In this document: positions 1-64,000 of the stretch, one piece after another
Numbering within the stretch: position 1 is the first letter of the stretch
Layout: each line of letters opens with the position of its first letter
Virus record (IMG/VR): IMGVR_UViG_3300009431_000002
Location: 137,922-201,921 of that record
Strand: one strand, 5' to 3'
Source of the DNA: a virus
Lineage: Duplodnaviria > Caudoviricetes
Length of the DNA stretch: 64,000 nucleotides
Program-made: the position numbers and the translations under genes
The notes under the pieces: generated by a model
Told to the model about the DNA's origin: nothing
What the model saw: only the letters and a program-made list of their open reading frames with translations
The model's database searches: none

Positions 1-273
1 CGAGAAGATGCGGTGCCGTCGCAGGTACCGTGCGGTCCGGATGTTCCTGCGGTCCCGGGGCAGGAAGGGGTTCGGGATGTCCTTGAGCAGCTGGGCACGG
101 AGGCGGCTGACGTACTGCTCCTCGGCCTCGGGCAGCCGATACATCTCCAGGTGCGTCTTCACGAACTCGTAGCTGCACTTCTCCGGATGCCCCTGCGTCA
201 GCAGGAAGAGGATGAACCGTTCGCTCGGATGAGCACGCTGCTCCCGAGCGGGTGGGAGCAGATCCATCGTCAT
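1..273 (-). CDS. Hypothetical protein, 3' end cut by window edge (MTMDLLPPAREQRAHPSERFILFLLTQG...)
   Basis: Hand translation: ATG at 273 overlaps the stop of the upstream gene (ATGA), open to base 1, GC3-rich codons; absent from the ORF track because it lacks a stop. Confidence 0.75.
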   Translation of the reverse strand, partial: MTMDLLPPAREQRAHPSERFILFLLTQGHPEKCSYEFVKTHLEMYRLPEAEEQYVSRLRAQLLKDIPNPFLPRDRRNIRTARYLRRHRIFS

Positions 274-2414
274 GCGTGTGACAGCAGCTTCAGCCCGTTG
301 ACCACCGACTCCAGAGAGAAGAGCGCCGTCCGCACCGACGACTCGTTGATGATCTTCTGGCCGATGCGGACGGCCAGCAGGAGGTCCGCGAGACGGTTCA
401 CGGAGTCCTCGAGGTACGGCATGTAGCTGACGAACACCGACATCGTCTCGGGCGACAGGAAGCCCAGCGACAGCACGGCGTCCACGGTGTCGGCGTCGCC
501 GTCGGCGAGGTCACCGGCCTCCTTGACCAGCAGCACGGCCTTGGGCAGGTCCTTGATCCTCTCGGCCGCGGTCTTGACCGCCTCCTCGCGGACCTCGGAC
601 AGCGGGACGATGGGGCGGAGCCCACCGAGCTCAGCGTGTCCGACCTCCACCGACTCCGCCAGCTTCTCCTTGGCCACCCGCGGGTGGACACCGGCGCAGA
701 CCATGAGGAACTCGGCGCCAGCCCGGTCCACGAACTGGTAGTCCTGCTGCGCCAGCTTGTGGAAGGCGCGGCCCTTGAGGCTGTACTCGGGGCCGTGGCA
801 CATCAGCGTGCCCACCTGCGCGACACCGCGGGCCTCGGACTCCTTGTTGAATCCCTCCGGCGCGTCCACCAGCTTGGTCATCTGTCCCTCGAGGGGGCAG
901 AAGCGGTAGTGATCGGGCACCGCGAACAGGCCGTCGCCCAGGAACTGGATCTTCTGGATGTTGGGGGCGAACGAGAACCGGACGAACTCCCCGATGTCCG
1001 TGATGGCCTGGTACGCCTGCATCCCACCCTGCTGCTGGTCCAGCTGCACTTGGAAGGGCACCGTGGCCTTGGCGTTGCCGCCCTCCACGCAGTAGAGGAA
1101 GCCGTGCCCGCGCACGGGCCCGTGCGGGAGGTTGCCGCCCTTGCCGACGCGGATGCCGGCGACGCCGGGCTGCACCGAGAACTCCGAGCCGTTGGTGAAC
1201 AGGCTCATCGGCACCAGGTCCTCGCCCATGCTGGGCTGGAACTGCATCAAGCCGGGGAACACCCAACCGATGAGGTGCCGGCCGTCGCAGGTGGCGACGC
1301 GCCACTCGCCGAACTCGTCGACCAGTCGGATCTCCTCGTCCTCGGAGTCCGGTTCCATCGCCGCGGCGTCGACGATGTCGGACTCGCCCGGGGCCAGATC
1401 GCCAGCGCCCGGCGCGATACCCTCGGCCTCGGCCGCCCCCATCTCCTGCTGTTGGGGAGCGAACGCCTCGGGGTTGGCCCACTTCGCCATCACCGTGCCG
1501 CTGGCGGTCTTGGTGAGCTGGACCACCGTGGGCTTGATGCCCGTGGCAAACTGGCTCCACATGTCGGCCGCGGCCACCTTGTCCAGCGTGCTGGCACCGG
1601 CGATGTACCCCAGCATCTCGGCCGCGGTCTCCGACGACCGGAAGGCGCGGCGCAGGGCGGGGTCGTCGGCGATGGCGGCGGCGACCTTCTCGACCGTGGC
1701 GGCGTCCATCGACGGCGCGAGCGCACGCAGCAAAGGCACGCCAGCCTTCTTCTCGTGCAGCTTCTTCTTGGCCTCGAGGGTGGAGTCCCAGGACTCGCCG
1801 GACGCCTCCTCCAGCTTCTTGAGCTGGTCCTCGTCGAACTTCTTGGCCAGGAAGCTGTCGACCACACCGGCGGCCTTCTCGACCCCCAGCATCTCGGCGA
1901 GCGCCTCCTCATGGGCGGAGCCGGTCACCGTCATGCCGCCGAAGTACCCGCCGTACTGGCCGCCGCCGAAGGGCGGGGCGAGGTCGCTGGCCATGTACTT
2001 CTGCGCCGGCGGCGTGCCGGGGCCGTCGAAGGTCTCGGCGCGGAACATGTGCTGACGGAAGCGAGCCTCCGTCAGCGGCCACGTCTTCTCCCCCTGCATG
2101 AACAGGTCGAACGGCGCCAGCTGGAACTTGTGGATCACGATGGGGATGCGGGAGTGCTTGACCGACTTCCCCAGCAGCTCCTCCCCCGGCGACCTGTCGG
2201 TCTTGTTCTTGACCTCGACGTAGCCGATGGCCGTGCCCTGCTCGGGCACCGAACGGGGGATGTTGACGGAGACGTCGTACTCCGCCAGGAACGGAAGCTG
2301 GCGGTACGCCTCCTGCAGGAGCTGCGTCGGCCAGTGGTCGGCGTTGCTGACCATGCGGGCCGAGGAGACCATCGCGGTCTTGGTCTTGGGGGATTCGTCG
2401 AGGAAGAGGTCCAT
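270..2414 (-). CDS. Probable virion/head-associated protein, 714 aa, K-x-A rich
   Basis: Long GC3-rich ORF downstream of the spike gene in the same operon; 11 K-x-A tripeptides by hand count. Function not recognised. Confidence 0.6.
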   Translation of the reverse strand: MDLFLDESPKTKTAMVSSARMVSNADHWPTQLLQEAYRQLPFLAEYDVSVNIPRSVPEQGTAIGYVEVKNKTDRSPGEELLGKSVKHSRIPIVIHKFQLAPFDLFMQGEKTWPLTEARFRQHMFRAETFDGPGTPPAQKYMASDLAPPFGGGQYGGYFGGMTVTGSAHEEALAEMLGVEKAAGVVDSFLAKKFDEDQLKKLEEASGESWDSTLEAKKKLHEKKAGVPLLRALAPSMDAATVEKVAAAIADDPALRRAFRSSETAAEMLGYIAGASTLDKVAAADMWSQFATGIKPTVVQLTKTASGTVMAKWANPEAFAPQQQEMGAAEAEGIAPGAGDLAPGESDIVDAAAMEPDSEDEEIRLVDEFGEWRVATCDGRHLIGWVFPGLMQFQPSMGEDLVPMSLFTNGSEFSVQPGVAGIRVGKGGNLPHGPVRGHGFLYCVEGGNAKATVPFQVQLDQQQGGMQAYQAITDIGEFVRFSFAPNIQKIQFLGDGLFAVPDHYRFCPLEGQMTKLVDAPEGFNKESEARGVAQVGTLMCHGPEYSLKGRAFHKLAQQDYQFVDRAGAEFLMVCAGVHPRVAKEKLAESVEVGHAELGGLRPIVPLSEVREEAVKTAAERIKDLPKAVLLVKEAGDLADGDADTVDAVLSLGFLSPETMSVFVSYMPYLEDSVNRLADLLLAVRIGQKIINESSVRTALFSLESVVNGLKLLSHA

Positions 2415-2418
2415 TGGT

Positions 2419-3510
2419 TCACCTCAAGTACGTGTTCTGGGCCAGGATGGAGCTGGCCGGAGTCGTCGGGGCCGCGGCTGTCGTACCCGCCACGGAGTGC
2501 GTGTGCGACTGGAGCCAGGAGACGAGCGTGTCTCCCAACACACCCTTCTGCGCGCCCTGCTGACCGCCGACCGTTACCTTCCCGCTGGGCTCCACCACGA
2601 CGGAGCCTCCGCCCATCGTGATGTTGCCGGTGGCCGTGATCTCCACGTCGCCACCGCTGTCTATCTTCACACTGGTTCCACCCTTGAGCATAGCTTCTTG
2701 AGTGGCTTCGACCTTCGCGTTCTCCTGTGCCACGAGCTCGATGTTCTTCTTGGCCGCCACCAAGAAGCTGTCCTCGACCGCCCAGGAGACCTCGCCGTTG
2801 TGCTTCACCGTCAGCTCGGCGTTGAGCGTCGCCTCCTCGGCGCCATCCACGTTCACGCCGAGCCGTAGGGCCACGTCTTCGTCGTCAGGGTCGTGGCCGA
2901 GCAGCAGGGAGCACACGTAGCCTGGGTCCGTGGCCTTCTCCTTGGCCCGCAGCAGCAGCGTCGTGGTCTTGTCTCCGTCCGCGTTCTTCTCCGGCCGGTC
3001 GACCAACCAGGTCAGCTCGCCGCCGAACGTCCGCAACTCGTACTGTGAGCACACGTCGCGGATCATCCGATGGATCGGCAGGTACAGGCGCTGGGCCAGG
3101 GGGCCGGCCATCACCTGCACCACGCCACCGCGTCGGATGGTGATGCCGTTGCCGTCCCTCGTGCTCATGTGGATGTCGCCGGGGTTGAGGTCCTTGCGGG
3201 TGGCGCGCCACCCCTCCTCCCCCGGCGGCGGCGCGTACCCCAGGATGAACGGGTGCTCCCCGTCGCTCGGCCAACAGACCCAGCACATCGCCCCGACCTC
3301 CGGCATGATGTACACGCCTTCGCCGAAGTAGTGGTGCATGTACGGCGACATGAACGGCACGTCCCCGTAGTAGCGCATCGAGTGCTGGGTCACGAAGTCC
3401 ACGGAGTACAACGGCGGGTTCACGTTGATGACCTGGGCGGACTCCACGTACGCCTCGGTGAGCTCACCGAGAGCAATCGGTCGCGGTTCCTGGTGGGTCG
3501 CCCGAGTCAC
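2419..3510 (-). CDS. Baseplate central spike (gpV/gp5-like), 363 aa
   Basis: N-terminal OB-fold-like segment (GVYIMPEVGAMCWVCW..PFILGY), beta-helix-like repeats, C-terminal H-x-H metal-binding tip (LQSHTHSV) as in P2 gpV/phi92 gp138. Confidence 0.72.
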   Translation of the reverse strand: MTRATHQEPRPIALGELTEAYVESAQVINVNPPLYSVDFVTQHSMRYYGDVPFMSPYMHHYFGEGVYIMPEVGAMCWVCWPSDGEHPFILGYAPPPGEEGWRATRKDLNPGDIHMSTRDGNGITIRRGGVVQVMAGPLAQRLYLPIHRMIRDVCSQYELRTFGGELTWLVDRPEKNADGDKTTTLLLRAKEKATDPGYVCSLLLGHDPDDEDVALRLGVNVDGAEEATLNAELTVKHNGEVSWAVEDSFLVAAKKNIELVAQENAKVEATQEAMLKGGTSVKIDSGGDVEITATGNITMGGGSVVVEPSGKVTVGGQQGAQKGVLGDTLVSWLQSHTHSVAGTTAAAPTTPASSILAQNTYLR

Positions 3511-3517
3511 GTCCTAC

Positions 3518-3940
3518 TCAACGACGGAGCAGCGTCGCGCCCCCGAGGCCCAACGTGCCGAGACCAGCCATGCCTCCGGCGCCGGCCAGCGCACCGCCGC
3601 CGACGTCACGGGCGAGGTCGCCGCCCTCCTGGACCTGCTTGCCCCAGCCCTCGAGGCCCTCGCCCCAGCCGCGGCGTGTCTTGCCGGCGTCCAGGGCCTC
3701 CGTGCTCATCTTGCCCTTGGGCTGGGCCTTCACGGCGCGGGCCATGGCGTCGTCGCCCGACTGGGTGAGCTTGCCGCCCAGCCACTTGGCGCCGCGGCCG
3801 ATGAGCTTGCCGGCCTGCTCGATGAGCGCGAGCTTCTCGAGGTCGCTCAGGCCACGGGCGTCTGCCACCTTCTCGAGCTCGTCGAGGAACCCGCCGACGA
3901 AGGCGTGCTCGCATGCGGCCGCGTGCTTCTCCATATCCAT
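3518..3940 (-). CDS. Putative internal virion protein with FLDELEKVA leader, 140 aa
   Basis: SD GAGG; leader motif shared with neighbours; Gly/Ala/Leu-rich hydrophobic C-terminus. Confidence 0.6.
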   Translation of the reverse strand: MDMEKHAAACEHAFVGGFLDELEKVADARGLSDLEKLALIEQAGKLIGRGAKWLGGKLTQSGDDAMARAVKAQPKGKMSTEALDAGKTRRGWGEGLEGWGKQVQEGGDLARDVGGGALAGAGGMAGLGTLGLGGATLLRR

Positions 3941-3949
3941 GCGGTCCTC

Positions 3950-4735
3950 CTATCCAAAGTGGCGCGGCGTTGGCGCGTCGAGCCACAGATATTTGCTTTC
4001 GTGCGCTGACAGCCGAGGCTTGAGCCACCGCATGGCTTCCTGAGGCCCGCGGCTCTGCAACTGCTCCCGGTACGCGTCCTGTATCTGACTGTACTCTAAA
4101 TCTCGTCGGTCGACCGACCGCTCCAGCAACGCCCGAAACCGACGTCGCATAGCCTTCGGCATCTTCTGCCCAGGACGGCCAACGAACCCACCTGCGCGGG
4201 CGTCCCCGAACGCCTCGGACGCCTGCCTGGACAGACGCCTGTACTCCGGTTCGCGCAGCCTACGCCACAATCCAGCCGTCTCCCAGCCACCGCCCGGGCC
4301 CTCTAAGGTGTTAATGAGATTGGACTCCTGGACCAGCACATCTGGCTCTGCGTGACCAGAGACCAGTTCCGTGAGCTTCTCGCCGTAACGGCCAGCTTTC
4401 CGCTCCGCAGCCTCGTGTATGGTGGCGATCCCACGAAGGTTGGTTTGTGCCTCCCTGGAGGCGTGTGGGGCAATACCGCGACCCGCGGATGGCGCCACGT
4501 AGACGGCACCTGCAGCCCGAGCCAGGGCCGGGGACTGATCCTTTATGGCCTCCGGCAAACGCTTCGGTATGTGGAACGCGCCAGCGCGCATCGGTGTGGT
4601 GCCGAGCTCCTCCCAGGCTTTCGCTGGTAGCCTACGCAGTGGGGCGATGCGCTCGGTAGCCACGCGAAGATCTGCAGCTGACACCGCGATCTTCACAAGC
4701 TCGTCGCAAAACGCCGCCAGTCGCCTCCGCTCCAT
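3950..4735 (-). CDS. Putative internal virion protein with FCDELVKIA leader, 261 aa
   Basis: SD AGGAG; leader motif; basic mature part with HEAAE...H..E motif; codon usage atypical for the genome. Confidence 0.6.
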   Translation of the reverse strand: MERRRLAAFCDELVKIAVSAADLRVATERIAPLRRLPAKAWEELGTTPMRAGAFHIPKRLPEAIKDQSPALARAAGAVYVAPSAGRGIAPHASREAQTNLRGIATIHEAAERKAGRYGEKLTELVSGHAEPDVLVQESNLINTLEGPGGGWETAGLWRRLREPEYRRLSRQASEAFGDARAGGFVGRPGQKMPKAMRRRFRALLERSVDRRDLEYSQIQDAYREQLQSRGPQEAMRWLKPRLSAHESKYLWLDAPTPRHFG

Positions 4736-4743
4736 GCGATCTC

Positions 4744-7700
4744 CTAGTACCCGACGCGGAACTCCGTGGTGCCGGGTGTTCCTTTCTCAGGCTGCCCGAA
4801 CTCGGAGCCATAGGCTAGCGCCGGGATCGGATGCAACCCGTGGATGTTGCTGGACCAGCCCCTCAAGGCACCGTCGACGATGGTGTCCTTCAGCTTCTGG
4901 TACTGGAGCCGCGCCATCCAGTCCTCCTGCATGTCCAGCGGCGTCTGCGTGACCCCGCGCAGGATGGGCGTGAACTTGACGGGCTTCTTGCGCTTCTTGT
5001 TGTGGTACCCGACATTCGACGTGGACACCAGGTCTCCTGGGAGGAGGTCGGTGTCGCCGGCGTCATCCACTACGCCGAGGTCGGTGATGGCGCGGACCGC
5101 GGTCTCCACGTTGCGCCGGAGCACTGGGCCCGCGTCCGAGTACGCCTTGTGGACCTCGTCCGCGAGGTAGCCGCGCACCGTGTTGATGTTGGTCAGCGGC
5201 AGCATCTCGTGCGGATTGATGGGCCCGCCGGAGAGCCGGTCCCCCTTGCGGACCTTCACGCCCTTGCGCAGCTTGATCTTCTCGTTGACCAGGTGCTCGG
5301 GGACGTAGTGCCTCTTCCCCTTGACCCAGATGTTGAGGCCGCCGACCTCGGCGTCCTTCTCCACCCGCTCTACGGTGCCCGTGGTCGTCGCCAGCGTCGC
5401 CGAGTCCGCCAGCACCTTGGGCATGCGCAGCAGGTCCTGGACCCTGGTGAACTTGTCGGTGGACCGGCCGCTCTTCGAGGCAGCGACCCCGCCTTCGTGG
5501 AACGCGCGCATCGACAACTGCGTGGCGGGCTCGCCCAGTGCCTGCGACGCGATGACCCCGATGTTGGTCCCCGGGTCGGGCAGCTGGCCGTCCGGCAGGT
5601 TGCCGTAGTCCCGTGCGTACAGTCCCTTCGGGGCCACCGACTTCAGCGGGCTGCGGATCGACACGCGCCGGACGCCGCTGTTCTTCATCCTCGTCTGGAC
5701 CCGGTCGGTGACCTCGGTGTTCCTCGGCAGGACGTCGCCGCCCCGGAGCTTCACGGGCCGCGCGAGGTAGCGACCGATGACCTCGCGGTCCTCGGGGTCC
5801 GCGCTGATGCCGTCGTCGGCGTCGTCCGGCGCGTCCCCATCGACCACGACGAGGTTCATGGCAGAGTTCACGACGTCCTTGGTCAGCGCGCCGGGCTTGG
5901 CGGTCTCCTTCGTCTTCTGGATCATGCCCTTGCGCGCACCGTGCATGGCCGTGAAGTAGCTGGCGGAGTCCAGGCCCTCGGCGTAGCTCTTGGTGATCGG
6001 CACCGGCACGATGCGGTCGGCCGCGTCCTTCACCAACATGGGGGCGATGAGGATCTGCCGGACCTGGTCCCAGTTGCCGCGAGCACCGGCGTTGACCATC
6101 TCCAGGGCGTGGTTGCCCTGCCGCTCCAACTTCGGACGGATGGCCCGGCTCAGGTCCTCGGTGGCCTTGGAGTAGAGGTCGACGAGGCGCTGGTCCTTCT
6201 CCTCCTGGGTCAGCGACTTCATCTTCTGGATGCGCTTGGCCGCCTTGTGGACCCCAGCCAGGGCGCGGTCGCGCACAGCCTGCTGCGCCTGGAAGTCGTC
6301 GAGGGTGAACGACGCGCCAGACTCGTAGGCGTAGTCGTTGCCCATGTCCTTGAGGTCGTTGACGACGTCGCCGAAGTCGGCCGAGTGCTCCTTGGCCATC
6401 CGGGTGAGGAGGTCCTTGGTCGGGCCCTTGGACATCCGGAAGTCCTTGGAGTGGAGCAGCTGCGCGTCCCCTCGCATCCCCTCCGGCAGCACGCGGTCGA
6501 GGAGGATGCGACCGAGGGTCGTCTCCCTGCCCTTCACCGAGACCACGTCGGTCATGCCGAGGCCGAGCTTGCGGGCCTTGGCCGCCACCTGCGCCGGCGA
6601 GTCGAAGCGGTGCGACGTCTTCTTCCCCCACTCTGTCAGCCGGTACAGCCCGAGCTGGGCCTCGTGGCCCGGGGAGTACATCACCCGGCCGGTGGTGGTG
6701 TTGAACAGGTTGTTGGACGGGAAGAGCTTGCGCGCCTCCTCCACCGCCTCCTTGGCGAGCGGAACGTAGGCGGACATCTGGTCGCCGTCGAAGTCGGCGT
6801 TGTACCCCGAGGTCACCAGGGGGTGGATGCGGATGGCCTTGCCGCCGACGAGCTTGGGCTTGAACGCCATGACCCCGAACTTGTGGAGCACCGGGTCACG
6901 CTTCAGCAGCACCGGCCGCTCCTCCATCACGCGCTCAAGCGCGTGCCGGGCGACCTTGGAGTTGGTCCGGACCAGGTGCTGTGCCTCGGCGGGGACGTAG
7001 CCCTGCTCCCGCACCAGCTTTCGCACGACGAAGGGCTTGTACGTCTCCTTCGCCAGCTTGTAGGGGATGCCCACCTCGTCCAGTCCCATGTCGGGCTCGG
7101 GGATGATGGTGGACCGCATCGACAGGTCCTGCCGGCGGGAGACGAGGTTCTTCTGGAAGAACGAGTCCTTGGGCTGGGGCACGCCCTTCATCGTCTCCAT
7201 CACGCCGCGGTGCTTGCGGCCGTTGATGGTGGAGCCGGTCATCATCAGGGCGCGGAGCCCGTCGTAGAGCTCGGCGGTCAGCTTGCTCTTCGTCTTCTCC
7301 CCGAGTCCGGGGTCGTAGTCCCGCAGCTGGATGTTGGTGATGCCGAGGCTCTTGTACAGGCCGTTGATGTCCGAGTCGTTGAGCTTGCCCGACTCCATCA
7401 CCGAGACCGGCCGCATCACCGGCGGCATGACGGGCACGACCGAGGTGAAGTACGCCTGGTCGGGGGTCAGGTCGTTGGCGACCAGCGCCTCGAGGAACCG
7501 GATCTGCTTGCGCAGCTTCGCCATCGTCGACACGGCCTTGGTGGTCTCGGCCTGGCGACGGAGCGTCTCCAGCTGCTGCCGTGGGTCGATGGCCGCCAGC
7601 CGTGCGCGGATGGCTTCGGGCCCGGTCTTCCCGTCGAGCGTCTTCTCGCCGGCGATGACGGCCTGGTAGTCCTTGTTCTTCAGCCCCGTGAAGGTGAGGA

Positions 7701-10700
7701 TGGCCTTCTCGAACACCGGGTTCGGCATGGGCTCGGCCAGCCGGATGTGGGACCAGCGCTTGCCGTCCACACCGCCCGTGGCGTAGGGGTCGAACAGCCC
7801 GCCGCGCTCCGGCTTGAGGTCCTTGCCCCGGAACATCAGGCCCGGGTCCTTCAGTTCGCCGCTGGACATCCGCAGGATCTGCTCGTCGGTGAGGGGCGCG
7901 AGGTTCAGGGTCGAGCCCTGCTTCTTGACGTCGACGCCCAGCACGTTGAGGTAGCCGTTGAACTTGTCGAAGGCGAACGAGGTGGACGGCGGTGGGAGCT
8001 GCTCCCCAGTCTGCAGGGCCATCCACAGCTCGGGGTTCTTCTGGCTCTTGTAGGTGGCCATCTCCCGGATGTTGGCCTTCGCTCCATGAGCCAACATGGC
8101 GTACATGCCCAACGCGTCCATGGCCTGGGCGCCGTGGGCACCACCGCCCTTCGGAACCTCGTTGACGCTGTACGCGTACCCGGCCCCGCCCGCGCGGGCG
8201 TGGGACTTCTTGTCGATCTGGTGCTTGAGCTTGAGGATGTACTGGTCGCCCGTGAGGATCGGCCCCAGGCTCTGCCCGGACTTGGGGTCCACCAGCTCCT
8301 CGGTGTCGGACAGGCCCTCCTTCGCCAGCTCCGCCTTCATCTCCTTGGCGTAGTTGCGGTTGGCCCCGCCGAAGTTGTTGGTGACGTACCGCTTGCCCCG
8401 CTTCCGGGCGATCTTCCCGGCCATCGTCTCGAGGACCTGGCCGAGGTTGATGCGGCCGGGGATGCCAGCCGGGTTGAGCAGGACCTCGACCGGGGCGCCC
8501 TCTTCGCCAGAGGCGCGCGGCATCTCGTGGTCAGGCAGCACCGCCGTGACGATGCCCTTGTTGCCGTGGCGTCCGACCAGCTTGTCCCCGACGCGGGCAG
8601 GCTCCTCGGTGGCGACGTGGACGCTGACGTCCTTGCCCCGCTTGACGACGCGGACCACCCGGCCCTTCGTGTCCTTGTCCCAGACGATGGGCTTGGGGTC
8701 CATGTCCCGCACGAGGCTCTTGTGCAGCCGCGCCCGCATGCGACGCTCGCTGGTCTGCTCCGGCTTCTTCAGCGCGGCGACGAGGATGTCCCCCTCGTTG
8801 ACCTCCTGCCCCACCTGGATGACGCCGTCGTCGTCGAGCTTGTCGTAGACCTCGCGCTGCACGCGGTCGGGTGGCGCGTACGCGCGGAACTTCTTCTTGT
8901 CCAGGACCGTGTTCTTGGTCAGCCGCATGCTCTTGCGGTGCATGTGCTGGGACTTGAGCTTCTCGGCCGCGGACTCGGAGACGACGATGCCGTCCTCGAA
9001 GTTGTACCCACGGTACGGGATGTAGGCCACCCGGAGGTTCTTGCCCAGCGCGAGCTTGCCTTCGCGCGTGAAGTTGGTGTCGGCCACCGTCTGGCCGCGC
9101 TTGACCTTGTCCCCCTTCTTCACGAGGGGCTCGGAGTGCAGGACGCTGGACGCCTCGTTGAGCGGGAAGTGGTCGTAGAGCTGGACCTCCTCCAGCTTCC
9201 CGGCCTTGCTCCGGATCTTGATGGCGCCGGGCCTCACCGACACCACGGTGCCTTCCACCGGGGACTCGTGGGAGTTGAACTGGCCCAGCACGTCCTCGAA
9301 GGTGGACCTCACCTCGGTCTTGGACTGCACCAGCGGCTCGTCGCGGTCCACCAGGGGCACGGCCTGCTCCTGCTGCCGGGACGCCGTCATGGCCCTGTTG
9401 CCCTGGTTGTTCTGCAGGAAGGGCACGAGGTTGGTGGCCATGCTGAACAGGCCCTTGGCCGACGGGAGGATGTAGTCCACCTCGCTGGCCGGCACCTGCA
9501 TCACCTCGCCGCCCGGGCCGCTGACCGTCACCTCCTTACCGATGGGGACGAGCCGGTTCTTCACCTTCTTGTACTGGTCTGGGAAGGCGACGGTGGAGCG
9601 GTGCGCCTTGTGCGGATCGATCTTCTCCCGGCGGCCCGTCTTCGTGTTGTAGGCCTGGATGTAGAGGGTCTTGCCCTTCCGCGACACCCCCAGCGGGAGC
9701 TGGAGGGTGATGCCGGTGCGGTCACCCTCCGGGGTGTGGATGGGGTCGAGGAAGCCGAGGTGCGTCGGGTCGATGAGCTGGTCGGCGTCGGTCAGGGTGT
9801 GGGTGCTCTTGACCCCGCCCTCGCCCATGATGGTGGTCTTGGACTGGCCGGAGATGAACTCCAGCGGGTTGACCTGGTCGGGCATCTGCGACAGCTGGGT
9901 CTGGGTGAAGAAGGTCTTGATGGGCTTGTCGAACAGCCCGGGGGTCACGACCTCCCTGACGTCGGCCTTGCGGTCGATGTTGTTCTCCATCTTCCGCTGC
10001 AGATCCCAACGGCCGCGGGTCAGCCGCTCGGCCACGAAGTCGTCGACCGACAACGCGTCCTTGTAGAACAGGTGCTCACGCGCGTCCGGGGTGTCCTCGC
10101 CCCTCGAGATCCGCGCGAGCTTGTGGGCCGAGGCCAGGAGCGACGGGCCGCTCACCTTGTCGTAGGCCTTGCCCAGGGTGATCTTCGTGCTGTCGGGGCG
10201 CAGCACGGTCGTGCCGAACTCATCTCGGAGGTGGCGCTCGGCGTCCTCGATGCTGGGTGCCTGCTTGCCCGTCGACGCCTTGTAGAAGGCGCGCATGGCG
10301 ACGTCGTGCTTCTCCTTCTTCCCCTGGTTGAGGATCCCGCGGCCCAGCTCGCGCTCGATGGTGTCGTCGTCGACCCCCAGCACCTTGAGCATCGGGTAGA
10401 GCGGGATGTGGGAGTTGCCGTACCGGACCAGGAACCGCCGGTCCTCCGGGTGGAACCGGAGCCGGAAGTTCTTGCCTTTCGCCATGTTCCACTGGGACTC
10501 CAGCTCACCCTTGGCGCTGACGCGGTGGTACACCCCAGCCTTCAACCGGAACTGGTTGTCGACCTGGTACTCCTTGCCGTCGACGATGTAGGAGTGCCGC
10601 TTGGTCACGCGGGGCAGGTTGCCCACGCGCATGGACTTGCGGCTGATGACCTTGCCCGTCTCCTTGTTGACCAGGGAGACGTCGGCCATAACAGGGTCAG

Positions 10701-10890
10701 CCCAAGTCCTGCCCTTGAGCTTCGCGTCCTGCTGGGACCGGATGTCGTCGATGCCCTTCTTGTCGTCGACCCAGACCCGGTGGAGCTCCAGCCGGTTCTC
10801 TCGCCCCTCGAAGGGGAACATCGACGAGATGGCGTCGCTGACACGGTCTTTGAGGGCACCGTAGGAACCCTCTGGGTTCAGTGTCGCCAT
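4744..10890 (-). CDS. rpoBC: DNA-directed RNA polymerase, fused beta-beta' single polypeptide, 2048 aa
   Basis: Beta motifs QLSQ..DQ.NPL, TPEG, GYNFED, GDKLVGRHGNKG (8554-8589); beta' catalytic NADFDGD (6781-6801), bridge helix RKGMIQKTKETAKPG, trigger loop GEPATQLSMRAFH; junction VLGVDVKK-QG-STLNLAP near 7915-7926 with no stop. Confidence 0.97.
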   Translation of the reverse strand: MATLNPEGSYGALKDRVSDAISSMFPFEGRENRLELHRVWVDDKKGIDDIRSQQDAKLKGRTWADPVMADVSLVNKETGKVISRKSMRVGNLPRVTKRHSYIVDGKEYQVDNQFRLKAGVYHRVSAKGELESQWNMAKGKNFRLRFHPEDRRFLVRYGNSHIPLYPMLKVLGVDDDTIERELGRGILNQGKKEKHDVAMRAFYKASTGKQAPSIEDAERHLRDEFGTTVLRPDSTKITLGKAYDKVSGPSLLASAHKLARISRGEDTPDAREHLFYKDALSVDDFVAERLTRGRWDLQRKMENNIDRKADVREVVTPGLFDKPIKTFFTQTQLSQMPDQVNPLEFISGQSKTTIMGEGGVKSTHTLTDADQLIDPTHLGFLDPIHTPEGDRTGITLQLPLGVSRKGKTLYIQAYNTKTGRREKIDPHKAHRSTVAFPDQYKKVKNRLVPIGKEVTVSGPGGEVMQVPASEVDYILPSAKGLFSMATNLVPFLQNNQGNRAMTASRQQEQAVPLVDRDEPLVQSKTEVRSTFEDVLGQFNSHESPVEGTVVSVRPGAIKIRSKAGKLEEVQLYDHFPLNEASSVLHSEPLVKKGDKVKRGQTVADTNFTREGKLALGKNLRVAYIPYRGYNFEDGIVVSESAAEKLKSQHMHRKSMRLTKNTVLDKKKFRAYAPPDRVQREVYDKLDDDGVIQVGQEVNEGDILVAALKKPEQTSERRMRARLHKSLVRDMDPKPIVWDKDTKGRVVRVVKRGKDVSVHVATEEPARVGDKLVGRHGNKGIVTAVLPDHEMPRASGEEGAPVEVLLNPAGIPGRINLGQVLETMAGKIARKRGKRYVTNNFGGANRNYAKEMKAELAKEGLSDTEELVDPKSGQSLGPILTGDQYILKLKHQIDKKSHARAGGAGYAYSVNEVPKGGGAHGAQAMDALGMYAMLAHGAKANIREMATYKSQKNPELWMALQTGEQLPPPSTSFAFDKFNGYLNVLGVDVKKQGSTLNLAPLTDEQILRMSSGELKDPGLMFRGKDLKPERGGLFDPYATGGVDGKRWSHIRLAEPMPNPVFEKAILTFTGLKNKDYQAVIAGEKTLDGKTGPEAIRARLAAIDPRQQLETLRRQAETTKAVSTMAKLRKQIRFLEALVANDLTPDQAYFTSVVPVMPPVMRPVSVMESGKLNDSDINGLYKSLGITNIQLRDYDPGLGEKTKSKLTAELYDGLRALMMTGSTINGRKHRGVMETMKGVPQPKDSFFQKNLVSRRQDLSMRSTIIPEPDMGLDEVGIPYKLAKETYKPFVVRKLVREQGYVPAEAQHLVRTNSKVARHALERVMEERPVLLKRDPVLHKFGVMAFKPKLVGGKAIRIHPLVTSGYNADFDGDQMSAYVPLAKEAVEEARKLFPSNNLFNTTTGRVMYSPGHEAQLGLYRLTEWGKKTSHRFDSPAQVAAKARKLGLGMTDVVSVKGRETTLGRILLDRVLPEGMRGDAQLLHSKDFRMSKGPTKDLLTRMAKEHSADFGDVVNDLKDMGNDYAYESGASFTLDDFQAQQAVRDRALAGVHKAAKRIQKMKSLTQEEKDQRLVDLYSKATEDLSRAIRPKLERQGNHALEMVNAGARGNWDQVRQILIAPMLVKDAADRIVPVPITKSYAEGLDSASYFTAMHGARKGMIQKTKETAKPGALTKDVVNSAMNLVVVDGDAPDDADDGISADPEDREVIGRYLARPVKLRGGDVLPRNTEVTDRVQTRMKNSGVRRVSIRSPLKSVAPKGLYARDYGNLPDGQLPDPGTNIGVIASQALGEPATQLSMRAFHEGGVAASKSGRSTDKFTRVQDLLRMPKVLADSATLATTTGTVERVEKDAEVGGLNIWVKGKRHYVPEHLVNEKIKLRKGVKVRKGDRLSGGPINPHEMLPLTNINTVRGYLADEVHKAYSDAGPVLRRNVETAVRAITDLGVVDDAGDTDLLPGDLVSTSNVGYHNKKRKKPVKFTPILRGVTQTPLDMQEDWMARLQYQKLKDTIVDGALRGWSSNIHGLHPIPALAYGSEFGQPEKGTPGTTEFRVGY

Positions 10891-10911
10891 GGAACGTCCA
10901 GTTGTGCCATC

Positions 10912-10940
10912 AGGCTACAGTGCAAGGGATGCTGTGGCAA
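10912..10940 (-). promoter_or_regulatory. sigma70-type promoter TTGCCA-N17-TAGCCT for the RNAP/virion operon
   Basis: -35 at 10935-10940 (5/6 match), -10 at 10912-10917 with T-12, A-11, T-7 kept, 17-nt spacer, 21 nt before the rpoBC ATG. Confidence 0.6.
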
Positions 10941-10950
10941 CGGGTACAAG
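10919..10950 (+). promoter_or_regulatory. Putative phage-sigma promoter AGTGCAA-N17-GGTACAAG
   Basis: Same bipartite motif as 17269-17299; lies 29 nt upstream of the first gene of a plus-strand operon. Confidence 0.6.
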
Positions 10951-10979
10951 TAGAGTAACCAACAGAGGAGGTCTGCTGC

Positions 10980-11186
10980 ATGATTGAAATCGTACCCACC
11001 GAAGACCACACCCTCGACGATCTGGACGACGAGCCCATCGTGCTCGCCGGCCCGGGCGATGACGAGGATGACAACGATGACGAAGAGGAGGACAATGAGG
11101 AGGAGGTCGACGAGGACCGGGAGGACCGGACGAGTCCAGAGATCCTCGACGACGCCGTCGATGAGGCGATCTACGGCGAGGAGTAG
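10980..11186 (+). CDS. Small highly acidic protein, 68 aa
   Basis: SD GGAGG 8 nt upstream; Asp/Glu-rich; first gene after the putative phage promoter. Confidence 0.7.
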   Translation: MIEIVPTEDHTLDDLDDEPIVLAGPGDDEDDNDDEEEDNEEEVDEDREDRTSPEILDDAVDEAIYGEE

Positions 11187-11188
11187 CC

Positions 11189-11290
11189 ATGTTCTGGACG
11201 CTGGTGGGCGTCGGCCTGTTCCTGGGGCTGATGCTGTACATGAGACATTCGAGCGGGGACTTCGTGGCCTCGATGACCCGCTCGACCTGA
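11189..11290 (+). CDS. 33-aa single-pass membrane peptide (MFWTLVGVGLFLGLMLYMR...)
   Basis: Hand translation; SD GAGGAG; GC3-rich codons; hydrophobic N-terminal 17 residues. Confidence 0.55.
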   Translation: MFWTLVGVGLFLGLMLYMRHSSGDFVASMTRST

Positions 11291-11709
11291 CCGCCGACGA
11301 CGCGGCGCCCGACGCTACGTTCGCACTGGCGTACTGCACCCTGCTCGCCCACGACATCATCGCTGAGGCGTTGGACGGGGACCCCGAGGACTGGCCCGAC
11401 TACATCCAGCTGTGCTGCGACGAAGTGAACTGCGCCGAGTGCGCGCTCCTCGCCGGCTTCCTGGAGGGTTCCGAGTTCTCGTGGGTCTGCGCCACCTGCG
11501 CCACCGCCTTCCCACACCACATCGGCTTCTGGATCTCGGGGACCTGCGACGCCTGCGACGGCGTCGTCACAACAGGTACACGCCGCTCCCCCGTCGTCAC
11601 GACCGACGACGACCACGCCGAGTCCTGCGTCCTTCAACTGATCGAGGAGCAGCCGGTCCTCCGCGACCGGCTCCGCCGGATGCAAGCACTGGTGGAGCGG
11701 CATGCGTAG
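11287..11709 (+). CDS. Cys-rich hypothetical protein (start uncertain)
   Basis: Coding-like part of track ORF 10984-11709; CCDEVNCAEC, CATC, CDAC motifs; no ATG/GTG where the coding signal begins, only a CTG overlapping the upstream TGA. Confidence 0.55.
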   Translation: MTADDAAPDATFALAYCTLLAHDIIAEALDGDPEDWPDYIQLCCDEVNCAECALLAGFLEGSEFSWVCATCATAFPHHIGFWISGTCDACDGVVTTGTRRSPVVTTDDDHAESCVLQLIEEQPVLRDRLRRMQALVERHA

Positions 11710-12007
11710 GGCGCTACGATTCAGCGACCTCACGCGCCGCGCCAAGGAGGACCGAGAGGAGGCCCTCCGCCAGGACGACGCCGGCGAACCACGAGTCATC
11801 TGCGACTACTGCGACCAGCCAATCGTGCCCGGAGAGGTCGGCTTCGCCATCCAGCAATTCGAGGTGGTGGTGAGCAACAAGTCCGGGCGCGACGTCTACC
11901 AGGACATCCACATGGAGGACGGGTCCTCCGAGAAGTGCTACCACTTCACGTGTCTCGCCGAGCACATCACCCAGCCGTGCATCATCGGAGCCGAGCATGA
12001 AATGTGA
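11702..12007 (+). CDS. Zn-finger protein (C-x2-C...H-x2-C), 101 aa
   Basis: CDYCD...YHFTCL; paralog of next gene. Confidence 0.7.
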   Translation: MRRALRFSDLTRRAKEDREEALRQDDAGEPRVICDYCDQPIVPGEVGFAIQQFEVVVSNKSGRDVYQDIHMEDGSSEKCYHFTCLAEHITQPCIIGAEHEM

Positions 12008-12266
12008 CTGGTGCGACTGCGAGTTCGAGCCCGATGAGGAGGCCATGCTGGTCATCGAGGGGCAGATGACCCTCTCCCCCAAGTCCGAGCGCCTGGTGCT
12101 GGGCAAGGAGATGACCCCCAAGTACTTCCACAAGGCCTGCCTCTACGAGGTGGCCATGCACGCGATGGAGCTCGACGACGAGTACCTCGCCCAGGTCGGC
12201 GCCAACGTGCGCGAGATGCTGGAGGAGGAACTGCGCGAGAAGATCTACGACGAGCTGACTGCCTGA
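11997..12266 (+). CDS. Zn-finger protein (C-x2-C...H-x2-C), 89 aa
   Basis: CDWCD...FHKACL; paralog of previous gene; last gene before terminator. Confidence 0.7.
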   Translation: MKCDWCDCEFEPDEEAMLVIEGQMTLSPKSERLVLGKEMTPKYFHKACLYEVAMHAMELDDEYLAQVGANVREMLEEELREKIYDELTA

Positions 12267-12281
12267 CGACACAGTGTCGTC
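12265..12281. repeat. Dispersed palindrome copy 1 (GACGACAC-A-GTGTCGTC)
   Basis: Perfect 8-bp arms with 1-nt centre; core CGACACWGTGTCG at 12267-12279. Confidence 0.85.
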
Positions 12282-12287
12282 GACGCC

Positions 12288-12311
12288 GAGTGGGGGCCGC
12301 CCCACTCTTTT
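12288..12311 (+). terminator. Intrinsic terminator GAGTGGGG-GCCG-CCCCACTC-TTTT
   Basis: 8-bp perfect stem, 4-nt loop, T-tract, at a convergent junction. Confidence 0.8.
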
Positions 12312-12320
12312 AGATCGGGA

Positions 12321-14318
12321 TCAGACGACCGCCCGCTCGAGGGGCCGGCGCGGGGGCTTCTGCTCGGGGAGGGGCTGCTGAAGCGGATTCAGCGTGTCTC
12401 GCTGGCCTCCATCGCCCTCGCTCAGCAGGGCCTGGACCATGCGGTAGATGTCGGGGCTGCCCATCCGCAGCTTCTGCATGGCCTGCGGGAACATGGCCGG
12501 CTGCTCGTCCTGGATCCGGCGCATCTCCGTGGCGATGCGTCGCGCGACGAAGCGGACGTCGACCATCTCGTTGCCGCCGGTCATCTGCCCCATGTGCATG
12601 GGGGACTGGACCTCCTGCGGGAGGTTGTCGACGTACACGGCCGCGCCGTCCGGCACACCCGGACCGATCTGCTCGCCGCGCATGACCGATGGCTGGGTCT
12701 GCGGCAGCTCGGCGTAGGACGGCGGGGACTCCGGCGGCTGCTGCATCTGCATCTGCATGTGCTGGGCCTGGATCTCGTAGCGGAGGGCCGCCAGCTGGGC
12801 CTCCCCCTGCGCCGCGGCCTGGGCCACCACCATCTCGCGGTTGGCTGCCACCTGCTTGACCAGCTCCTGCTTCTTCCGCTTCTCCTCGGTCTCCAAGTCC
12901 TCGCCGAGCTCGCGGAGGAACGTGGTGTCGGAGATCTTCATGGCCTGGTTCGCCTGGAAGTAGACCATCAGCCTCTGCAGGTCGTCGGCCATCTTGAACC
13001 GCTCGAACCGGATGGGCACCCTCGGCCAGCCGAGGAACTCGCAGATGCGGCCCATGACGAAGTCGCCAACCAGCCGGAGTTGGTCGTCGCGGTACCCACT
13101 GAACTGGTTCTCGAGGATGCGCATCGACACGTTGGTGCCGGTGTACTGCATGCCACCGAAGATGAACTCGATGGGCACGTTCATGCCCGCGATGATCTGC
13201 TCGCTCCAGACCCGCAGCTCCTGGTGGAGGATGAGCGCCCGTCCCTGGCCGCCGATCATCTCGTGGCCGAGTGGGATGGGCATCAGCGGGATGTAGTTGG
13301 GGTCCTGGCGCCAGCGAGCGATCTCCTCCTGGACCTGGTCCTTCCACTCCCCGAGGTTGATCATCGTGATGGGGTCGCCGGTCTGCCCGTTGGCCTGCGG
13401 GTACAGCACGCGCAGCGGGACGATGTGCTCCTGGGCGATCATCTCCTGGCCCTTGCGCAGGACCTGCAGGTAGAAGATGTCCTTGAGCACGGGCAGGACC
13501 AGCGGCATGCCCCAGCCCTGGTCCTTCTGGGCGATGATGGGCCGCTTGAGGTGGAACAGCGTGCCCGGCGCGAACTTCACCGACTTCTTCTTCCGCATCG
13601 CCTCGATGAAGGTGTCGGGCACCGTCTCGATGACGTTGCGGCGGCCGATGGTGATGGCGTTCTTCAGCTTCTGCGGCAGCTTGTAGAAGTAGGTCGGGTC
13701 GGTGACGCCCTCGTTGTCGTCGATCTCCACCCGCTCCGGGTCCCACCGGACCAGCCGGATGCCCTTGGCCGTCCGCATGGCCTCGTCGTGGACCTCGGCC
13801 GGCCGGCGCTCCCCGCACTCGGGGCAGGTCAGGTAGTAGACCATCTCCTGGTAGCGGTAGTGCCTGCGGAGCTTGTCGATGGGCGCCTTGTGGCCGCAGT
13901 GACGGCACTTGAGGTGCTTGACGAAGGGGAAGTGCACCGTGACGAAGGCGTTGCCGTAGTTGTAGTAGTCCAGCCCCACCTCGATCTGGAACTTGCGGAC
14001 CTGGAGCTGGTCCTCGAAGAGGTGGCGGTACCGCTCTCGGACGTCCTTGTCGTCGGCCTCGTAGATGATCTTGGTGATGGGGTACTCGGCCAGCTTGTAC
14101 ACGACCGCGTTGATGAGCGGGTTCGTGAAGAAGAAGTACCGGCACCACTGCAGCATCTGCTTGAGGCGCGCGGGGAAGTACGTCTGGGCGGCGTCGAAGA
14201 ACGGGTTGGGGTACCGCACCCCGGTCCGCTGCATGCTCGAGCCGAGCGTGACGGGCGTGCGGGAGAAGCGGGTCAGCCCGTCACCGTAGGAGACGCCGGT
14301 GTACCCGAGGCCTGGCAT
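12321..14318 (-). CDS. Probable portal protein with Zn-ribbon insert, 665 aa
   Basis: Size, helical character and motifs reminiscent of portals (NPLINAVVYKLAEY, DYYNYGNAF, WGMPLVLPVL, IIAGMNVP); CRHC...CPEC insert; Gln/Pro-rich tail. Assignment is inference. Confidence 0.6.
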   Translation of the reverse strand: MPGLGYTGVSYGDGLTRFSRTPVTLGSSMQRTGVRYPNPFFDAAQTYFPARLKQMLQWCRYFFFTNPLINAVVYKLAEYPITKIIYEADDKDVRERYRHLFEDQLQVRKFQIEVGLDYYNYGNAFVTVHFPFVKHLKCRHCGHKAPIDKLRRHYRYQEMVYYLTCPECGERRPAEVHDEAMRTAKGIRLVRWDPERVEIDDNEGVTDPTYFYKLPQKLKNAITIGRRNVIETVPDTFIEAMRKKKSVKFAPGTLFHLKRPIIAQKDQGWGMPLVLPVLKDIFYLQVLRKGQEMIAQEHIVPLRVLYPQANGQTGDPITMINLGEWKDQVQEEIARWRQDPNYIPLMPIPLGHEMIGGQGRALILHQELRVWSEQIIAGMNVPIEFIFGGMQYTGTNVSMRILENQFSGYRDDQLRLVGDFVMGRICEFLGWPRVPIRFERFKMADDLQRLMVYFQANQAMKISDTTFLRELGEDLETEEKRKKQELVKQVAANREMVVAQAAAQGEAQLAALRYEIQAQHMQMQMQQPPESPPSYAELPQTQPSVMRGEQIGPGVPDGAAVYVDNLPQEVQSPMHMGQMTGGNEMVDVRFVARRIATEMRRIQDEQPAMFPQAMQKLRMGSPDIYRMVQALLSEGDGGQRDTLNPLQQPLPEQKPPRRPLERAVV

Positions 14319-15257
14319 CTACGCCCTCCTCTCGGCCGAAGGCGCGAAGAGCGTGGTGCTGGGCGTCGTCGCCCCCGAGGGCGTGGGCGGCGGCCGCAGG
14401 GACTGCTGCCTGCGCTTGTGGTAGCCCAGCAGCTTGTCGATGCCCTTGCCCAGCGTGCCCATCGACCTGGAGCCGACCTCCCAGCCCGCGATGGATCCCC
14501 CGAAGCCGGTGGGCATCCCCGCGACCATGCCGGCGTGACCGCCGAGGTGCTGCAGCGCTCGTTCTGCGTGGCCCCGCGGCTTCCCGCCACCGAAGGCGTG
14601 CGGGTCGTCGCGCTTGACGATGTGAGGGGAGAAGGCTCCGCCGAAGCCCGCCAGCATGGACTTGCCTCCCACCGGCGCGTACTTGGTCAGCTCGCCGGAC
14701 CCAGTCCAGCCGCGGCGCGACAGCTCCTCAGCCAGCTCACGAGGCCGGGTCGCCACGTCACGGAGCCGCTGCGACTCGTCGAAGAGGTGACTCGTCTCGG
14801 CGTGGGGCCGCACGGCCTTGGCTTGCTCCCCCATCGCGCGCCGAGTGCCCGAGCCGCCGGCCCACTCCGGTGCGTACCACCTGTAGGCGCCCTCGGCCTT
14901 CCGGGTCTCCTTCATACCCTCCTGCAGCGCCTTGTGCGCGGCGGGGTCACCCCTGACGGCCTGCATGATGTCCTCGGGCAGGCCCTTGGTCTTGGCGTAG
15001 CTGGCCCAGTCGTCGAACCCGGCCCGGCGGGCCTCGAGCATCAGCCGCTGCGTGGCCCCCTCCACCGGGCTGAGGTGCTCCCAGCCCCGACGAAGGATCT
15101 GTCCCGTGCGGCGCGGGTCGAAGGTCTTGGCGGCGGTGGCGGTGCCGTGCGCCGCGGAGGTGAGCTGGTTGAGGAGGAAGCGAAGCGGGTTGGCCTGCTT
15201 CTCCAGCTCGTCCTCGAACGCATCCAGTCGAGCTGGCGTCAGGGCGCGAGAAGCCAT
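14319..15257 (-). CDS. Putative internal virion protein with FEDELEKQA leader, 312 aa
   Basis: Start revised to ATG at 15257 (SD GGAG); no Cys; Gly/Ala-rich amphipathic segments near the C-terminus. Confidence 0.65.
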   Translation of the reverse strand: MASRALTPARLDAFEDELEKQANPLRFLLNQLTSAAHGTATAAKTFDPRRTGQILRRGWEHLSPVEGATQRLMLEARRAGFDDWASYAKTKGLPEDIMQAVRGDPAAHKALQEGMKETRKAEGAYRWYAPEWAGGSGTRRAMGEQAKAVRPHAETSHLFDESQRLRDVATRPRELAEELSRRGWTGSGELTKYAPVGGKSMLAGFGGAFSPHIVKRDDPHAFGGGKPRGHAERALQHLGGHAGMVAGMPTGFGGSIAGWEVGSRSMGTLGKGIDKLLGYHKRRQQSLRPPPTPSGATTPSTTLFAPSAERRA

Positions 15258-16126
15258 GGCCGCATCATCTCCATCTGTTGGGCCAGCTGGCGCCGGCGCA
15301 GCTTCATGTACTCCCGCGCCCGCAACACTCTGGCCACGCATCGATCCACCTGGGTCTCCCCCAGATCTACTTGGTCCAGGCCCTTACCGGCAACTGATTC
15401 GTACCGCTCCTTGACCGGCCGGTAGTCGTTGATGAAGTAGCGCTCGACCTTCCCGTGCCCCAGCTTCTTCGCCGGCGAGTCCGCCGTGGGCTTGCCATCG
15501 AGGTTGTGCTCACCTCGGAAGCGCTTGGCGCAGACGTCACACGTGTCGTCCTCGAGGTCGTCCTCGTCCTCGTTGCCGCAGCTGGTACACCTGTACATCG
15601 GCCGCGCGGCCAGCCGCTGTGCGAAGTCCAACGGCGGCGGGAGGAACCACACGCCGTCCGACAGCGCGGCCGCGGCGACGAACCGGGCCACCTCGTCCGA
15701 GAACTTCCGGCCGTCCACACTCTCCATCATGTCCACGCCGGCCGCCAGCGCGTCGAAGGAGGGCTGCTGGATGATGTCGAACCTCGGGATGTTGTTGTTC
15801 AGCGCCTGGATGGTGGGGACGAAGGCGTCCCAGCTGATCCAGCAGGCGTCCGTGGCGTGCAGCGTCTTCACCGCCATGATCTTGTTGCGGTTCAGCTCGC
15901 TGATCTCCAGCTGTCCACCGCCGAGCAGAGCCTGCCCGAAGTACCGCTTGATGCCGTCCCACACAGCCTCCGGCACCCACTCCCACCAGTCCTTCCCGAA
16001 GGCGGTGACGATGACGGCGTCGAGGACCAAGGGGTGTGCGTCGTGGTGGCGAAAGAGCGTGGCTGGCCGAATGTCGTCCGGCTGGGTGGTCAAAGCGGTG
16101 GCCGGGGACGCATCAGCCATGCGCAA
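15239..16126 (-). CDS. Hypothetical protein with Zn ribbon (CTSC...CDVC), 295 aa
   Basis: GC3-rich ORF overlapping both neighbours in the portal operon. Confidence 0.65.
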   Translation of the reverse strand: MRMADASPATALTTQPDDIRPATLFRHHDAHPLVLDAVIVTAFGKDWWEWVPEAVWDGIKRYFGQALLGGGQLEISELNRNKIMAVKTLHATDACWISWDAFVPTIQALNNNIPRFDIIQQPSFDALAAGVDMMESVDGRKFSDEVARFVAAAALSDGVWFLPPPLDFAQRLAARPMYRCTSCGNEDEDDLEDDTCDVCAKRFRGEHNLDGKPTADSPAKKLGHGKVERYFINDYRPVKERYESVAGKGLDQVDLGETQVDRCVARVLRAREYMKLRRRQLAQQMEMMRPWLLAP

Positions 16127-17207
16127 TCGTCTGCATGCCGACAGGGCTGTGGCCCGTGTCCGAGGCCAGCCGGGCGAGCGTGACCTTGTTGATGTCGGGC
16201 AGCGACTTGAACACGGAGACGGGGTCCTTGGCGAACTGCGTGGCGAAGTCGTCGCCGAAGTGGTCCTTGAGCAGCTGCCGATTGGCAGACAGGAGCCGCA
16301 GGTCGGCCTCGGTCACGCGCTCGGCGCCCTCCACCCACACGAAGTCCTCGGCGGTCTTCTCGAAGCAGGTGGAGACGGGGTCCAGCACGTGCTGGTCCCA
16401 GAGGTGGTCGAGGCCCGTCTGCTCGTCGAACAGCGTCAGGGCCGTGGCGAGCTTCTCGGGGTTGGCGCGTTCGTCGCCGGCGGACTTCACGAGGACGTCG
16501 AGCACCGGGTGCATGCTGGCCGGCACGTACTGGCGCCGCGCCTCGATGTACATACCGGCGTCGGGAGCGAGCGCGGTGCCGGCGTACTTCTCGATGTCGT
16601 GCGATGGCACGGGGATCCCCAGGTCGGCGGCGCGGGACGCCAGCTTCGTGGCGAACTCGCGGCGGTCGTTGGGATGGAAGCGCAGCATGTTCTCCCGGAA
16701 GAAGCCCATGCCGGCGGCGACCTCCTCGTAGGAGCGCAGCGGGTACTTGCCGAGGGCCACGCAGTCCGCTTCGGCCAGCTTCTCCTGCTCCATCACCGGC
16801 GCAGTGGCCAGCACGGAGTCCACGACCTCGGCCGTCTTCACGCCATCGGCGGTGAGGGCCAGCCCGATCTTCACCAGATCCAGCGGGACCTGCATCTGGT
16901 GGGCCTCGTGGGCGTCGATCAGGTTGTTCACGACCTGCAGCTGGGCCTCCTTGGACAGGTGGCCCCGCTGGGACAGGAAGTAATGGGCGGACATCCATGT
17001 ATTGCCGGGGTCGATGGTGGCATACTTGCAGAACAGGTTGCCGTCGACGGACGCGACGAGCGCGAAGTTCTTGGCCGGCAGAGCCTGACGCTCCTCGGGA
17101 GACAGGAAGGCTGCCGTCTTGGCCATGTCGGGGAGTTGGTCCTGGGGGACGGTACTGGCGAGCAGCGCCGCCTGGTCGTCATAGACGTCGAGGATCAATC
17201 CAGACAT
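16113..17207 (-). CDS. Probable head-assembly protein, K-x-A dense, 364 aa
   Basis: SD AGGAG; first gene of portal operon; 10 of 17 Lys are followed by x-Ala. Confidence 0.65.
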   Translation of the reverse strand: MSGLILDVYDDQAALLASTVPQDQLPDMAKTAAFLSPEERQALPAKNFALVASVDGNLFCKYATIDPGNTWMSAHYFLSQRGHLSKEAQLQVVNNLIDAHEAHQMQVPLDLVKIGLALTADGVKTAEVVDSVLATAPVMEQEKLAEADCVALGKYPLRSYEEVAAGMGFFRENMLRFHPNDRREFATKLASRAADLGIPVPSHDIEKYAGTALAPDAGMYIEARRQYVPASMHPVLDVLVKSAGDERANPEKLATALTLFDEQTGLDHLWDQHVLDPVSTCFEKTAEDFVWVEGAERVTEADLRLLSANRQLLKDHFGDDFATQFAKDPVSVFKSLPDINKVTLARLASDTGHSPVGMQTIAHG

Positions 17208-17239
17208 GGAGACTCCTGTGAATGAGGCGGTCCAGTGGA

Positions 17240-17269
17240 ATCGTAGGCCCCTGCGCGCACGCGAGTCAA
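17240..17269 (-). promoter_or_regulatory. sigma70-type promoter TTGACT-N18-TACGAT for the portal operon
   Basis: -35 at 17264-17269 (5/6), -10 at 17240-17245 (4/6), 32 nt upstream of ATG 17207. Confidence 0.7.
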
Positions 17270-17299
17270 GTGCAACGTCTCCCGGGAAGCCGGCATAAG
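17269..17299 (+). promoter_or_regulatory. Putative phage-sigma promoter AGTGCAA-N16-GGCATAAG
   Basis: Same motif as 10919-10950; heads the 17-kb replication operon; no credible sigma70 promoter seen on this strand. Confidence 0.62.
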
Positions 17300-17304
17300 A
17301 AAAG

Positions 17305-17318
17305 CAGATTGTAATCTG
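17305..17318. promoter_or_regulatory. Operator-like inverted repeat CAGATT-GT-AATCTG
   Basis: Perfect 6-bp AT-rich arms just downstream of the putative promoter. Confidence 0.45.
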
Positions 17319-17346
17319 AAACCCTGCTCCGAGGAGGATGCCTATC

Positions 17347-17724
17347 GTGACCCGAGCAGCCGCGAGAGCGATTCGTTACTCAGACCTTGCGCCGTCACCG
17401 ACGACGTACCCCCGCAACCGCCCGCCGTGTTTCGGCAAGCAGTACGACCCAGCCGACGCCGAGTGCCGGCACCAGTGCTCCCACAAGAGCGCCTGTGCCC
17501 CGATCTTCCGCCAGACCCACGGGGTCCGCGTCCCCGCAACCACCACCAGCTCCGCCGTGGCGGACCGAGAGCAGACCGAGCTCCCGGAGTACACGGAGGT
17601 CGCTGCCCCCGACGAGAGCTTCTGGGCGAAGCTCGCCTTCAACTCCGCCCTGCAGGCTGTGGAGTCCGTGGTCCACGAGATGCACTACGCCATCCGCTCC
17701 GTCCCGAGGAAGGAGTACTTCTGA
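17347..17724 (+). CDS. Cys4 Zn-finger protein (PPCFGKQY...C..QC.....C)
   Basis: SD GAGGAGG 9 nt before GTG 17347 (alternative ATG 17338); four spaced Cys. Confidence 0.7.
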   Translation: MTRAAARAIRYSDLAPSPTTYPRNRPPCFGKQYDPADAECRHQCSHKSACAPIFRQTHGVRVPATTTSSAVADREQTELPEYTEVAAPDESFWAKLAFNSALQAVESVVHEMHYAIRSVPRKEYF

Positions 17725-18122
17725 TGGCCATGCTCAGCGTGGGCCAGACGTTCAAGCGATACCGCGAGCGCGCCAGGTTCAGCAGCTGTGCCGCCGTGGC
17801 TGGCCCCATGGGCATCTCGGGTGAGTACATCCGGCAGATCGAGAAGAAGGGGAAGATCCCCAGCGACAAGGTCGTGAACAGCTTCATCGAGGTCTGCCGG
17901 ATGCCGACCGAGGCTGCCGACGCCCTGCGGAAGGCGGTCGTCGCCGCCCGCCTCAAGCGCACACACGGCCGCAACCTCACCCATTTCAAGGGTGCGGACC
18001 AGGTGGCCTCCGGCGTCTGCGACGACCTCCGGGAACTGCTCGACAAGATGGGGCTCATCGAAGAGGATGTGGACGCCATCCTCGAGACCGCTCGTCAGGG
18101 GATCGTATCGAGGCTCCGGTGA
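17724..18122 (+). CDS. XRE-family helix-turn-helix regulator, 132 aa
   Basis: GQTFKRYRERARFS..AVAGPMGISGEYIRQIEKKGKIPS fits the HTH_3 pattern; TGATG coupling to upstream gene. Confidence 0.75.
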   Translation: MAMLSVGQTFKRYRERARFSSCAAVAGPMGISGEYIRQIEKKGKIPSDKVVNSFIEVCRMPTEAADALRKAVVAARLKRTHGRNLTHFKGADQVASGVCDDLRELLDKMGLIEEDVDAILETARQGIVSRLR

Positions 18123-19504
18123 TCCAGTTCCACAGGCTCGACCGAGACAAAGCGTACCGGGAATCCATGCTCTGGGTGCCCAAGTACCTCGTGCCCGTGG
18201 AGACCCTGGAGGCCTCGCTGACCTACTGGTTCACCGAGACCGACGACGAGGGCAACTCCTTCGTCGCCAAGCTGGAGTGCTGGGCGGAAGAGGCTCGGCA
18301 CTTCGTGCTGCCGCGGGAGTTCCCGCAGGAAGAGGTCCCCTGCGAGGTCGTCGACCTCTCTCCACGCACCGAGCGCGTCACGTTCAACGACGACATCGCT
18401 CCCCGCGACGACGTACAGGTCGAGGCCATGGCGGCGATGCGCGGAGCCCAGACAGGCATCCTCAACCTCGGCTGCGGCCGGGGCAAGACCGTCGTCGCTC
18501 TGGAGCGCATCGCCCGCGGCGGCGGACCCGGGCTCGTCGTGGTCAACAACACCGGCATCCAGGCGCAGTGGCGCAAGGAGGCACGCGCCCGGCTCCGACT
18601 CCCGGCGGCCGACATCGGCATGGTCGGCGGGGACAGCCCCAAACGCAACGAGCTGCTCGAGTGGATGAAGCCGCTGGTCCTCGTGACCGTCCAGACCCTG
18701 TGGCGTCGCATCGTCGAGGGCCGCGTCCCTGAGACCGTCCGTCGGCGGTTCACGACGGTGGCGTTCGACGAGGCCCACCACATGAGCGCGCCGAAGTTCA
18801 ACATCGCCAGCGGCTTCTTCACCGGCGACCGCTTCGGCCTGACGGCCACGGCTCAGCGCACCGACGGCAACGAGAGGTTCTACCTCTACCACCTGGGGCA
18901 GGTCCTCTACCGGAACATGGAGGTGGACGTACCGCCCATCTGCTACTTCGCCCACACGGGCATCGCGCCGACCGTCGCAGAGCGGAACAGGTTCTTCGTC
19001 AACGACATGGTGAACATCGGCCGCGTCCGTGAGTGGCAGGCCAAGAACGCGCGACGCAACACCATGATCGCCAGGCTGGCGAAAGACGCGGTGGGCGGCG
19101 GCAACAAGGTGATCGCCCTCACCCACAACAAGAAGGATCACATCCCGCGGCTGAAGAAGAAGCTGCCGGAGTCTGGGGAGGTGACCGGGAACGTCAAGGG
19201 CGAGGCGCGACTGGTGAATCTGCACGGGAACGACGTGGTCGTCGGGACGGTGCAGGCTGCACAGGAGGCGCTGGACAAGCCGGAGCTGAACGTCGGCATC
19301 TGGTGCACCACCTTCCCCAACGAGAACGAGTTTCAGCAGGGGACCGGCCGTCTGGCTCGCCAGTACCCCGGGAAGGACGTGGCCAAGGCCATCTTCCTGG
19401 TGGACGACGTCCCCATCTGCCACGACCACGCCCGCAAGCTGGAGCGATACGCCCGCAAGCGGGGATACCGAACCGAACACTTCAAGCTGGAGGACATCGC
19501 ATGA
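18119..19504 (+). CDS. Superfamily 2 DNA helicase (UvsW/XPB-like), 461 aa
   Basis: Walker A LGCGRGKT, DEAH box, motif III GLTAT, motif VI QGTGRLAR. Confidence 0.9.
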   Translation: MIQFHRLDRDKAYRESMLWVPKYLVPVETLEASLTYWFTETDDEGNSFVAKLECWAEEARHFVLPREFPQEEVPCEVVDLSPRTERVTFNDDIAPRDDVQVEAMAAMRGAQTGILNLGCGRGKTVVALERIARGGGPGLVVVNNTGIQAQWRKEARARLRLPAADIGMVGGDSPKRNELLEWMKPLVLVTVQTLWRRIVEGRVPETVRRRFTTVAFDEAHHMSAPKFNIASGFFTGDRFGLTATAQRTDGNERFYLYHLGQVLYRNMEVDVPPICYFAHTGIAPTVAERNRFFVNDMVNIGRVREWQAKNARRNTMIARLAKDAVGGGNKVIALTHNKKDHIPRLKKKLPESGEVTGNVKGEARLVNLHGNDVVVGTVQAAQEALDKPELNVGIWCTTFPNENEFQQGTGRLARQYPGKDVAKAIFLVDDVPICHDHARKLERYARKRGYRTEHFKLEDIA

Positions 19505-19992
19505 ACAAACCCGTCAAGATCCACACCGCCGGCCCCAATGAGAAGCAGGCCGAGTTCCGCAGGGAGCTGGAGGAGCTCTACGAGAAGGCCGAGGGCGACC
19601 ACCTCATCCTCATGTACGCCCACCCGACCGCCGCCTACATGGGCCGCCGTACGAACTCCGTGACCGACACGGTCGTCAAGCTCGAGAACGTCTGCTCCGT
19701 GCTCACGGCTCGCGTCCCGCAGGGCGGCGCCCTCGTCGGGACGGGCAAGCCGCAGATGGGCCGGGCGCTGGTGATCGAGCCCCCCGCCGGCGGCGAGCTG
19801 GGCATGGTCGAGAAGATGACGTTCCCCACGAGCATGCCCATCGCCGAGCTCCAGAACCTGTCTCCTCGGGACCAGCACCGGCTGCTGGAGAGCTACCTCG
19901 ACCTCATCGTGGGGTCCGAGCGGAACCGCGAGACCGCCCTCGGCCCCGACCCCGAGGAGGACGACGGTGAGCCGAGTCCTGTCGAAGCGTGA
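19501..19992 (+). CDS. Hypothetical protein, 163 aa
   Basis: ATGA overlap with helicase stop; GC3-rich. Confidence 0.7.
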   Translation: MNKPVKIHTAGPNEKQAEFRRELEELYEKAEGDHLILMYAHPTAAYMGRRTNSVTDTVVKLENVCSVLTARVPQGGALVGTGKPQMGRALVIEPPAGGELGMVEKMTFPTSMPIAELQNLSPRDQHRLLESYLDLIVGSERNRETALGPDPEEDDGEPSPVEA

Positions 19993-20821
19993 GCTGCTGA
20001 CCCGCGACAAGTGGGCCCGCGCCCAGATGGACGCGCTGGAGGAGGAGTACGCGGAGTGCGCGCGCTGCCCCACCATGGTCGACACCGGATGGTGGACGCG
20101 CGGCCACATCGTCTTCGGCGAGGGTGCGGCCAACGCGGACATCTCGGTCTTCGGCATCGCCCCCGGCGAGCAGGAGGACGAGACCGGGCTCCCCTTCATC
20201 GGCCCCACCGGCCAGTTGCTCGACGACCTGCTCCTGCGGGCCTGTCCCTACAAGGAGCTGGACCCCTACCGTGTCGAGCGCAACCTGAACAGAGGGGAGT
20301 GGCGCGAGGTGCGCCAGATCCTCGTGGAGAAGGAGCGGCTCTTCTACTCCAACGTCACCCTCTGTCGTCCGGTCAAGCAAGAATACAACGACCGGAAGGA
20401 CGTGATGGAGCTGCGCAACCGTGACCCGTCCAAGGTGGAGTACGACAACTGCGCCGAGCGGCTGCGCGAGACCTTGTACATCAACGACCCCTTCCTCGTG
20501 ATCGCCCTCGGAGGTGTCGCGCTCACCGCGCTGATGGCACTGGACGAACGCGTGGCCCGCTCCAAGAAGTTCAGCGTCCTCGACCTGCTGGGCGAGGTCC
20601 TCGAGCTCCAGATCCCAGGGGTCATCCGGCCCGTCCGCTACCCGCTCCTGGTGCTTCCGCACCCAGCCTTCCTGCTGCGCAAGTGGGATCCCAGAGAGCG
20701 CCGAGGCTTCGTCCAACGCACCCAGCAGGGCCTCAAGCGAGGTCTTCGCATCGTCGACACCGCAAGACACGAAACGATGGGGACGGCTGTCCCCGAACGC
20801 ACAGAGAAGAAACGGAGGTGA
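19967..20821 (+). CDS. udg: Uracil-DNA glycosylase family 4-like (Fe-S), 284 aa
   Basis: CARC...LCRP...NCAE Cys ligands, G(I)APGEQEDETGLPFIG motif A, HPAFLLR motif B. Confidence 0.88.
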   Translation: MSRVLSKRELLTRDKWARAQMDALEEEYAECARCPTMVDTGWWTRGHIVFGEGAANADISVFGIAPGEQEDETGLPFIGPTGQLLDDLLLRACPYKELDPYRVERNLNRGEWREVRQILVEKERLFYSNVTLCRPVKQEYNDRKDVMELRNRDPSKVEYDNCAERLRETLYINDPFLVIALGGVALTALMALDERVARSKKFSVLDLLGEVLELQIPGVIRPVRYPLLVLPHPAFLLRKWDPRERRGFVQRTQQGLKRGLRIVDTARHETMGTAVPERTEKKRR

Positions 20822-20823
20822 AT

Positions 20824-21279
20824 ATGAGCGAGGTCGGAGCTCAGCTCATGGAGGCGGCGCACCGCGCCATCGAGAAGTTCGAGGAGGCGGACCGCCTGTA
20901 CACGGATACCCTGGCGGAGCTGGAGGAGGAGGACCCCGAGGGGTTCCAGGAGCTCTACCGCTGCCTCGAGGAGCGCAACACCGCGGTCACGGTCGCCCGC
21001 GCGGCCGTCCGCAAGGCCAAGACCAAGGTCGGCAAGTTCCGCGTCGTCGTCAACCGCGGCGTCGAGTTCGACGTTGACGCCTTCATCGAGATGGCCAAGA
21101 AGCTGGGCATCTACGAGGAGCTGGTCGACGCCGGCGCCGTCAAGACCACCATCAACCAGACCACGCTCAAGAAGAACGTCACGGAGGACCAGCTGCAGCG
21201 CCTCAAGGAGGGCTGCGGCAAGGTCATCGAGAAGAGCGTCTCCGTGTACGGACCCAAGGAGCTGGGGACGCTGAAGTGA
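20824..21279 (+). CDS. Hypothetical protein, 151 aa
   Basis: SD GGAGG then ATG 20824; GC3-rich. Confidence 0.7.
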   Translation: MSEVGAQLMEAAHRAIEKFEEADRLYTDTLAELEEEDPEGFQELYRCLEERNTAVTVARAAVRKAKTKVGKFRVVVNRGVEFDVDAFIEMAKKLGIYEELVDAGAVKTTINQTTLKKNVTEDQLQRLKEGCGKVIEKSVSVYGPKELGTLK

Positions 21280-21674
21280 CGGGCAGCCACATCGTCCGGC
21301 GCCGGCTGGAGTTCTCGATGGAGCGCTACGCAGTGCTCCACTCAGACGCCGCGCCGGTGCGGGACGTGTGGGAGGGCCCCGAACTTCCGTTCCCGGAGGA
21401 GATCCTGGACATGATCGACAACCTCGTGACGACCGAGAACCCCGGGCGGATGACGCTCGGGTCCAACCTGGACTTCAAGGAGTTCGGCTCCGGCTTCGGC
21501 GCCCACGTCTCCCTGTCCTTCGACATCGACCAGACCACCGAGGCCGCCGAGACGGCGCGCGAGCGGGTCGGCGAGTTCCTCGTCGGGCTCGTCGCCGAGC
21601 AGACCGTGGAGGCCCAGCACATGTGGGAGGACCTGAAGTCCGGAGCCCAGGCAACGCTGAAGGCCAGCACGTAG
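21276..21674 (+). CDS. Hypothetical protein, 132 aa
   Basis: GTGA overlap; GC3-rich. Confidence 0.7.
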   Translation: MTGSHIVRRRLEFSMERYAVLHSDAAPVRDVWEGPELPFPEEILDMIDNLVTTENPGRMTLGSNLDFKEFGSGFGAHVSLSFDIDQTTEAAETARERVGEFLVGLVAEQTVEAQHMWEDLKSGAQATLKAST

Positions 21675-21698
21675 CGGTGACTGCACCGCGGAGGCGCC

Positions 21699-23057
21699 AT
21701 GGCGCACCCTGAGATCATCCTGCTCACGCAGATCATCGAGGACGGCAACTACCAAATCCTCAAGGACAACGACGTCGACGTCACCTACTTCACTACGCAG
21801 GAGGGGCGCGCCGTCTACCGACTGCTGACCAAGCGGTTCCACAACCGCACGACCTACGGCACCGTCCCCTCCATGGACCTCGTCCGACACACGGTCCAGG
21901 GGTTCCGGCCGGTCTCGACCGGCGACGACGTCGACATGCTGGTCGAGGACCTGCTGGCGTCGAAGCTGCGCAACGATCTGCTGGGGTTGAGCGAGGAGAT
22001 CACGGACCTGGTCGACCGGGACCAGTCCGAGAAGGCGGTTCGCGCCGTCATCGACGCGTCGACACAACTGGGGAAATCCAGGGGCGCCTCCCGCGACATC
22101 AACCTCGCCAGCGCCATCGAACTGGTCGAGGAGCGCTACGACCTCGTCTCCGATGGACAGGGGATGCTGGGCATCCCGTTCCCCTGGCAGCCACTGAACG
22201 AGGCGACGCTGGGCATGCAGCCCGGCCAGCTGTTCATCATCTACGGCCGGCCCGGCATGATGAAGACGTGGACCGCCATCCTCGTCGCGTGCCACGCCTA
22301 CCTCAGCGCCAACGCACGAGTGCTCTTCTACACCCGGGAGATGACCGAGGTGGAGATCCTCATGCGGATGGCCGCCGTCATCGCACGCGTGGACTACAGC
22401 CGGTTCCGCAAGGGCCGGTTGCAGCCCGCCGTCCGCGACGAGGTGTTCGAGATCCTCTACGGCCTCCGAGAGGAAGAGGAGATCATCGCCGAGCGCGACG
22501 GCGCCCGCCGCAAGGCCATCGAGATCACGACCGCCGCCGACCTCAAGGACGGCCACACCGTCCGCGGCCTGCGCGAGAAGGCGTTGGAGTACGACGCCGA
22601 CATCGTGGTCGCCGACGGCATCTACCGGATGGGCGACGCCCGAACCGGCAAGCACTCCATGGAGTGGACCAACCTGACCCACGTCAGCCAGGACCTCAAG
22701 GAGGGCGCCAAGCGCCTGCGCATCCCCATCGTGGGGGTCACCCAGGCCAACCGCGGCAACGACCTCGCCTTCTCCGACTCGTTCCTGCAGGAGGCCGACC
22801 TCGCGCTGCGATGCGTCCTCAAGGAGAACGAGCTCGTCTACATCAACCGCAAGCTGCGTGAGGACCAGCTGCCTGCGTTCTCCATCAACGCCTTCCCGGC
22901 CACCAACTTCACCCTGAAGGGCCAGCTGAGCGTGGATGACGCGATGGCCCTCCGAACCGCCGACGACCAGGCGGCCCACCGCCACGCGCCCAAGGACGGC
23001 AAGGACGGCGGCCGCAAGCCCGCAGGGCGCCGGCTCCCGGGAGCGATCCGTCGATGA
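21699..23057 (+). CDS. dnaB: Replicative DNA helicase, DnaB-like, 452 aa
   Basis: Walker A variant GRPGMMKT, Walker B VVADG, TQANR motif; adjacent to primase. Confidence 0.88.
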   Translation: MAHPEIILLTQIIEDGNYQILKDNDVDVTYFTTQEGRAVYRLLTKRFHNRTTYGTVPSMDLVRHTVQGFRPVSTGDDVDMLVEDLLASKLRNDLLGLSEEITDLVDRDQSEKAVRAVIDASTQLGKSRGASRDINLASAIELVEERYDLVSDGQGMLGIPFPWQPLNEATLGMQPGQLFIIYGRPGMMKTWTAILVACHAYLSANARVLFYTREMTEVEILMRMAAVIARVDYSRFRKGRLQPAVRDEVFEILYGLREEEEIIAERDGARRKAIEITTAADLKDGHTVRGLREKALEYDADIVVADGIYRMGDARTGKHSMEWTNLTHVSQDLKEGAKRLRIPIVGVTQANRGNDLAFSDSFLQEADLALRCVLKENELVYINRKLREDQLPAFSINAFPATNFTLKGQLSVDDAMALRTADDQAAHRHAPKDGKDGGRKPAGRRLPGAIRR

Positions 23058-24121
23058 CCGTGCGCGGGATGGAGGACACTGTCCACGACGCCCTGCAGCG
23101 GTACGTGGGTGGACGCATCAAGCCGTCCGGGAACAACCTCCTGGTCAACTGCCCCTTCCATCCCTGGTCTCCGGGCCAGCACAAGTTCACCCTGTCCGTC
23201 AGCGTGGTCCACGGCCAGTGGGTCTGCTTCTCCTGCGGCGAGAGCGGGGGCTTCCCGCGCCTGCTGAAGAAGCTCGAGGTCCCGGCCAGTGTCCGCGACG
23301 ACATCCTCGACCCCGTCAAGTACCTCATGCAGCGGCCCACCAAGCCGTCGCTGCCGACCCACCGCGACCCGTTCGCGGCGGAGCACTCGCTCCCGGAGGC
23401 CGTGCTCGGCGTCTACGAGTTCTGCCCCGTCTCGCTGGTCGACGAGGGGTTCGACGAGGTGCTGCTGCAGGACTTCGACGTCGGGTACGACTTCTCCCAG
23501 GACCGCGTCACGTGGCCTGTGCGGGACCTGTACGGCACGCTCACCGGCATCATGGGCCGCGGCGTGGACGGCACCTACCCGAAGTACAAGGGCTACAAGC
23601 GGGAGGACTACGACGACGAGACGCAGAGCCTCATCCGAGGCTACGAGTTCCGGCGGTCGCTGTTCCTGTGGAACATGGACCGCGTGCACGCCAGCCTGTA
23701 CCCGCGGCGCCACCCGGGCGTCGTCGTCCTCTGCGAGGGGTTCAAGGCTGCGCTGTGGTGCATCCAGCATGGCTTCCAGCACGCTGTCGCCATCATGGGT
23801 GCGCGCATCAGCTTCACCCAGGCCGAGATGCTCCGGCGCCTCGGTGCCGACATCATCATCTTCCTCGACGAGGACGACGCGGGGGTCAAGGGATCCATCG
23901 CCGCGTACGACATGCTCCGGCGGTCCTGCAGGGTGGAGTTCGCCATGTACCCCGAGGAGGCCCACCAGCCGGACGACCTGGATCCCGACGAACTGCACGA
24001 CGTACTGAACAACCCGGTCACCCTGAAAGCGTGGCTGGACATCGCCTTCCACAACGAGATGTGGGAGGAGTGGAGGAACCGACGATATGAGTTTTCGCAG
24101 AAGCGCAGGCGGCGAGCGTAG
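23054..24121 (+). CDS. dnaG: DNA primase, DnaG-like, 355 aa
   Basis: CPFH...CFSC zinc ribbon, TOPRIM EG and D-x-D-x-x-G (FLDEDDAG). Confidence 0.92.
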   Translation: MTVRGMEDTVHDALQRYVGGRIKPSGNNLLVNCPFHPWSPGQHKFTLSVSVVHGQWVCFSCGESGGFPRLLKKLEVPASVRDDILDPVKYLMQRPTKPSLPTHRDPFAAEHSLPEAVLGVYEFCPVSLVDEGFDEVLLQDFDVGYDFSQDRVTWPVRDLYGTLTGIMGRGVDGTYPKYKGYKREDYDDETQSLIRGYEFRRSLFLWNMDRVHASLYPRRHPGVVVLCEGFKAALWCIQHGFQHAVAIMGARISFTQAEMLRRLGADIIIFLDEDDAGVKGSIAAYDMLRRSCRVEFAMYPEEAHQPDDLDPDELHDVLNNPVTLKAWLDIAFHNEMWEEWRNRRYEFSQKRRRRA

Positions 24122-25262
24122 CCGCCGAGGCCGTGGCAGCCGCGGAACCTGGCGGAACCGCTGGCGGCCGCCGCAGGCCGAGGTCGGGACGCCCGCCGTC
24201 CTGATCCCCGGCGAGTACCCCGACCCCCGACCGGACAAGCAGGAGCACGGGCGCGCGCCCGTCCGCCAGTACTTCCTCCGCTCGGAGCACCGCAAGGTGC
24301 TGCAGAAGGGGAAGTCGATCATGACCGGCACCTGCTCCGCCGGCTGGGACCCCAACGACGCGTGCGACTGCGTGTGGTGCTACGAGAAGGAGAACGGGGA
24401 CAGCACCATCGACAACGGCAAGGACCCGCGCCTCGTCTTCTCGATGAACCTCGTCCACCTCGTCTGGTTCCACCTGGTGCCGGACGTCGACCGCAAGACC
24501 AAGCGCCCCCGCATCAACGAGAAGACCGGCAAGCCCTACATGGTCAAGACCGAGTGCCAGGGCCGCGGCTGCCCCCACTGCAAGAACGACGAGGAGCTGA
24601 CGTTCGGCGCCAAGAAGTACATGGACGTCGGCCTGGGCCACCTGGGCAACCTCCGCGACTTCGACGCCACCGTCGGCCGCCTGTGCCTCCGCTGCCGCGA
24701 GGGCACCATCAGCACGGCCTCTTTCGAGTGCCCCGAGTGCGGCGAGGTCATCGTCGACTGCCTGTCGCACCAGTACACCGACCGCGAGCTGGACCAGTTC
24801 GCCACCGAGCAGCTGACCTGCCCCAACCCGCAGTGCCGGACCACCGGCATGGCGGTCGAGACCATCGAGTGCTCGCACTGCAAGGACCCGCTCCGGACCA
24901 CCCTGTTCGACGTGGTCTTCTGGATGTGCCGCAAGGGCGAGGGCACCGACTCCAAGATCTCGCTGGCCCACGACGACCCCCGGCACCCCGGCTGGTGCTT
25001 CCTCGACGAGTTCGACATCCCCTGTGACCCGCCGGCCCCGCTCATCACCGGGTGGGAGGACGACGAGACCGGCCTCGGCCTCAAGCCCGTCTGGGACGAG
25101 GACGTCCGCAAGCTGACCCGCCCGTTCGACTTCGCCGAGATGATGGACGTGGGCAAGCCCCTGTCCCTCGACGGCCAGGCCAAGCGCCTGCAGGTCCAGA
25201 ACCCCTTCGCCCAGACCCGGGGCGCCCGGAGCTACGGCGACGGCCCCGGCTTCAACAGGTAG
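24087..25262 (+). CDS. Probable gp32-like ssDNA-binding protein with multi-Zn-finger insertion, 391 aa
   Basis: Between primase and polymerase; Arg-rich N-arm; H...C-x9-CDC-x2-C resembles the T4 gp32 Zn site; five more C-x2/4-C pairs. Confidence 0.5.
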   Translation: MSFRRSAGGERSRRGRGSRGTWRNRWRPPQAEVGTPAVLIPGEYPDPRPDKQEHGRAPVRQYFLRSEHRKVLQKGKSIMTGTCSAGWDPNDACDCVWCYEKENGDSTIDNGKDPRLVFSMNLVHLVWFHLVPDVDRKTKRPRINEKTGKPYMVKTECQGRGCPHCKNDEELTFGAKKYMDVGLGHLGNLRDFDATVGRLCLRCREGTISTASFECPECGEVIVDCLSHQYTDRELDQFATEQLTCPNPQCRTTGMAVETIECSHCKDPLRTTLFDVVFWMCRKGEGTDSKISLAHDDPRHPGWCFLDEFDIPCDPPAPLITGWEDDETGLGLKPVWDEDVRKLTRPFDFAEMMDVGKPLSLDGQAKRLQVQNPFAQTRGARSYGDGPGFNR

Positions 25263-25271
25263 CCACTACGG

Positions 25272-25299
25272 GCCCGCCCCCGCACGCGCGGGGGCGGGC
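25272..25299 (+). other. 12-bp all-GC intergenic hairpin without T-tract
   Basis: GCCCGCCCCCGC-ACGC-GCGGGGGCGGGC between the SSB-like stop and the polA start. Confidence 0.75.
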
Positions 25300-25310
25300 G
25301 TGGAGCCTCA

Positions 25311-27284
25311 ATGCGGTTGAACGTCACGCTCCCCGAACCCGAGTGGGTGGGCACCGAAGAAGAGGCCCGTCGTGTCCTCGCCTACGCCATGAAGCAGAAG
25401 CACATGGCCGTGGACACGGAGACCACAGGCCTCAACATCGTCCGGGACTACATCGTCTACTGGTCGATGAGCGAGGGCACGCACCGCTGGTGCATCCCGG
25501 CCGAGCTCCTGGACGTGTTCCGCCCGTTCTTCGAGGCCGAGCACATCACCAAGATCTTCACCAACGCCAAGTACGACGTCCACATGCTGGCCAACGCCGG
25601 CATCGAGTGCCGTGGGCCCTGGTGGTGCACCCTGGTGATGGACTGGCTGATCGACGTGAACCGACGACACGGGCTGAAGGAGTGCGTGCAGCGGGAGGGC
25701 ATCCTCCCGCGCGGCGCCATGCCCAGCTTCGCCGAGGTCTTCCTCACCGACCCGGAGACGGGCAAGCGCATCAAACGCAAGAAGACAGACTCCCTCGAGG
25801 ACATCCACCGACGGATGATGAAGGACGACCCCGAGAAGGCCATCGACTACGCCTCGCAGGACGCCTGGGCCACCTGGGTCCTGGCCTGGATCCTCCAGAA
25901 GGACCTCGAGGAGATGGAGTTCGGTGACGACTGGTCCGGGTGGGACTACTACCTGGACATGGAGCTGCCCTACACGCCGGTCCTGTGGAGGATGGAGCGC
26001 GAGGGCATCACCGTCGACGTCGGCCACCTCCTGTCGTTCGGCGACGAGCTGATCGGCCAGCTGGACAAGCTGGAGCGGTCGTTCGCCAAAGAGGCGGGGC
26101 ACGTCGTCAACCTCCGCAGCCACAAGCAGCTGCGCGAGCTGTTCTACTTCTTCGACGAGGACACGGAGACCTGGGAGGACCCCTGGGGCAAGCCGTGCAA
26201 GTACTGGACCGACGGCGGGGCAAAGGGCCTCCGCATGCCCTCCACCGCGAAGCTCGTGCTGGAGAAGTGGGCGGACAAGGGCCTACCGCTGGCCCAGAAC
26301 CTGATCGACCACCGCAGCCTGGCCAAGCTCCACGACACCTACATCCAGGGTGTCCCGGCCAGGCTCGACGGCCACATGCGGGTCCACACGACCTTCAACC
26401 AGCACATCACCGCGACTGGACGGCTGTCCAGCGAGGACCCCAACCTGCAGAACATCCCGGTGCGCACGGCCAACGGCCGCCGCATCCGCGAAGCGTTCGT
26501 CGCCGCCGAGGGCAAGCGCCTGCTGGTCTACGACTACAGCCAGCTGGAGATGCGCATCCTCGCCCACTACTCCGGCGACCGGGGGATGATCGACGCCATC
26601 AACGGCGGACTCGACATCCACAACGACTCGACCGCCCGCATCTACGGCATCCCCTACGACGTGGTGGCCGCGGCCAAGAAGGCCGAGGACCCGACATCAG
26701 AGCAGGTGGAGATCGTCGAGAAGCGAGGCCTGGCCAAGAACGCCGGCTTCCTCATCGTCTACGGCGGCGGCGCCGGGCGCCTGGCGGTCACCGCAGGCGT
26801 CCCGTTCAAGGTGGCCAAGGGCGTCATCGCCGGCTTCCTGGACGCGCGGCCCGGCATCGCCGACTACGCGCAGGGCATGAAGGACTTCGCGCACGACCAC
26901 CACCACGTCCGGACCATCACCGGCCGCTACCGGCACCTGCCCTACATCGACAGCCGCGAGGACCACGGTGCCAGCGAGCGCGCCGCGGTCAACACACCGA
27001 TCCAGGGCAGCGCCGGGGACATCGTGAAGAAGGCGATGCTCAAGATGTTCGCCATCGAGGACCCGCGCTATCGTGAGACTGCGGAGCGGCTGGAGGAGCT
27101 GGGCTGCAAGCTGCTGCTGCAGGTCCACGACGAGCTGGTCATGGAGATCCCGGACGACGACGAGATCGAGGCCGAGGTCGAGGCCATCGCCCACGAGCAG
27201 ATGGAGAAGCCGTTCGCCGAGGACCTGGTCGTCCCGCTGCCCATCGACGGTGGCGGTGGATACAACTGGCTGGAGGCCAAATGA
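25311..27284 (+). CDS. polA: DNA polymerase family A with 3'-5' exonuclease, 657 aa
   Basis: ExoI DTET, ExoII NAKYD, ExoIII YASQD; TGRLSS..PNLQNIP, motif A DYSQLEMR, motif B KNAGFLIVYG, motif C VHDE; no 5'-3' exonuclease. Confidence 0.95.
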   Translation: MRLNVTLPEPEWVGTEEEARRVLAYAMKQKHMAVDTETTGLNIVRDYIVYWSMSEGTHRWCIPAELLDVFRPFFEAEHITKIFTNAKYDVHMLANAGIECRGPWWCTLVMDWLIDVNRRHGLKECVQREGILPRGAMPSFAEVFLTDPETGKRIKRKKTDSLEDIHRRMMKDDPEKAIDYASQDAWATWVLAWILQKDLEEMEFGDDWSGWDYYLDMELPYTPVLWRMEREGITVDVGHLLSFGDELIGQLDKLERSFAKEAGHVVNLRSHKQLRELFYFFDEDTETWEDPWGKPCKYWTDGGAKGLRMPSTAKLVLEKWADKGLPLAQNLIDHRSLAKLHDTYIQGVPARLDGHMRVHTTFNQHITATGRLSSEDPNLQNIPVRTANGRRIREAFVAAEGKRLLVYDYSQLEMRILAHYSGDRGMIDAINGGLDIHNDSTARIYGIPYDVVAAAKKAEDPTSEQVEIVEKRGLAKNAGFLIVYGGGAGRLAVTAGVPFKVAKGVIAGFLDARPGIADYAQGMKDFAHDHHHVRTITGRYRHLPYIDSREDHGASERAAVNTPIQGSAGDIVKKAMLKMFAIEDPRYRETAERLEELGCKLLLQVHDELVMEIPDDDEIEAEVEAIAHEQMEKPFAEDLVVPLPIDGGGGYNWLEAK

Positions 27285-27577
27285 GAGTCACGTGCAGCGA
27301 GTGCGGCACCGAGTTCACGGCGAAGCTCGCCCCCTGTCCGGACGGCAGGGAGAACTGCGCTGTCGCCCACTACAACAAGGAGAGTTGGGACTGCCCCAAC
27401 TGCGACCACAACATGGGCCGGGAGGTGGCCACGGCCATCAAGGAGGGCCGGGTCACCGAGGAGCCCGGCATCGGCATCGGCAACATCGCCGCGGTGCGGA
27501 AGCTCGAGATCTACCGGGGAGACAACCGTGCACCGGACGGCATGACCTTCCCGAAGGTCGAGGACTACGAGCCGTGA
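27281..27577 (+). CDS. Zn-ribbon protein, 98 aa
   Basis: CSEC...CPNC plus two extra Cys; ATGA overlap. Confidence 0.7.
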   Translation: MRVTCSECGTEFTAKLAPCPDGRENCAVAHYNKESWDCPNCDHNMGREVATAIKEGRVTEEPGIGIGNIAAVRKLEIYRGDNRAPDGMTFPKVEDYEP

Positions 27578-28110
27578 CAGGCCATCCCAAGCTACGGCCT
27601 GGGTTCCTGCGGTTGATGGAGCGCTTCCTCATGCACCCGCGCGACCCGTCGAAGCCATCCCCAGCCGACATCATCCACGCGAACCCCGAGGAGCTGGCGC
27701 GGGAGCTGATCCGCCTCCAGCACACCGACGCGATGTACGCGACACTGTGTCGTTTGCAGCGTGACCACCCGCAGATCACGGACCAGCACATCCTGTGTGC
27801 CGCGCTGCTCTCGCGGGAGGAGATCCTCGAGCTGCTGCACGCTGAGGTCCGCGACCGGCCACCCGAGCCCATCGTGGTGGGGGACGTCCCCTTCTTCCCG
27901 ATCAGCTCCGAGCGCGTCCCGAAAACGGAGGAGGCACTGCTGGAGGGCATGGCCGACCTCAAGCCGGCGCTCAACAAGATCATCGCCACCGCCAGCGGCT
28001 CGAGGCCAATCCCCGATGGCGAGGTCACCTGGGAGCGTCTCGGCGAAGGACTCCGCGACTGGTTCAGTAGGCACGCCACGCCCGTGGAGCGAGACGATGA
28101 CGAAGAGTGA
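27574..28110 (+). CDS. Hypothetical protein, 178 aa
   Basis: GTGA overlap at 27574; carries palindrome copy 2 in its coding sequence. Confidence 0.65.
   Translation: MTGHPKLRPGFLRLMERFLMHPRDPSKPSPADIIHANPEELARELIRLQHTDAMYATLCRLQRDHPQITDQHILCAALLSREEILELLHAEVRDRPPEPIVVGDVPFFPISSERVPKTEEALLEGMADLKPALNKIIATASGSRPIPDGEVTWERLGEGLRDWFSRHATPVERDDDEE
27740..27752. repeat. Dispersed palindrome copy 2 (CGACACTGTGTCG)
   Basis: Exact core inside a CDS, forcing rare codons ACA-CTG-TGT-CGT. Confidence 0.85.
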
Positions 28111-28378
28111 GCTGCTGGACCTCGTGCACCGCCGCGTTCGCCGGCGCGTGCGCCTCAACCCCCTGCTGACTCGCGCCGTCGTCGAGGCGTTCCTGGACGT
28201 CGTCGCCGAGACCATCAACTCCGGCGAGCCCGTGAAGCTCCGTGGCTTCGGCCGGTTCGACATCATCCTCGCGCCGAAGAAGGCGGTCTACGACTTCAAG
28301 AAGAAGGAGATGACCAGCATCCCGCCGAGGCACAAGGTCGTGTTCAAGCCCTCGTCGACGAGGTTCACCCTTGACTGA
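28097..28378 (+). CDS. hup: HU/IHF-family DNA-binding protein, 93 aa
   Basis: MTKSELL..., GEPVKLRGFGRF, IPPRHKVVFKPS. Confidence 0.9.
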   Translation: MTKSELLDLVHRRVRRRVRLNPLLTRAVVEAFLDVVAETINSGEPVKLRGFGRFDIILAPKKAVYDFKKKEMTSIPPRHKVVFKPSSTRFTLD

Positions 28379-28844
28379 CCTGACCATCGAAGAGGCGGAG
28401 CTGGTGATGGTCGACTACGTCCTCAGCTGCTACACCGGCGCCTACGTCCCCAGGGCGGTGATGAACGCGCTGGCCCACGGCAACGTCACGCCGGCCGAGG
28501 CCCTGAAGAAGGCCGCCGGCGTCGGCGGGTACGCGGGCGACGGCATCTCCTTGGACTACAGCGCCAAGGGCATCTCGATGACCAGCCCCATCAATCACTT
28601 CCTCACCTGGGCGCGAGCTGCGAAGATCGCCACACGGGGGCTCGACGTCTTCCGCCGGGTCTTCGAGGAGGATCGCGTCTGGGTCTTCGGCCTGGGCGAG
28701 AAGGCAACCCACCGCGCCCGCTCCGCGCGCGGACGCGACGACATCACCAACATGGCCAGCCGGATACCGAGCTGGGAAGGAGGACACCGTGAAGCCCGAC
28801 CCCCGAGACGACGAGGGAATGGACAAGTACAGCGTCGTCGTTGA
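28371..28844 (+). CDS. Hypothetical protein, up to 157 aa
   Basis: TTG start overlapping HU stop; GC3-rich; 3' end overlaps next gene. Confidence 0.55.
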   Translation: MTDLTIEEAELVMVDYVLSCYTGAYVPRAVMNALAHGNVTPAEALKKAAGVGGYAGDGISLDYSAKGISMTSPINHFLTWARAAKIATRGLDVFRRVFEEDRVWVFGLGEKATHRARSARGRDDITNMASRIPSWEGGHREARPPRRRGNGQVQRRR

Positions 28845-28980
28845 CGACGAGATGGAGAAGCAAGCCCGGGAGGGCGGCGGCTGCCCCGTGTGCGGCGGCA
28901 CCGTCGACTACTCCGGCAACGTGCCCGTGTGCCCCAAGTGCGGCACCGCTCCCTTCGAGAAGCGCCCGGAGGGGAAGTGA
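28789..28980 (+). CDS. Small Zn-ribbon protein (CPVC...CPKC), 63 aa
   Basis: SD GGAGG; EMEKQA directly before the ribbon. Confidence 0.7.
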   Translation: MKPDPRDDEGMDKYSVVVDDEMEKQAREGGGCPVCGGTVDYSGNVPVCPKCGTAPFEKRPEGK

Positions 28981-30170
28981 ACGACTTCACCTCGCCCCGA
29001 CACGAGCGCCTCGCCCCCCACCTCGACGACGTCGTGAAGAAGGTCGGCGGGCGCGCACGACTGAAGCGCGCCAGCGAAATGGTCATGCCCTACTACATGC
29101 TCCGCCGACCGTGCGGGATCATCGGCCTGGACATCGCCACGGGCGGTGGCCTCCCGGCCGGCGGGCTGGCCGAGATCATCGGCCCCGACGGGGTCTGCAA
29201 GACCTACCTCCTCAACCGCTACCTGCGGCGGCAGCAGGAGATCTTCGGCCGCAACTGTTTCCTCGCCATGGACATGACGGAGATGCAGTACGACAAGACC
29301 TTCGCCAAGATGCACGACCTCCGCGTCTCGCTCAGCGAGATCGAGATCAAGCGCGAGCAGGAGCTGCAGGGCCGCGACTTCACCGATGAGGAGCTGGCCT
29401 ACGCCCGCGACCAGATCGGTGAGTTCTTCGTCGGCATCGGCGACTCCGCCGAGGACCTGTACGACATGATCCTCGTCCAGGTCGCCAGCATGATCTACAA
29501 CATCGTCGGCATCGACTCTTGGGGCTCCCTCCTGACCAAGGAGGAGGACAAGAAGGGGATGCACGACAAGACCCGAGGCGGGTCCGCGAAGGTCAACACC
29601 GAGTTCCTGCGGCGCTTCCACGCTGCGATGCTGACCGAGGACGACTCGGGCATGCCCAACCTCACCACGGTCGTCGGCATCAACCAGTGGCGCGACCGCA
29701 TGGGTGGGATGGGTGGCCTCAGCATCCAGGGCGGCTACGCCCTGAAGCACGGCAAGTTCGTCTCCATCAGGCTCACGGCCCACTCGGGGATCTTCAAGAA
29801 CGCCAAGGGCGAGGTCTCCATCGGCGCGAGCAAGGACGACAGTGGCAAGAAGTCCACGAAGACCCAGATCGGCAAGGTCATCCGCTGGAAGATCCTCAAG
29901 GGCAAGGCCGGGTGCCACGACGGTCCCGAAGGCGAGTTCCACTACTACTACGCCACCGGCGTGGACACGGACCGCGACCTCATCGTCACCGCGCAGAAGT
30001 GCGGCGTCGTCAAGACCGCGGGGTCCTGGCTGTCCTTCGGCAAGCTCAAGGCCCAGGGCATCGCCAACTGGAACAAGCGGTTCGACGCGGAGCCCGACCT
30101 CCGACTGGAGATGGAGCGCGCTGTCCTGGAGGCGTACGGTGTCACGCCGAACTACTACCTCGAGTACTGA
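28977..30170 (+). CDS. recA: RecA/UvsX-like recombinase, 397 aa
   Basis: LDIATGGGLPAGGLAEIIG, Walker A variant GPDGVCKT, Walker B IDS, INQ.R..G, GGYALKH; start revised to GTG 28977. Confidence 0.9.
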   Translation: MNDFTSPRHERLAPHLDDVVKKVGGRARLKRASEMVMPYYMLRRPCGIIGLDIATGGGLPAGGLAEIIGPDGVCKTYLLNRYLRRQQEIFGRNCFLAMDMTEMQYDKTFAKMHDLRVSLSEIEIKREQELQGRDFTDEELAYARDQIGEFFVGIGDSAEDLYDMILVQVASMIYNIVGIDSWGSLLTKEEDKKGMHDKTRGGSAKVNTEFLRRFHAAMLTEDDSGMPNLTTVVGINQWRDRMGGMGGLSIQGGYALKHGKFVSIRLTAHSGIFKNAKGEVSIGASKDDSGKKSTKTQIGKVIRWKILKGKAGCHDGPEGEFHYYYATGVDTDRDLIVTAQKCGVVKTAGSWLSFGKLKAQGIANWNKRFDAEPDLRLEMERAVLEAYGVTPNYYLEY

Positions 30171-30675
30171 CCTGTTCCAGGACTGCATGCACTGCGGGGC
30201 CAACGCGTGGCAGAGCCACCGCTTCAAGCTCCGCTGCTCCGTCTGCGGCACCATCGTCAACCGGCGCTCCGTGGAGATCCAGAAGCACGCGCAGAGGGGC
30301 TCCTCGGACGCCGGCTACAACGCGCGCGTCCGGCGCAAGGAGAGCGACACCGACGAAGCCGAGCTCGCCCGGCAGACGGGTGGCCGAGTCCAGCGCGGCT
30401 CGGGCTGCGGCCCCATCCACAAGCTCGACGTGGCCACCCGCGAGGAGCTGCGTGAGCACAAAGAGACGCGCTCCAGCGACTTCCGGTTCGTCAAGCTCAA
30501 CGACTGGTACAAGACCCGAAACCACGCCCTGTCGCAGGGGCTGCGGCCCATCCTGGACCTGCGGTTCAAGCGGCGGGGCGCTACACCCGATGTCCAGCTC
30601 GTCGTGCTGGATCTCCGTGACTATGAAGCACTGAAGGAGGCTGCACGTGACCGATCAGCTGAAGACCATCGCTGA
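30139..30675 (+). CDS. PD-(D/E)xK nuclease, Hjc-like resolvase with N-terminal Zn ribbon, 178 aa
   Basis: SD GGAGG 6 nt before GTG 30139; CMHC...CSVC; E-x2-A...GSG......D.....EHK pattern. Confidence 0.6.
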   Translation: MSRRTTTSSTDLFQDCMHCGANAWQSHRFKLRCSVCGTIVNRRSVEIQKHAQRGSSDAGYNARVRRKESDTDEAELARQTGGRVQRGSGCGPIHKLDVATREELREHKETRSSDFRFVKLNDWYKTRNHALSQGLRPILDLRFKRRGATPDVQLVVLDLRDYEALKEAARDRSAEDHR

Positions 30676-31450
30676 CCTCGACGCCATGGGGATGGAACAA
30701 GCGGAGGCGATTGCCCTCGCCAACTCCCCGAAGACCGAACTACTCGCCTGGATCAAGACCCTCAACGACCCCGAGGTGGATCTCCACCACCAGTCCGTCC
30801 AGATCACGCGCGCCAAGCGCGCGGCCGCCCGCGAGCCCAAGCTCCGGGAGACCTTCCGCATCGAGCCGTCGTCCATCAAGGACTGCAGCCGCAAGCTGTG
30901 GTACCAGCTGATGGGCGCCGAGAAGAAGTCGAAGTTCGACGCCCGCATCCTGCAGATCTTCGGCACCGGACACGCCATCCACGAGCAGTACCAGTGCTAC
31001 TGCGAGGCCATGTGGGGCTGGTCCCCGGACGGGTGGGAGCCCGGCTTCCACGACGAGATGGGCGTCATGATCGAGGACCTGTGGATCTCTGGGTCCACGG
31101 ACGGTATCCGCTCGACGCCACTGATCCGCTACCAGTTCGACATCAAGACGATCAACCACGACAGGTTCACCAAGCTGAATGGCAGGCCGGAAGACGGCCA
31201 CGCGCAGCAGCTGCTGTGCTACATGAAGGCGTTCGACATCCCCTTCGGGTACATCCTGTACATCAACAAGGACAAGAGCCTGATGGAGGAGGTACTCGTC
31301 ATGTTCAGCCACGTCCTGTGGGAGTCCATCGAGCGGAAGTGCCAGGCCGTCATCGAGTCCGGGCCGGACGGCGCCGACCGCGATGTCAAGAAGTGGGCCT
31401 GCCGGCGATGCGACTACAGCCACGTCTGCACGCAGAAGGGTGGCCGCTGA
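30647..31450 (+). CDS. Cas4-like PD-(D/E)xK exonuclease, 267 aa
   Basis: PSSIKDC.RKLWY, GHAIH, GSTDG..DIKT, QLLCY, C-terminal CRRC.....C. Confidence 0.8.
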   Translation: MTDQLKTIADLDAMGMEQAEAIALANSPKTELLAWIKTLNDPEVDLHHQSVQITRAKRAAAREPKLRETFRIEPSSIKDCSRKLWYQLMGAEKKSKFDARILQIFGTGHAIHEQYQCYCEAMWGWSPDGWEPGFHDEMGVMIEDLWISGSTDGIRSTPLIRYQFDIKTINHDRFTKLNGRPEDGHAQQLLCYMKAFDIPFGYILYINKDKSLMEEVLVMFSHVLWESIERKCQAVIESGPDGADRDVKKWACRRCDYSHVCTQKGGR

Positions 31451-32025
31451 TGGGACGTGGACGACTCGCGCCACGCGCGGCGCTGGACGACGCACTCGAC
31501 AAGTTCGACATCGAGGCCGAGGCCACCAAGAACCTGGGCAAGCTGAAGATCTCGGTGCCACCCAAGCCGGAGTGGACCGGCAAGCTCTACGACGGCATCC
31601 TGCCGCCCAACTACGCGCGGCTGTCCGACGACGAGCTCGCTGACCTGCTCGGCGAGATCACGCAGCACCAGAACTTCCTGCGCGGGCAGGGCGCGGTGTT
31701 CAGCGCCTGTGCCAAGGCGATCAAGAAGCGGCTGCGGCTCCTGCAGGCGTACCTCCGCAAGCAGTACCGCAAGCACATCGACGACCGCGACCCCAAGTGG
31801 GCGCTCGACGACCTCCTGGAGATGGACGAGCGCCACCAGGACCACGTCTCGATGCTCGGGTTCTACGAGTACTCTGCCGAGATCGCCGAGGCCTGCTACA
31901 AGGCGGCCGAGAGCGACTTCGCCACGGTCAGCCGCGTCATCACCCTCCGGGGCCAGTCGCGGGACAGCTCGTCGCGCGCACGGTCGGCTCGCTATGGAGG
32001 CGGAGGTCGCGGAGCACTGAAGTGA
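31450..32025 (+). CDS. Helical protein, possibly UvsY-like recombination mediator, 191 aa
   Basis: Coiled-coil character, SRVITLR near C-terminus, context with RecA and resolvases; inference only. Confidence 0.4.
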   Translation: MGRGRLAPRAALDDALDKFDIEAEATKNLGKLKISVPPKPEWTGKLYDGILPPNYARLSDDELADLLGEITQHQNFLRGQGAVFSACAKAIKKRLRLLQAYLRKQYRKHIDDRDPKWALDDLLEMDERHQDHVSMLGFYEYSAEIAEACYKAAESDFATVSRVITLRGQSRDSSSRARSARYGGGGRGALK

Positions 32026-32552
32026 CCTTCCCCGAGATCGAGCCTCACGTCCTCGCCTACCACTACCTCCAGCCGCCGCCCAGTACCAACAAGGCGTACT
32101 ACAACGCGCCGGGCGGCGGCAGGAGGAAGACCAAGCTCGCCGAGCGGTGGCAGGCGCGGTTCTCTGGGTCCATGGCCCAGGCGCGGCTGTTCTCGGTGAA
32201 GAAGCTGCAGGACATGGCCGCGGTCGGCGCCATCATCCACCTGCAGATCACCTTGTTCCTGCTGGCCGAGGAGGTGCTGAACATCAACTGGGCTGTCCGG
32301 TACGTCCGCGGCAAGAAGAAGGGGCAACGAAAGGCGCAATCCCGCTACAAGAAGATGGATGTATCTAACAGAGTCAAGCTCGTAGAAGATGCCGTGGCCG
32401 ACCTCATCGGCATCGACGACCGAGCCAACTTCAGCGTCTCCAGCCTCAAGTTCATCGTCGGGGACAAGGCCGACCGCGGGGTGCGCGTCCGCATCACCAT
32501 GGATGACCCGCGCGCGTTCGGCGTCCCCGAGGAGTTCGTGGGGCCGGAATGA
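32022..32552 (+). CDS. rusA: RusA-like Holliday junction resolvase, 176 aa
   Basis: PPPSTNKAY, DVSNRVKLVEDAV..IDD catalytic pattern. Confidence 0.75.
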   Translation: MTFPEIEPHVLAYHYLQPPPSTNKAYYNAPGGGRRKTKLAERWQARFSGSMAQARLFSVKKLQDMAAVGAIIHLQITLFLLAEEVLNINWAVRYVRGKKKGQRKAQSRYKKMDVSNRVKLVEDAVADLIGIDDRANFSVSSLKFIVGDKADRGVRVRITMDDPRAFGVPEEFVGPE

Positions 32553-32959
32553 AGGACGGCAAGACCATCACCTGCTACGGGCACGCCCCGAAGCAGCGGT
32601 CGGAACCCTACCAGACCAGCCGGCTGAAGTGCCTGACGCAGCCATACGACTTCTGCGAGGAATGTGGGCGCGGCTCGTTCGAGCTCATCGTCCCCGACCT
32701 GCGGAAGATGATCCGCTGCCCCGTCGGGCGGCTCGCCGAGTTGGCGAAGTCCAACGGCTTCTTGCCGCACCTGAAGGAGGAGAACCCGGTCCTCGCTACC
32801 GACGTGCGCAACGCGCTGGAGTCGGGGTTGGCGGGGGCCACCTTCGAGTACCAAGCATGTATCCTGTCCGGACCGTTCTACACCTGCACCAGCTGCCGAG
32901 GAGAAGAGGACTATGACCCAAGACGTGGACGGAATCCTCAAGGCGCTCAACGTCAGTGA
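32549..32959 (+). CDS. Cys-rich hypothetical protein, 136 aa
   Basis: ATGA overlap; CEEC, CTSC. Confidence 0.6.
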   Translation: MKDGKTITCYGHAPKQRSEPYQTSRLKCLTQPYDFCEECGRGSFELIVPDLRKMIRCPVGRLAELAKSNGFLPHLKEENPVLATDVRNALESGLAGATFEYQACILSGPFYTCTSCRGEEDYDPRRGRNPQGAQRQ

Positions 32960-33236
32960 GCTGGTCGAGCTCGCCCGCTCCCAAGGACTGGGCATCCTCG
33001 ACCCCAGCATCGACCGCGTGCGCCTCGAGCGCATCGTCTCCGGCATCGAAGACCCCACACGCAATGACCTCTGCCCCACGGTCCCGTACCGCGAGGCACT
33101 CCACGCCTTCATCCGCCGCCACTGGGCCACGCTCAAGACCCAACTGCCTCACTGCCAGGGGGAGTGCCTGACGTTCGGCTGCCCGATGGGGATGGCGCTT
33201 GACCACTGGCTCGAGAACAGAGAGCATGTCGTCTGA
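32913..33236 (+). CDS. Hypothetical protein, 107 aa
   Basis: SD GAGGA; C-terminal Cys cluster. Confidence 0.65.
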   Translation: MTQDVDGILKALNVSELVELARSQGLGILDPSIDRVRLERIVSGIEDPTRNDLCPTVPYREALHAFIRRHWATLKTQLPHCQGECLTFGCPMGMALDHWLENREHVV

Positions 33237-34020
33237 CTTCGAGATGGAACGCGCTACCTGCATGGACTGCGGGAGGCTCGGCCGGTGCCGAACGGCACGC
33301 AGGATCCTGAAGACGACAGGCCCCGACGCCCTACTCACGTACGATTGCGAAACTTGGGAGGTGTGCCCTCCCGTTGTTGCTGCTGCGAGGCAGCGCGCCC
33401 TGGAGACCGCAGGCACACTGGCGGTCAGAGTACTGACAGAACATCATGCAACTCTGGACCTGAAGGAGGGTTCCTACATGGCAAGCATCGAGGCCCGCCG
33501 GGCCGAACTCGAAGACCTCAGCCGGATGGCACTCCGCAAGATCGCCATCAAGCTCGGGATGGACCACAACGACTCGCTGAACTACAAGCACGAGGACCTG
33601 CTGGAGTGGGTGCTCGAGCAGGAGTTCGGCGGCGAGGCGACCGAGGAGCCGGACAAGAAGCCGGCCCGCAAGGCGGCCGCGCGCAAGCCCGCCGGCAAGA
33701 AGCCCGCCGGCAAGAAGGCCCCCGCCAAGAAGCCGGCCGGCAAGAAGGGCGGCAAGGCCGGCACCGCCGCTCCACCACCGTCCGACGCCGCCACCAAGGA
33801 GGACCTCGGCAACCTGGCCGCCGTCGTCGACTCCCACTCCGACGTGCTGAACGAGCACTCCGAGACCCACGCCACCATCGTCGCCAACCAGGAGACCATC
33901 ATCGAGGGCCAGCGCGTCCTCGCCGGCGCCGCCCACCTGGTGTGCCAGATGTACATGGAGCCCGAGGACGCCGCCGCCGTCGCGGAGCGGCTCGGGGGTC
34001 TGCTCGAGGACCCTTCCTAG
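33226..34020 (+). CDS. Protein with Rho-N/SAP-like helical domain and histone-H1-like Lys/Ala/Pro repeats; strong internal start at 33478
   Basis: LEDLSRMALRKIAIKLGM helix-loop-helix; KKPAGKK repeats; AAGGAGG SD before ATG 33478. Confidence 0.65.
   Translation: MSSDFEMERATCMDCGRLGRCRTARRILKTTGPDALLTYDCETWEVCPPVVAAARQRALETAGTLAVRVLTEHHATLDLKEGSYMASIEARRAELEDLSRMALRKIAIKLGMDHNDSLNYKHEDLLEWVLEQEFGGEATEEPDKKPARKAAARKPAGKKPAGKKAPAKKPAGKKGGKAGTAAPPPSDAATKEDLGNLAAVVDSHSDVLNEHSETHATIVANQETIIEGQRVLAGAAHLVCQMYMEPEDAAAVAERLGGLLEDPS
33655..33756 (+). repeat. Coding repeat for KKPARKAAARKPAGKKPAGKKAPAKKPAGKKGGK
   Basis: Imperfect cccgccggcaagaag units. Confidence 0.8.
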
Positions 34021-34034
34021 ACCCCTCGGACTAC

Positions 34035-34208
34035 GTGCGTGTCGACAGCAACGAGCTCCGGGCGATGATGGAGAACCCGGATGAGCTGTCGCGCTTCGCC
34101 GAGAAGGTCGGACTCGTTGTGCATGCGGGCGAGCAGCCCACGGCCACCCTGACGCGCCTGATGCGTCTCGCGGTCCGGGCCATTGACAGGCCGGACCTCA
34201 GCCTCTGA
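34035..34208 (+). CDS. Small hypothetical protein (start uncertain)
   Basis: GC3-rich tail of track ORF 33285-34208 filling the gap before the terminator. Confidence 0.5.
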   Translation: MRVDSNELRAMMENPDELSRFAEKVGLVVHAGEQPTATLTRLMRLAVRAIDRPDLSL

Positions 34209-34265
34209 CGACACCGGCGGGGCCCCCGGACGGGGGCTCCGCCATCGTCAGCCGCCCCGCTTTTT
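34205..34265 (+). terminator. Long hairpin plus T-tract at convergent junction
   Basis: GGCGGGGCCCCC-GGAC-GGGGGCTCCGCC (34216-34243) extended by CTGACGA/TCGTCAG; TTTTT at 34261-34265. Confidence 0.7.
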
Positions 34266-34541
34266 AGATCGCTTCGTTCGCGCCTTGACGATGCCGGCGA
34301 GCCGACCCACGTGGGACGACGTGATCTTGCGGTTGCGACGCACCTTGAGCATCCTCCTGGCGCCCACGGGCCCAGCTCGCATGGGGGTCACGGCGGGAGG
34401 GGGCCCCTCGGCCATCCTCGGGGGCGCGTCGGTCCGCGGCGGTCGGGGCTTGCCCGGCGGCTTGGCGCGCTCGGTGGGGCGCCTCTCGGCAGCGCAGTAC
34501 CGCTGGGTCTGCAGGAACACATCGTCTCGAAGCTCGTCCAT
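34248..34541 (-). CDS. Small basic Arg/Pro-rich protein, 97 aa
   Basis: SD GGAGG; acidic N-terminus, very basic C-terminus; last gene of tail operon. Confidence 0.55.
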   Translation of the reverse strand: MDELRDDVFLQTQRYCAAERRPTERAKPPGKPRPPRTDAPPRMAEGPPPAVTPMRAGPVGARRMLKVRRNRKITSSHVGRLAGIVKARTKRSKKRGG

Positions 34542-34542
34542 C

Positions 34543-35556
34543 TCAGCCTCCCCGGTACCGGGTCATCAGGTCTCGCTGCCCCTGGACCCAGGAGCCGTAC
34601 AGCCGGTCGAGGTCCTTGCCGTGCTGCTGGAGGTAGGCCGCCTCCTCCGGTGAGCCCTGCTGCGTGGCGACCAGCCCCTGCTGCAGGGGATTGTACTGGT
34701 TCTCCTTGATGTCCCAGACGGGCTTGATGTCCGCGGCGAACTGCGCAGGTTGGACATCGGTCTTGTGCGGCCGCAGGTTGCGGACGTAGACCTTGGCGTG
34801 CTCCGGTGGGATGCCGGCAGTCGCCGCCACCGCCTGCACGTACTCCCTGGGTGGGCCGAACAGGCCCAAGAAGGCCTCCTTCACCGAGGACTGCTTCTTC
34901 TTGCCGGCGATGCGCCGCACCGCCTGCAGCAGCGTCTCGCCGGGCTTCTTCTTCACGGCCGTGCTCAGATTGCCTGCACCGGCGGCACCGCCCAGGAGGG
35001 CGTGTCGCTTGGCCTGCTCCTTCGTGATCTCCGCTACGGTCTTCTTCCCCGCCGTCTTGCCCTCCTCCGGTTGCTCGTACAGCTCGCGGAAGTAGCTGAG
35101 GTCCACGGGCTTGCCAGTCAGCCGGGCCTGGACTCCACCCATCTCGCCGACCATCGACCCCGAGGGGTTGAGCATCCGCAGCTGCGCCTCCTCGTCCGGT
35201 GTGAGCGTGCCGCCCTGCAGCTGCCTGGCGACCAGTCCGCGGGCCTTGTTGTACCCGGGGACTGTGGTGCCCATGAGAGCGCCGAGGCCCAGACCCGCGA
35301 TGCCGGGCGCACGGAGGGCCCAACGGCCGACCGGCCCCTTCGGGAGGAAGGATGCTGCCGTCAGCGCCGCCCCTCCCGCCGCGGGGACAGCCGCTGCCGT
35401 CATCCCGGCGCGGTTCATCCGCTGCACGTACTCGTCCAGCAGGGGGTCTGCGTCGGGCAGAGCCGGCTGCCCCTCCTGCGCTGCGGTCTTCACCTCGGCG
35501 TCGGAGGCCATCCGCCCCAGATGCTCGACGAACGATGCGTAGACAGCCGGCTCCAT
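34543..35556 (-). CDS. Putative internal virion protein (EVKTA and SVKEA sites), 337 aa
   Basis: No Cys; Gly/Ala-rich hydrophobic hairpin segments; K-x-A near N-terminus. Confidence 0.6.
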   Translation of the reverse strand: MEPAVYASFVEHLGRMASDAEVKTAAQEGQPALPDADPLLDEYVQRMNRAGMTAAAVPAAGGAALTAASFLPKGPVGRWALRAPGIAGLGLGALMGTTVPGYNKARGLVARQLQGGTLTPDEEAQLRMLNPSGSMVGEMGGVQARLTGKPVDLSYFRELYEQPEEGKTAGKKTVAEITKEQAKRHALLGGAAGAGNLSTAVKKKPGETLLQAVRRIAGKKKQSSVKEAFLGLFGPPREYVQAVAATAGIPPEHAKVYVRNLRPHKTDVQPAQFAADIKPVWDIKENQYNPLQQGLVATQQGSPEEAAYLQQHGKDLDRLYGSWVQGQRDLMTRYRGG

Positions 35557-35559
35557 GGC

Positions 35560-36051
35560 CTACTCCTTGCTGGCGGCGATGTCGCGTCCGATCTTCTGCA
35601 GCTCCGTGATGAGGATGGCGCCCGGACCTCCGAGGGCAAGGATGAGGGCGTTGTACCACTCCACCCCCGCCGCGAAGTCCGATAGGAGGTAGACGGCGAA
35701 GCCCACCACCACGCAGATGATCCGGAGCACGAACCCCTTCTCGAACAGCTTGCGGAACCAGGTCCTCGCCGCCCACAGCAGCAGCTTCAGGATGGCCGCG
35801 ATGAGCCCAGAGATGGCGAGGAACATGGCGGTCTTGTCCCCCTTGGCCGCCTTGACCGCGGCGACACCGTCGATGACGCCTGTGAGCGCCTCGGCGGCGT
35901 CTGCCGGGTCGGCCTCGGCGTCCGGGTCCATGAGCTCGTAGTCGGCCTCCTCGGCCGCGGGTGCGGCACTGTCGTCGTCCTGGGCGCGCACCTCGGCGCA
36001 CCAAGCGATGCTCGCAACGAGCGCGAGCGTGATGAGAACGAAGTCTCGCAT
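35560..36051 (-). CDS. Membrane protein with signal peptide and about 3 TM helices (holin candidate), 163 aa
   Basis: Hydrophobic N-terminus ending VRA, acidic linker, three hydrophobic stretches. Confidence 0.55.
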   Translation of the reverse strand: MRDFVLITLALVASIAWCAEVRAQDDDSAAPAAEEADYELMDPDAEADPADAAEALTGVIDGVAAVKAAKGDKTAMFLAISGLIAAILKLLLWAARTWFRKLFEKGFVLRIICVVVGFAVYLLSDFAAGVEWYNALILALGGPGAILITELQKIGRDIAASKE

Positions 36052-36064
36052 GACGTCTCCCTTC

Positions 36065-39000
36065 CTAGCCCGGCCGCAGCCGGTCCCACTCGTAGGTCAT
36101 CCGCAGGCCGCGGAACTTCATCGCCGCGGACCGACGGAGGATCCTGAGGTAGGTCTCCTTGTCCTCGTCCGCCTGCGAGATCTTCGTCCACGACGCCATC
36201 GCCGTCGGCGGGATCTCCGGCTTCCTCCGGTCCAGGCTCATCCAGTATGGGCTGTACATCCCCGACCCGAGCCACGGGCCATCGACCGCCGGGTCTGGCG
36301 CGTCGCCGTTCTTGCCGAGCACGTCCCCGTGCGGGGTGTCGACGTCGCCGCGGCCCCAGGCGTCGATGATGGCGTAGTAGGCGAACTGCCGTGTGTCGGC
36401 CACCCACACCTCCGGCTTGCTGTGCCGGAACGGCACCACCTCGGGGTCCGGGTCATCGCCACCCTGCCCGGTCAAGAAGAAGTACCGGCGGCGAGCGAAC
36501 ATCTCCGCGCCGATGGGGAGGTTCCACAGCGCCCCGCCGTAGTGGCCGACGAAGTTGGTGCGGATGGCGCTGTTCACCGGGAGGTACGTGGGCTCCTCCG
36601 GGAGCACCATGTAGCTACCGAACAGCACCTCGTAGAAGCCGACGTCCTGGTGGCGGAGCCCTGCGTCCCACGGGTCCTCGAAGTTGCAGCGCACGCTGGC
36701 GTGCACCCCGTTCTCGAAGGCGCCGCCGGACGGGTCGTTCGAGAACTCGTTCCCGATGCGCCTCACGGCCTCGTCGGCGTCGGGGAACAGATGCAGCCGG
36801 ACGATGCGGATGCGGCAGCCGACCAGGTCGTCCTCCGCCCCCGGCCCGACGAACGGTCTGCGGTCCCCCCAGATGGTGAGCTTCGCCTTGTGGTCCTCGC
36901 CGTCGTCGTAGAACTGCGGCTGGAACGACATCTGCAGGTCGGCCCCGATGATCCGGGCGCCATGCGGCACCCGCAGCGGGACGATGAACCCGACGCGCGA
37001 TGGCGGCGCGTAGCCGTCCGTGTCCTCGTCGCCGAGCGGGTCGCCTCCGGTCCGCGACAGGTAGTGGACGTAGGGGTCGGTCCACTTCATCAAGAACCGG
37101 ATGGACGCCGAGTCGATGCCGCGGCGGAAGTCGATGAAGTCAGCGACGCGGCACCAAGCACGGTGGTCGTGCTGCTCGCCGTCCTCCTTCTCGTAGTTGC
37201 AGTTGAGCATGAAGTGCGCAGGTGGATCGATGGGGAGATCCAGCCCGACGTAGTCCGACGTCGCCTTGATGGATGGCTCCGCGGCGTACCCCGGTGGCAG
37301 GTACAGCTGGGCGTCGCCAGGGCCCATCACCATGTAGTCCCGGATGGGGCTGAGGGCCCGGAAGCCCTGCGCGGAGACCGTGCCTTCGACGACACGGCTG
37401 CCCTGGTCGACCAGCACCTGGTGGTCCTGGTCCACGGAGATCTGCCAGAGGTGGAGGCGTCCTCGCTGTGCGATGAGGAGCGGCGCGTCGGCCGTGATCT
37501 TGCCGATGCCGATCTCCACGCGCCAGTCGTTCTCCTCCTCAAAGGTCATCATGTTGGCTTCGCGGAGCCGCTCTCCGAGGTTGAGGTGCACCTCGTACTT
37601 CGAGGCGGCCGCGGCGTTCACCGGGACCATGACGGACGCCATCTGATGCACCGTGCCATTGTCGCTGACGAGCCGGGCGATGACCTCGACTTCGGTCTGG
37701 TCGATGTTGCCGAGGATCGTCTCGAAACGAGCCTCGAAGCGCACCACCACGTTGTAGTGGTGGTTCCGGAGCAGCCGCTGCCCCTTCTCCAGCGCACGGT
37801 ACATGTTCCGAGGGACATACAGCGCCACGCCCGGGTCGTGTTCGTACTCGAAGTACATGGCCCACGGGTCACCGAGGGCAGCCCCCACACCGGGTCCGGT
37901 GCCAGCGTAGAACGTCCCGCTCGGAGTCTGGTTCTTGATCAGGTTCCGCGTCCACACCCACTCCGAGTTCCAGAAGTTCATGGCGTTGTCGGCGCGGGAG
38001 CTCAACGCGTCGTCGAGGAACGGGCCGAAGTTGGGCGGCGCCGGTGCGATCATGCGCCCGTAGGCGCCGCACCACCCGCTGTTGAGGAACGGCTCCTCGG
38101 CCAGCCAGTCGCTCGTCGGATCCGTGATCATCTCGCCGATGTCGCTGTCGCCGTGCCCGTAGGGCTGGTCGATCATCCCGGCCAGTGAGTGTGGTGCGTG
38201 GTAGAACTTGCCGTAGGCTGGCCACGCCGGCTCCGGGCTCGTGAGGTTGATCAGGTCGCCCCCACGCAGTAGCGTCGTCGTGTCGTTCATCCGGGCCCCA
38301 ATCACGGGGTACTCGTGCGGCGCGCGGTCGCGCAGCAGCTCGATGGGGGCCGGCTGCGGGCCGCCTGCGCTGGAACCTCCGCCCGAACCGCCGCCCGGCC
38401 CGCCGCTTCCGAAGTCCTTCCCGACGATATAGGGGACCTTGGTCTCGGTGCCGTACAGCGTGAACCCGGCCACGTCCACGTAGCCGTAGTGCCACCGCGC
38501 GCCGAGGACCGCCAGCGATGGCGCCGCCGGGTCACCGTCTGCCCACGTCAGCGGCGCTGCGATGGTGTTGGTGCCGAGGAGCTCGAGCTCCAGGGTGTAG
38601 TCGGGCATCGCCGCCTGGTCGACCGGCACGGCGTTGATGATGACGTAGATGCCGTCGTCGTCCGCCGACCCGGAGATCTCCACTTGGCAGCCGATGAAAC
38701 GGTCGAAGGGCTCCCAGAGACGGATCGTCGCGTCGGAGACGACGAACTGCACGGTTCCGCTGGTGCGGATCGCCCTCGATTTCGTCGGGTCCGGCGGAAG
38801 GAGCCCAGTGATCTGAATGTCCCCGGTGAGCCCCCACGGCTGGATCTGGCCAGGCCACCCGAGTCGTGCCTGCCCGCGGGTGATGGCGCCCAGAGGCACA
38901 GGCGCCGCCTCGTAGTACCTGTCCTCCGGCAACATCATCGGGTGCAGGGAGTGCATGAAGGCGCCAGCCTGCTCCGAGTAGATGCCGCCGCGGTGGATGT

Positions 39001-41995
39001 CGTTGTGGTCCGCCGACCACATCCGGGCGTCCGGCTGGTACATGGCGCCGGTGAACTCGTGCGCCCCGCTCTGCAGCTGGGTCTGCGGGTTCTCGCCGGC
39101 GGCGACGATGGCGGCCGCGCTCTCCAGCCACGGATAGTCCATGGACACGAAGTTGGTGTTCCCGGTCTCCTTGCTGAGAACGAACAGCCCCGGGTCCCAC
39201 CCGAGTTGGACCAGCATGCCGGCGCCGCCGCGCATCATCGGGCCGGTCTTGGTCTGGTCCAGCGACCGCGTCAGGGCCTGCATGTACATGGCCCAGTAAC
39301 CACGGTAGCTGGCACCGGCGTTGTCCGGGTCGCCGTAGTGGCGGTTGAACAGGCCGTAGGCCGGCGAGTACGAGGTGAATCGCATCGCCGGGCCTCTCGT
39401 CGCGTCCGGGATGCGGTCGATGGACTTGAAGGAGGGGTCGTTGAGGTTGGCCCACAGGCCCGAGCCGACGCCACGCCAGCCGATGCCGACCACGCCCTGC
39501 AGGTTGTCGAGGTCGTAGCCGTCCTCGTAGAAGAACTTGCCGATGCGCCGGATGCCCGCCGACGCCGCGATGGGCGTGAGGTCGAATGTCTCGTTGGACA
39601 GCTCCGTGGCCACGTACAGGTGGGCCTTCGCCTCTCCTGTTGCGTCCGCGGCGAAGTTGGGCTTGCTGCCGTCGAGGTTCGCCAGTCGCAGCCGCCCGGC
39701 GCCAGCGCCCATCTCACCCTGCACCACGTGGTACCAGCCCGCGTTCTCCTGGCTGTGGGTGATGGCGATGTACCCGCCCGGCCGGTACTCGCCGGTGTCG
39801 TCGTCGTACCCGAACCGGACGTTGCCGGAGTCCGTGGGGTCGAACGGCACGCGGATCCAGTCGTCGCCACCGTCGAAGGTGATGTCGAAGTACCGGAGGA
39901 TCGAGGCGTCGCCCGAGTGCTGCGGCGCCTCACGGAGGGCGTTGAGGGCGTGGCCCGGGTCGTAGTCCCCGTAGGGGTTCATGTCCTCGAAGTACACGCC
40001 GCCCCACCGAGCGGTCGGGTTGACCTGCTCGATGACGTGCCAGACCATGGCCGCGTTCCAGTCCTCGAACCGGCCCTCGATGATCGCGTACTCCTCCACG
40101 CTCCCGACGGGGATCTGCCCCGGGGCGGAGGTCTCCTCCGAGACGATGACGCTCTCGGAGTCCAGGTAGTCGATGATCTTGAACGTGGCGTTGGGGTCGA
40201 GCCCGGCCGGCAGTGCGCCGCGGACCAGGATGTACCGCCCCACGTCGTCCAGCGTGAACGCCTCACCCGTGGCGAAGAAGATGTTGCCGGCGAGGAACTG
40301 CGCCGGGACCCCAGGCGTGCCGGTGCGCAGCACCGTCCCCGGCTTCGGGGTGCGGGTGCTGTTGACCTGCCACCGCGGCGGCCGGTCGTCCACCTCCACC
40401 ATGAACCCGCCGCCGGCGCCGCGGCCCTGACCGTCGTAGGCGCCCTGCAGGGTGGTGCGGCGCCACTGCAGCTCCTGGGTGACGTCGGGCTCGCCGGCGT
40501 ACGTCGAGCCGCCGGCGATGCTGTGGGCGAAGGGCGCCGACGTGAAGTCGTCGGTGCTGTCGACCAGCGGCCCCTTCATCTTGCGGATGACCTCCTGCAC
40601 CAGGTCGTCCACCTCGTCGAAGGAGCGGATGTTCATGCGCAGGAAGTGGTCCACCGGCATGTTCGCCAGCGTCACGGCCGCGCCGCAGACCACCTTGAAC
40701 AGGGTACCGGCGGGGATGGCCGGCTCGAAGGTGAGCCAGATGCCGTCGGCGAACAGGCCACCCGAGCTGACCTCGACGCTCCCGAAGGCCCCGGAGGTGT
40801 CGGGGTTCAGCTCTGCGCGGTCTCCCGGTGTCCAGGCGCCGAGCTCGAGGTGCTCCTCGTCGATGACGCGCTCGACCCGGTAGGTGCCGTCGTGGTTGAA
40901 GGGGTCGTTGATCGTCGAGCCCGACACGACGGCCTTGTCGCCGTCGACCACGCCGTCGGTGATGAAGGTCGCGCCGGCCACGCGGACCACGCAGCGGTTC
41001 TGGATCTCGTCGATGGGGACGGCCGCGGTCTTGATGCAGTCCACGCCCAGGACGTTCGAGCCGTCGTGCGTGGTCCAGTCGGCCACGTCGATCAGCGGGT
41101 TGGTCGGCGGGCTGGTCTCGTCCACGAAGTCGGGCGTCGGCGCCACACGCTGGCCGCGATGGACACCTGCGACCCGGACGGCCTCGCCGCCCTCGATGAT
41201 CTCGACCAGGTCGTTGCGCATCACGGCGAAGAACTGGCCGATCTCCGTGAGGGTCGACAGCCGGTCGACGTACCCGTTGCCGACGTAGATGCGCTCCTCC
41301 AGCAGGGGCCACGGCGACAGGTCGCTGAGGTCGAGCTGGACGATGTTGCCGGCGCCGTCGGTCACGATGCGCGCCGCCCAGTTCGGGTCGGTCTCGTCGA
41401 CGTCGACCTCCATGCCGCGGGCCAGCTCCCGGGTCACGGTCTGGTACAGGCTCTCCGTGTTGGCGGACAGCAGCATGAGGCCGCGGTTCTGCGCGTCCGC
41501 CGCCATCTGGTCGCCGGTGGCGATGAACCCAGTGCCCAAGGGGTTGTTGTCCACGCGGCCCCTGGGCGGGGTCCAGGCGACGTCCCCGGACTCTACGCGG
41601 GAGATGGGGTTCGGCCACCGCGGGAAGCCGAGGTAGAAGCTGGCGTCGACGCCGGCGCTGACCGGCACGATGGTGACCGATGCCCCGGCACCGATGGTCG
41701 ACGAGTAGATGGCGACGAAGCCCTCCTCCTCCTTGGCCGTCCCCGTCACACCGAGCGCGGCGTCGATGTCCGCCACGATGGTGGTGATGTCCAGCGCAGA
41801 CAGCACCACTTCCACCGGGGCGTCAACGTCGGGGTCGCCGTCGATCAGCACAGCCAGCCGTGCGGGAAGGGTCAGCCCCGGGAACTCGCGGGAGGTGTCG
41901 TCGCGGCGGATCTGCCCACGGATGTAGGGCTGGGACAGGACGTCGATGGGGGTGTTCCCCATCAAGAACGGGCGTCGGAGGAAGCGAAGGCTCAT
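36065..41995 (-). CDS. Giant tail fibre/baseplate-associated protein, 1976 aa
   Basis: Acidic beta-rich modular protein in tail operon; G-x-Y-x-I beta modules; Gly/Ser linker. Confidence 0.6.
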   Translation of the reverse strand: MSLRFLRRPFLMGNTPIDVLSQPYIRGQIRRDDTSREFPGLTLPARLAVLIDGDPDVDAPVEVVLSALDITTIVADIDAALGVTGTAKEEEGFVAIYSSTIGAGASVTIVPVSAGVDASFYLGFPRWPNPISRVESGDVAWTPPRGRVDNNPLGTGFIATGDQMAADAQNRGLMLLSANTESLYQTVTRELARGMEVDVDETDPNWAARIVTDGAGNIVQLDLSDLSPWPLLEERIYVGNGYVDRLSTLTEIGQFFAVMRNDLVEIIEGGEAVRVAGVHRGQRVAPTPDFVDETSPPTNPLIDVADWTTHDGSNVLGVDCIKTAAVPIDEIQNRCVVRVAGATFITDGVVDGDKAVVSGSTINDPFNHDGTYRVERVIDEEHLELGAWTPGDRAELNPDTSGAFGSVEVSSGGLFADGIWLTFEPAIPAGTLFKVVCGAAVTLANMPVDHFLRMNIRSFDEVDDLVQEVIRKMKGPLVDSTDDFTSAPFAHSIAGGSTYAGEPDVTQELQWRRTTLQGAYDGQGRGAGGGFMVEVDDRPPRWQVNSTRTPKPGTVLRTGTPGVPAQFLAGNIFFATGEAFTLDDVGRYILVRGALPAGLDPNATFKIIDYLDSESVIVSEETSAPGQIPVGSVEEYAIIEGRFEDWNAAMVWHVIEQVNPTARWGGVYFEDMNPYGDYDPGHALNALREAPQHSGDASILRYFDITFDGGDDWIRVPFDPTDSGNVRFGYDDDTGEYRPGGYIAITHSQENAGWYHVVQGEMGAGAGRLRLANLDGSKPNFAADATGEAKAHLYVATELSNETFDLTPIAASAGIRRIGKFFYEDGYDLDNLQGVVGIGWRGVGSGLWANLNDPSFKSIDRIPDATRGPAMRFTSYSPAYGLFNRHYGDPDNAGASYRGYWAMYMQALTRSLDQTKTGPMMRGGAGMLVQLGWDPGLFVLSKETGNTNFVSMDYPWLESAAAIVAAGENPQTQLQSGAHEFTGAMYQPDARMWSADHNDIHRGGIYSEQAGAFMHSLHPMMLPEDRYYEAAPVPLGAITRGQARLGWPGQIQPWGLTGDIQITGLLPPDPTKSRAIRTSGTVQFVVSDATIRLWEPFDRFIGCQVEISGSADDDGIYVIINAVPVDQAAMPDYTLELELLGTNTIAAPLTWADGDPAAPSLAVLGARWHYGYVDVAGFTLYGTETKVPYIVGKDFGSGGPGGGSGGGSSAGGPQPAPIELLRDRAPHEYPVIGARMNDTTTLLRGGDLINLTSPEPAWPAYGKFYHAPHSLAGMIDQPYGHGDSDIGEMITDPTSDWLAEEPFLNSGWCGAYGRMIAPAPPNFGPFLDDALSSRADNAMNFWNSEWVWTRNLIKNQTPSGTFYAGTGPGVGAALGDPWAMYFEYEHDPGVALYVPRNMYRALEKGQRLLRNHHYNVVVRFEARFETILGNIDQTEVEVIARLVSDNGTVHQMASVMVPVNAAAASKYEVHLNLGERLREANMMTFEEENDWRVEIGIGKITADAPLLIAQRGRLHLWQISVDQDHQVLVDQGSRVVEGTVSAQGFRALSPIRDYMVMGPGDAQLYLPPGYAAEPSIKATSDYVGLDLPIDPPAHFMLNCNYEKEDGEQHDHRAWCRVADFIDFRRGIDSASIRFLMKWTDPYVHYLSRTGGDPLGDEDTDGYAPPSRVGFIVPLRVPHGARIIGADLQMSFQPQFYDDGEDHKAKLTIWGDRRPFVGPGAEDDLVGCRIRIVRLHLFPDADEAVRRIGNEFSNDPSGGAFENGVHASVRCNFEDPWDAGLRHQDVGFYEVLFGSYMVLPEEPTYLPVNSAIRTNFVGHYGGALWNLPIGAEMFARRRYFFLTGQGGDDPDPEVVPFRHSKPEVWVADTRQFAYYAIIDAWGRGDVDTPHGDVLGKNGDAPDPAVDGPWLGSGMYSPYWMSLDRRKPEIPPTAMASWTKISQADEDKETYLRILRRSAAMKFRGLRMTYEWDRLRPG

Positions 41996-42654
41996 CGGAA
42001 CATGACCTCCCAGACGGCCTCGAGGCCGTAGCCTTCAACCTTCACGAGCGGGTCGAAGGACTTGTAGGCCAACGGCGACCTCGACGCGGACGTGGCGAAG
42101 TCCGTGGGGCACGGGATCGCGTTGTCGGCGTTGGGGTCGCCGTCGGTGAACAGCCCGGCCTCGCTGATGACAGCGTTGGCACCGAGGCTGATCTCGTTGG
42201 AGGCGTACTCGCGGATGAACTGGACCGAGGTGCGCGGCGTGCCGTCGGCGTCTGCGGTGTAGGTCGGGGGGACCTGGAACTGCGCCAGGAACTCCCCGAC
42301 ACGGAACTCGATGGGGCTCACCAAGCCTGACACCTCGGCGACCTCGGACTGGTTGCCGTTGCCCAAGCCGATGTAGAGGATGCGGTCGTCCCGCATCGGC
42401 GTCCGCGACGGGTTCTGCAGCGCCAGCGCCACCAGCTCCGCCAGGTACTCCCGGCCCGTGAGCGTCCAGATGTTGTTCCCGTCACGCTCCTCGACGACAC
42501 GGCCGTCGGGGTCCTTCAACCGCAGCGTGAGCCGCCCCTCGATGCTGGGCCCATCCTTGATCGGCGACACAGTGTCGTCGCCACCACCAGGTCCGCCGAC
42601 CACGCGGAGCCGCAGGCGGTCCCGCACACGCACGATGTCCTTCAGGAACTTCAT
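41992..42654 (-). CDS. Tail-fibre attachment/baseplate protein, 220 aa
   Basis: NIWTLTGREYLA...YIGLG...ISEAGLF...AYKSF pattern typical of small proteins preceding myovirus fibres. Confidence 0.55.
   Translation of the reverse strand: MKFLKDIVRVRDRLRLRVVGGPGGGDDTVSPIKDGPSIEGRLTLRLKDPDGRVVEERDGNNIWTLTGREYLAELVALALQNPSRTPMRDDRILYIGLGNGNQSEVAEVSGLVSPIEFRVGEFLAQFQVPPTYTADADGTPRTSVQFIREYASNEISLGANAVISEAGLFTDGDPNADNAIPCPTDFATSASRSPLAYKSFDPLVKVEGYGLEAVWEVMFR
42565..42577. repeat. Dispersed palindrome copy 3 (CGACACAGTGTCG)
   Basis: Exact core inside a CDS (sense codons GAC ACT GTG TCG). Confidence 0.85.
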
Positions 42655-45600
42655 CCAATGTCCTCCCGGAGCACTCGACCAGTCACCGCACCGAGAGCTC
42701 CGATGTCACGAGTCAACCAGAAGGCGTGGGGCCCGTCCAGTGACGCTACCACGGCAACGGTTCCGCCTGAACCGAATACTTCAAACAGGTCGCCCCTCTG
42801 AACACCGAGCACTTCGAGGTCCACAGCCGCCGGCACGTCAACATGGTCGTTCACCACATTGAAGTCCGGCGAGTCCCTCAGGATGCGCGCCTGGACGTTG
42901 GCGGGCTGGAACTGGAGGTTGGCCCGCACCTCCAACCAGTGGGGCCCGAGGTTCAGGATCTCGTAGATGCCAGAGTTGACGCCGTCCAGCACGTCCACGA
43001 AGTCGCCAGGCAGTACGGGCACCGTATCGAACCCGAGGATGCTGGACTCGTTGAACTGGTAGTAGTCGGTGTGCAGCACCTCGAGGTTGTTGACCGCGTA
43101 GACCTCCACCCGAGGGCGGTAGATGGTGAACCGGACCGTGCTCTCCGGGCACACCAAGGCCTCGCGGTCCCACGCATGCGGGCCGCCGGGGGTGTCAAAC
43201 ACGATCTCGCACGAGTCGCCCGCGGAGTTCTGCGGCGGCGTCGGGCTGACGTAGACCTCCGAGACGTTAGGGAAGCCGTCGAGGATCTCGTACTCGCCGG
43301 TGTTCGGGCCTTCGAGGATGCGAAGCGTCGCGCTGAGCTGCGTCCTCCGAAGGTCTGTCCGCTCCGCCCGGACCGCAGTCTCCTCGTCGATGACGACGGT
43401 GGGCGACCCCGCGTTGCAGGAGCACGTCATCCCCGTGATGGGCCCATCCAAGTACCGGCGGACGATCCTCCAGGCACCGAGGTTGCCGTCGGGCGGGGGT
43501 GGGTAGACCTTCACCTCGCGCCAGTACTGCCCGGGGGCTGGCTCCTGCATCTCCAGGATGATGAACCTGCGCGGTGTTCCCACAAATGGGAACGTCAGCA
43601 GCTCGTCGTCGGTGGTCACGCCGTCCGGGTACAGGCTGTCCGTGTCCAGCTCAACCATGGATGTCGCGGCCGTGCCCATCGCGGTTCCGCCCGCGTCCAG
43701 CGGGTTCTCCACGATGCGGCCGATCACGAAGTTCAGGTCCTCACCGTCCTGGATGCCGGCCATCGTCGGTCCTGGGAGGTGTGGGGTGCGGACCTGGATG
43801 TCGTCGAGTTCCAACGCGCCGCTGGCGACGCCGATGATGGCGTACCAGCCCTGGTTCGGGCCGGCGTCAGGCAGGTAGAGCACGTCCCCCACCTTCACCA
43901 TGTCGCCGCCGGTGTAGGTGTCCAAGGCCTCCGAGAAGAACCTGCTCGGCACCTGCGTCGTGACCAGTCCCGTGAAGCCGCCACGTGCCGACGTGGCCTG
44001 CACCGACCCCGCCTGCATCGCCAGGTCGTCGCCGCTGAACAGCACCCGGCACGACAGCGCCCCGACGTCCTCAAGGTGCAGGGGCAGCGACCGTCCACTC
44101 CAGTCGTCCATCATCGGCGTGGCCGCGATGCTCAGCGAGGGGCTGTCGTAGAAGTTGGGGTGGTGGACGAAGCCCAGCGTGTCCGTGACCTCCACCACAT
44201 CGGCGAGGTACAGGCGCAACACGGCGTCCAACTCGGTCCACGCCGGCTTGATGGCGTTGGCGAACTCGACGGCGACTGCGAAGTCCTCGGGGCCCACGGC
44301 CTGCGCGTTGGCGCGCATCCGCCACGTGTGGAACTTCCGCAGCTCGGCCTGCTGGCCCTGCGACTGTAGGCCCATCCACCACGTCGGGTCCGTGAGGTAG
44401 TCCTGCACGTCGACGCCGCGGGAGAGCGGGGTGAAGCGGTCGACGATGTCGCCGACGGCGTACTGGACACCCGTGTCCGGGTTCTCGGCGATGCCCGTCA
44501 GCTCGTCGGCCCCCACCGTGGGTGGAGCCGGGTAGAGGTAGGTCCGGACGATGCCCAGTGGCTCGTCGGTGTGGGCGTCGACGTCCTCCACGAGCACCCG
44601 ACCGAACTCTGGTGTGCCGTCGGGCTTGAGGGAGTACACGTCGTTGATGTCGACGATCACGCCCCGCGCCACCGCCACCGGCAGCCCGAGGAGGATGTGG
44701 GCGCCGACTGCGATGTTGTACAGGGACGGGCCGTTGGCGAACGCGTACAGCAGCCCCTCGACCGCGTGCTTGTAGGTGACCGACCGGGTTTCGCGCTCCG
44801 AGAGCTGCTCCACCGTCAAGGCGACTGCGACGCCGAAGTTGCTCTCGACGACGGGCGCGTTGTCGATGAACGTGGTCTCGGCCCACAACCTCGACGGCGC
44901 GGGCTCGTTGGCGGTCCACAGGTCGTCGTCGAACCGGACGAACCGGCCGGCTCCGCGTCGTGTGGCGGTGAACTCGACGTTGACCTCGTCGCTGAACACG
45001 GTGTCCCCGGTGGCCTCGAACTTCAGCAGCACGGCCGTGTTGCTCTGGACCTGCTGCACCACCCAGGTGCCCGCGTTGGGCCCATGCTCAACCTCGACCT
45101 CGTCCCCAGAGCGCACGCGCTTGCGCAGGAACTCGGCCGTCGGCGACTCCAGCGTGCTCGTCGACGCCTGGAACTCGCCGTCGCGGCACAGGAACCCCGA
45201 CTCGTCGTCGACCGTGTAGTCCCGGTTCTCCAGCAGGGTGACGGGAAGCTGGTCGAGCTCGGTGCGCTCACCGTCCCGGGTGAGCAGGATGAGCTCTGTG
45301 CCCGTGTCCTGGACTGTCGGCGGCCGGACATACTCACGCAGGCAGGGGATGGAGATCACGCGCGGGTCCACGGCGATCTGGCTGTTCCGCACCACCGCGG
45401 TGACCGAGATGTTCACGGAGAAGGGGCCGATGTCGATGTCGGCGGTGTGGCGGATGGGGATGTTGCCGTACAGCTCGTTGAACGACCCCGACGTGAGCGT
45501 GTCCGACGCCTCCTGCCCCTCGCCATCCAGCAGCAACGTGCCGAACACGTCGGCCGCCACGCCCGTCATCCCCAGCGCCTCGGCGAGGGTCACCTTCTCG

Positions 45601-47420
45601 GTGACGCTCGCGTCGGCCGGCTCCCCGCCCACAATGGGGTCCAGCGTGGGCTCAAACCCCAAGCGGTTGCGGTCGACACCCACGACCGTGCCGTAGAAGT
45701 CGGCGACGGCCCCGTTGTCCACTCGGCGGACCACGCCCTCGAGGCGGTCTCCTGCAGAGACGCCGAGCTCCTCGAAGTCGATCTCCTCGGACACGAGCGT
45801 TGCCGGCACACGCCACGTCAGCCCCGACAGCTTCGACGGCGCCATGGCGCGGTCCAGCACGGCGAGACCCACCTCACCGGGGCCGGTCGGCGTGGCCGGG
45901 AGCTCGTCCGTCTCGTAGGCGTCCAACATGGTGTAGGCGCGGTCGTCGACCACGATGACGCGGCCTGCGATGGCGCCGACGGCGTCGATGCGGAAGCTCA
46001 CATCGTCCATCGGGAAGGGGCCGACGAAGGGGCGGTCGACGATGTACCCGGTCCGGGGGTCGTTGAGGTCCGCGATGACGTACCGGCCTGCGTTGTCGCC
46101 GTCGAGGATCACGATGGCCCGGCCAGCGGCGCTCTCGAAGGTCTTGCTCGCCCCGACTACGATCTCGGTGGCCGACTTCACCGTCGCCTTGCCTGTCATC
46201 GGTGCGGGGGCCAGCGCGGGGAGGTCCGACGTGTCCGCGGGCACTTGGAGCAGGTCGGTGAAGGCGGACTCACCCTCCGGGACCGTGACCTCCACGGTGT
46301 TGTAGACCGTGAACTGCAGCCCAGAGTTGCTCGTCGTGAGGCTACGCGCCAGACGCAAGCTGCCATCGTCGGGCAGGCCGTCCGCGAGCCCGATGCCTGT
46401 GATCTCGTAGAAGCCGCGGTCGGCCCCCTCAGAGATGCGGAGCACGTCGCCGGCCTCGAAGCCCGACAGCGCCGCGAAGTTGGTGCCTGACGACTGGACG
46501 ATGTCGAAGCCGGCGTTGGTCACCAGGTCGTTGGACGACGCGATCACGTCATCTGCGGGGGCGGGCAGCGGCGTCGCCCGGGACAGGGTGTATCCCGACA
46601 GCCCGCGGGCGACGCCGCGGATGGTGTAGGTGCCCCGGTTGCCCGGCACGCCGTTGCTGCTGACCACCTCGACCTCGACGCCTGCCGCCGTCGGGCGCGC
46701 GACGCCCTCGATGACGCGAATCTCGCTGGCGGAGATGACGATGGCGCGGATGGTCTCCGAGAACGGACCAGTCGCGGCGTCCAGGCCCTCCTGCTCGTTG
46801 CCCTGGATGAAGTACGTCTGCGCGGGCGTCAGGTCGATCCGCGGCTCGTAGGCCAGCCATCGACGGGCAACCTGGTCCTGGATGTGCTGGATGCTCTTGT
46901 TGTGGTCCGTCTCCAGGAGCCGTTGGAGCTCGGAGGCCGCGACCTGCATGTAGGCCGACCAGATGATCGGCAGGACATCCGACTGCTGGAAGTGCCGAGG
47001 CCAGAAGTCCGAGATGGTCCGGAGCAGGAAGCGGGCGTCGGGCGTGACATCCGTGCACGTCGGCATGAGTGCCGCGGACACCAGAACCGAGGTCTCCGCG
47101 GGCACGCTGTCGAACTGACCATCGTTGACGACCACCTGCAGGCGGTACATCCCCACGATGTCCGGCGTGAACGCGACCGCGCCGCCATCGTCGTCCAGGT
47201 CCTCGAAGGAGTCGTTGTTGGCCTCGCTGCCGATGGGAACCTCGAGGAAGGTCCACGCGTAGGTGAGGTCGGCCCCCTCGGGGTCGTAGCTGCTGCGCGC
47301 ATCGAACTTGACGATGGAGCCGATGACGGCGGAGTGCTGGATGGGCGACACCATCGCAACAGGCGCCTGGTTGCCCGCTTGGAGGCCGTAGCTGAAGAAG
47401 CTGAAGGTCGTGTTCGCCAT
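42651..47420 (-). CDS. Large baseplate wedge-like protein with N-terminal PKD/Ig domain, 1589 aa
   Basis: FDARSSYDPEGADLTYAW...GMYRLQVVVNDG PKD signature; repeated GD-x-L-x-I...G-x-N-x-G-x-Y modules. Confidence 0.6.
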   Translation of the reverse strand: MANTTFSFFSYGLQAGNQAPVAMVSPIQHSAVIGSIVKFDARSSYDPEGADLTYAWTFLEVPIGSEANNDSFEDLDDDGGAVAFTPDIVGMYRLQVVVNDGQFDSVPAETSVLVSAALMPTCTDVTPDARFLLRTISDFWPRHFQQSDVLPIIWSAYMQVAASELQRLLETDHNKSIQHIQDQVARRWLAYEPRIDLTPAQTYFIQGNEQEGLDAATGPFSETIRAIVISASEIRVIEGVARPTAAGVEVEVVSSNGVPGNRGTYTIRGVARGLSGYTLSRATPLPAPADDVIASSNDLVTNAGFDIVQSSGTNFAALSGFEAGDVLRISEGADRGFYEITGIGLADGLPDDGSLRLARSLTTSNSGLQFTVYNTVEVTVPEGESAFTDLLQVPADTSDLPALAPAPMTGKATVKSATEIVVGASKTFESAAGRAIVILDGDNAGRYVIADLNDPRTGYIVDRPFVGPFPMDDVSFRIDAVGAIAGRVIVVDDRAYTMLDAYETDELPATPTGPGEVGLAVLDRAMAPSKLSGLTWRVPATLVSEEIDFEELGVSAGDRLEGVVRRVDNGAVADFYGTVVGVDRNRLGFEPTLDPIVGGEPADASVTEKVTLAEALGMTGVAADVFGTLLLDGEGQEASDTLTSGSFNELYGNIPIRHTADIDIGPFSVNISVTAVVRNSQIAVDPRVISIPCLREYVRPPTVQDTGTELILLTRDGERTELDQLPVTLLENRDYTVDDESGFLCRDGEFQASTSTLESPTAEFLRKRVRSGDEVEVEHGPNAGTWVVQQVQSNTAVLLKFEATGDTVFSDEVNVEFTATRRGAGRFVRFDDDLWTANEPAPSRLWAETTFIDNAPVVESNFGVAVALTVEQLSERETRSVTYKHAVEGLLYAFANGPSLYNIAVGAHILLGLPVAVARGVIVDINDVYSLKPDGTPEFGRVLVEDVDAHTDEPLGIVRTYLYPAPPTVGADELTGIAENPDTGVQYAVGDIVDRFTPLSRGVDVQDYLTDPTWWMGLQSQGQQAELRKFHTWRMRANAQAVGPEDFAVAVEFANAIKPAWTELDAVLRLYLADVVEVTDTLGFVHHPNFYDSPSLSIAATPMMDDWSGRSLPLHLEDVGALSCRVLFSGDDLAMQAGSVQATSARGGFTGLVTTQVPSRFFSEALDTYTGGDMVKVGDVLYLPDAGPNQGWYAIIGVASGALELDDIQVRTPHLPGPTMAGIQDGEDLNFVIGRIVENPLDAGGTAMGTAATSMVELDTDSLYPDGVTTDDELLTFPFVGTPRRFIILEMQEPAPGQYWREVKVYPPPPDGNLGAWRIVRRYLDGPITGMTCSCNAGSPTVVIDEETAVRAERTDLRRTQLSATLRILEGPNTGEYEILDGFPNVSEVYVSPTPPQNSAGDSCEIVFDTPGGPHAWDREALVCPESTVRFTIYRPRVEVYAVNNLEVLHTDYYQFNESSILGFDTVPVLPGDFVDVLDGVNSGIYEILNLGPHWLEVRANLQFQPANVQARILRDSPDFNVVNDHVDVPAAVDLEVLGVQRGDLFEVFGSGGTVAVVASLDGPHAFWLTRDIGALGAVTGRVLREDIG

Positions 47421-47428
47421 CCGGGCTC

Positions 47429-49723
47429 CTACGGGTCGGTATCCGCTACCTCGACGACCAGGTTGAGGTGCCCGTCGAAGGCGTGCTCATCCATCTCCTC
47501 CTGCGACAGGGAGCGGCGCACGGAGAGATCATACCCCCGGCTCGTTCCGATCCGTACAGCCTTCCAGGACGACGTGCACTGCCTCGTCGTGTCGCTCGAC
47601 CCGACCACCACGGATGGCACGAGGGTCTCCGCGCCGTTGGGGAGGTCGATGTCGGACCACTGCACGTCGATTATCGGGGTGTCGGCGTTGTCCACGTACA
47701 GTCGGACGTAGCTCCCGGGCCGCCTCTCCAGCCTGTAGGTGTGGGCCTCGGTCCAGTCCACAGCGGCCGAGATCGCCTCGCCCTCCTCGGTCTGCAGCAG
47801 GACAGCCTCGAGGGTGCTGGCCGCGTCCGCCCCCTGGAGGTACACGTACTTCGCGCCTGCGGCGGTCTGCGTGGCCATCAGCCGCACGAGGTCGGACATG
47901 TCGTCGATGGAGAACCCGCCGGCGATGGGCTCCTCGGTCGGATTCGGTGAGCCGACGGTGTCGCTCCACGCCGAGATGGAGAAGATGGCCTCGACGAAGA
48001 CCCCGTGCTCTGGCTGGAGATCCGGCAGCGACCGGATGTAGCGGCGCCACCCCGCCGACCCTGCTGTGCCGTACCCGGTATCCGTGAAGACGGCCGCGTC
48101 CCCGACCATAGCCTCCGACCCCGGCCCCGTGGCGTCCAGCGTCCACGCCGCTATAGGCGGCAACGCTCCGGAGCTCGCCTCGTACCGGACGAGGTCGCAG
48201 CTGTACTTGAGGCTCTCGATGCGGAAGGTCCCATAGGTCCGCTGGGTCAGCCCTGGCCGGATGTGGCCGGCGCGTACATGCGCCAGCGCGCTGGCGGGTA
48301 GGTCCCCGCGCCCGACGCTCGCGGCGGGGACCAGGTCGTCGTCGACGTAGACGTCCACCACGCCAGCCTCACCGTCACTGATGAACAGCAGCTCTCGGGA
48401 TGTCGTCCAGTCGCCGGTGGCTGGCTCGTACCCCGCCTCCTGCTCGGGGGAGACACCGTTGTCCAGCCGGAGGCCGAAGTACGGCGTTGCGAAGTCCGTG
48501 ATCAGGCCGAGGTGTGCCTGGCGCTCTCCGTCGCAGACCTCGATGGCGGCGCCAGCGTGGTTCGTGAGCGACGGTGTCAGCGCCGCGTTGATCCGGGCGC
48601 GCAGGTACCACCCCGGGCTCGGCAGCAGCCCTGGCTCCTCACGCTCGATGTAGCACTCCTCCAGCCCCTGCGTGCTGTCCTGCGCGATGACGAGCTGCGT
48701 GGTCGACGGCGTGAAGGTCCCCTCGATCTCGGGCGTCGCCCACGGCGGGTCGGCTTCGGCCACGTCGACGTTCATGGGCAGCTCGACGAGGTCGTCGGGG
48801 GTCAGTGCGATCTCGGCCCCGTGCCACGACACGCCAGCGGTCACCGCGGACATGGCGAGGGGCAGGATCCGCACGGAGTTGTGGGCCGCCTGGTTGCCCA
48901 CTGGCCCGTCGACTCCGAAGATGGCGAACGCGCGGGTGCTCGTGGCGGGCTCGTGGCCACCGAAGACCGCGTTGCCGACGAAGGTGTCGATGGACGAGAA
49001 GGGGATGGCTGCCAGTCGCTGGACGTCACCAGACGCCTCGTCTCGGACGTACACCTCGACCTGGAGGACGGCCGGCGCCTCGTTCCATCGCACCAAGTAG
49101 GTCGTGTCGAGCGACCAGTCGTAGGCGACGTCCGCCAAGGTCTGTCGCGCGCCGGCGCCGATGGCGGGGCCGGTGATGACGACTCGTCGGGTGCCGGCGT
49201 CGTCGCACAGCATCAGGAAGACGCCGCGGTTGCGCAGGCCCGACACCGACCCGAGCATCACCCCGGTGAACCGCGGGTCCTCGAAGTATGGGACGGCGGC
49301 TGTGGTGTACGCGACGACCTCGGGCCGGAACTCGACGTGGAACCCGTCGCCGTCCTCCAACACCTCGGACATGACGTAGTGGCTCTTGAGCGGGCCCGCG
49401 GAGGGCATCGACATGTCGAGGAAGCCGGCCGACGCATCGGCGTCCGCGGGGTCTACGTGAGACGGACCGGCCCAGTCGTTGAAGCTCTCCAGCCTGACCT
49501 CACGGGATGCGTCCGTCTCCAGGAAGCTCGGCGTCTCTTCGGGCAGCAAGGAGGTGTTGGCGGGCTCGTACAGGACAGACCCGTAGGCCAACCCGATCTG
49601 CAGGGAGCTGAGGTCGACGCGCGTGTTCTCGTCGCGTACACCGAACCGGATGGGCCTGTCCACCTCGACGCCTGCGGAGCCTGGGGCGGGGCTTCTGTTG
49701 ACGACGAGCGGTTCAACAGCCAC
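47429..49723 (-). CDS. Virion protein with N-terminal Ig-like domain and lectin-like beta-sandwiches, 764 aa
   Basis: PLVVNRSPAPGSAGV..DRPIRF Ig start; SD AGGAGG. Confidence 0.6.
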   Translation of the reverse strand: MAVEPLVVNRSPAPGSAGVEVDRPIRFGVRDENTRVDLSSLQIGLAYGSVLYEPANTSLLPEETPSFLETDASREVRLESFNDWAGPSHVDPADADASAGFLDMSMPSAGPLKSHYVMSEVLEDGDGFHVEFRPEVVAYTTAAVPYFEDPRFTGVMLGSVSGLRNRGVFLMLCDDAGTRRVVITGPAIGAGARQTLADVAYDWSLDTTYLVRWNEAPAVLQVEVYVRDEASGDVQRLAAIPFSSIDTFVGNAVFGGHEPATSTRAFAIFGVDGPVGNQAAHNSVRILPLAMSAVTAGVSWHGAEIALTPDDLVELPMNVDVAEADPPWATPEIEGTFTPSTTQLVIAQDSTQGLEECYIEREEPGLLPSPGWYLRARINAALTPSLTNHAGAAIEVCDGERQAHLGLITDFATPYFGLRLDNGVSPEQEAGYEPATGDWTTSRELLFISDGEAGVVDVYVDDDLVPAASVGRGDLPASALAHVRAGHIRPGLTQRTYGTFRIESLKYSCDLVRYEASSGALPPIAAWTLDATGPGSEAMVGDAAVFTDTGYGTAGSAGWRRYIRSLPDLQPEHGVFVEAIFSISAWSDTVGSPNPTEEPIAGGFSIDDMSDLVRLMATQTAAGAKYVYLQGADAASTLEAVLLQTEEGEAISAAVDWTEAHTYRLERRPGSYVRLYVDNADTPIIDVQWSDIDLPNGAETLVPSVVVGSSDTTRQCTSSWKAVRIGTSRGYDLSVRRSLSQEEMDEHAFDGHLNLVVEVADTDP

Positions 49724-49752
49724 TTGTACTGGCCCTCCTGGCGTTATACGGT
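49724..49752 (+). promoter_or_regulatory. sigma70-type leaderless promoter TTGTAC-N17-TACGGT
   Basis: -10 ends exactly 6 nt before GTG 49759; no SD upstream of that gene. Confidence 0.5.
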
Positions 49753-49758
49753 TCCTAC

Positions 49759-50151
49759 GTGGCCCGGCCCCGCCAACTGTTGGACCCGGAGGTTACGGCG
49801 CAGCTGCTGGAGGGGCACACGTGCACTCTACCAGAACTGTACCGGCCTGTTGACGAGCAGTTCGAGAAGCTACGCTGCCCGAAGTGCGGAAGCAAGGTCG
49901 AGCGCGTGGTCGACACGAAGCGGCCGTTCACCGACCGCGACATCATCCCCAACTACCTCGCCCGCTGCCCGGTCTGCGACCTCGAGATGACACCCGAGGG
50001 GATCATCACCAAGACCGGCGGCATCCCCAAGGAGGGGCCGAACCCGTCCGAGGGGATGAGCACGGTAGACCCGCGCAACACCTTCATCGCCGAGCAGGCC
50101 ATCGAGCAGGTCATCGGATCACGCCGCGGCCGACCTGGCGGGTCAGGATGA
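49759..50151 (+). CDS. Zn-ribbon protein antisense to the tail operon, 130 aa
   Basis: CPKC...CPVC; GC3-rich; fills the gap between two minus-strand genes. Confidence 0.7.
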   Translation: MARPRQLLDPEVTAQLLEGHTCTLPELYRPVDEQFEKLRCPKCGSKVERVVDTKRPFTDRDIIPNYLARCPVCDLEMTPEGIITKTGGIPKEGPNPSEGMSTVDPRNTFIAEQAIEQVIGSRRGRPGGSG

Positions 50152-53100
50152 TGTGCTCGCCGGCGGGGATGTCCTCGTCGGCGCCCGTCGCCAGCGCTCC
50201 AGGGATGAAGAAGGACGTCCGGTTGCTGCCGTTGAAGTAGACCTCGGTGTCACCACCCAGCTTGTCCTCCGACCTGTCGGCCACCATCCTCCGGTCGAGG
50301 TCGTGCGTGACCGCCGCAAGCGTCGATGGGTGGTTCCACCCCGTCGCTCCCGACGTCCGCATCTTGTCCTCGACGGCCGCGACTCCCAGCTCGTCCAAGG
50401 GGTCGCGGTCGTTGATGTAGTCGCGCACCTCCGGGTACAGCCCAGCCTCCGTTGCCCCGCCCTGGTACTGGCCGTCGAAGCACACGTAGGACGGCAGGAA
50501 GTGGCGGACCAACGGGTCCGAGTCCGGCGCGCGCTCCTGCCTGGAGGTCACGAACCTCTGGAGCTGGGCCACCAGCGGCGCCCACGTGTACCGCAACTGC
50601 ATGCGCTGGCTGTCCACGGGAATCCGCGAGGCGTGGTCGTCGTCAGCGCCCACCGGCAGCACGGCGGGGCTCACATGGATGGCCACCTCCTCGTGCGTGC
50701 TGAAGGTCAGGCGCGTGTCGTCGGTCTCGTACCTGTATCCCTCGCTGAAGTAGGTCCCGAAGACCATCTCCATCCGCGTCATCGCGGTCAGGTTGTAGAT
50801 GTCGTCGGACCCCGAACTGCGCACCAGGAAGTCGGCGTAGTACATGCAGCCTGCCCGCTGCGTAGCCATCACCGTCGACGACACGCGCTGGACGCCGGGT
50901 CGGATCACCCGGAAGGGCTGGCCGTACCCGTCCACCGGCACGTGCGTCGGGTCGAGGGGGTCCTGCACCGAGAAGGTGGCCACGGCGTTGTCGAGGGTCG
51001 TGTCGACCGCGCTGACCACCCAGACATCAGCGGTGCCGCTGTACAGGCGGAACGGACGGAGGCCCCACAGCTCTGTGCCCCCGACATCCGTCTCCACCGG
51101 AGCCTCCGCCGGTGCGCCGGAGAGCACCCACAGGACATCCGACTCCCGGGAGTCCGCGGGGAAGTACCCGGCCGGAATCTCCAGGTCCACCCAAGCCCCC
51201 GAGGTCGTGTCGACGTCCAGCACCTTGTACGAGCCATTCGTGGCCGGGTAGTGCGAGCCGTAGATGGTGAGGTACCGGCCCAGGTCGTCGGTGTCGAAGG
51301 TGCCAGCGGTCACGGTGAACCGGGTGTTCTCGGCGACGTCACCGTCCCACGAACCGTCGTTGCCGTCCTTCAGCGGCGTGGACGAGTTGTCGGTCATCAC
51401 ATGATCGACCACGAGCTCCAAGGCGCTGATGGACTCCACGACATAGCCGCCGGCGTCCAGGCCCTCCTCGAGGAAGAGCAGGTCGCCTGCCTGGACGCCG
51501 AGCGTCACGAAGTCGATGCCTGCGGACTCCAGCACCTCGATGCGCGCCGTGTCCCTGCGGATACGCGCGGCCGGGATGCGGTCCTTGCTCGGTGCTTGGT
51601 CGTACCCGTAGCCGATGGCCGGGTCGAACGTGAGGTACCCGTAGCCGCCGCTCGTCGCAGCCGAGGACTGGTCCACGTCGACGACCACGGCGCCGCCGAC
51701 CTCGACGGAGGCGACGACGACGGTGTCGCCGACCGCCGTGACGGTGAGCACCGGCACCCCGGCGTCCTCCGTGAACGAGGGCACGTTCATGGCCGCGGCT
51801 GCGGCCGCGGCGTCGGCAACTGCAACGCTCTCCGGGAAGGTGAAGCTCTGCGTGTGGGTGCCGCTCGAATCCTCAACATCGACGCTGATGGTGGCGAAGG
51901 CGGGCCCCGTACCCAGCGGTGTGGTCCACGCAGGATGTCCATTGAGGGCGGCGCCCGTGGTGACGTCCGCCTCGATGGTGACGGTGGCGCCCCCCTCGAT
52001 GGTCGTCATCACGAGGCTGTTCCCGCTGGCGGTCAGCGACAGCACCTGGGTGCCGCCGTCGTCCTCGAAGCCAGCCGCCAGCATCTCGGCGAGCAGTTGC
52101 GCCATGTCGTTGTAGGTCGCCCCCGGGACGACCAAGATGACGGGGCCGTTCTGCGCCTGCCCGACGTGCGTGAACTCCTGGACGTGCGTCCCGTTGGGGT
52201 CGATCACGGTCGCTCGGATGGTCTCGGCCGAGTGCCCCTGGCTGGTCCCCACGGCGCCGGCCGCCGTGTTCCACGGGATGGGGCCGCCGCCCGTTGACAA
52301 CGCGGTGGACCCGGGCACGACGAAGATGGAGGTCTGCACGCCCGTCTCGAGCGTCCGGATGGCCAGGACCATCTGACCAGGCACGGAGCTGTTGAGGGTC
52401 TCCGCCTGCACCAGCCCGGCCGTGAACGCGGCGTCGGCGTTCAGCTCGTCCCGGATGTCTGTCAGGGAGATGTTCCCCGCAGCGAACGAGTGCTGGAGGG
52501 TCGCGGTCATACCGATGGATGGCGCGTTGACCGTGATCTGCAGGATCTCGCCGCCGGCGAAGACGAAGGGCCCCACAGGCGGGACAGCCTCGGACCACAC
52601 CCTGGCGGACTCCTCCGCCTCAGCCACGTAGGGGAAGGTGATGGCGTCGGAGGTGATGACCGCCTCGGTCTCCGGCGGCGTGAACGCGGACACGTCGTCC
52701 GAGATCACGACAGCGTTGCCCCCCGTTGCCCGCTCCGAGGGCAAGCAGAACAGCTCCTCGTGGATCTCCACGAAGTCCCGGCCCTCGAGGAACATCAGCT
52801 CGATGGGCGCGGGGACGGACATGTCCGTGATTCGCAACTGGGAGTTGGTCCCCTGCGACACGACCTCGAGGTCGCGCGGGAGGTCCTGCTCCAGCGTGTC
52901 CTCCGAGCTCTCCTTGCTCGGGAAGACCTGATGCGGGTCGGCGTCCGGCGACGGCGTGTACAGGGCCTCCTCTGCCCCGACCACGGCCGACCACAGCGTG
53001 GGCTGGCCAGCGTGGATGGTGATGGGGACGTCGTCCACCTCCTCGGCCAGCAGGACCGTGCACTCCCCGCCGGAGTCCACCTCGATGGTGGTCGGCTCGG

Positions 53101-56100
53101 AGAAGTAGACCCGGACGATGTTGTCGCACGTCGGGCTGCCGACGGAGTAGTCGACGAACACCATGTCGGCCAGGGCCAGCAGGATGTTCTCCAGCCCCAG
53201 GTAGTCGAGGATGTCCTCGGGGATGTCGAAGCCCAGCCGGCCCAAGAACTCGATGAGCCACGCGAAGAAGGCCACGATCCAGTCGAACGGGTCCTGGATG
53301 TTGCCGTAGTCGTCGTAGCAGTAGCCGTCGAACGCCGGCGGCTCCGGGAGGTCCGGCACGTCGGGCAGGCCCTCCTGGAACATGTTCCAGAAGGCGCCGC
53401 AGGGGCCCACGGAGAACTCGCCGCGGATGGTCACGGCACAGATGTTGAACTGACCCCAGAACTCGTTGAGGTACGCGTAGTAGCTCGTGGCGGTCATCGT
53501 ACCGCCCGGCAGCAGCGTGTCCTGCACGTCGGTGTCGTCGATCTCAACGATGGGGATCTGCAGGGTGAAGGTGTGGAGGTCGCGGATGTTGTACCCACCC
53601 GCGTTCGGACCGCTGGCGATGGTCAGGACGTCGCCGGGCTCCGCCTGGCACAGCGCCGGCTCCTCGGCCCCGTCCAGCAGCTGCCCCAGCTCAGCGATCT
53701 GGGCGGGCCAGTTGTCGGTGTCGAACGCCGCCAGAATGGAGGCCAGCGTCGGGATAGACACCTCGGGGATGGCCATGAACACATCGTTGCAGCAGTTGAA
53801 GAACTCGGCCGGCAGGCACAGCTCCACCTGCATCACGTGGTCGGCCGTCAGCTCCTGTCCAGCGGGCCACGGCGCGAAGATGCCGTCCTCGTCGATCACG
53901 ACGTCCGGCACGTCCTTGCTGGGGAAGAAGGCCGCGTAGGTCTCTTCCAGCCACGTGACCACCGAGTTCCAGTAGGTCGCCACCTGCGGAGTCAGGGAGG
54001 TGTTGAGTCGGATGCCGTCCGCGTCGAACGACAGGCACACCGTGTACCCGTCGCAGGGGATGCACCCGTCGCCGTAGCACCCGGCGCCGACCACGGCGTC
54101 CAGCAGATCGAGCACGCCCTCCGTGGTTGCCGGGAATGAGCCCGACCCAACGATCTCACCGGCGATGAATTCATCGAAGCCGAACTGCGCCAGCCGCGAG
54201 CACACCACGTCTTCCAGTGGCTCGAAGGTCGGCGTGAGGTCGGGCATGACGAAGCCCATCGTCCCGCTCGCCGTCTCCGCTGCGCCCGTGAACCCCTCGA
54301 GGTTGCGGCTGTCGATGGGCAACGCCGGAGGCACCGTGACCTCCGTGGGCTGGTCGGCCGCGTCGAGGAGGCGCACTCCCAGCGGCTCCAACCGCACCAG
54401 CGGCCGGTCGATGCCCGTGAAGGGCGTGAACACCTCGTAGTCCAGGTTGGCGTTGCTGGCGGACAGCGGCCGGTCCACCTGCGGACCGGACCCGCCGTTC
54501 GTGGTGTCGAAGGACGTGATCTCGTAGTCGCCGGCGTCCGGCCCCTCGAGGATGCGGAGGATGTCGCCTGTCGCCGCCTGGTAGTTGAGCAGGTTGGTGC
54601 CCGTGAACCGGACAACGTCCTGCCCCACGAACGTCTGGAGGTCTCCGCCCGGCGCCGCGGCGCCGAAGGGGACCTTGAGGTGGCGGGGCTCGACGAGGTT
54701 GACGACGACCTCGTCAACGATCCGGAACGCCACACCCTCGTCCGTCGTCGTCATGTCCGTGTCGAGCACCAGCTCGTCGCGGCTGACGCGGAGGATGCCG
54801 TAGGAGCCGGCGTCCGCGCCCTCCGTGATGACCAGGAAGTGCTGACCAGCGATGACCCCGAGCTCCACCCAGTCGATGGTGGGGTCCGTGGACATCACGA
54901 TGTTGGGGTAGGCTCCGAGCCCATCGAAGGACAGCGACCTATCCGCGTACAGGGGCTGCTCGTCCGCGGCCGTGACCGAGGTCGACGCCTCCGTGTCCGA
55001 GGCGGGCCGGACCCAGATGTCGTGCTTGCCGCCGATGTGGATCTCGCCGTCGTCGATGATGATGGTGCCGCGGTCGGTCTCCGGTGCGAGGATGCCGCCC
55101 GGGATGTCGGCAATCTCGATCTTCCCCTGCCCGCGGACCGTCGTGAACACCGCCGGCAGCAGGCCGGGGAAGCCACCGAGAATCGTGGACGTCGGCGTCG
55201 GCTCTCCGTTCATCTGGAACAGGTAGATGGTGGGGAAGGAGGGCACGGCGTCGCGGCTCGAGAACACGACGCTCGTGATCGTGAACTCCTCGTGCTGCTG
55301 GTGGTCCGGCATGCCGTAGAGCATGCCCCAGTAGTTGAGGTCCACGGTGTCCCCGACCTCGACCTCTGTCAGTCCGTTCAGCCCACGGTCCTCGTACTGC
55401 GAGAGCAGGAGGCAGAAGGTGCCGAACACGAACGCCGTGCCGCTGGCGCGCACGCTGCCGTGGCCACCGCCGGTGATGACGTCCCGCTCCATCTCGGGGT
55501 CGCCCATGCCGACGACCTCGAGGTTGCGGATGCCGCTGAACGTCTCGGTGAGCTTGCCGAAGATGCCACGCACGCCGGTCAGCGACCGCTCGGACAGCCC
55601 GCGCTTGGTCTTGGTGATCAGCTGGGTGTTGTTCTCCCGGGAGACGCCGCCGCTCCCGGCGTCCAGGTTGACGACGCGGATGGCCGAAGCGATGCCCTCC
55701 ACGTTGGACAGCTCGCCGCGGTCGATCTCGTACTCGGTCCCCGGGTTCTCCGACCTCACGACGACGTCCATGTAGTAGTCGCTGCCGGACCGCTGCACCG
55801 TCATTTGCTCGGCGGTGATGGTCTGGGCACGGGTCGGGTAGAAGTTCAGGCCGCCGTTCGTGTAGAACCGGACGAGGGGGGACACGTCCTGGTAGGCGGG
55901 TGCCGCGTAGTACACGCGCGCCGTGACGGTGACGTACTCGCCCTGGTTGCGGCTGGCGAACCAGTTCGCCGCCAGGCCGTCAGCGTCGTCGTCGGTCAAC
56001 AGGTCGGGGCGCAGGAAGCTCTGGCGTTGGCGGATGGCGTCGATCTGACCGCGCAGGGGGGCGAGGACGGGGACCAGGGGCTTGGCGAACAGGTCCCGGC

Positions 56101-56320
56101 CGCCCACGTGGTCGCTCATGTCGAGCGAGGGGTACTCCTGCTTCACGCGGTCGACGATGAAGTCCAGGATGGGCATGCTGAACGCGTCGGCGCCGAGGGC
56201 GTCCACCAACGGATCGATGATGTCCACGCGCACGGACGAGCCCGCCGTGAGGTCCACGTCCGCATCCCACGAACGGAAGAGGTCCTCGATGTACTCCTGG
56301 AGCGTCTGGGGATCGCTCAT
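50111..56320 (-). CDS. Baseplate J/gp6-like giant protein, 2069 aa
   Basis: N-terminal BplJ-like region (GGVSRENNTQL), directly downstream of gp25-like gene; repeated beta modules. Confidence 0.62.
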   Translation of the reverse strand: MSDPQTLQEYIEDLFRSWDADVDLTAGSSVRVDIIDPLVDALGADAFSMPILDFIVDRVKQEYPSLDMSDHVGGRDLFAKPLVPVLAPLRGQIDAIRQRQSFLRPDLLTDDDADGLAANWFASRNQGEYVTVTARVYYAAPAYQDVSPLVRFYTNGGLNFYPTRAQTITAEQMTVQRSGSDYYMDVVVRSENPGTEYEIDRGELSNVEGIASAIRVVNLDAGSGGVSRENNTQLITKTKRGLSERSLTGVRGIFGKLTETFSGIRNLEVVGMGDPEMERDVITGGGHGSVRASGTAFVFGTFCLLLSQYEDRGLNGLTEVEVGDTVDLNYWGMLYGMPDHQQHEEFTITSVVFSSRDAVPSFPTIYLFQMNGEPTPTSTILGGFPGLLPAVFTTVRGQGKIEIADIPGGILAPETDRGTIIIDDGEIHIGGKHDIWVRPASDTEASTSVTAADEQPLYADRSLSFDGLGAYPNIVMSTDPTIDWVELGVIAGQHFLVITEGADAGSYGILRVSRDELVLDTDMTTTDEGVAFRIVDEVVVNLVEPRHLKVPFGAAAPGGDLQTFVGQDVVRFTGTNLLNYQAATGDILRILEGPDAGDYEITSFDTTNGGSGPQVDRPLSASNANLDYEVFTPFTGIDRPLVRLEPLGVRLLDAADQPTEVTVPPALPIDSRNLEGFTGAAETASGTMGFVMPDLTPTFEPLEDVVCSRLAQFGFDEFIAGEIVGSGSFPATTEGVLDLLDAVVGAGCYGDGCIPCDGYTVCLSFDADGIRLNTSLTPQVATYWNSVVTWLEETYAAFFPSKDVPDVVIDEDGIFAPWPAGQELTADHVMQVELCLPAEFFNCCNDVFMAIPEVSIPTLASILAAFDTDNWPAQIAELGQLLDGAEEPALCQAEPGDVLTIASGPNAGGYNIRDLHTFTLQIPIVEIDDTDVQDTLLPGGTMTATSYYAYLNEFWGQFNICAVTIRGEFSVGPCGAFWNMFQEGLPDVPDLPEPPAFDGYCYDDYGNIQDPFDWIVAFFAWLIEFLGRLGFDIPEDILDYLGLENILLALADMVFVDYSVGSPTCDNIVRVYFSEPTTIEVDSGGECTVLLAEEVDDVPITIHAGQPTLWSAVVGAEEALYTPSPDADPHQVFPSKESSEDTLEQDLPRDLEVVSQGTNSQLRITDMSVPAPIELMFLEGRDFVEIHEELFCLPSERATGGNAVVISDDVSAFTPPETEAVITSDAITFPYVAEAEESARVWSEAVPPVGPFVFAGGEILQITVNAPSIGMTATLQHSFAAGNISLTDIRDELNADAAFTAGLVQAETLNSSVPGQMVLAIRTLETGVQTSIFVVPGSTALSTGGGPIPWNTAAGAVGTSQGHSAETIRATVIDPNGTHVQEFTHVGQAQNGPVILVVPGATYNDMAQLLAEMLAAGFEDDGGTQVLSLTASGNSLVMTTIEGGATVTIEADVTTGAALNGHPAWTTPLGTGPAFATISVDVEDSSGTHTQSFTFPESVAVADAAAAAAAMNVPSFTEDAGVPVLTVTAVGDTVVVASVEVGGAVVVDVDQSSAATSGGYGYLTFDPAIGYGYDQAPSKDRIPAARIRRDTARIEVLESAGIDFVTLGVQAGDLLFLEEGLDAGGYVVESISALELVVDHVMTDNSSTPLKDGNDGSWDGDVAENTRFTVTAGTFDTDDLGRYLTIYGSHYPATNGSYKVLDVDTTSGAWVDLEIPAGYFPADSRESDVLWVLSGAPAEAPVETDVGGTELWGLRPFRLYSGTADVWVVSAVDTTLDNAVATFSVQDPLDPTHVPVDGYGQPFRVIRPGVQRVSSTVMATQRAGCMYYADFLVRSSGSDDIYNLTAMTRMEMVFGTYFSEGYRYETDDTRLTFSTHEEVAIHVSPAVLPVGADDDHASRIPVDSQRMQLRYTWAPLVAQLQRFVTSRQERAPDSDPLVRHFLPSYVCFDGQYQGGATEAGLYPEVRDYINDRDPLDELGVAAVEDKMRTSGATGWNHPSTLAAVTHDLDRRMVADRSEDKLGGDTEVYFNGSNRTSFFIPGALATGADEDIPAGEHIILTRQVGRGVIR

Positions 56321-56991
56321 GCCGCCTCCTTGGACTGCGCCGCCAGGTTGGCCAACGCCTCCTCTCCCGCCATGGACACCAGCCGGATCCTGCCCTCAAC
56401 CGACAGGGTCTGCGGATCGAAGTTGACCGACAGCAGCGATGCCGACAGCAGCCGCTCGGGCAACGTCAAGCCGCGCGTGGTCGCCTGCACACGCGTGATC
56501 TGCTCTTCTGCACGGGCCACCGCAGCAGCGAAGGCCCCGACGTGCAGGTTCTTGTCGTGCCGGCCCGACGAGCTCTTCTGCAGCGCCATCAGGTTCCCGC
56601 CGTGCTCCGCATCGTAGATGTCGGAGCCGGGCGTCGTCAGCAGGACCTTCACGAACGTCTGGACCAGCTTGGGCAGCCCACCGACCAGCCTCCCCGTCCT
56701 GCTGAACCGGAACACCAGCTGGCTCTTCTCCGTGGCGGTGAACGCATCGCTGAGCACCATGACCTGCTTGAGCGGGGACTCCGCCAGCCTGGGTGGGACC
56801 TGCGCCACCAGCCGCGTACGCGAGAGGACCAGGAACTCCTCGGCCTCCACGCCGTTGAGCAGTACGGTGGAGACGTTGCGGAAGTCGTTCCCGTAGATGT
56901 CGTAGACCGGAGGGTAGAAGCCCGACACGAGCCCGATCTTCCGGACGGGGACGACGTCCTGGTACTGGACGTACTGGATGTCCAGGCTCAT
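56317..56991 (-). CDS. Baseplate gp25/gpW-like protein with N-terminal IPT/TIG domain, 224 aa
   Basis: KLVQTFVKVLLTTPGSDIYDAEHGGNL gp25-like signature. Confidence 0.68.
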   Translation of the reverse strand: MSLDIQYVQYQDVVPVRKIGLVSGFYPPVYDIYGNDFRNVSTVLLNGVEAEEFLVLSRTRLVAQVPPRLAESPLKQVMVLSDAFTATEKSQLVFRFSRTGRLVGGLPKLVQTFVKVLLTTPGSDIYDAEHGGNLMALQKSSSGRHDKNLHVGAFAAAVARAEEQITRVQATTRGLTLPERLLSASLLSVNFDPQTLSVEGRIRLVSMAGEEALANLAAQSKEAA

Positions 56992-57413
56992 AGCGGCATG
57001 TCCTCCGACGAGACGGTTGCGTACACGCCGTCGTCCTTCTCGACGTCGTTCGGGTCGAAGTCCCTGGCGGCCTGGATGAGCCCCGGCACCGCGGGCTCGC
57101 CACCCGCCTCCTCCCGGCCCATCATCAGTTCCTGGAGCTCCTCCAGGCGTTGCTTCCGCCCCTTGCGCCCCGCGGCTCGCTCAAGCTCCGCTTGCGCCGA
57201 GGCGCTCGCCTCAGACTCGATCTGTGCTGTCACATCGATCTGGGTGGAGTCCAGCCCAAAAATGGCCTCGTCGATGAAGTTGGCCATGGTGAGCGACGCG
57301 ATGGTCTCGGCCGTGGCCTGGCTCGTGATGGCCGAGATGACCCGCGCGAGGCCGATCCGCAACGCGGTCTCCTGGGCCTTGGCGTCCTCTGTGGTGTAGA
57401 GGAAGGTCGTCAC
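56988..57413 (-). CDS. Hypothetical tail/baseplate protein, 141 aa
   Basis: Coupled overlaps on both sides. Confidence 0.65.
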   Translation of the reverse strand: MTTFLYTTEDAKAQETALRIGLARVISAITSQATAETIASLTMANFIDEAIFGLDSTQIDVTAQIESEASASAQAELERAAGRKGRKQRLEELQELMMGREEAGGEPAVPGLIQAARDFDPNDVEKDDGVYATVSSEDMPL

Positions 57414-60001
57414 GGGCTCTCCCTGTGCGTCGAGATGGCCGCCACGTCTCCGGTGACAGACGACCTCCTCCCAGCGTCCTCGGCCTGCGCATCACTGGAC
57501 TTGGGCGGTGCCATATCCTGCGCTACCGCAGTCAGCGCCGCTTCGAGGTTACCAGATTGAGAAGCCGTGGCGGACGACAAGTCCAGGAAGTCCTGAACGC
57601 GTCCGTTCACAAGGAACTCTGCGGCACGGTCGAAGCCGTGCTCCTCCAACGAGGCGAGGAGGCTGTCCACGGCGCGCTGGGAGTCCACATCCACGGTCGG
57701 CGAGAACAGAGCCAGGGAGTCCTCGTAGGTGCGGCCGCTGGTCGGCCTGGCCATCTCCTCGGACACCAACCCCGCGTCGATGTCGGTAGCCTGCGGCGGG
57801 GAGGCCGTGAGCAGGGAGAGCAGGTCCACCAGCGGGACGAGTGCCTTCCGCATGGCGCCCGCGCTGATGGCCCCACGTCCGCTGGCGGCCGCCACCCGCT
57901 CGCGCAGTGCGCGCAGCACGCGGATGTTGGGCACGCGGGACTGTGCTTGGTCCGACAGCAGCCGCTGCAACGACGTGCCGGTGTCGTAGAACGACTTGTA
58001 GCTGGCGTCAGTGATGACGAATGGGGTGTCCCCCATGTCCAGCCGCACGGGCGGGGTCACCTGCAGGTCGGTGCCCGTCGGCGCCACCACGACCTCCAGA
58101 TCGACCTGGGCCTCGCCATGCAGCTGGAGTCGGTCGCCGGCCGCGATCCCGAAGGTCGTCAGGTCCAGCGGTGTGTCGTCCCCAACTCGGCGCACCACCT
58201 CCACCAGCGCCGTCGTAGCATGGGTATCGCCAGCGACCAGGCCCAACTCAGCCAGCCCCACACTGTCCAAGATCGTGAGGACCGTGCCCTCAACCTCGTC
58301 CAGCACAGTCAGTACGAGGTGACCGTCGGCGTCCAGCGATGGCGTGACCCCACCACCCTTGACGGCCTCCACAACGGTGCTGGGGTCTGTCTCCAACGTC
58401 GCCGTCTCGGTCAGGCCGAGGAGCGTGACCGCCTGGTTGGGCTCCGCCAACGCCCCGACGCCTGTGGGCGCAGTCCAGGAGATCTGGATGGTCGTGCTGA
58501 CCTGGTCGATGGTGATCGAAACACCCTGCCCCTCGGCCACGGAGCTGACGACCAGCTTGTCGCCGTCCGAGGAGACGGCCGCGACGGTCTCAGCGCCGTC
58601 CTGCTCCAGCGGCTGCATGGCCGCGACGAGCGCGGCCATGTTGCTGGCCCAGACGCCGGCGCCCATCGTCGCCGTGAGGATGCGGAGCTGCCCCGGTACG
58701 TCCTGCAGGATGACCTGGATGCCGACGCCGTCGCCGACCGGGAAGGTGATGTCGTCGGAGGTCACCGTGGCCGGCGCGTCCCCATCGAAGGTCGACGGGA
58801 GCGTGAACGCCGACGGGCAGGTCAGCAGCAGGCGGTCGCCGAACGCCTCGGCCGTCACCGGCGTCCCCGCGGCGTTGATCGCGTCGACGATGTCGGCGAC
58901 ATCCGCCGCGCCAGCCGGAAGCTGGATGGGGTAGGTCACACCGCCCGTCTCGATGTACAAGTAGACGCCGGCCGGAATCGTCAACCCGATCACGTCGACG
59001 GTGCCCAGCACGGCGTACAGCCCCGCACCAGGGATGTCGGCCGAGAATGAAGCGTCGCCAACCTCGTACAGGAGCTGCGTCCCGGCAGGCAGAAGTCGAG
59101 CCACGGGCGACGACCCCGTCACCACGAGGTCGCTACCGTCCTCCAGGGGGAGCAGGACGTAGTCCGTGCCCTCGGGGATGGCCGTCAGCGGATCCTGCGA
59201 CAGGTCCTTGGACCGGATCTTCGGGTCGGCCGGGCCGCGCGCCTGCTGAACGGCGCTCAGTGCCGCCTTGCCGGCCAGCAGATTCAACGCCACGGAGGAC
59301 GCAGTCCGCGCCGCCTCCTCATCCGACGCCGTGTCGTAGTAGTCGACTGCGGCGTCCACCCCCGACTTCGTCCGGTCCACGATGCCCGAGGACACCCGCC
59401 GGCGCAGGTCCTCGGCGGTCACCTCTGTCACGGTCCTGCGCGCCCACAGAATCCGCTGCTGGAGCTGCAGGAAGCGCCGGATGAAGTCGTCGAAGTGGGT
59501 CACGGCATCCGAGAGGGCCTCGGCCCCCACGCGCGCGGCGCCCGCCCCGACAGCGGGCTGCACGTTGGGCTGCAGCCCAGACGCCACGAAGTCGTCCAGC
59601 GCCTTCCCATAGGAGCCCAGGAGGGTGGATGTCGCGCGGCTGCTGCCCGAGGTCTGCATCACATCCGCGGCCGTGCCGAGCGCCGACGACGCCGCGGCCA
59701 ACGACACAGTGTCGTTTGGCGCCACGGACGGGCGGGTGGAGTCCAGCAGGGCGAGGATGGTCTCCTCGAGGTCGGTGATGGTCTCCTTCAGCAGGGCGCG
59801 GACGCCGTTGTTGGCGTAGCCGGCGAGGACGTAGAAGGTCGGCGGCCGCAGGAGCAGCAGGGTGGCCGCGTCCTCCTGCAGCTTCGTGAACGCCTCGGTC
59901 TTGGCGTCGACACCAGCCGTCTGGTGCCCCGCCACCGACTGACGAGAGAGGACCTTGCCCGACGCGGTCTGCAGCCGGTTGCTGTCATACCCTCGCGCCA
60001 C
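57410..60001 (-). CDS. Tail-associated structural protein, 863 aa
   Basis: Helical termini, beta-rich middle sharing the ITSD.ITFP segment with the 2069-aa protein. Confidence 0.6.
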   Translation of the reverse strand: MARGYDSNRLQTASGKVLSRQSVAGHQTAGVDAKTEAFTKLQEDAATLLLLRPPTFYVLAGYANNGVRALLKETITDLEETILALLDSTRPSVAPNDTVSLAAASSALGTAADVMQTSGSSRATSTLLGSYGKALDDFVASGLQPNVQPAVGAGAARVGAEALSDAVTHFDDFIRRFLQLQQRILWARRTVTEVTAEDLRRRVSSGIVDRTKSGVDAAVDYYDTASDEEAARTASSVALNLLAGKAALSAVQQARGPADPKIRSKDLSQDPLTAIPEGTDYVLLPLEDGSDLVVTGSSPVARLLPAGTQLLYEVGDASFSADIPGAGLYAVLGTVDVIGLTIPAGVYLYIETGGVTYPIQLPAGAADVADIVDAINAAGTPVTAEAFGDRLLLTCPSAFTLPSTFDGDAPATVTSDDITFPVGDGVGIQVILQDVPGQLRILTATMGAGVWASNMAALVAAMQPLEQDGAETVAAVSSDGDKLVVSSVAEGQGVSITIDQVSTTIQISWTAPTGVGALAEPNQAVTLLGLTETATLETDPSTVVEAVKGGGVTPSLDADGHLVLTVLDEVEGTVLTILDSVGLAELGLVAGDTHATTALVEVVRRVGDDTPLDLTTFGIAAGDRLQLHGEAQVDLEVVVAPTGTDLQVTPPVRLDMGDTPFVITDASYKSFYDTGTSLQRLLSDQAQSRVPNIRVLRALRERVAAASGRGAISAGAMRKALVPLVDLLSLLTASPPQATDIDAGLVSEEMARPTSGRTYEDSLALFSPTVDVDSQRAVDSLLASLEEHGFDRAAEFLVNGRVQDFLDLSSATASQSGNLEAALTAVAQDMAPPKSSDAQAEDAGRRSSVTGDVAAISTHRESP
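59702..59714. repeat. Dispersed palindrome copy 4 (AACGACAC-A-GTGTCGTT)
   Basis: Exact core inside a CDS; arms extend to 8 bp and further with one bulge. Confidence 0.85.
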
Positions 60002-60362
60002 TGGACTTCCTCCGCCCCAAGAGCTCGATGCGCCGCATGTGGCCTGGCGACATCGTCTTAGCCTGCCGTCTCCACTTCTCTGGGTCCAGGTCGTAGGCCA
60101 TGCAGACGCTCATGTACGAGTTGAAGCGGTCCGTGTTGTTGGAGAACAGCCAGCGCTTGACCTCCGCGTGCAACCTCCGCTTCCGGAGGCTCCGTGCGTG
60201 CCTCGTCATCACGTAGTCGTGGACGGCCTTTCGGATCGTCAGGATCCACATGCGTCGCTCGCGGGAGTTCTGCACCTGAATCCAGTCGAGCAGCTGGAGG
60301 TACTCGTCCTCGTCGGTCGGGTCTCGGACCTCGAACCCCTCGTAGGTGGCGGCGTGGATCAT
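59985..60362 (-). CDS. Basic hypothetical protein, 125 aa
   Basis: Start revised to ATG 60362 (ATGA overlap with upstream stop). Confidence 0.65.
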   Translation of the reverse strand: MIHAATYEGFEVRDPTDEDEYLQLLDWIQVQNSRERRMWILTIRKAVHDYVMTRHARSLRKRRLHAEVKRWLFSNNTDRFNSYMSVCMAYDLDPEKWRRQAKTMSPGHMRRIELLGRRKSSGARV

Positions 60363-61252
60363 GCGACGTTGACGACCAGCGGAGTCACGGTGAACGTGAC
60401 CTCCGGCAGTCGCGCAGAGAAAGCTCCTTCGTCCACAGTTGCGGTGATCGAGGCGCTGCCGGTTCCGGTTGCGGTGATGACGAGCGTGCCGCCGGACCAT
60501 CCAATGGTCGCAACGTCCTCGTCGCTGGACTCGAAGGTGAGGAACTCCTGTGGCGTGCGGTCGGTGTCCTCGTCCAGGGTGATCCCACTGGACAGGAGCA
60601 GCTGCGGGTTGATGTCCTCGTGGTCGCCTACGGCCAGCGCCAGCGGGCCGGCGGGGTCGAAGGTGAGGGCGGTGGCCTGCGGGAAGAGCAGGTCGGCGAC
60701 GTCGACGGACGCGGCGTCGGGCACCTCCACGGTGCACAGCGCGTCCTCGTAGCCTGCGAGGTTGATGTCGAACTCCGCCTCACGCGGGAGGTCGAACTGG
60801 AAGTAGCCGTTGGCGTCCGAGATCTGCCGGAACGGCTTGGCGAAGTAGCCCCTGGTGGGCTGGTAGAGGGTCGCCGGCAGCCACCGGGAGTTGACCTCGA
60901 GGAGGACTCCTGGCTGCGGCTGGCCGGAGGCGTCGACGAAGTACCCGGACACCGTGCACATGTTGGGGTACACGCTCTCGGGCTGCGGCGTGACGTACGC
61001 TTCGACGTCGAACGCATTGGGGTTCGGGTCGACGACGCGCAACGTCTGGGGCGACGTGATGGTGGTCTGCGGCGTCAGTGGGTAGAACCGGATGTAGTAG
61101 AGGCCCTCGGCGACCGTGAAGTCCACCTCGCCGGCGGCGTCGGTGAGCATCGAGTACAGCAGCTCGGTGTTGTCCTCGTCGTAGATCCGGACAGGTAGCC
61201 CCTCGATGGCCGCGGCGTTCTGGTCGGTGACGGTGACGGTGACATCGGCCAT
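60359..61252 (-). CDS. Ig-like domain protein (carboxypeptidase-regulatory-like repeats plus Big_2), 297 aa
   Basis: TDAAGEVDF / SDANGYFQF repeats; FESSDEDVATI..GTLVITATGTGSASITATV Big_2 signature. Confidence 0.7.
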   Translation of the reverse strand: MADVTVTVTDQNAAAIEGLPVRIYDEDNTELLYSMLTDAAGEVDFTVAEGLYYIRFYPLTPQTTITSPQTLRVVDPNPNAFDVEAYVTPQPESVYPNMCTVSGYFVDASGQPQPGVLLEVNSRWLPATLYQPTRGYFAKPFRQISDANGYFQFDLPREAEFDINLAGYEDALCTVEVPDAASVDVADLLFPQATALTFDPAGPLALAVGDHEDINPQLLLSSGITLDEDTDRTPQEFLTFESSDEDVATIGWSGGTLVITATGTGSASITATVDEGAFSARLPEVTFTVTPLVVNVA

Positions 61253-61668
61253 TACGGTGTGCTCCTCGGAGCCGGGATCACTGAAGCCCTCTGCATCTGG
61301 TAGACGCTGGGGGCGTCGGCGAGCAGCAGGAACAGGTCGGCCTCCGCCTGGTCCGGCACGGTGAACCGGCCGGTGTACCGTGTGCCGTGGATGCTGACGT
61401 CCACCTCCATGCCGCGCGCGAGGTAGATCTCGGCCTCGCCGTGCTCGTCGGTCTGCATCTCGACCTGCGCACCCGCGGTGCCCATGCGCTGGACGACCGG
61501 GAGGTTGAACGTCGGGGCGAACGCGATGACGAGGTTCTCGATGGCGTCGCCCTCAACCGTGCCGATCTGACAGAAGACGCGGCAACGCGACGCCTGCGGC
61601 AACGGCAGGTGCGGCTTCGACACCACCACGGGCGCCAATGGGAGCAGCATCGCTGGGTAGGTGGCCAT
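61252..61668 (-). CDS. Single Ig-like domain protein, paralogous to the next gene, 138 aa
   Basis: CRVFCQI...QTDEHGEAEIYL matches CTVSGYF...ISDANGYFQFDL. Confidence 0.65.
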   Translation of the reverse strand: MATYPAMLLPLAPVVVSKPHLPLPQASRCRVFCQIGTVEGDAIENLVIAFAPTFNLPVVQRMGTAGAQVEMQTDEHGEAEIYLARGMEVDVSIHGTRYTGRFTVPDQAEADLFLLLADAPSVYQMQRASVIPAPRSTP

Positions 61669-61674
61669 GGCGCC

Positions 61675-61703
61675 ACTCTACCGCAGGATGTCGGAGTAGT
61701 GAA
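61675..61703 (-). promoter_or_regulatory. sigma70-type leaderless promoter TTCACT-N17-TAGAGT
   Basis: -10 ends exactly 6 nt before ATG 61668; no SD. Confidence 0.5.
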
Positions 61704-61707
61704 GGAA

Positions 61708-62730
61708 CTACGCGGTCTTGAGGGCGAGGCCGTCGGAGTCGTCGGCGAAGTGGACGTAGGTGTCCGTGCCGTCCTCGAAGTCGTCCTCGTTGGCCAGGCC
61801 GGCCGGAGCCCAGAACAACAGCGGCAGCGTGCCAGGGTGGTAGTCGCCTGTGGCGGTCATCAGCACGATGGGCGCCAGCGGCACATTGCCGGCGATCAGC
61901 GCCTCGGGGATGTTGTCCATCCACTCCAACTCGGTGTCGGTGTACTCGGTGGCGCTGTGCAGCGAGTAGGGTGTGGCCGACATGAGCACACCGCCCGAGT
62001 CGCCCCACAACACCATCGGCTGTACGTCGCTGCCGACGATGGCGCCGGAGTCGTAGCTGTAGTCCAACGGGTCCGCGGGATCGAGGAAGATGGTACGCGC
62101 GGGGCCGTCGACGCCCACGATGAGCTTCAGCTCGCCGACGCCGGCGACCGGGGTGTCCGACTGGTTCATCAACCAGAGGTACTGGCCCGCCTCGAACTTG
62201 GTGAAGTCCGTGCCGGCGGCGAGATAGATCATGTCGTCGCCGGCCTCGTTGTAGCCAGACGACGGGGCGCCGACGATGTAGGCGCGTCCAGACCGCTGCT
62301 CCGGCTCGGAGCGGTCCACCTTGCCGCCGTAGAACTTGTTGTAGACCCCGCCGCCGACGTCGGCAACGATGGCCACCTGCTCGGCCGTGGCGGTGATCCA
62401 CACGTCGCAAGGGGTCTCGAGCTGGATGCAGGTGGTCCCGGTGTCGTCCCCGAGCTCGTCGTAGCCCACGCTCGCGGAGTCGTCCCACCACGAGTAGGCC
62501 CGGAAGTGGACCTGCTTGGTCGTCAGGTCGTGGGTGGCGCGCAGGAACAGAGCCTCGTAGCCGTCGTCGCCGTTGCTGAAGTACACCCGGTCCTGCTCGT
62601 CTGCGTCGCCGTCGACCTCCTCCCACAGCGTCCACCCCGCGGCCAGCAGCGTGGCGTGGAGCCCGTTGGCGGCCTCGATGAAGTTGTTGACCGTGGCGAA
62701 GGTCTGGTCGGCGACGGATACGAGCGGCAT
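61708..62730 (-). CDS. Virion structural (tail) protein, 340 aa
   Basis: Acidic beta-rich; GLHATLLAAGWTLW N-terminal pattern seen in phage tail proteins. Confidence 0.55.
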   Translation of the reverse strand: MPLVSVADQTFATVNNFIEAANGLHATLLAAGWTLWEEVDGDADEQDRVYFSNGDDGYEALFLRATHDLTTKQVHFRAYSWWDDSASVGYDELGDDTGTTCIQLETPCDVWITATAEQVAIVADVGGGVYNKFYGGKVDRSEPEQRSGRAYIVGAPSSGYNEAGDDMIYLAAGTDFTKFEAGQYLWLMNQSDTPVAGVGELKLIVGVDGPARTIFLDPADPLDYSYDSGAIVGSDVQPMVLWGDSGGVLMSATPYSLHSATEYTDTELEWMDNIPEALIAGNVPLAPIVLMTATGDYHPGTLPLLFWAPAGLANEDDFEDGTDTYVHFADDSDGLALKTA

Positions 62731-62733
62731 GGT

Positions 62734-63054
62734 CTACTCCTCGGTGGGCGGCTCCTCGGGCTCCGGTGCCGGCGGGTTCTGGCCCGTGCCGACCTGCTGG
62801 CGGAGCATCAGGGTGCCCGTCCGCGGGTCGTATTGGTACTGCGAGATGTCGTGACCCAGCTTGTGGCTGAGCCGGCCCATGGTGATGGCCTGGGCCCGCA
62901 TCTCCTCCTGCAGCGCCCGGTTGGCGTCGTCGACGGCGCGCGACGAAAGCTGCATCCGAAGCTGGCTGTTCTCCAGCTCCAAGGCGTCGGACCGCTCCAG
63001 CTTGATGGTCGCCGGCGGGGTCTCAGGGTTGTTCGTGGGGGTCGCGTCGGACAT
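62734..63054 (-). CDS. Small coiled-coil protein, 106 aa
   Basis: SD GAGGAG; heptad region. Confidence 0.65.
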   Translation of the reverse strand: MSDATPTNNPETPPATIKLERSDALELENSQLRMQLSSRAVDDANRALQEEMRAQAITMGRLSHKLGHDISQYQYDPRTGTLMLRQQVGTGQNPPAPEPEEPPTEE

Positions 63055-63063
63055 GGGTTCTCC

Positions 63064-63294
63064 TCATCTACCGAGTAGCAGGTTGACCTCCTGGATCAGG
63101 AAGGGTTCGGCGCTGCTGATAGTAGCAAGGCTGAGGTCCGCTGATCCACTGATTCCCTCCCGCACCTCCTTGAGGTAGGCCACGTCGTCATCGATCCGTG
63201 CGATCTCCTTGTCGTAGTAGTCCGTCCACGCCTGCTCCAGCGCGTCCAGTGCTTCGTCTCGGGTCATCGGCTCTGTCACCAGCCCGGGTCCCAC
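63064..63294 (-). CDS. Small acidic hypothetical protein, 76 aa
   Basis: Overlaps sigma stop by 19 nt; GC3-rich. Confidence 0.6.
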   Translation of the reverse strand: MGPGLVTEPMTRDEALDALEQAWTDYYDKEIARIDDDVAYLKEVREGISGSADLSLATISSAEPFLIQEVNLLLGR

Positions 63295-64000
63295 CGCTGT
63301 GCCTTCGCCGCGATCCGCTTGCGGATGCGCGAGACCTTGGAGTCCGACCAGCCCATCTTCTTGGCGATCCGCGTCGCGGACGTCGCCTGCTTGCCACCGG
63401 TGCCGAGCAGGTGCTCGTAGACCGTCAGCTCGTCAGGGGTGAGCTCGAAACGCAGGAACTCCAGCATCTCCTGGTCCTTGCTCGGGATGATGGAGGTGGG
63501 GTCGTCCTTGAACCCGGAGGATGGGAGGTCCTTGTGGGACAGCTCCGCCTGCATGCGGCCGACCTCATCCTGGTTCCACCCCAAGCGGTCCGCCAGTTCC
63601 GACGACGTCGGCTCCCTGCCGAGCTGCTGGTCGAGCTCGAACTGGGTGGTCTTGAACTTGCCGATGTCGTAGCTGCGCGTCTCCGGGATGCGACCGACGT
63701 TCTGGTACTTGTTCACGAACCTCTGCGCCGACCGCATGTAGTGGTGGACGAAGGTGGACAGCTTCGTGCCGCGGTTGGGGTCGTACCGGCGCAGGGCGCG
63801 CAGGAACTGCTGGTTGAACTCGGCCTCGACGGCCGCCGGCGGCAGCGGCGTGCGCTGCTGGAACATGCGGACCCGCTTGCCGATCAACGACTGCATGGAG
63901 TCGAGGAGGGGCTGGAACTTCGTCGGGTCCTCGCCGGAGTTCTTCCAGTCCCAGTACATCTCCATCTCCTCACGCTGCTTCTGCGTGAGGGGCTTCTTGG
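63276..64000 (-). CDS. RNA polymerase sigma factor, group 3 (FliA/WhiG/SigF-like); frame open to window edge
   Basis: Region 2 RALRRYDPNRGTKLSTF, region 3 ELDQQLGREPTSSELADRLGW, region 4 HTH IAKKMGWSDSKVSRIRKR; upstream of ATG 63965 the frame stays open (KKPLTQKQREE). Confidence 0.88.
   Translation of the reverse strand, partial: KKPLTQKQREEMEMYWDWKNSGEDPTKFQPLLDSMQSLIGKRVRMFQQRTPLPPAAVEAEFNQQFLRALRRYDPNRGTKLSTFVHHYMRSAQRFVNKYQNVGRIPETRSYDIGKFKTTQFELDQQLGREPTSSELADRLGWNQDEVGRMQAELSHKDLPSSGFKDDPTSIIPSKDQEMLEFLRFELTPDELTVYEHLLGTGGKQATSATRIAKKMGWSDSKVSRIRKRIAAKAQRWDPGW

What the first reader, a model, noticed from the sequence alone, without database searches (positions are those of the whole stretch)
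3863..15218. Shared F-x-D-E-L-x-K-x-A leader on unrelated virion-operon proteins: candidate new capsid-targeting/cleavage signal
Seen: three otherwise dissimilar proteins carry nearly the same 9-mer within their first 25 residues: FLDELEKVA (3863-3889), FCDELVKIA (4685-4711), FEDELEKQA (15192-15218). Looser versions occur in 34543-35556 (FVEHL...EVKTA) and 28789-28980 (DDEMEKQA). Established: T4 internal proteins use a short N-terminal capsid-targeting sequence removed after L/I-x-E; phiKZ cuts after S/A/G-x-E. Inference: an analogous system with a different, Lys-x-Ala specificity. I know of no description of it, but could not search. No prohead protease was recognised in this window.
Basis: partly seen in the sequence, partly recalled or inferred. 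Interest (0 to 1): 0.8.

Follow-up and report, generated by a model that had tools for sequence, protein, structure and literature searches.

The report
Shared leader tag on phage head cargo
A 202-kb uncultured phage and its many relatives start several unrelated proteins with the same short two-part tag (Phe-x-Asp-Glu-Leu, then Lys-x-Ala), most likely a cut-off loading label for proteins packed into the virus head, as in phage T4 but with a different sequence, and untested by experiment.

Summary
F-x-D-E-L-x-K-x-A occurs five times in the 201,921-bp genome, against about 0.0005 expected. All five lie near the N-terminus of minus-strand genes in late or virion operons. Three are at the stated window coordinates and two lie outside the window.

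- **Spread:** about 45 unrelated proteins in IMG/VR viral contigs begin with the same leader. Five complete relatives carry 2-7 copies each, and reversed-pattern controls gave none.
- **Conservation:** in the family of the gene upstream of portal, found through its C-terminal domain, the leader is as conserved as the protein core. Conservation stops right after the Ala.
- **Two boxes:** F-x-D-E-L is followed by hydrophobic-E-K-x-A. The Phe-to-Lys spacing is almost always 6 or 9.
- **Link to the protease:** the second box matches near-invariant sites flanking a T4 gp21/assemblin-fold head protease encoded 15.5 kb before the window. A conserved K-x-A also sits at the capsid protein N-terminus.

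My best reading (about 0.55) is a T4-like capsid-targeting propeptide removed by that protease. Neither cleavage nor packaging has been measured. Other windows of this scan noted the Lys-x-Ala code and DEL-x-K-[IV]-A leaders before. I found no published description. It is a new variant of a known kind.

The parts
3518..3940 (-). Gene for a 140-aa protein (P0001). It has three [LM]-E-K-x-A sites in its first 38 residues and a C-terminal Gly/Ala-rich hydrophobic tail. It lies downstream of the RNA polymerase and upstream of the spike gene.
   Evidence: RBS AGGAGG, GC3 0.91. Orthologues follow the RNAP in L002 and L005 with the same leader type.
3863..3940 (-). Leader of P0001, residues 1-26. It ends in FLDELEKVA, which is the 9-mer at 3863-3889.
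3950..4735 (-). Gene for a 261-aa orphan protein (P0002), probably acquired recently.
   Evidence: It has no homologue among 5.8 billion proteins. It is the only open frame in this stretch and has an AGGAG RBS. Its GC3 is 0.70 against about 0.9 for its neighbours.
4685..4735 (-). Leader of P0002, residues 1-17: MERRRLAA, then FCDELVKIA.
   Evidence: it uses TTT and CTT codons, unlike the other copies
14319..15257 (-). Gene for a 312-aa all-alpha protein (P0003/P0124) immediately upstream of portal. The family has 109 representatives at 50% identity.
15192..15257 (-). Leader of P0003, residues 1-22, ending in FEDELEKQA. The model shows a helix at residues 8-21 and a helix break at A22-N23.
2373..2414 (-). 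Variant leader MDLFLDESPKTKTA at the start of the 714-aa gene 270-2414(-). That protein also holds 11 K-x-A sites against 4.6 expected.
35482..35556 (-). Diverged leader (M-x7-SFVEHL-x8-VKTA) at the start of the 337-aa gene 34543-35556(-). The protein has Gly/Ala-rich hydrophobic segments.
   Evidence: It was judged by reading only, so membership is tentative.
16113..17207 (-). 364-aa protein two genes upstream of P0003. It has the strongest K-x-A excess in the genome (10 against 2.2 expected) and is a likely multiply cut head-internal protein.
12321..14318 (-). Portal protein (context). It is about 30% identical to the portal of Salmonella phage Arash and to a protein of Vibrio phage D69.
4744..10890 (-). 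Fused beta-beta' RNA polymerase, 2048 aa (context). It carries no leader.
   Evidence: The Arash homologue gp206 is the most abundant protein of that virion (PMC10585845).

Best explanation
The 9-mer is the core of a two-part N-terminal propeptide used by a large clade of roughly 180-210-kb phages.

Box 1, [A/S/G]-F-x-D-E-L, together with box 2 forms one amphipathic helix. I infer that this helix docks the protein onto a component of the assembling prohead core, so that the protein is enclosed in the capsid.

Box 2, hydrophobic-(E)-K-x-A, is the recognition site of the phage's own T4 gp21/herpes-assemblin-fold head protease (genome 120729-122420, minus strand). I infer that the protease cuts after the Ala once the shell has closed, which removes the tag and frees the mature protein. 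The same protease would trim itself, the capsid protein N-terminus and the K-x-A-rich scaffold-like proteins.

The cargo is mostly small proteins with glycine/alanine-rich hydrophobic segments, plus a few enzymes. That fits proteins ejected with the DNA.

Shown here: the motif, its N-terminal position, its portability, its conservation, its two-box architecture, the protease fold, and the co-occurrence of leader and protease. Inferred: cleavage (I put it at about 0.7) and targeting (about 0.45).
For: 1. The motif cannot be chance and sits at N-termini: 5 hits against about 0.0005 expected, all 9-18 residues from a start codon.

2. It is portable. The five carriers are otherwise dissimilar. P0002 is an orphan with foreign codon usage that still carries the leader. 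About 45 distinct proteins there begin M-x(5-12)-[AGS]-F-x-D-E-L-x-K-[ILVTM]-A and share nothing downstream. Three of the 28 leader proteins scanned matched Pfam families, one each: NUDIX, MazG and, weakly, TsaE.

3. An unbiased family test. 109 homologues of P0003 were found through their C-terminal domain. In a 68-sequence alignment the leader columns A13, F14, D16, E17, L18, K20 and A22 carry 2.3-4.1 bits, as much as the core G58/W59. The columns right after A22 fall to 1.4 bits or less.

4. Two boxes. Phe-to-Lys spacing is 6 in 38 sequences and 9 in 23, and other in only 2 (one each at 8 and 10). In both main forms the residue two before the Lys is L/M/I and the residue before it is mostly E.

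5. The AlphaFold2 model of P0003 (pLDDT 82.8) has the leader as helix 8-21 with a break at A22-N23.

6. The protease. The AlphaFold2 model, residues 45-270, aligns to T4 gp21 (5jbl) at Z 8.8, rmsd 3.0 A over 133 residues, and to herpesvirus proteases at Z 5-7.7. H119, H120 and S180 are invariant.

7. The same motif appears at expected processing sites. [FL]-E-K-[TV]-A-[ASG] is present in 45 of 46 sequences at residues 27-32, and E-K-[TV]-A-S in about 40 of 46 at 283-288. Both lie in low-confidence linkers flanking the protease domain. A K-x-A sits about 7 residues before the conserved G-x-x-I-R-D-x-L-R-E in the capsid protein of this phage, of L136 and of L137, and at the matching N-terminal place in Arash gp226. 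K-x-A is in excess in head-module proteins.

8. Co-occurrence. 22 of 25 large leader-bearing contigs encode this protease family. At least two of the three exceptions have motif hits that look like chance hits: one at a protein's C-terminal end, one in a provirus. Five complete relatives have 2-7 strict 9-mers each (23 in total) against 0 for reversed-pattern controls. Several of these lie 1-1.5 kb downstream of the protease gene, as here.

9. Co-folding of protease residues 32-287 with the P0002 leader gave weak support: score 0.47, best of 3 controls 0.01. The mark was reached by 58 of 80 solved complexes and 2 of 110 mismatched pairs. At 0.60 or under it was reached by only 7 of those 80 and by both mismatches that passed. 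The runs agree in at least 58% of contacts, and the partner's pLDDT is at least 42.

10. Precedent. The 10-residue T4 CTS has its targeting determinants at residues 4 and 7 and its processing determinants at 8 and 10 (PMC9026906). N-terminal residues of P1 DarB also suffice to target a reporter to the capsid (PMC9024508).
Against: - No experiment exists on any member: no mature N-termini, no virion proteome of a leader protein, no protease assay.
- The residue after the Ala is S/A/G at the protease's own sites, but in leaders it is variable (G, A, F, I, V, W, R, D, N, Q). That could mean some leaders are not cut, or are cut elsewhere.
- A helical substrate must unfold locally to enter a protease groove.
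- The packaged-enzyme candidate next door, the RNA polymerase, has no leader, so the tag is not the only route into the particle, if it is a route at all.
- Co-occurrence of leader and protease is confounded by shared ancestry within one clade.
- The cultured relative Arash has K-x-A sites but showed no strict Phe-box leader.
- K-x-A alone is only mildly enriched genome-wide: 245 against 203 expected.
- The co-folding pass is weak, by the tool's own calibration.
Confidence: 0.55

Rival explanations
1. The leader is only a processing propeptide. It is cut by the head protease, but the F-x-D-E-L box does not target anything. It might be an extended substrate-recognition element. It might instead be a pro-segment that keeps membrane-active glycine-zipper cargo soluble or inactive until it is inside the capsid, with targeting done by the mature parts.
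For: The motif is shared with the protease's own flanking sites. Much of the cargo has hydrophobic Gly/Ala-rich segments that could be harmful if free. The co-folding run places the leader on the protease with weak support: 0.47 against a best control of 0.01 (with the caveats given under the best explanation).
Against: Ordinary K-x-A sites in the protease, capsid protein and most scaffold-like proteins lack the Phe box, so the box is not needed for recognition. The box keeps a fixed helical register (spacing 6 or 9) and is as conserved as the cut site. Soluble enzymes (NUDIX, MazG) and the Arg-rich P0002 also carry it.
Confidence: 0.2
2. The leader is a permanent docking helix. It stays on the mature protein and binds a virion partner such as portal, the inner shell surface, the scaffold remnant or the packaged RNA polymerase. 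Its resemblance to the protease site would then be coincidental or regulatory.
For: The amphipathic helix has a conserved hydrophobic stripe. The residue after the Ala varies, unlike the S/A/G at the protease's own sites. A near-identical helix (…G-R-x-M-A-x-[AG]-F-x-[DN]-E-L…K-x-A) occurs inside scaffold-like proteins, including the 219-aa gene next to the protease.
Against: Conservation stops exactly at the Ala, and the model shows a helix break there. K (66 of 68) and A (56 of 68) are the most conserved positions, which matches the protease code and not a generic helix. Several proteins stack multiple E-K-x-A sites in their first 40 residues, as expected for redundancy in a propeptide.
Confidence: 0.12
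3. The leader has nothing to do with the capsid. It could be a signal for membrane insertion or secretion, a lysis-regulation signal, or a tag read by a host factor.
For: Many carriers have glycine-zipper-like hydrophobic segments. Several carriers have no identifiable virion role.
Against: The leader is acidic and amphipathic, with no hydrophobic core or twin-arginine motif. In this genome every copy lies in minus-strand late operons, next to portal, spike or the protease-capsid block. It travels with one head-protease family and shares that family's conserved site motif.
Confidence: 0.07
4. The repeats are a chance or compositional coincidence, or come from recent duplication of one gene start.
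For: None beyond the shortness of the motif.
Against: Expected count is about 0.0005 against 5 observed. Codons differ between copies. Flanking residues are unrelated. The motif is conserved across families at 25-45% identity, and reversed-pattern controls gave 0.
Confidence: 0.01

Closest known systems
Phage T4 capsid targeting sequence (CTS) of internal proteins IPI-III and Alt, removed by prohead protease gp21 (Mullaney and Black 1996; reviewed in PMC9026906)
   Same: Both are short N-terminal tags shared by otherwise unrelated, fast-evolving cargo proteins. Both have a targeting part followed by a processing part. Both end in the cleavage motif of a gp21-fold head protease that also trims the capsid, scaffold and itself. 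In both, the cargo set varies between related phages.
   Different: The sequences are unrelated (T4: MKTYQEFIAE, cut after L/I-x-E). Here the presumed P1 is Ala with Lys at P3, not Glu at P1. Function is shown for T4 and only inferred here.
Herpesvirus assemblin (MEROPS S21), release and maturation sites (V/L/I)-x-A|S
   Same: The protease fold matches (Z 5-7.7). Ala is at P1 and Ser/Ala/Gly follows at the protease's own sites. The sites bracket the protease domain.
   Different: P3 is Lys, not an aliphatic residue. The residue after the Ala is variable in the leaders. Herpesviruses have no N-terminal leader system on unrelated cargo. I recalled the assemblin consensus from memory and did not test it here.
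phiKZ gp175 / SPN3US gp245 giant-phage head proteases (S/A/G-x-E or A-x-E; PMC10052503)
   Same: These are large phages with packaged RNA polymerase and many ejected proteins. N-terminal propeptides are removed from head proteins, including two short ones (20 and 24 residues) in SPN3US, and propeptides contain redundant sites.
   Different: They cut after Glu. No shared leader motif is reported for them. Most of their propeptides are 111-254 residues long.
Phage P1 DarB N-terminal capsid localisation signal (PMC9024508)
   Same: N-terminal residues are sufficient to bring a foreign protein into the capsid.
   Different: It is described for one protein, not for a shared motif across many proteins. 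It is not described there as a protease-removed tag.

Membership tests
T4-type capsid-targeting propeptide system (CTS plus prohead protease) | The same short N-terminal peptide on otherwise unrelated proteins of one phage | tested here: met
   There are 5 strict copies plus 2 variants in this genome, 2-7 per complete relative, and about 45 unrelated carriers in IMG/VR.
T4-type capsid-targeting propeptide system (CTS plus prohead protease) | The phage encodes a gp21/assemblin-fold head maturation protease | tested here: met
   The model of the 563-aa protein aligns to 5jbl at Z 8.8, rmsd 3.0 A over 133 residues. The top Foldseek rows are all herpesvirus proteases. His and Ser are invariant.
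T4-type capsid-targeting propeptide system (CTS plus prohead protease) | The tag ends in that protease's cleavage motif and is removed | tested here: inconclusive
   Hydrophobic-E-K-x-A flanks the protease domain, and a conserved K-x-A sits at the capsid protein N-terminus. Conservation stops at the Ala. The co-fold gave weak support: 0.47 against a best control of 0.01. Cleavage itself has not been measured.
T4-type capsid-targeting propeptide system (CTS plus prohead protease) | Separable targeting and processing determinants | tested here: inconclusive
   Two sequence boxes with spacing 6 or 9 are shown. Their separate functions have not been tested.
T4-type capsid-targeting propeptide system (CTS plus prohead protease) | The tag is sufficient to load a foreign protein into capsids, and the carriers are found in virions | not testable with these tools
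   No cultured phage with the Phe-box leader was found. The Arash proteome has no peptide-level data.
T4 gp21 (MEROPS S77) or phiKZ gp175 specificity class | Cleavage after Glu (L/I-x-E or S/A/G-x-E) | tested here: not met
   The conserved sites end in Ala with Lys two residues before it. No conserved x-E site occupies these positions.
Herpesvirus assemblin (S21) specificity class | (V/L/I)-x-A|S with Ser after the cut | tested here: inconclusive
   Ala at P1 is met. S/A/G follows at the protease's own sites, but the residue after the Ala is variable in leaders. P3 is Lys, not aliphatic.
Sec/Tat-type signal peptide | Basic N-region followed by a hydrophobic core of about 10 or more residues | tested here: not met
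   The leader alignment is acidic and amphipathic with no hydrophobic core. I judged this by reading; no predictor was run.

The most novel reading that the evidence does not exclude
The F-x-D-E-L / hydrophobic-E-K-x-A leader is a true portable address label. It would be necessary and sufficient to load any protein into the capsids of a very large, almost wholly uncultured clade of about 200-kb phages, and it would be removed by a head protease with a Lys-x-Ala specificity new to phage biology. The injected protein set of each such phage could then be read from its genome. That set would include glycine-zipper membrane proteins, NUDIX and MazG enzymes, and lineage-specific orphans such as P0002. 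The tag could also be reused for protein delivery.
Probability: 0.4. Interest if true: 0.75.

Novelty: new variant of a known kind. Interest (0 to 1): 0.62.

Why it matters
Proteins packed in phage heads and injected with the DNA act first in an infection, for example in anti-defence, transcription and membrane passage. They are very hard to recognise from sequence. A conserved leader tied to a specific head protease would allow that cargo to be predicted across hundreds of uncultured large phages.

It would also define a new cleavage specificity for the gp21/assemblin protease fold. And it would provide a second natural tag-and-trim loading system beside T4's, which has been used to package foreign proteins.

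The concept itself is not new. What is new is the sequence code, its two-box form and the breadth of the clade.

Tried and rejected
- **Family scans of carriers and neighbours:** Pfam and PHROGs gave nothing for P0001, P0002, P0003 or the genes around genome 921-1403.
- **PDB sequence searches for the protease:** both the single-sequence and the profile search found nothing. Only the fold comparison worked.
- **P0002 homologues:** the search returned only P0002 itself.
- **P0003 against cultured phages:** tblastn against 50,697 cultured-phage records found no match.
- **P0003 fold:** Foldseek of the model against BFVD gave no match at E 0.001 or better. The best row, at E 0.38, was a 'glycine zipper domain' protein, which is not usable.
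- **Arash:** the supplements hold no peptide data. The looser regex scan of the 41-kb portal-region locus found no leader. A whole-genome scan for E-[LF]-x-K-x-A found 10 places, against 9 for the reversed control. They cluster in head-module genes gp223-225, not at N-termini.
- **Nearest-ATG statistic for IMG/VR hits:** it is confounded by a conserved Met/Leu 3-4 residues before the Phe, so I used distance to the upstream stop and manual start assignment instead.
- **Literature:** three searches for a Lys-x-Ala head-protease code or a shared leader found nothing.
- **First shuffle script:** it timed out and was rerun smaller.
- **The motif at 28840-28866(+):** rejected as a member. It has no Phe box and lies in the replication module.

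Full report
**What the window is.** The window is the last 64 kb (137922-201921) of a single 201,921-bp viral record with about 67% G+C. It encodes:
- a portal protein at 12321-14318(-), about 30% identical to the annotated portal of Salmonella phage Arash and to a hypothetical protein of Vibrio phage D69;
- a 2048-aa fused beta-beta' RNA polymerase at 4744-10890(-);
- a VgrG-like spike at 2419-3510(-);
- a plus-strand replication block;
- very large, unassigned minus-strand proteins, probably tail or baseplate parts.

**Check of the observation.**
For the third gene, orthologues in five related contigs start at MASR..., which puts the Phe at residue 14.
- Across the whole genome F.DEL.K.A occurs five times in six frames, against about 0.0005 expected. 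Codon-block shuffles gave no hits.
- The two extra copies are at genome 1353-1379 and 119972-119998. The second lies in the head module, in a small gene downstream of the protease and a scaffold-like gene and upstream of a 566-aa K-x-A-rich gene and the capsid gene.
- All five copies lie 9-18 residues from a start codon, all on the minus strand. They use different synonymous codons, so the constraint is on the peptide.
- Two diverged versions head genes 270-2414 (MDLFLD...KTA, conserved in relatives) and 34543-35556 (SFVEHL...VKTA).
- The motif at 28840-28866(+) lacks the Phe box and sits among replication genes. I do not count it.

**How far the leader spreads.**
After removing duplicates and obvious chance hits, about 45 distinct proteins begin M-x(5-12)-[A/S/G]-F-x-D-E-L-x-K-[I/L/V/T/M]-A and share nothing after the Ala.
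- Positions the pattern did not fix also show preferences: a small residue before the Phe, a hydrophobic residue 3-4 before it, and Ile between Lys and Ala.
- The cargo is mostly 70-300-aa proteins with Gly/Ala-rich hydrophobic stretches. Three of the 28 leader proteins scanned matched Pfam families, one each: NUDIX, MazG and, weakly, TsaE.
- Five complete relatives of 191-210 kb have 2-7 strict copies each (23 in all). The reversed pattern gave none.
- P0002 is instructive. It has no homologue anywhere. Its GC3 is 0.70 where its neighbours have about 0.9. It has its own ribosome-binding site. Its leader is spelled with TTT and CTT codons. It looks like a recently imported gene that came with, or acquired, the tag.

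**An unbiased test.**
- The exhaustive profile search with P0003 found 109 representatives, almost all matched through the C-terminal domain (residues about 155-295), so they were not selected for the leader. Most of them still start with it.
- In a 68-sequence alignment, columns A13, F14, D16, E17, L18, K20 and A22 carry 3.3, 3.3, 2.3, 3.5, 3.3, 4.1 and 3.4 bits. That is on a par with the invariant core (G58 4.2, W59 3.9). The columns directly after A22 drop to 1.4 bits or less.
- The AlphaFold2 model (pLDDT 82.8) shows the leader as helix 8-21, with a break at A22-N23 before the next helix.

**Two boxes.**
- In this family the distance from Phe to Lys is 6 in 38 sequences and 9 in 23, and other in only 2 (one each at 8 and 10).
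- In both main forms the residue two before the Lys is L/M/I and the residue before the Lys is mostly Glu. In the long form the D-E-L box sits one helical turn further upstream (F-x-D-E-L-x-x-hydrophobic-E-K-x-A).
- So the 9-mer is the compact fusion of an [A/S/G]-F-x-D-E-L box with a hydrophobic-E-K-x-A box.
- The hydrophobic positions (Phe, Leu, the extra hydrophobic residue, and Ile/Ala) fall on one face of a helix.

**Link to the head protease.**
- The 563-aa protein at genome 120729-122420(-) has only a faint PHROG match to a head maturation protease and no Pfam or PDB sequence match.
- Its AlphaFold2 model, residues 45-270, aligns best to T4 gp21 (5jbl: Z 8.8, rmsd 3.0 A, 133 residues) and then to a run of herpesvirus proteases (Z 5-7.7). 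The 27 top Foldseek rows are all herpesvirus proteases.
- The family is large: 312 proteins at E 1e-5 or better among the 8000 candidates scored, many on 100-217-kb contigs.
- In a 46-sequence alignment H119, H120 and S180 are invariant.
- Two sites stand out. [F/L]-E-K-[T/V]-A-[A/S/G] at residues 27-32 has K and A in 45 of 46 sequences. E-K-[T/V]-A-S at 283-288 has them in about 40 of 46. Both lie in low-confidence linkers on either side of the protease domain. That is the layout expected for self-release sites, as in assemblin and as suspected for gp21 (PMC9026906).
- The capsid protein has K-x-A about 7 residues before the conserved G-x-x-I-R-D-x-L-R-E in this phage, in L136 and in L137, and at the matching N-terminal place in Arash gp226.
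- The proteins between the protease and the capsid gene, a 302-aa protein upstream of the protease, and the 364-aa protein at window 16113-17207 are crowded with K-x-A: 16, 7, 9 and 10 sites against 6.5, 3.4, 2.6 and 2.2 expected. The syntenic Arash genes gp220-225 show the same pattern.

**Co-occurrence and co-folding.**
- Of 25 large contigs that hold a pattern hit, 22 encode the protease family. At least two of the three that do not have hits that look like chance: one at a protein's C-terminal end and one in a provirus. This fits a functional pair but is confounded by common descent.
- Co-folding protease residues 32-287 with the first 45 residues of P0002 gave weak support: score 0.47, best of three controls 0.01. 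By the tool's calibration the mark was reached by 58 of 80 solved complexes and 2 of 110 mismatched pairs. At 0.60 or under it was reached by only 7 of those 80 and by both mismatches that passed. The runs agree in at least 58% of contacts, and the partner's pLDDT is at least 42. I count this as a small nudge, not as evidence of cleavage.

**Mechanism.** The best-supported reading is a T4-like system. An amphipathic leader helix brings the protein into the assembling prohead core, and the head protease cuts after the Ala.
- T4's own 10-residue CTS is also split: targeting depends on residues 4 and 7, processing on residues 8 and 10 (PMC9026906).
- A nearly identical helix (…G-R-x-M-A-x-[A/G]-F-x-[D/N]-E-L…K-x-A) sits inside the scaffold-like proteins of this clade, including the 219-aa gene next to the protease. 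This suggests, speculatively, that cargo leaders imitate a scaffold helix and co-assemble with it.
- Cleavage (about 0.7) is better supported than targeting (about 0.45).
- Against the reading: the residue after the Ala is far more variable in leaders than at the protease's own sites. The RNA polymerase next door has no leader, although its Arash homologue is the most abundant virion protein. No member has any experimental data.

**Comparison with known systems.**
- It works like T4 CTS/gp21, but the sequence code is different: Ala at P1 and Lys at P3, where T4 and phiKZ/SPN3US have Glu at P1 (PMC10052503).
- The Ala at P1 and the fold recall herpesvirus assemblin, whose sites as I recall them are (V/L/I)-x-A|S. 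I did not test that consensus here.

**Prior work.**
- Three literature searches found no description of a Lys-x-Ala head-protease code or of this leader.
- Other windows of this scan did note the Lys-x-Ala code and 'DEL-x-K-[IV]-A' or 'portable leader' motifs in related phages. Those are unchecked AI notes.
- I re-derived the protease fold, its flanking sites and the Arash sites independently.
- As far as those brief notes show, this report adds the unbiased family test, the 6-or-9 spacing rule, the abrupt conservation boundary and helix break at the Ala, the orphan carrier P0002, and the leader-protease co-occurrence count.

**Verdict.** This is a new variant of a known kind of system, of solid interest, and it awaits one straightforward biochemical or proteomic test.

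Noticed in passing
window 3950-4735 (-): P0002 is a true orphan, with no homologue among 5.8 billion proteins. Its GC3 is 0.70 in a genome where neighbouring genes have about 0.9, so it looks like a recent import. It is inserted between the RNA polymerase and the P0001 gene, which are adjacent in relatives L002 and L005.
   Followed up: partly
genome 120729-122420 (-), outside the window (L017:10729-12420): Homologues of the head protease include forms interrupted by inteins (Pfam PF14528, PF05203, PF13403). Others carry a fused PF18823 domain, and one source names such a protein 'inorganic pyrophosphatase'.
   Followed up: no
window 4744-10890 (-): A single 2048-aa chain joins the beta (Rpb2 domains) and beta' (Rpb1 domains) parts of a multisubunit RNA polymerase, directly downstream of portal. 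It has no leader. The Arash homologue is that virion's most abundant protein (PMC10585845).
   Followed up: partly
P0003 family (P0124-P0232); window 14319-15257 (-): Many members begin M-G-[D/N]-P-L before the leader. This is a second conserved N-terminal element of unknown meaning. The family's conserved core (…S-R-R-G-W-T-G-x-G-x-x-T-K-Y-x-P-x-G…) matches no known fold or family.
   Followed up: partly
window 35560-36051 (-): This 163-aa protein has a signal-peptide-like start, an acidic stretch, two K-x-A sites and then hydrophobic membrane-like segments. It lies next to the diverged-leader gene 34543-35556.
   Followed up: no
window 63276-63965 (-): A sigma-70-like protein (regions 2 and 3, plus an HTH) lies at the end of the window on the late strand. 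Arash also packages a sigma factor according to its proteome table.
   Followed up: no
genome 132230-135073 (-), just before the window: This 947-aa protein starts M-E-K-A-A, so a K-x-A sits at the very N-terminus. The 269-aa protein at genome 136056-136865 starts with …G-L-V-K-T-A-F. These are further candidate short propeptides without the Phe box.
   Followed up: no

What the first reader, a model, noticed from the sequence alone, without database searches (positions are those of the whole stretch)
4744..10890. Fused beta-beta' RNA polymerase with no cysteine and no zinc sites, encoded in a virion operon: likely packaged and injected
Seen: no Cys in 2048 aa by manual scan. The beta' N-terminal zinc-binding domain is deleted (GLFDPYATGGVDGKRWSHIRL, 7741-7800). 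The second Zn site ligands are replaced (DGDA for EDDC; RSPLKSVAPKGLYARDYG for RS...C.....C..CYG, 5602-5656). Non-ligand conserved Cys are also gone (HPLVT, LDPIH). The gene is SD-coupled to leader-bearing genes and the spike gene, while plus-strand proteins are Cys-rich. Established: N4 virion RNAP lacks Cys, and N4 and crAss-like phi14:2 inject RNAP for early transcription. Inference: a virion-delivered, minimal cellular-type RNAP with an almost zero-length beta-beta' linker; no alpha or omega gene seen in the window. The fusion itself may already be reported for mReC phages.
Basis: partly seen in the sequence, partly recalled or inferred. Interest (0 to 1): 0.88.

Follow-up and report, generated by a model that had tools for sequence, protein, structure and literature searches.

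The report
Cysteine-free, zinc-free single-chain phage RNA polymerase
A 202-kb uncultured phage encodes both large subunits of a bacterial-type RNA polymerase as one 2048-residue protein with no cysteine and neither of the usual zinc sites; its gene sits between the portal and terminase genes, and a cultured relative's particles contain the enzyme, so it is probably carried in the virion to start phage transcription.

Summary
Window 4744-10890 (-) encodes one 2048-aa beta-beta' fusion with 0 Cys, where about 22 are expected (P = 1.3e-10). The beta' zinc-binding domain (ZBD) is deleted. The four ligands of the second zinc site (Zn2) read A/S/Y/D. The linker is about 5 residues and the catalytic motifs are intact.

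The fusion and the ZBD deletion are family-wide, in hundreds of ~2050-aa homologs on 170-200 kb phage contigs. The zinc-free state is not: 250 of 270 relatives keep the four Zn2 cysteines, and 100 of 133 intein-free members have exactly those 4 Cys. Only this small clade and a few independent lineages lost them.

Virion packaging is not shown here but has support:
- The order portal -> RNAP -> gp5-like spike -> ... -> terminase is conserved.
- In cultured Salmonella phage Arash, the published virion proteome ranks the RNAP first, with the orthologous sigma factor and helicase also present.
- Injected N4 vRNAP has 0 Cys in 3500 aa.
- In phiKZ, the virion RNAP has half the Cys of the non-virion paralog and no ZBD-type Cys cluster.

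The main rival is a T7-like early enzyme made from the sigma70-like promoter upstream.

This scan already found the fused family on other genomes. New here is the fully Cys-free, zinc-free variant. The mReC paper does not report the fusion.

The parts
4744..10890 (-). Single-chain beta-beta' RNA polymerase, 2048 aa, 0 Cys (P0001)
7924..10890 (-). beta module (residues 1-989), with fork/Rpb2_3, Rpb2_6 and GRHGNKG (window 8554-8574)
7909..7923 (-). About 5-residue junction between the end of beta (aligns to RpoB 1338 of 1342) and beta' (aligns from RpoC residue 20)
4747..7908 (-). beta' module (residues 995-2048), with NADFDGDQM at window 6775-6801
7738..7800 (-). Site of the deleted N-terminal zinc-binding domain of beta' (about 30 residues missing, no Cys)
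5608..5832 (-). Former second zinc site: ligand positions A1687 (5830-5832), S1751 (5638-5640), Y1758 (5617-5619), D1761 (5608-5610)
10891..10983 (.). 93-bp divergent intergenic region. It holds TTGCCA-N17-TAGCCT (about 10912-10940, minus strand) 22 nt before the RNAP start, and AGTGCAA-N17-GGTACAAG for the plus-strand gene
3950..4735 (-). 261-aa protein, start 8 nt after the RNAP stop, N-terminal AAFCDELVKIA tag
3518..3940 (-). 140-aa protein with N-terminal GGFLDELEKVA tag, conserved in the 67% relative
2419..3510 (-). gp5/Phage_base_V-like central spike protein, 363 aa
270..2414 (-). 714-aa conserved protein of the same block, function unknown
12321..14318 (-). Portal protein (ortholog of Arash gp204), upstream on the same strand
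63276..63965 (-). Sigma70-family factor, 229 aa, 0 Cys, ortholog of virion-detected Arash gp10

Best explanation
The gene encodes an active bacterial-type RNA polymerase core in which beta and beta' are one chain. The fusion probably replaces the assembly role of alpha and omega, which the phage does not encode.

The whole family has deleted the beta' zinc ribbon and purged every cysteine except the four ligands of the second zinc site. This clade has replaced those too (A/S/Y/D), giving an enzyme with no thiol and no structural zinc.

The gene belongs to a conserved head/virion block: portal, RNAP, spike, and further on terminase. Most likely the enzyme is made late, packed into the capsid together with the phage sigma factor and the Snf2 helicase, and ejected with the DNA to start phage transcription independently of new protein synthesis. 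The same single enzyme then serves throughout infection. Lack of Cys and zinc would suit a protein that must survive outside cells and pass through the tail partly unfolded.

Shown here: the sequence features, their family distribution and the synteny. Taken from a published relative: presence in virions. Inferred: packaging in this phage, ejection, sigma use, and the reason for the Cys loss.
For: - Fusion, motifs and zinc-site losses.
- Closest solved structures are bacterial beta' subunits (E 5e-113).
- The family is large and conserved: 891 hits, with ~2050-aa proteins on 170-200 kb contigs, and 3384 representatives at E <= 1e-30 for the beta' half, which include other RNAPs.
- 100 of 133 intein-free members have exactly 4 Cys, all at Zn2.
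- The A/S/Y/D residues are identical in all members of this clade at 67% identity, drawn from several samples, so the state is stable.
- The block g155-g154-g153-portal -> RNAP -> g147 -> spike -> g145 -> g144 ... TerL is conserved in four relatives at 39-67% identity. Portal -> RNAP is also conserved in Arash and Vibrio phage D69.
- Arash virions were sucrose-gradient purified. RNAP gp206 has the most spectra (3516). gp216 has 1210, helicase gp217 1148, sigma gp10 467 and the major capsid protein 1333 (PMC10585845).
- Orthology of these Arash proteins to P0001, g141 and g187.
- Cys depletion tracks packaged proteins elsewhere. N4 vRNAP has 0 Cys in 3500 aa against 1.1-1.4% in N4 replication enzymes. 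phiKZ vRNAP has 0.60% against 1.17% in nvRNAP.
- phiKZ nvRNAP gp55 keeps the CxC-x12-CxxC ribbon pattern. None of the five vRNAP subunits does.
- In this genome the two most Cys-depleted proteins are the RNAP and the Snf2 helicase.
- The plus-strand promoter motif GGyAyAAGG (about 20 intergenic copies) is absent before the RNAP and sigma genes, so these fall in a different transcription class from the replication and tRNA operons.
Against: - There are no virion data for this phage or for any fully fused member.
- Arash shares only 24-33% identity. Its proteome lists 116 proteins, including ribonucleotide reductases, and its authors allow carry-over of abundant proteins.
- A sigma70-like TTGCCA-N17-TAGCCT lies 22 nt before the RNAP start. 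It is one of nine intergenic, minus-strand sites of this type. The gene could therefore be read early by host RNAP.
- The RNAP lacks the F-x-D-E-L-x-K tag carried by neighbouring proteins.
- 93% of relatives keep a zinc site, so zinc loss is not required by the proposed lifestyle.
- The portal itself carries Cys, so virion proteins are not uniformly Cys-free.
Confidence: 0.55

Rival explanations
1. Non-virion, T7-like scheme. Host RNAP reads the sigma70-like promoter upstream and makes the phage RNAP early. The phage RNAP, with the phage sigma, then transcribes the GGyAyAAGG operons and the late genes. It is not packaged. The Cys and zinc loss reflects some other pressure, such as oxidative or thiol-directed stress, or drift in a fast-evolving lineage.
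For: TTGCCA-N17-TAGCCT lies 22 nt before the start. Nine of eleven such sites are intergenic and on the minus strand. The RNAP heads its transcription unit. The Arash authors themselves allow contamination by abundant proteins. The RNAP has no capsid-tag motif.
Against: The same unit continues without a gap or terminator into tagged proteins and a tail spike, which are unlikely early genes. The position between portal and terminase is conserved across the family. The genome-wide count of such promoter matches equals the shuffled expectation (11 against 11.6). Extreme family-wide Cys depletion matches packaged polymerases.
Confidence: 0.3
2. Packaged, but the Cys and zinc loss has nothing to do with packaging. 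It is neutral erosion of a dispensable structural site in a chain already stabilised by the fusion.
For: Zn2 was lost several times independently with different replacements: ASYD, ASSA, VDAD, NAPA, DCAS. Most packaged-type relatives keep it.
Against: Non-ligand Cys are absent in nearly all of about 130 members. That points to purifying selection against Cys, not drift. The replacement residues are fixed within the clade.
Confidence: 0.12
3. Inactive relic or purely structural capsid protein.
For: Loss of sites thought important for beta' folding.
Against: All catalytic motifs are intact. It is the only multisubunit RNAP in the genome. Conservation is strong over 2048 aa, with 67% identity to relatives from other samples.
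Confidence: 0.03

Closest known systems
RNAP of Salmonella phage Arash (gp206 + gp216) and of Vibrio phages D69/D148/D181
   Same: Same beta-to-beta' fusion junction, ZBD absent, almost no Cys outside Zn2 (gp206 has 1 Cys in 1525 aa), portal immediately upstream, orthologous helicase and sigma. The enzyme was detected in Arash virions.
   Different: Only 24-33% identity. Their beta' is split again near residue 1440 by inserted genes. They keep the 4-Cys Zn2 site (gp216 C232/C284/C291/C294). The Arash paper annotates the two pieces simply as beta and beta' subunits; I did not check whether it comments on the fusion or the Cys content.
Uncultured fused beta-beta' family (~2050 aa; P0005, P0006 and others)
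   Same: Same architecture, length and synteny, at 39-50% identity.
   Different: 250 of 270 keep CCCC at Zn2. This clade has ASYD and 0 Cys.
phiKZ/AR9 virion multisubunit RNAPs
   Same: Cellular-type two-barrel enzyme without alpha or omega. Encoded among head genes, packaged and injected (PMC7598289, PMC13282480). Lower Cys than the non-virion paralog, and no ZBD-type Cys cluster.
   Different: Those are split into 4-5 polypeptides, are too divergent to appear among the tblastn matches, have no sigma70-type factor, keep a Zn2-like cluster, and are paired with a second non-virion RNAP. Here there is one chain and one enzyme.
Coliphage N4 virion RNAP gp50
   Same: Giant injected polymerase with 0 Cys.
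   Different: Single-subunit T7-like fold, unrelated in sequence and structure.
crAss-like phi14:2 gp66 and the P23-45 tape-measure-fused RNAP
   Same: Single-chain two-barrel RNAPs carried in virions (PMC7481178 introduction; bioRxiv 10.1101/2022.12.01.518664, from its abstract).
   Different: Those lack recognisable beta/beta' sequence homology. This one matches bacterial beta' at E 5e-113.
mReC phages (Weinheimer and Aylward 2020)
   Same: Tailed phages with bacterial-like beta/beta' genes.
   Different: mReC entries list separate beta and beta' proteins, Gp23-type capsid (PF07068) and PF03237 terminase. Here the chain is fused, the capsid candidate has no PF07068 hit, and the terminase is GpA-type.
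Natural rpoB-rpoC fusions of Helicobacter/Wolinella (own knowledge, not tested here)
   Same: beta C-terminus tethered to the beta' N-terminus in one chain.
   Different: Cellular enzymes with alpha and omega. To my knowledge they keep both zinc sites and a normal Cys content.

Membership tests
Bacterial-type multisubunit RNAP core (beta + beta') | beta double-psi barrel with the GxKxxxRHGNKG lysines; Rpb2 domains | tested here: met
   Rpb2_6 at 7e-64; GRHGNKG at residues 773-779
Bacterial-type multisubunit RNAP core (beta + beta') | beta' catalytic NADFDGD loop; Rpb1 domains | tested here: met
   NADFDGDQM at residues 1364-1372; Rpb1_2 and Rpb1_5; PDB beta' at E 5e-113
Bacterial-type multisubunit RNAP core (beta + beta') | N-terminal beta' zinc ribbon (C70, C72, C85, C88) | tested here: not met
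   About 30 residues deleted, no Cys
Bacterial-type multisubunit RNAP core (beta + beta') | Second beta' zinc site (C814, C888, C895, C898) | tested here: not met
   A/S/Y/D at the aligned columns
Bacterial-type multisubunit RNAP core (beta + beta') | Partner alpha dimer and omega subunits | tested here: not met
   No PF01000, PF01193 or PF01192 match in the complete record. Use of the host subunits cannot be excluded
Arash-like fused phage RNAP family | beta-beta' junction in one ORF, ZBD deleted, gene next to the portal | tested here: met
Arash-like fused phage RNAP family | Exactly four Cys, forming Zn2 | tested here: not met
   0 Cys here; CCCC in 250 of 270 relatives
Virion (injected) RNA polymerases, functional class | Protein present in purified virions and delivered to the cell | not testable with these tools
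   Only the Arash proteome of a 24-33% identical relative is available
Virion (injected) RNA polymerases, functional class | Gene embedded in and co-transcribed with structural genes | tested here: met
   Portal upstream, spike downstream, 8-nt gap to the next gene, synteny conserved
Virion (injected) RNA polymerases, functional class | Early promoters read by the packaged enzyme | tested here: inconclusive
   Two promoter classes separate by strand. Which enzyme and sigma read which class is unknown
mReC phages | Separate beta and beta' genes; PF07068 capsid; PF03237 terminase | tested here: not met

The most novel reading that the evidence does not exclude
A complete transcription starter kit is packed in the capsid and threaded through the tail: a single-chain, cysteine-free, zinc-free bacterial-type RNAP, its own sigma70-type factor and a Snf2 helicase. 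This would be the first cellular-type RNAP that needs no zinc, no alpha and no omega. It would also show that purging thiols and metal sites is a general adaptation of proteins that phages inject.
Probability: 0.4. Interest if true: 0.8.

Novelty: new variant of a known kind. Interest (0 to 1): 0.6.

Why it matters
The Zn2 site of the largest RNAP subunit is regarded as a conserved structural element needed for folding and assembly. This is my own knowledge and was not tested here. A natural, conserved, evidently functional enzyme without it, and without any cysteine, offers three things:
- a test of what that site is for;
- a compact one-gene bacterial-type RNAP for biochemistry;
- with N4 and phiKZ, a sequence signature (Cys purge, ZBD loss) that may predict which phage enzymes are packaged and injected.

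It also marks a very common but unstudied group of about 200-kb phages that may transcribe independently of host RNAP, using a sigma-dependent enzyme of their own.

Tried and rejected
- Megablast of window 1-20000 against the phage records found nothing.
- PHROGs and Pfam on about 30 neighbouring proteins were mostly blank.
- mReC membership was rejected.
- A second RNAP and alpha/omega subunits were searched for and not found.
- The F-x-D-E-L-x-K tag was examined as a capsid-targeting signal. It is present on nine minus-strand proteins and conserved in the 67% relative. It is absent from the RNAP and undetectable in more distant relatives, so it says nothing about the RNAP.
- CTGTAGCCTGA is shared upstream of the RNAP and g003 only. 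Two copies are too few to call a promoter.
- The sigma70-like promoter scan gave 11 sites against 11.6 in shuffles, so it is not enriched overall. Only the intergenic, minus-strand bias is notable. The tool's own scan of window 1-18000 did not list the RNAP site.
- The temporal class of the RNAP gene could not be settled from sequence.
- Literature searches for a described beta-beta' fusion in these phages found none.
- Not run: structure prediction of the Zn2 region, because no coordinates are returned and the alignment is dominated by Cys-bearing homologs.
- Not run: a sigma-RNAP complex prediction, because it is a textbook pair and would not separate the rivals.
Full report
**What is there.** The window is the last 64 kb of a 201,921-bp IMG/VR virus record (CheckV 100%, 67% GC). 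ORF 4744-10890 on the minus strand gives a 2048-aa protein, P0001, with no stop and no cysteine. The equally long ORF on the opposite strand is a shadow frame typical of GC3-rich DNA. Pfam places RNAP beta domains (Rpb2_3, Rpb2_6) in the first half and beta' domains (Rpb1_1, _2, _4, _5) in the second half.

BLAST against Salmonella RpoB and RpoC aligns residues 221-989 to beta 410-1338 of 1342, and residues 995-2019 to beta' 20-1347. The two modules are therefore joined by about five residues. GRHGNKG, NADFDGDQM and the bridge-helix region are present. The closest solved structures by sequence are bacterial beta' subunits (E 5e-113).

**Zinc sites and cysteine.** The zinc ribbon of beta' (C70, C72, C85, C88 in Salmonella) is deleted, with about 30 residues missing at residues 1031-1051. 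The four ligands of the second site (C814, C888, C895, C898) align with A1687, S1751, Y1758 and D1761. Conserved non-ligand cysteines are also replaced (HPLVT, LDPIH).

The genome averages 1.1% Cys, with 1.77% on plus-strand genes and 0.73% on minus-strand genes. Zero Cys in 2048 residues has P = 1.3e-10, or 1.2e-7 at the minus-strand rate. The RNAP is the most Cys-depleted protein of the genome, and a 947-aa Snf2 helicase with 0 Cys is second.

**Family context.** A word-indexed search found 891 homologs. The best 120 are ~2050-aa fused proteins, or longer intein-bearing versions, on contigs of up to 200 kb. A full scan of 1.8 billion representatives with the beta' half returned 150 top hits of the same fused type.

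- Among 133 intein-free members of 1950-2150 aa, 100 have exactly four cysteines and 5 have none.
- The four cysteines are the Zn2 ligands. 250 of 270 proteins read CCCC at those columns.
- This protein and its nearest relatives (67% identity, from different samples) read ASYD.
- Other lineages lost the site independently with other residues: ASSA, VDAD, NAPA, DCAS and the related HSYD.
- On a FastTree of 136 members, the Cys-free state needs four changes.

Three conclusions follow. The fusion, the ZBD deletion and the purge of non-ligand Cys are family traits. Complete zinc loss is a rare, recurrent, derived state.

**Genomic setting.** Upstream on the same strand, past three small Cys-rich plus-strand genes, lies the portal (window 12321-14318; E 4e-84 to the Arash portal). 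Downstream genes follow without gaps:
- a 261-aa protein whose start is 8 nt after the RNAP stop;
- a 140-aa protein;
- a gp5/Phage_base_V-like spike;
- a 714-aa protein.

Beyond the window edge come an InPase-domain protein, the Snf2 helicase, the GpA-type large terminase, a protease-like protein and the capsid candidate.

The order g155-g154-g153-portal -> RNAP -> g147 -> spike -> g145 -> g144 ... terminase recurs in four relatives at 39-67% RNAP identity. The genome has a single multisubunit RNAP and no alpha or omega homolog. It does encode a sigma70-family factor (window 63276-63965; Sigma70_r3 at 39.8 bits), which sits inside a long structural operon once the contig ends are joined.

**Evidence on packaging.** The only cultured relatives found are Salmonella phage Arash and Vibrio phages D69, D148 and D181. 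In these phages the same fused beta+beta'N chain follows the portal, and the C-terminal part of beta' is split off by inserted genes.

The Arash paper (PMC10585845) analysed sucrose-gradient-purified particles by LC-MS. RNAP gp206 had the most spectra of all proteins (3516). gp216 had 1210, the adjacent helicase gp217 had 1148, sigma gp10 had 467 and the major capsid protein had 1333. The authors suggest either a role in early transcription or carry-over of abundant proteins. gp217 and gp10 are the orthologs of the Snf2 helicase and the sigma factor here.

I tested the Cys argument on known cases:
- N4 vRNAP has 0 Cys in 3500 aa and two other N4 virion proteins have 0, against 1.1-1.4% in N4 replication enzymes.
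- phiKZ virion RNAP subunits have 0.60% Cys against 1.17% in the non-virion paralogs.
- phiKZ non-virion gp55 keeps the CxC-x12-CxxC ribbon pattern, and none of the five virion subunits does. Both sets keep a Zn2-like cluster.

The family described here shows the virion-type pattern.

**Promoters.** A motif GGyAyAAGG lies about 30 nt before start codons, in some copies with an upstream ATTAGC or AGTGCAA. About 20 intergenic copies exist, all on the plus strand, before replication, nucleotide-metabolism and tRNA operons. None precedes a minus-strand gene.

Nine of eleven TTGACA-like-N16-18-TAnnnT matches are intergenic and on the minus strand. One of them (TTGCCA-N17-TAGCCT) lies 22 nt before the RNAP start. 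The total number of matches equals the shuffled expectation.

The RNAP and sigma genes therefore belong to a different transcription class from the plus-strand operons. Sequence alone cannot tell whether that class is late, which fits packaging, or host-read and early, which fits a T7-like scheme.

**Verdict.** The best reading is a functional, sigma-dependent, single-chain RNAP that is probably packaged and ejected (about 0.55). The main rival is an early, non-packaged enzyme (about 0.3).

The fusion is not mentioned for mReC phages in the mReC paper, whose supplement lists separate subunits, and I found no other paper describing it. Earlier reports of this scan on other genomes had already found the fused family, with Arash as its closest relative. 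What is specific to this locus is the fully cysteine-free, zinc-free state.

Noticed in passing
whole genome; in the window at about 10943-10951 and 17292-17300 (+): A promoter-like motif GGyAyAAGG lies about 30 nt upstream of start codons, in some copies with ATTAGC or AGTGCAA 13-17 nt further upstream. About 20 intergenic copies exist, all on the plus strand, heading non-structural and tRNA operons. It resembles group-3 sigma -10 elements.
   Followed up: partly
genome 13836, 15080, 23026, 26719, 44675, 57903, 98790; window 10912 and 17240 (-): TTGACA-like-N17-TAnnnT sites are confined to minus-strand intergenic regions. Several lie only 7-12 nt from the start codon (g010, g044, g062), which suggests leaderless mRNAs.
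   Followed up: partly
window 4711, 3889, 15218 (-); genome 1379, 1723, 109692, 110390, 119998, 132892: A peptide (A/G)-F-x-D-E-L-x-K-(I/V/Q)-(A/G) lies near the N-terminus of eight otherwise unrelated minus-strand proteins, and internally in the Snf2 helicase. It is conserved at orthologous genes in the 67% relative L016. It may be a capsid-targeting or protease signal.
   Followed up: partly
contig ends (genome 1 and 201921; window 63966-64000): Joining the contig ends closes ORF g001 (313 aa) 5 nt before the sigma gene start. The record is therefore probably a complete, circularly permuted genome, and the sigma factor lies inside a long structural operon.
   Followed up: yes
just before the window (genome 132230-136052): A 947-aa Snf2 helicase with 0 Cys (ortholog of virion-detected Arash gp217) sits next to a 325-aa protein with an InPase domain (PF18823). 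The PHROG families matching that domain include minor head, DNA-pilot and DarB-like antirestriction proteins.
   Followed up: partly
homologs P0017-P0121, P0132-P0182: Many family members carry one to several inteins or homing-endonuclease inserts (2300-4739 aa) in the RNAP gene. The cultured relatives instead have beta' split near residue 1440 by inserted genes.
   Followed up: no
window 10984-12266 (+): Three small plus-strand genes with 4.5-5% Cys are wedged between the portal and the RNAP. They are conserved in position in the 67% relative, and the equivalent slot in other relatives also holds small opposite-strand genes.
   Followed up: partly
L009 and L005 (Arash gp204, D69 0259): The portal proteins of the cultured relatives carry a CxxC-x25-CxxC cluster, a possible zinc site in a portal.
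   Followed up: no

Follow-up and report, generated by a model that had tools for sequence, protein, structure and literature searches.

The virion RNA polymerase of phage N4 and the multisubunit enzymes of phiKZ and AR9 are reportedly delivered with the virion, made late and used when the next infection begins. Phage-encoded polymerases of bacterial type that come with their own σ have barely been studied, and we found no promoter described for them in the literature. Group 1 jumbo phages have no σ (PMC7824862). In Salmonella phage Arash, β, β′ and the σ factor gp10 are abundant in the virion by mass spectrometry, and the paper that reports this describes no promoter (PMC10585845). Here we analyse the 201,921-bp genome of an uncultured phage that encodes both a bacterial-type polymerase and a σ. 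In the stretch of 64,000 nt studied most closely (the window), an initial annotation proposed a bipartite motif, AGTGCAA-N16/17-GGYAYAAG, as a promoter of the phage holoenzyme.

Two copies of the motif and the genes around them

The initial annotation placed one copy of the motif in each of two divergent intergenic regions, 29-47 nt before a start codon. Both copies are present on the plus strand, with spacers of 17 and 16 nt. The features of the two regions are as follows.

4744-10890, minus strand: the genome's sole RNA polymerase, a β-β′ fusion chain of 2048 aa in single copy (Pfam Rpb2_6, Rpb1_2, Rpb1_5)
10912-10940, minus strand: candidate host-type promoter TTGCCA, 17 nt, TAGCCT, before the polymerase gene and interleaved with site 1
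10922-10925, plus strand: −35-like element GCAA of site 1, the conserved core of AGTGCAA (10919-10925) in the 24-site matrix
10943-10950, plus strand: −10 octamer GGTACAAG of site 1, 17 nt past GCAA
10956-10957, plus strand: predicted start site T-A of site 1 (+1 = A 10957), from the pyrimidine-purine register
10980-12266, plus strand: site-1 transcription unit of about four small ORFs (ORF list and third-position GC frame plot)
12288-12311, plus strand: terminator-like GC hairpin and T run closing the site-1 unit (8-pair stem with 6 GC pairs, then TTTT)
17240-17269, minus strand: host-type promoter TTGACT, 18 nt, TACGAT, for the operon whose last gene is the portal gene
17272-17275, plus strand: −35-like element GCAA of site 2, from the sequence and the 24-site matrix
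17292-17299, plus strand: −10 octamer GGCATAAG of site 2, 16 nt past GCAA
17305-17306, plus strand: predicted start site C-A of site 2 (+1 = A 17306), in the register common to the other sites
17347-34020, plus strand: operon headed by site 2, a replication module by Pfam matches and gene layout
32324-32351, plus strand: possible third copy in the window, GCAA, 16 nt, GCTACAAG

Site 1 lies in a gap of 89 nt (10891-10979) and site 2 in a divergent region at 17208-17346. Their octamers end 29 nt before ATG 10980 and 47 nt before GTG 17347, as the initial annotation had it. The predicted leader of site 1 is 23 nt long and contains a ribosome-binding site, GAGGAGG, at 10965-10971. Only 28 nt separate the polymerase ATG from the site 1 motif. 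The gap is too tight for a separate upstream promoter, so any plus-strand promoter in it must be the motif itself. The ORFs of the site-1 unit match no Pfam or PHROG family, and the replication module encodes an HTH_31 protein, an SF2 helicase, UDG, DnaB, a DnaG-type primase, a family A DNA polymerase and RecA (Pfam). A palindrome, AGATTGTAATCT, is found just 3′ of site 2. The possible third copy is inside ORF 31797-32552 and is less certain for that reason.

On the minus strand, the −35 hexamer of the promoter at 17240-17269 abuts GCAA of site 2. The candidate at 10912-10940 is a weaker match than the promoter at 17240-17269. Elsewhere in the genome there are clear TTGACN, 17-18 nt, TAnnnT promoters, distinct in kind from the motif.

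The motif as a genome-wide class and its conservation

Two copies, each at the head of an operon, were visible to the initial annotation. That count is right for the exact string, a pattern written after the data had been seen, which has two matches versus none in 100 shuffles. The motif itself occurs at about 24 sites genome-wide and is not peculiar to these two operons.

Across the 24 sites, the consensus is G[C/A]AA, 14-17 nt (mode 16), GGNAYAAG, 5 nt and a pyrimidine-purine pair. Specifically, the four positions of the −35-like element are G in 23 sites, C or A in 23, and A in 22 and again 22, while the octamer never varies in its first and last G or in its three A and has its second G in 22. 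The upstream half AGTGCAA was thus over-specified, with only G[C/A]AA conserved across sites and AGT not; at site 2, the A of AGT is part of the minus-strand TTGACT hexamer. In 23 of the 24 sites, the pyrimidine-purine pair occupies +6/+7 counted from the octamer, which puts the predicted start 6-7 nt past the octamer, within the 4-8 nt first suggested. Counted from this predicted start, the box reads G−14 G−13 Y−12 A−11 Y−10 A−9 A−8 G−7; the placing of A at −11 and of G at −7 depends on that prediction. At most of the sites, a ribosome-binding site and a start codon follow about 25-33 nt past the octamer. Outside these blocks there is little information content, and the motif is therefore not a repeated element.

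The copies are strongly biased to one strand. The whole genome has 25 copies of GGYAYAAG, 23 on the plus strand and two on the minus strand (binomial p = 2e-5). A bipartite weight-matrix scan finds 23 sites scoring at least 18, 22 of them on the plus strand, versus about one in shuffles; sites 1 and 2 score 24.1 and 24.7 and the possible third copy 21.3, all partly circular values because the matrix was trained on the same genome; independent evidence comes from the strand bias and from the counts in other genomes. About 85% of the genome is coding, and 19 of the 24 sites fall outside the genes as crudely called; by the same crude calls six of ten plus-strand blocks of at least three genes have a recognisable copy at their head. 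The copies most likely belong to a single class of about 24 promoters, spread over the genome and on the same (plus) strand of this 202-kb phage.

Comparison with locus L005 (67% polymerase identity) defines the conserved parts of both gaps. In the site-2 gap, the conserved blocks are exactly the four hexamer and octamer elements, namely TTGACT and TACGAT on the minus strand and the two blocks of the motif, of which the octamer is identical and the −35-like element is GAAA where site 2 has GCAA. At site 1, the orthologous site is TGCAAGG, and GTGGCAAC, the reverse complement of which contains TTGCCA, is also conserved.

The box recurs in cultured phages with the same asymmetry. Arash carries GGTATAAG 30 times on one strand and once on the other (2 and 3 for a reversed-pattern control) and Vibrio phage D69 carries GTTATAAG 18 times and once, the final G in both being part of the search string and not an independent count. 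Both boxes are followed by a pyrimidine-purine pair after a 5-nt gap, as here. The motif is also present in metagenomic relatives with 35-67% GC. Among loci with a polymerase identity of 42% or more, 11 of 15 have an octamer divergent to the polymerase gene, versus 5 of 26 loci of lower identity and about 10% expected by chance; the exact octamer is absent from remoter polymerase relatives of about 32% identity, such as G006. A scan of the genome and its relatives had been suggested for the full pattern; the motif does recur in both, and of the AGTGCAA half only G[C/A]AA is kept across the sites here. The bipartite geometry, the strand bias and the conservation in Salmonella and Vibrio phages and in relatives with 35-67% GC argue for the promoter reading.

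The strands correspond between the phages. Of the genes with an Arash homologue, all 12 on the minus strand correspond to the structural strand of Arash and all three on the plus strand to its motif-bearing strand. The phage has the traits of an Arash-like lineage, that is, a strand-specific box of G[G/T]TATAAG type, on the non-structural strand, in a genome with a gp10-type σ. The lineage-wide promoter class is a proposal made here and not a published family; we found no paper describing this promoter.

The phage σ and the enzyme that it would direct

63276-63965, minus strand: the sole σ factor gene of the genome, 229 aa (Pfam, PHROG and PDB matches)

The phage σ matches Pfam Sigma70_r3 with 39.8 bits (cut-off 25.3), PHROG 351, and RpoS/SigA in the PDB (E = 4e-8). 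It has regions 2, 3 and 4 and lacks region 1 (1.1 and 1.2). Sigma70_r2 and r3 have no other match in the genome, and two r4 matches elsewhere are faint and sub-threshold. The initial annotation likened the −10 element to those of group 3 (SigB, σ28); an assignment of the σ to this group or to these families is not supported, as every NCBIfam match is far under its cut-off: the FliA/WhiG family TIGR02479 reaches 38.6 bits of 189.6 and the SigB/F/G family TIGR02980 reaches 40.9 of 234, neither better than RpoD. Likewise, TATAAT with G at −7 aligns better with the box than the GGGTAT or GCCGATAA with which it had been compared. The σ is the reciprocal best match of Arash gp10. Its −10-reading helix is STFVHHYMRS, versus STYATWWIRQ in RpoS. 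Across three phages, region 2 is invariant at 18 of 55 residues and region 4 at only 4 of 65, a pattern in keeping with −10 elements that are conserved and −35 elements that diverge.

The fused polymerase is 32% identical to Arash gp206 and 24% identical to gp216. No α subunit was found in the genome, and the head-targeting N-terminal tag of other phage proteins is absent from both the σ and the polymerase. A gp10-type σ and this polymerase lineage occur together in the three genomes checked (this phage, Arash and G001); no σ gene was found in G002, a record that is only 71% complete. The phages and relatives in which the motif is conserved all carry the same polymerase lineage, with a σ homologue in the three that were checked and had sufficiently complete records. 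The phage's own σ is the best candidate reader, as first proposed. The promoter class most likely depends on this σ.

Complex prediction of the σ with polymerase residues 1000-1450 gives a score of 0.52, versus 0.00 for the best of three controls. Of 78 solved complexes, 51 attain this mark, as do 2 of 108 mismatches; a pass at or below 0.60 is seen in only 5 of the 78 but in all four passing mismatches (of 180). At least 32% of contacts are common to the runs, and the partner has a pLDDT of 62 or more. The prediction lends weak support to the pairing. The pass may reflect likeness only, σ-β′ being a solved textbook complex, and the prediction cannot tell which core binds.

The phage σ could instead redirect the host RNA polymerase core, with the β-β′ enzyme serving another promoter class or phase of infection. 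Phage σ factors that take the host core, such as T4 gp55 and SPO1 gp28, are reportedly the established norm. A review predicts host-core use for group 2 jumbo phages (PMC7824862), and the lack of an α subunit, the lack of a packaging tag on both proteins, and the weak complex prediction, blind to the core, fit it too. However, the same σ and polymerase lineages co-occur in the three checked genomes, both proteins are abundant in the Arash virion, and the motif is kept right beside the polymerase gene. Moreover, such a σ would need to fit very different cores (Salmonella, Vibrio, genomes of 35-67% GC), and we consider host-core use unlikely.

A host holoenzyme that reads the motif with no phage factor, through a housekeeping σ or an alternative σ of SigB/F or σ28 type, is very improbable. 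The box equals TATAAT at five of six positions and has a loose likeness to GGGTAT promoters and to TAAA-N15-GCCGATAA, but G occupies the predicted −7 position in 24 of 24 sites. T at −7 ranks among the two best conserved positions in housekeeping promoters, and known housekeeping σ factors all take T there. Furthermore, the genome carries separate, different TTGACN/TAnnnT promoters, and a motif kept across enterobacterial and vibrio phages and relatives of 35-67% GC is unlikely for a host-specific alternative σ.

It is more improbable still that the motif is bound by a regulator of the phage or acts in the RNA, as a processing site or a translation leader: the site-2 operon does encode an HTH_31 protein and a palindrome follows site 2, but the motif consists of two blocks that lack dyad symmetry and are joined by a spacer of flexible length, the site 1 gap has no room for another promoter upstream, Rfam gives no match, the RNA folds no better than shuffled sequence, and the position is fixed relative to the pyrimidine-purine pair and the ribosome-binding site.

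Our preferred explanation is a promoter class read by the phage σ. The promoter would be built like a σ70 promoter, from a −35-like G[C/A]AA, 14-17 nt and an extended −10 element GGNAYAAG, in which the −10 box would be TATAAT with G for T at −7. Specificity would come from the phage's own 229-residue σ, with regions 2, 3 and 4 and no region 1.2. This σ would direct the single-chain β-β′ polymerase, virion-delivered as in Arash, to the non-structural genes, which in the window would be those of the four-ORF unit and of the replication module. Genes on the other strand (structural, polymerase and σ) would use host-type TTGACN/TAnnnT promoters where such promoters are recognisable. From gene content and Arash virion mass spectrometry we infer that the phage polymerase is used and that the timing is early. 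Taken whole, with σ70-like class, own σ and phage polymerase, this explanation is probable.

Comparison with known systems

The analysis yields a consensus with an unusual G at −7, in about 24 natural copies and 30 in the cultured Arash. The system makes testable how a σ without region 1.2 reads a −10 element, whether a single-chain, α-less polymerase works alone, and how such phages divide their genome between own and host transcription. The consensus can also mark operon starts in the annotation of this widespread metagenomic lineage. Tentatively, we suggest a large-phage lineage, ranging from Salmonella and Vibrio phages to this GC-rich marine one, with a self-contained injected system of an α-less bacterial-type polymerase and a minimal σ, the TATAAG code of which stayed fixed as the hosts changed; in this genome, where host-type promoters are interleaved with the motif, the two polymerases may exclude each other from the same DNA.

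The closest counterpart is Arash, which has an orthologous σ (about 30% identity) and polymerase. Arash and D69 share the strand-specific −10 box and the downstream register, and Arash and the Vibrio phages D69, D148 and D181 likewise keep structural and non-structural genes on separate strands. Unlike the polymerase here, that of Arash is split; Arash also has a second σ, gp196, and a weak A-rich patch as its −35 element instead of GCAA, and D69 has T at −13 where this phage has G.

Group 3 σ factors (σ28/FliA/WhiG, SigB/SigF) resemble the present system in an A-rich −35 element, a G-rich start of the −10 element, a length of about 230 residues, region 3 and the lack of region 1. Their promoters do not fit. 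The box here is ATAAG with a final G and not the CGATAA of σ28 promoters (TAAA-N15-GCCGATAA), and there is no GTTT of the SigB/SigF/SigG promoters (GTTT-N14-17-GGGTAT/GGGWAW), from which the box also differs by extending to AAG.

T4 gp55 and SPO1 gp28/gp34 are, like the σ here, phage-encoded σ-family proteins that set a phage-specific promoter class; T4 and SPO1 reportedly have no polymerase of their own and promoter sequences unrelated to this motif. With the virion polymerases of N4, phiKZ and AR9, the likeness would be an enzyme made late, packaged and used at phage-specific early promoters, as proposed here, packaging being shown only for Arash. Those enzymes reportedly work without a σ70-family factor and at unrelated signals, whereas here the enzyme is of bacterial type and the layout that of a classical σ.

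That layout is the bipartite one of σ70 promoters (TTGACA, 17 nt, TATAAT, extended −10), with two blocks at a spacing of 14-17 nt (mode 16) in 24 sites, where about 15-19 nt is typical. In the predicted register, the invariant A would stand at −11, the first G at −14 as in extended −10 promoters, and the start purine about 7 nt past the box; the proposed reader shares σ regions 2, 3 and 4. A housekeeping σA/σ70 promoter is nevertheless rejected by the G at predicted −7 in all 24 sites and the GCAA at −35. Compared with σ70 promoters, the motif has the invariant G and not T at −7, GG at −14/−13 and not TG-n, and G[C/A]AA instead of TTGACA; compared with σ70 itself, the phage σ has no regions 1.1 and 1.2 and altered residues in its −10-reading helix.

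Motif copies in the window and in the genome

The window is the final 64 kb of a viral record that consists of one contig of 201,921 bp, has 67% GC and is complete by CheckV. Third-position GC divides the window into five blocks:

4744–10890, minus strand: fused beta-beta' RNA polymerase of 2048 aa (Pfam Rpb2_6, Rpb1_2, Rpb1_5), closing the minus-strand block up to 10890
10980–12266, plus strand: small block of about four ORFs
12321–17207, minus strand: block ending in the portal gene (12321–14318)
17347–34020, plus strand: long replication block
34248 to window end, minus strand: structural genes

The two divergent gaps of this layout hold site 1 (GCAA at 10922–10925, octamer at 10943–10950) and site 2 (GCAA at 17272–17275, octamer at 17292–17299), both on the plus strand. 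The site-1 unit of about four small ORFs terminates at a GC hairpin followed by a T run (12288–12311), while the site-2 operon encodes an HTH_31 protein, an SF2 helicase, UDG, DnaB, primase, a family A DNA polymerase and RecA. The portal protein (665 aa, minus strand) is 30% identical over 444 residues to gp204, the portal of the cultured Salmonella phage Arash (E = 3e-79); its PHROG portal matches are weak. The portal and polymerase genes are adjacent in Arash; in this phage the small site-1 operon intervenes on the opposite strand. Megablast with 10000–18000 returned no DNA relatives among GenBank phages. For 10500–18500 the sequencing-run search turned up one DNA run, which shares a small part of its sequence words, and no RNA run.

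The initial annotation had proposed AGTGCAA-N16/17-GGYAYAAG at both sites as early promoters of the fused polymerase with a phage sigma. Both copies lie where it placed them, at the distances it gave from the following start codons, and they belong to a genome-wide class. The exact string occurs twice in the window, twice in the whole genome and never in 100 shuffles, a weak test, since the data had been seen before the pattern was written. The octamer GGYAYAAG alone has 25 genomic copies, with 23 on the plus strand (p = 2e-5), nearly always in gaps and 25–33 nt ahead of a GGAGG-type ribosome-binding site and start codon. With a two-block weight matrix iterated on the sites, 23 sites score at least 18, 22 of them on the plus strand, compared with about one in shuffled genomes. 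With about 85% of the genome coding, 19 of the top 24 plus-strand sites fall outside the crude gene calls. A possible third copy in the window, at 32324–32351, is inside an ORF and is kept as possible only.

The 24-site frequency matrix defines an upstream block G[C/A]AA (G in 23, C or A in 23, and each following A in 22), a spacer of 14–17 nt with a mode of 16, and an octamer G-G-N-A-Y-A-A-G, whose three A and two outer G are invariant and whose second G is present in 22. Five weakly G-rich positions follow, and then a pyrimidine-purine pair in 23 sites. Information content is low outside the blocks, indicating that the copies are not pieces of a longer repeat. The AGT that had been included in the upstream block falls outside the consensus, and at site 2 its A is part of a minus-strand TTGACT hexamer. 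If the purine of the pyrimidine-purine pair is taken as +1, the box would read G-14 G-13 Y-12 A-11 Y-10 A-9 A-8 G-7, and the predicted starts are A 10957 at site 1 and A 17306 at site 2. Compared with the TATAAT layout, this box has the usual A at −11 and a G at −14 like extended −10 promoters, but −7, a T in housekeeping promoters, is always G. In a subset of sites TTAGC lies directly upstream of the −35 GCAA (genome 10890, 62692, 70075 and 72234, plus strand), as it also does in a relative with 50% GC (tttagctGCAAAtt; sites 21105 and 21846 of genome G002); the sequence is a candidate upstream element or regulator site.

Probable promoter character and the opposite strand

As an RNA element the motif fares poorly, with no Rfam match and with predicted leaders and motif region that fold no better than shuffles. 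In the 89-nt site-1 gap the polymerase ATG lies just 28 nt from the motif, and any plus-strand promoter there must therefore be the motif itself. In the site-2 gap, the plus-strand blocks conserved with L005, the closest relative (67% polymerase identity), are G-AAC and GGCATAAGA. The other conserved blocks are both hexamers of a minus-strand promoter (TTGACT, 18 nt, TACGAT), which a generic promoter scan found independently. The motif is thus very probably a real promoter class. Judged by its layout, the signal behaves like a σ70-family promoter and fails the tests for housekeeping, σ28 and SigB/F promoters.

A palindrome, AGATTGTAATCT (17306–17317, plus strand), begins where transcription from site 2 is predicted to start, and its TGTAA core is kept in L005. 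Because the second gene of the site-2 operon encodes the HTH_31 (Xre-type) protein, the palindrome may be an operator.

The minus-strand promoter at site 2 belongs to a second, host-type class (TTGACN, 17–18 nt, TAnnnT), with 16 copies on the minus strand of the genome against about 4 expected. Copies include:

window 17240–17269, minus strand: TTGACN/TAnnnT
genome 13864, 15108, 26747, 44703, 57931 and 87565, minus strand: TTGACN/TAnnnT
genome ~15180, plus strand: TTGACN/TAnnnT

Promoters of this class front most tRNA blocks, and the minus strand carries 23 of the 29 tRNA genes. In several copies the start codon lies 5–6 nt past the −10 box, pointing to leaderless transcripts. The portal operon in the window is headed by a promoter of this type, and the polymerase gene is preceded by a weaker candidate (TTGCCA, 17 nt, TAGCCT). 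Upstream k-mer enrichment for minus-strand genes gave no strong common motif, TTGACN/TAnnnT being present in a subset only, and no common promoter motif was found for the remaining minus-strand structural operons.

At both window sites, phage-type plus-strand and host-type minus-strand promoters interleave (10912–10950 and 17240–17299). Each pair spans about 40–60 nt, which would be hard for two polymerases to occupy together, and the pairs may therefore act as a switch.

Conservation in Arash, D69 and metagenomic relatives

The phage sigma and Arash gp10 are reciprocal best matches (32% and 30% identity), and the polymerase matches gp206 and gp216, the split polymerase of Arash. Beta, beta' and sigma gp10 are among the most abundant proteins of the Arash virion; the word promoter is absent from the paper that reports them (PMC10585845). 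In the Arash genome (180,819 bp, 53% GC), the strand of the non-structural genes carries 30 copies of GGTATAAG and the opposite strand one, compared with 2 and 3 for the reversed pattern and 1–9 in shuffles. Each copy is followed by a 5-nt gap, a pyrimidine-purine pair, and then a ribosome-binding site and ATG. Gene orientation agrees as well: all 12 minus-strand genes with Arash homologues (capsid, portal, terminase, polymerase, sigma and others) lie on the Arash structural strand, and all three such plus-strand genes on its motif-bearing strand.

The Vibrio phage D69 (45% GC) has 18 copies of GTTATAAG on one strand against a single one on the opposite strand, in the downstream register seen in Arash; an intergenic-only count was needed, since the whole-genome 8-mer ranking was swamped by coding bias. 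As an exact octamer, GGTATAAG shows no enrichment in D69 or in three distant relatives (G006, G007 and G008). At several D69 GTTATAAG sites (e.g. 148047, 140513, 124755 and 31076), a ATATTTTA block lies about 26–28 nt upstream of the octamer, farther than a −35 element, and is a candidate UP-like element or factor site.

Metagenomic relatives with 42–67% polymerase identity and 35–67% GC share GCAAA or GAAAA, 16–17 nt, GGTATAAG. The octamer is divergent to the polymerase gene at 11 of 15 loci in this identity range and at 5 of 26 in more distant relatives, with a chance expectation of about 10%. What stays constant among phages of enterobacteria and vibrios and relatives of diverse GC is the phage sigma and polymerase, which argues for a phage factor rather than a host sigma as reader. 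The specificity is thus likely to come from the phage sigma. Among the three sigmas, 18 of 55 residues are invariant in region 2 and 4 of 65 in region 4, in parallel with a conserved −10 box and a divergent −35 block.

Arash has a second sigma, gp196 (OQ632216.1, 120656–121693; 345 aa), which is missing from the virion protein list of its paper and has no homologue in this phage by tblastn. The two phages probably switch on their late genes in different ways.

The phage sigma and polymerase, and known systems

The genome encodes one RNA polymerase and one sigma (63276–63965, 229 aa). The sigma lacks region 1, has region 3 above the Pfam cut-off, a weak region 2 and a C-terminal helix-turn-helix, and matches PHROG 351 and, at E = 4e-8, RpoS/SigA structures. 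Its −10-reading helix is STFVHHYMRS, compared with STYATWWIRQ in RpoS. The group 3 placement proposed initially describes domain layout and not membership, as no curated family fits: the models for RpoD, SigB/F/G and FliA/WhiG each give about 40 bits, where the cut-offs are 190–385. As sole query the sigma retrieved no locus from the viral contig collection; the polymerase query did. The head-targeting tag of other proteins of this phage (F-x-D-E-L-x-K-I-A/G) is absent from the N-termini of sigma and polymerase. A PF01000 search of the genome found no alpha subunit, and the fused enzyme must therefore assemble without alpha or borrow that of the host.

Complex prediction of sigma with polymerase residues 1000–1450 gave a score of 0.52 (best of three controls, 0.00), with at least 32% of contacts agreeing between runs and partner pLDDT of at least 62. 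Among 78 solved complexes 51 attain that mark, and among 108 mismatches 2 do. Passes of 0.60 or lower, however, came from just 5 of those 78 and from every mismatch that passed (four of 180). Because the sigma-beta' complex is solved and textbook knowledge, the pass may be due to likeness, and it lends the pairing weak backing.

Of the initial interpretation, the promoter with the phage sigma as reader is favoured. The phage polymerase as partner, instead of the host core, is suggested by co-inheritance and the Arash virion data, and early timing by gene content and analogy with Arash. That the phage polymerase is the core, is delivered with the virion and acts early, taken jointly, has about an even chance of being correct.

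The consensus is not described in the open-access literature searched (for the octamer, for phage polymerase, sigma or early promoter, and for phage Arash; subscription journals lay outside the scope). The system lends itself to direct tests, given the consensus, its unusual −7 G and its occurrence in a cultured phage. In function, the signal comes closest to the promoter classes read by phage sigmas (T4, SPO1) and by virion-delivered polymerases (N4, phiKZ, AR9). T4 and SPO1 have a phage sigma but no phage polymerase, and N4, phiKZ and AR9 have a virion polymerase without a sigma (PMC7824862), whereas this phage encodes both.
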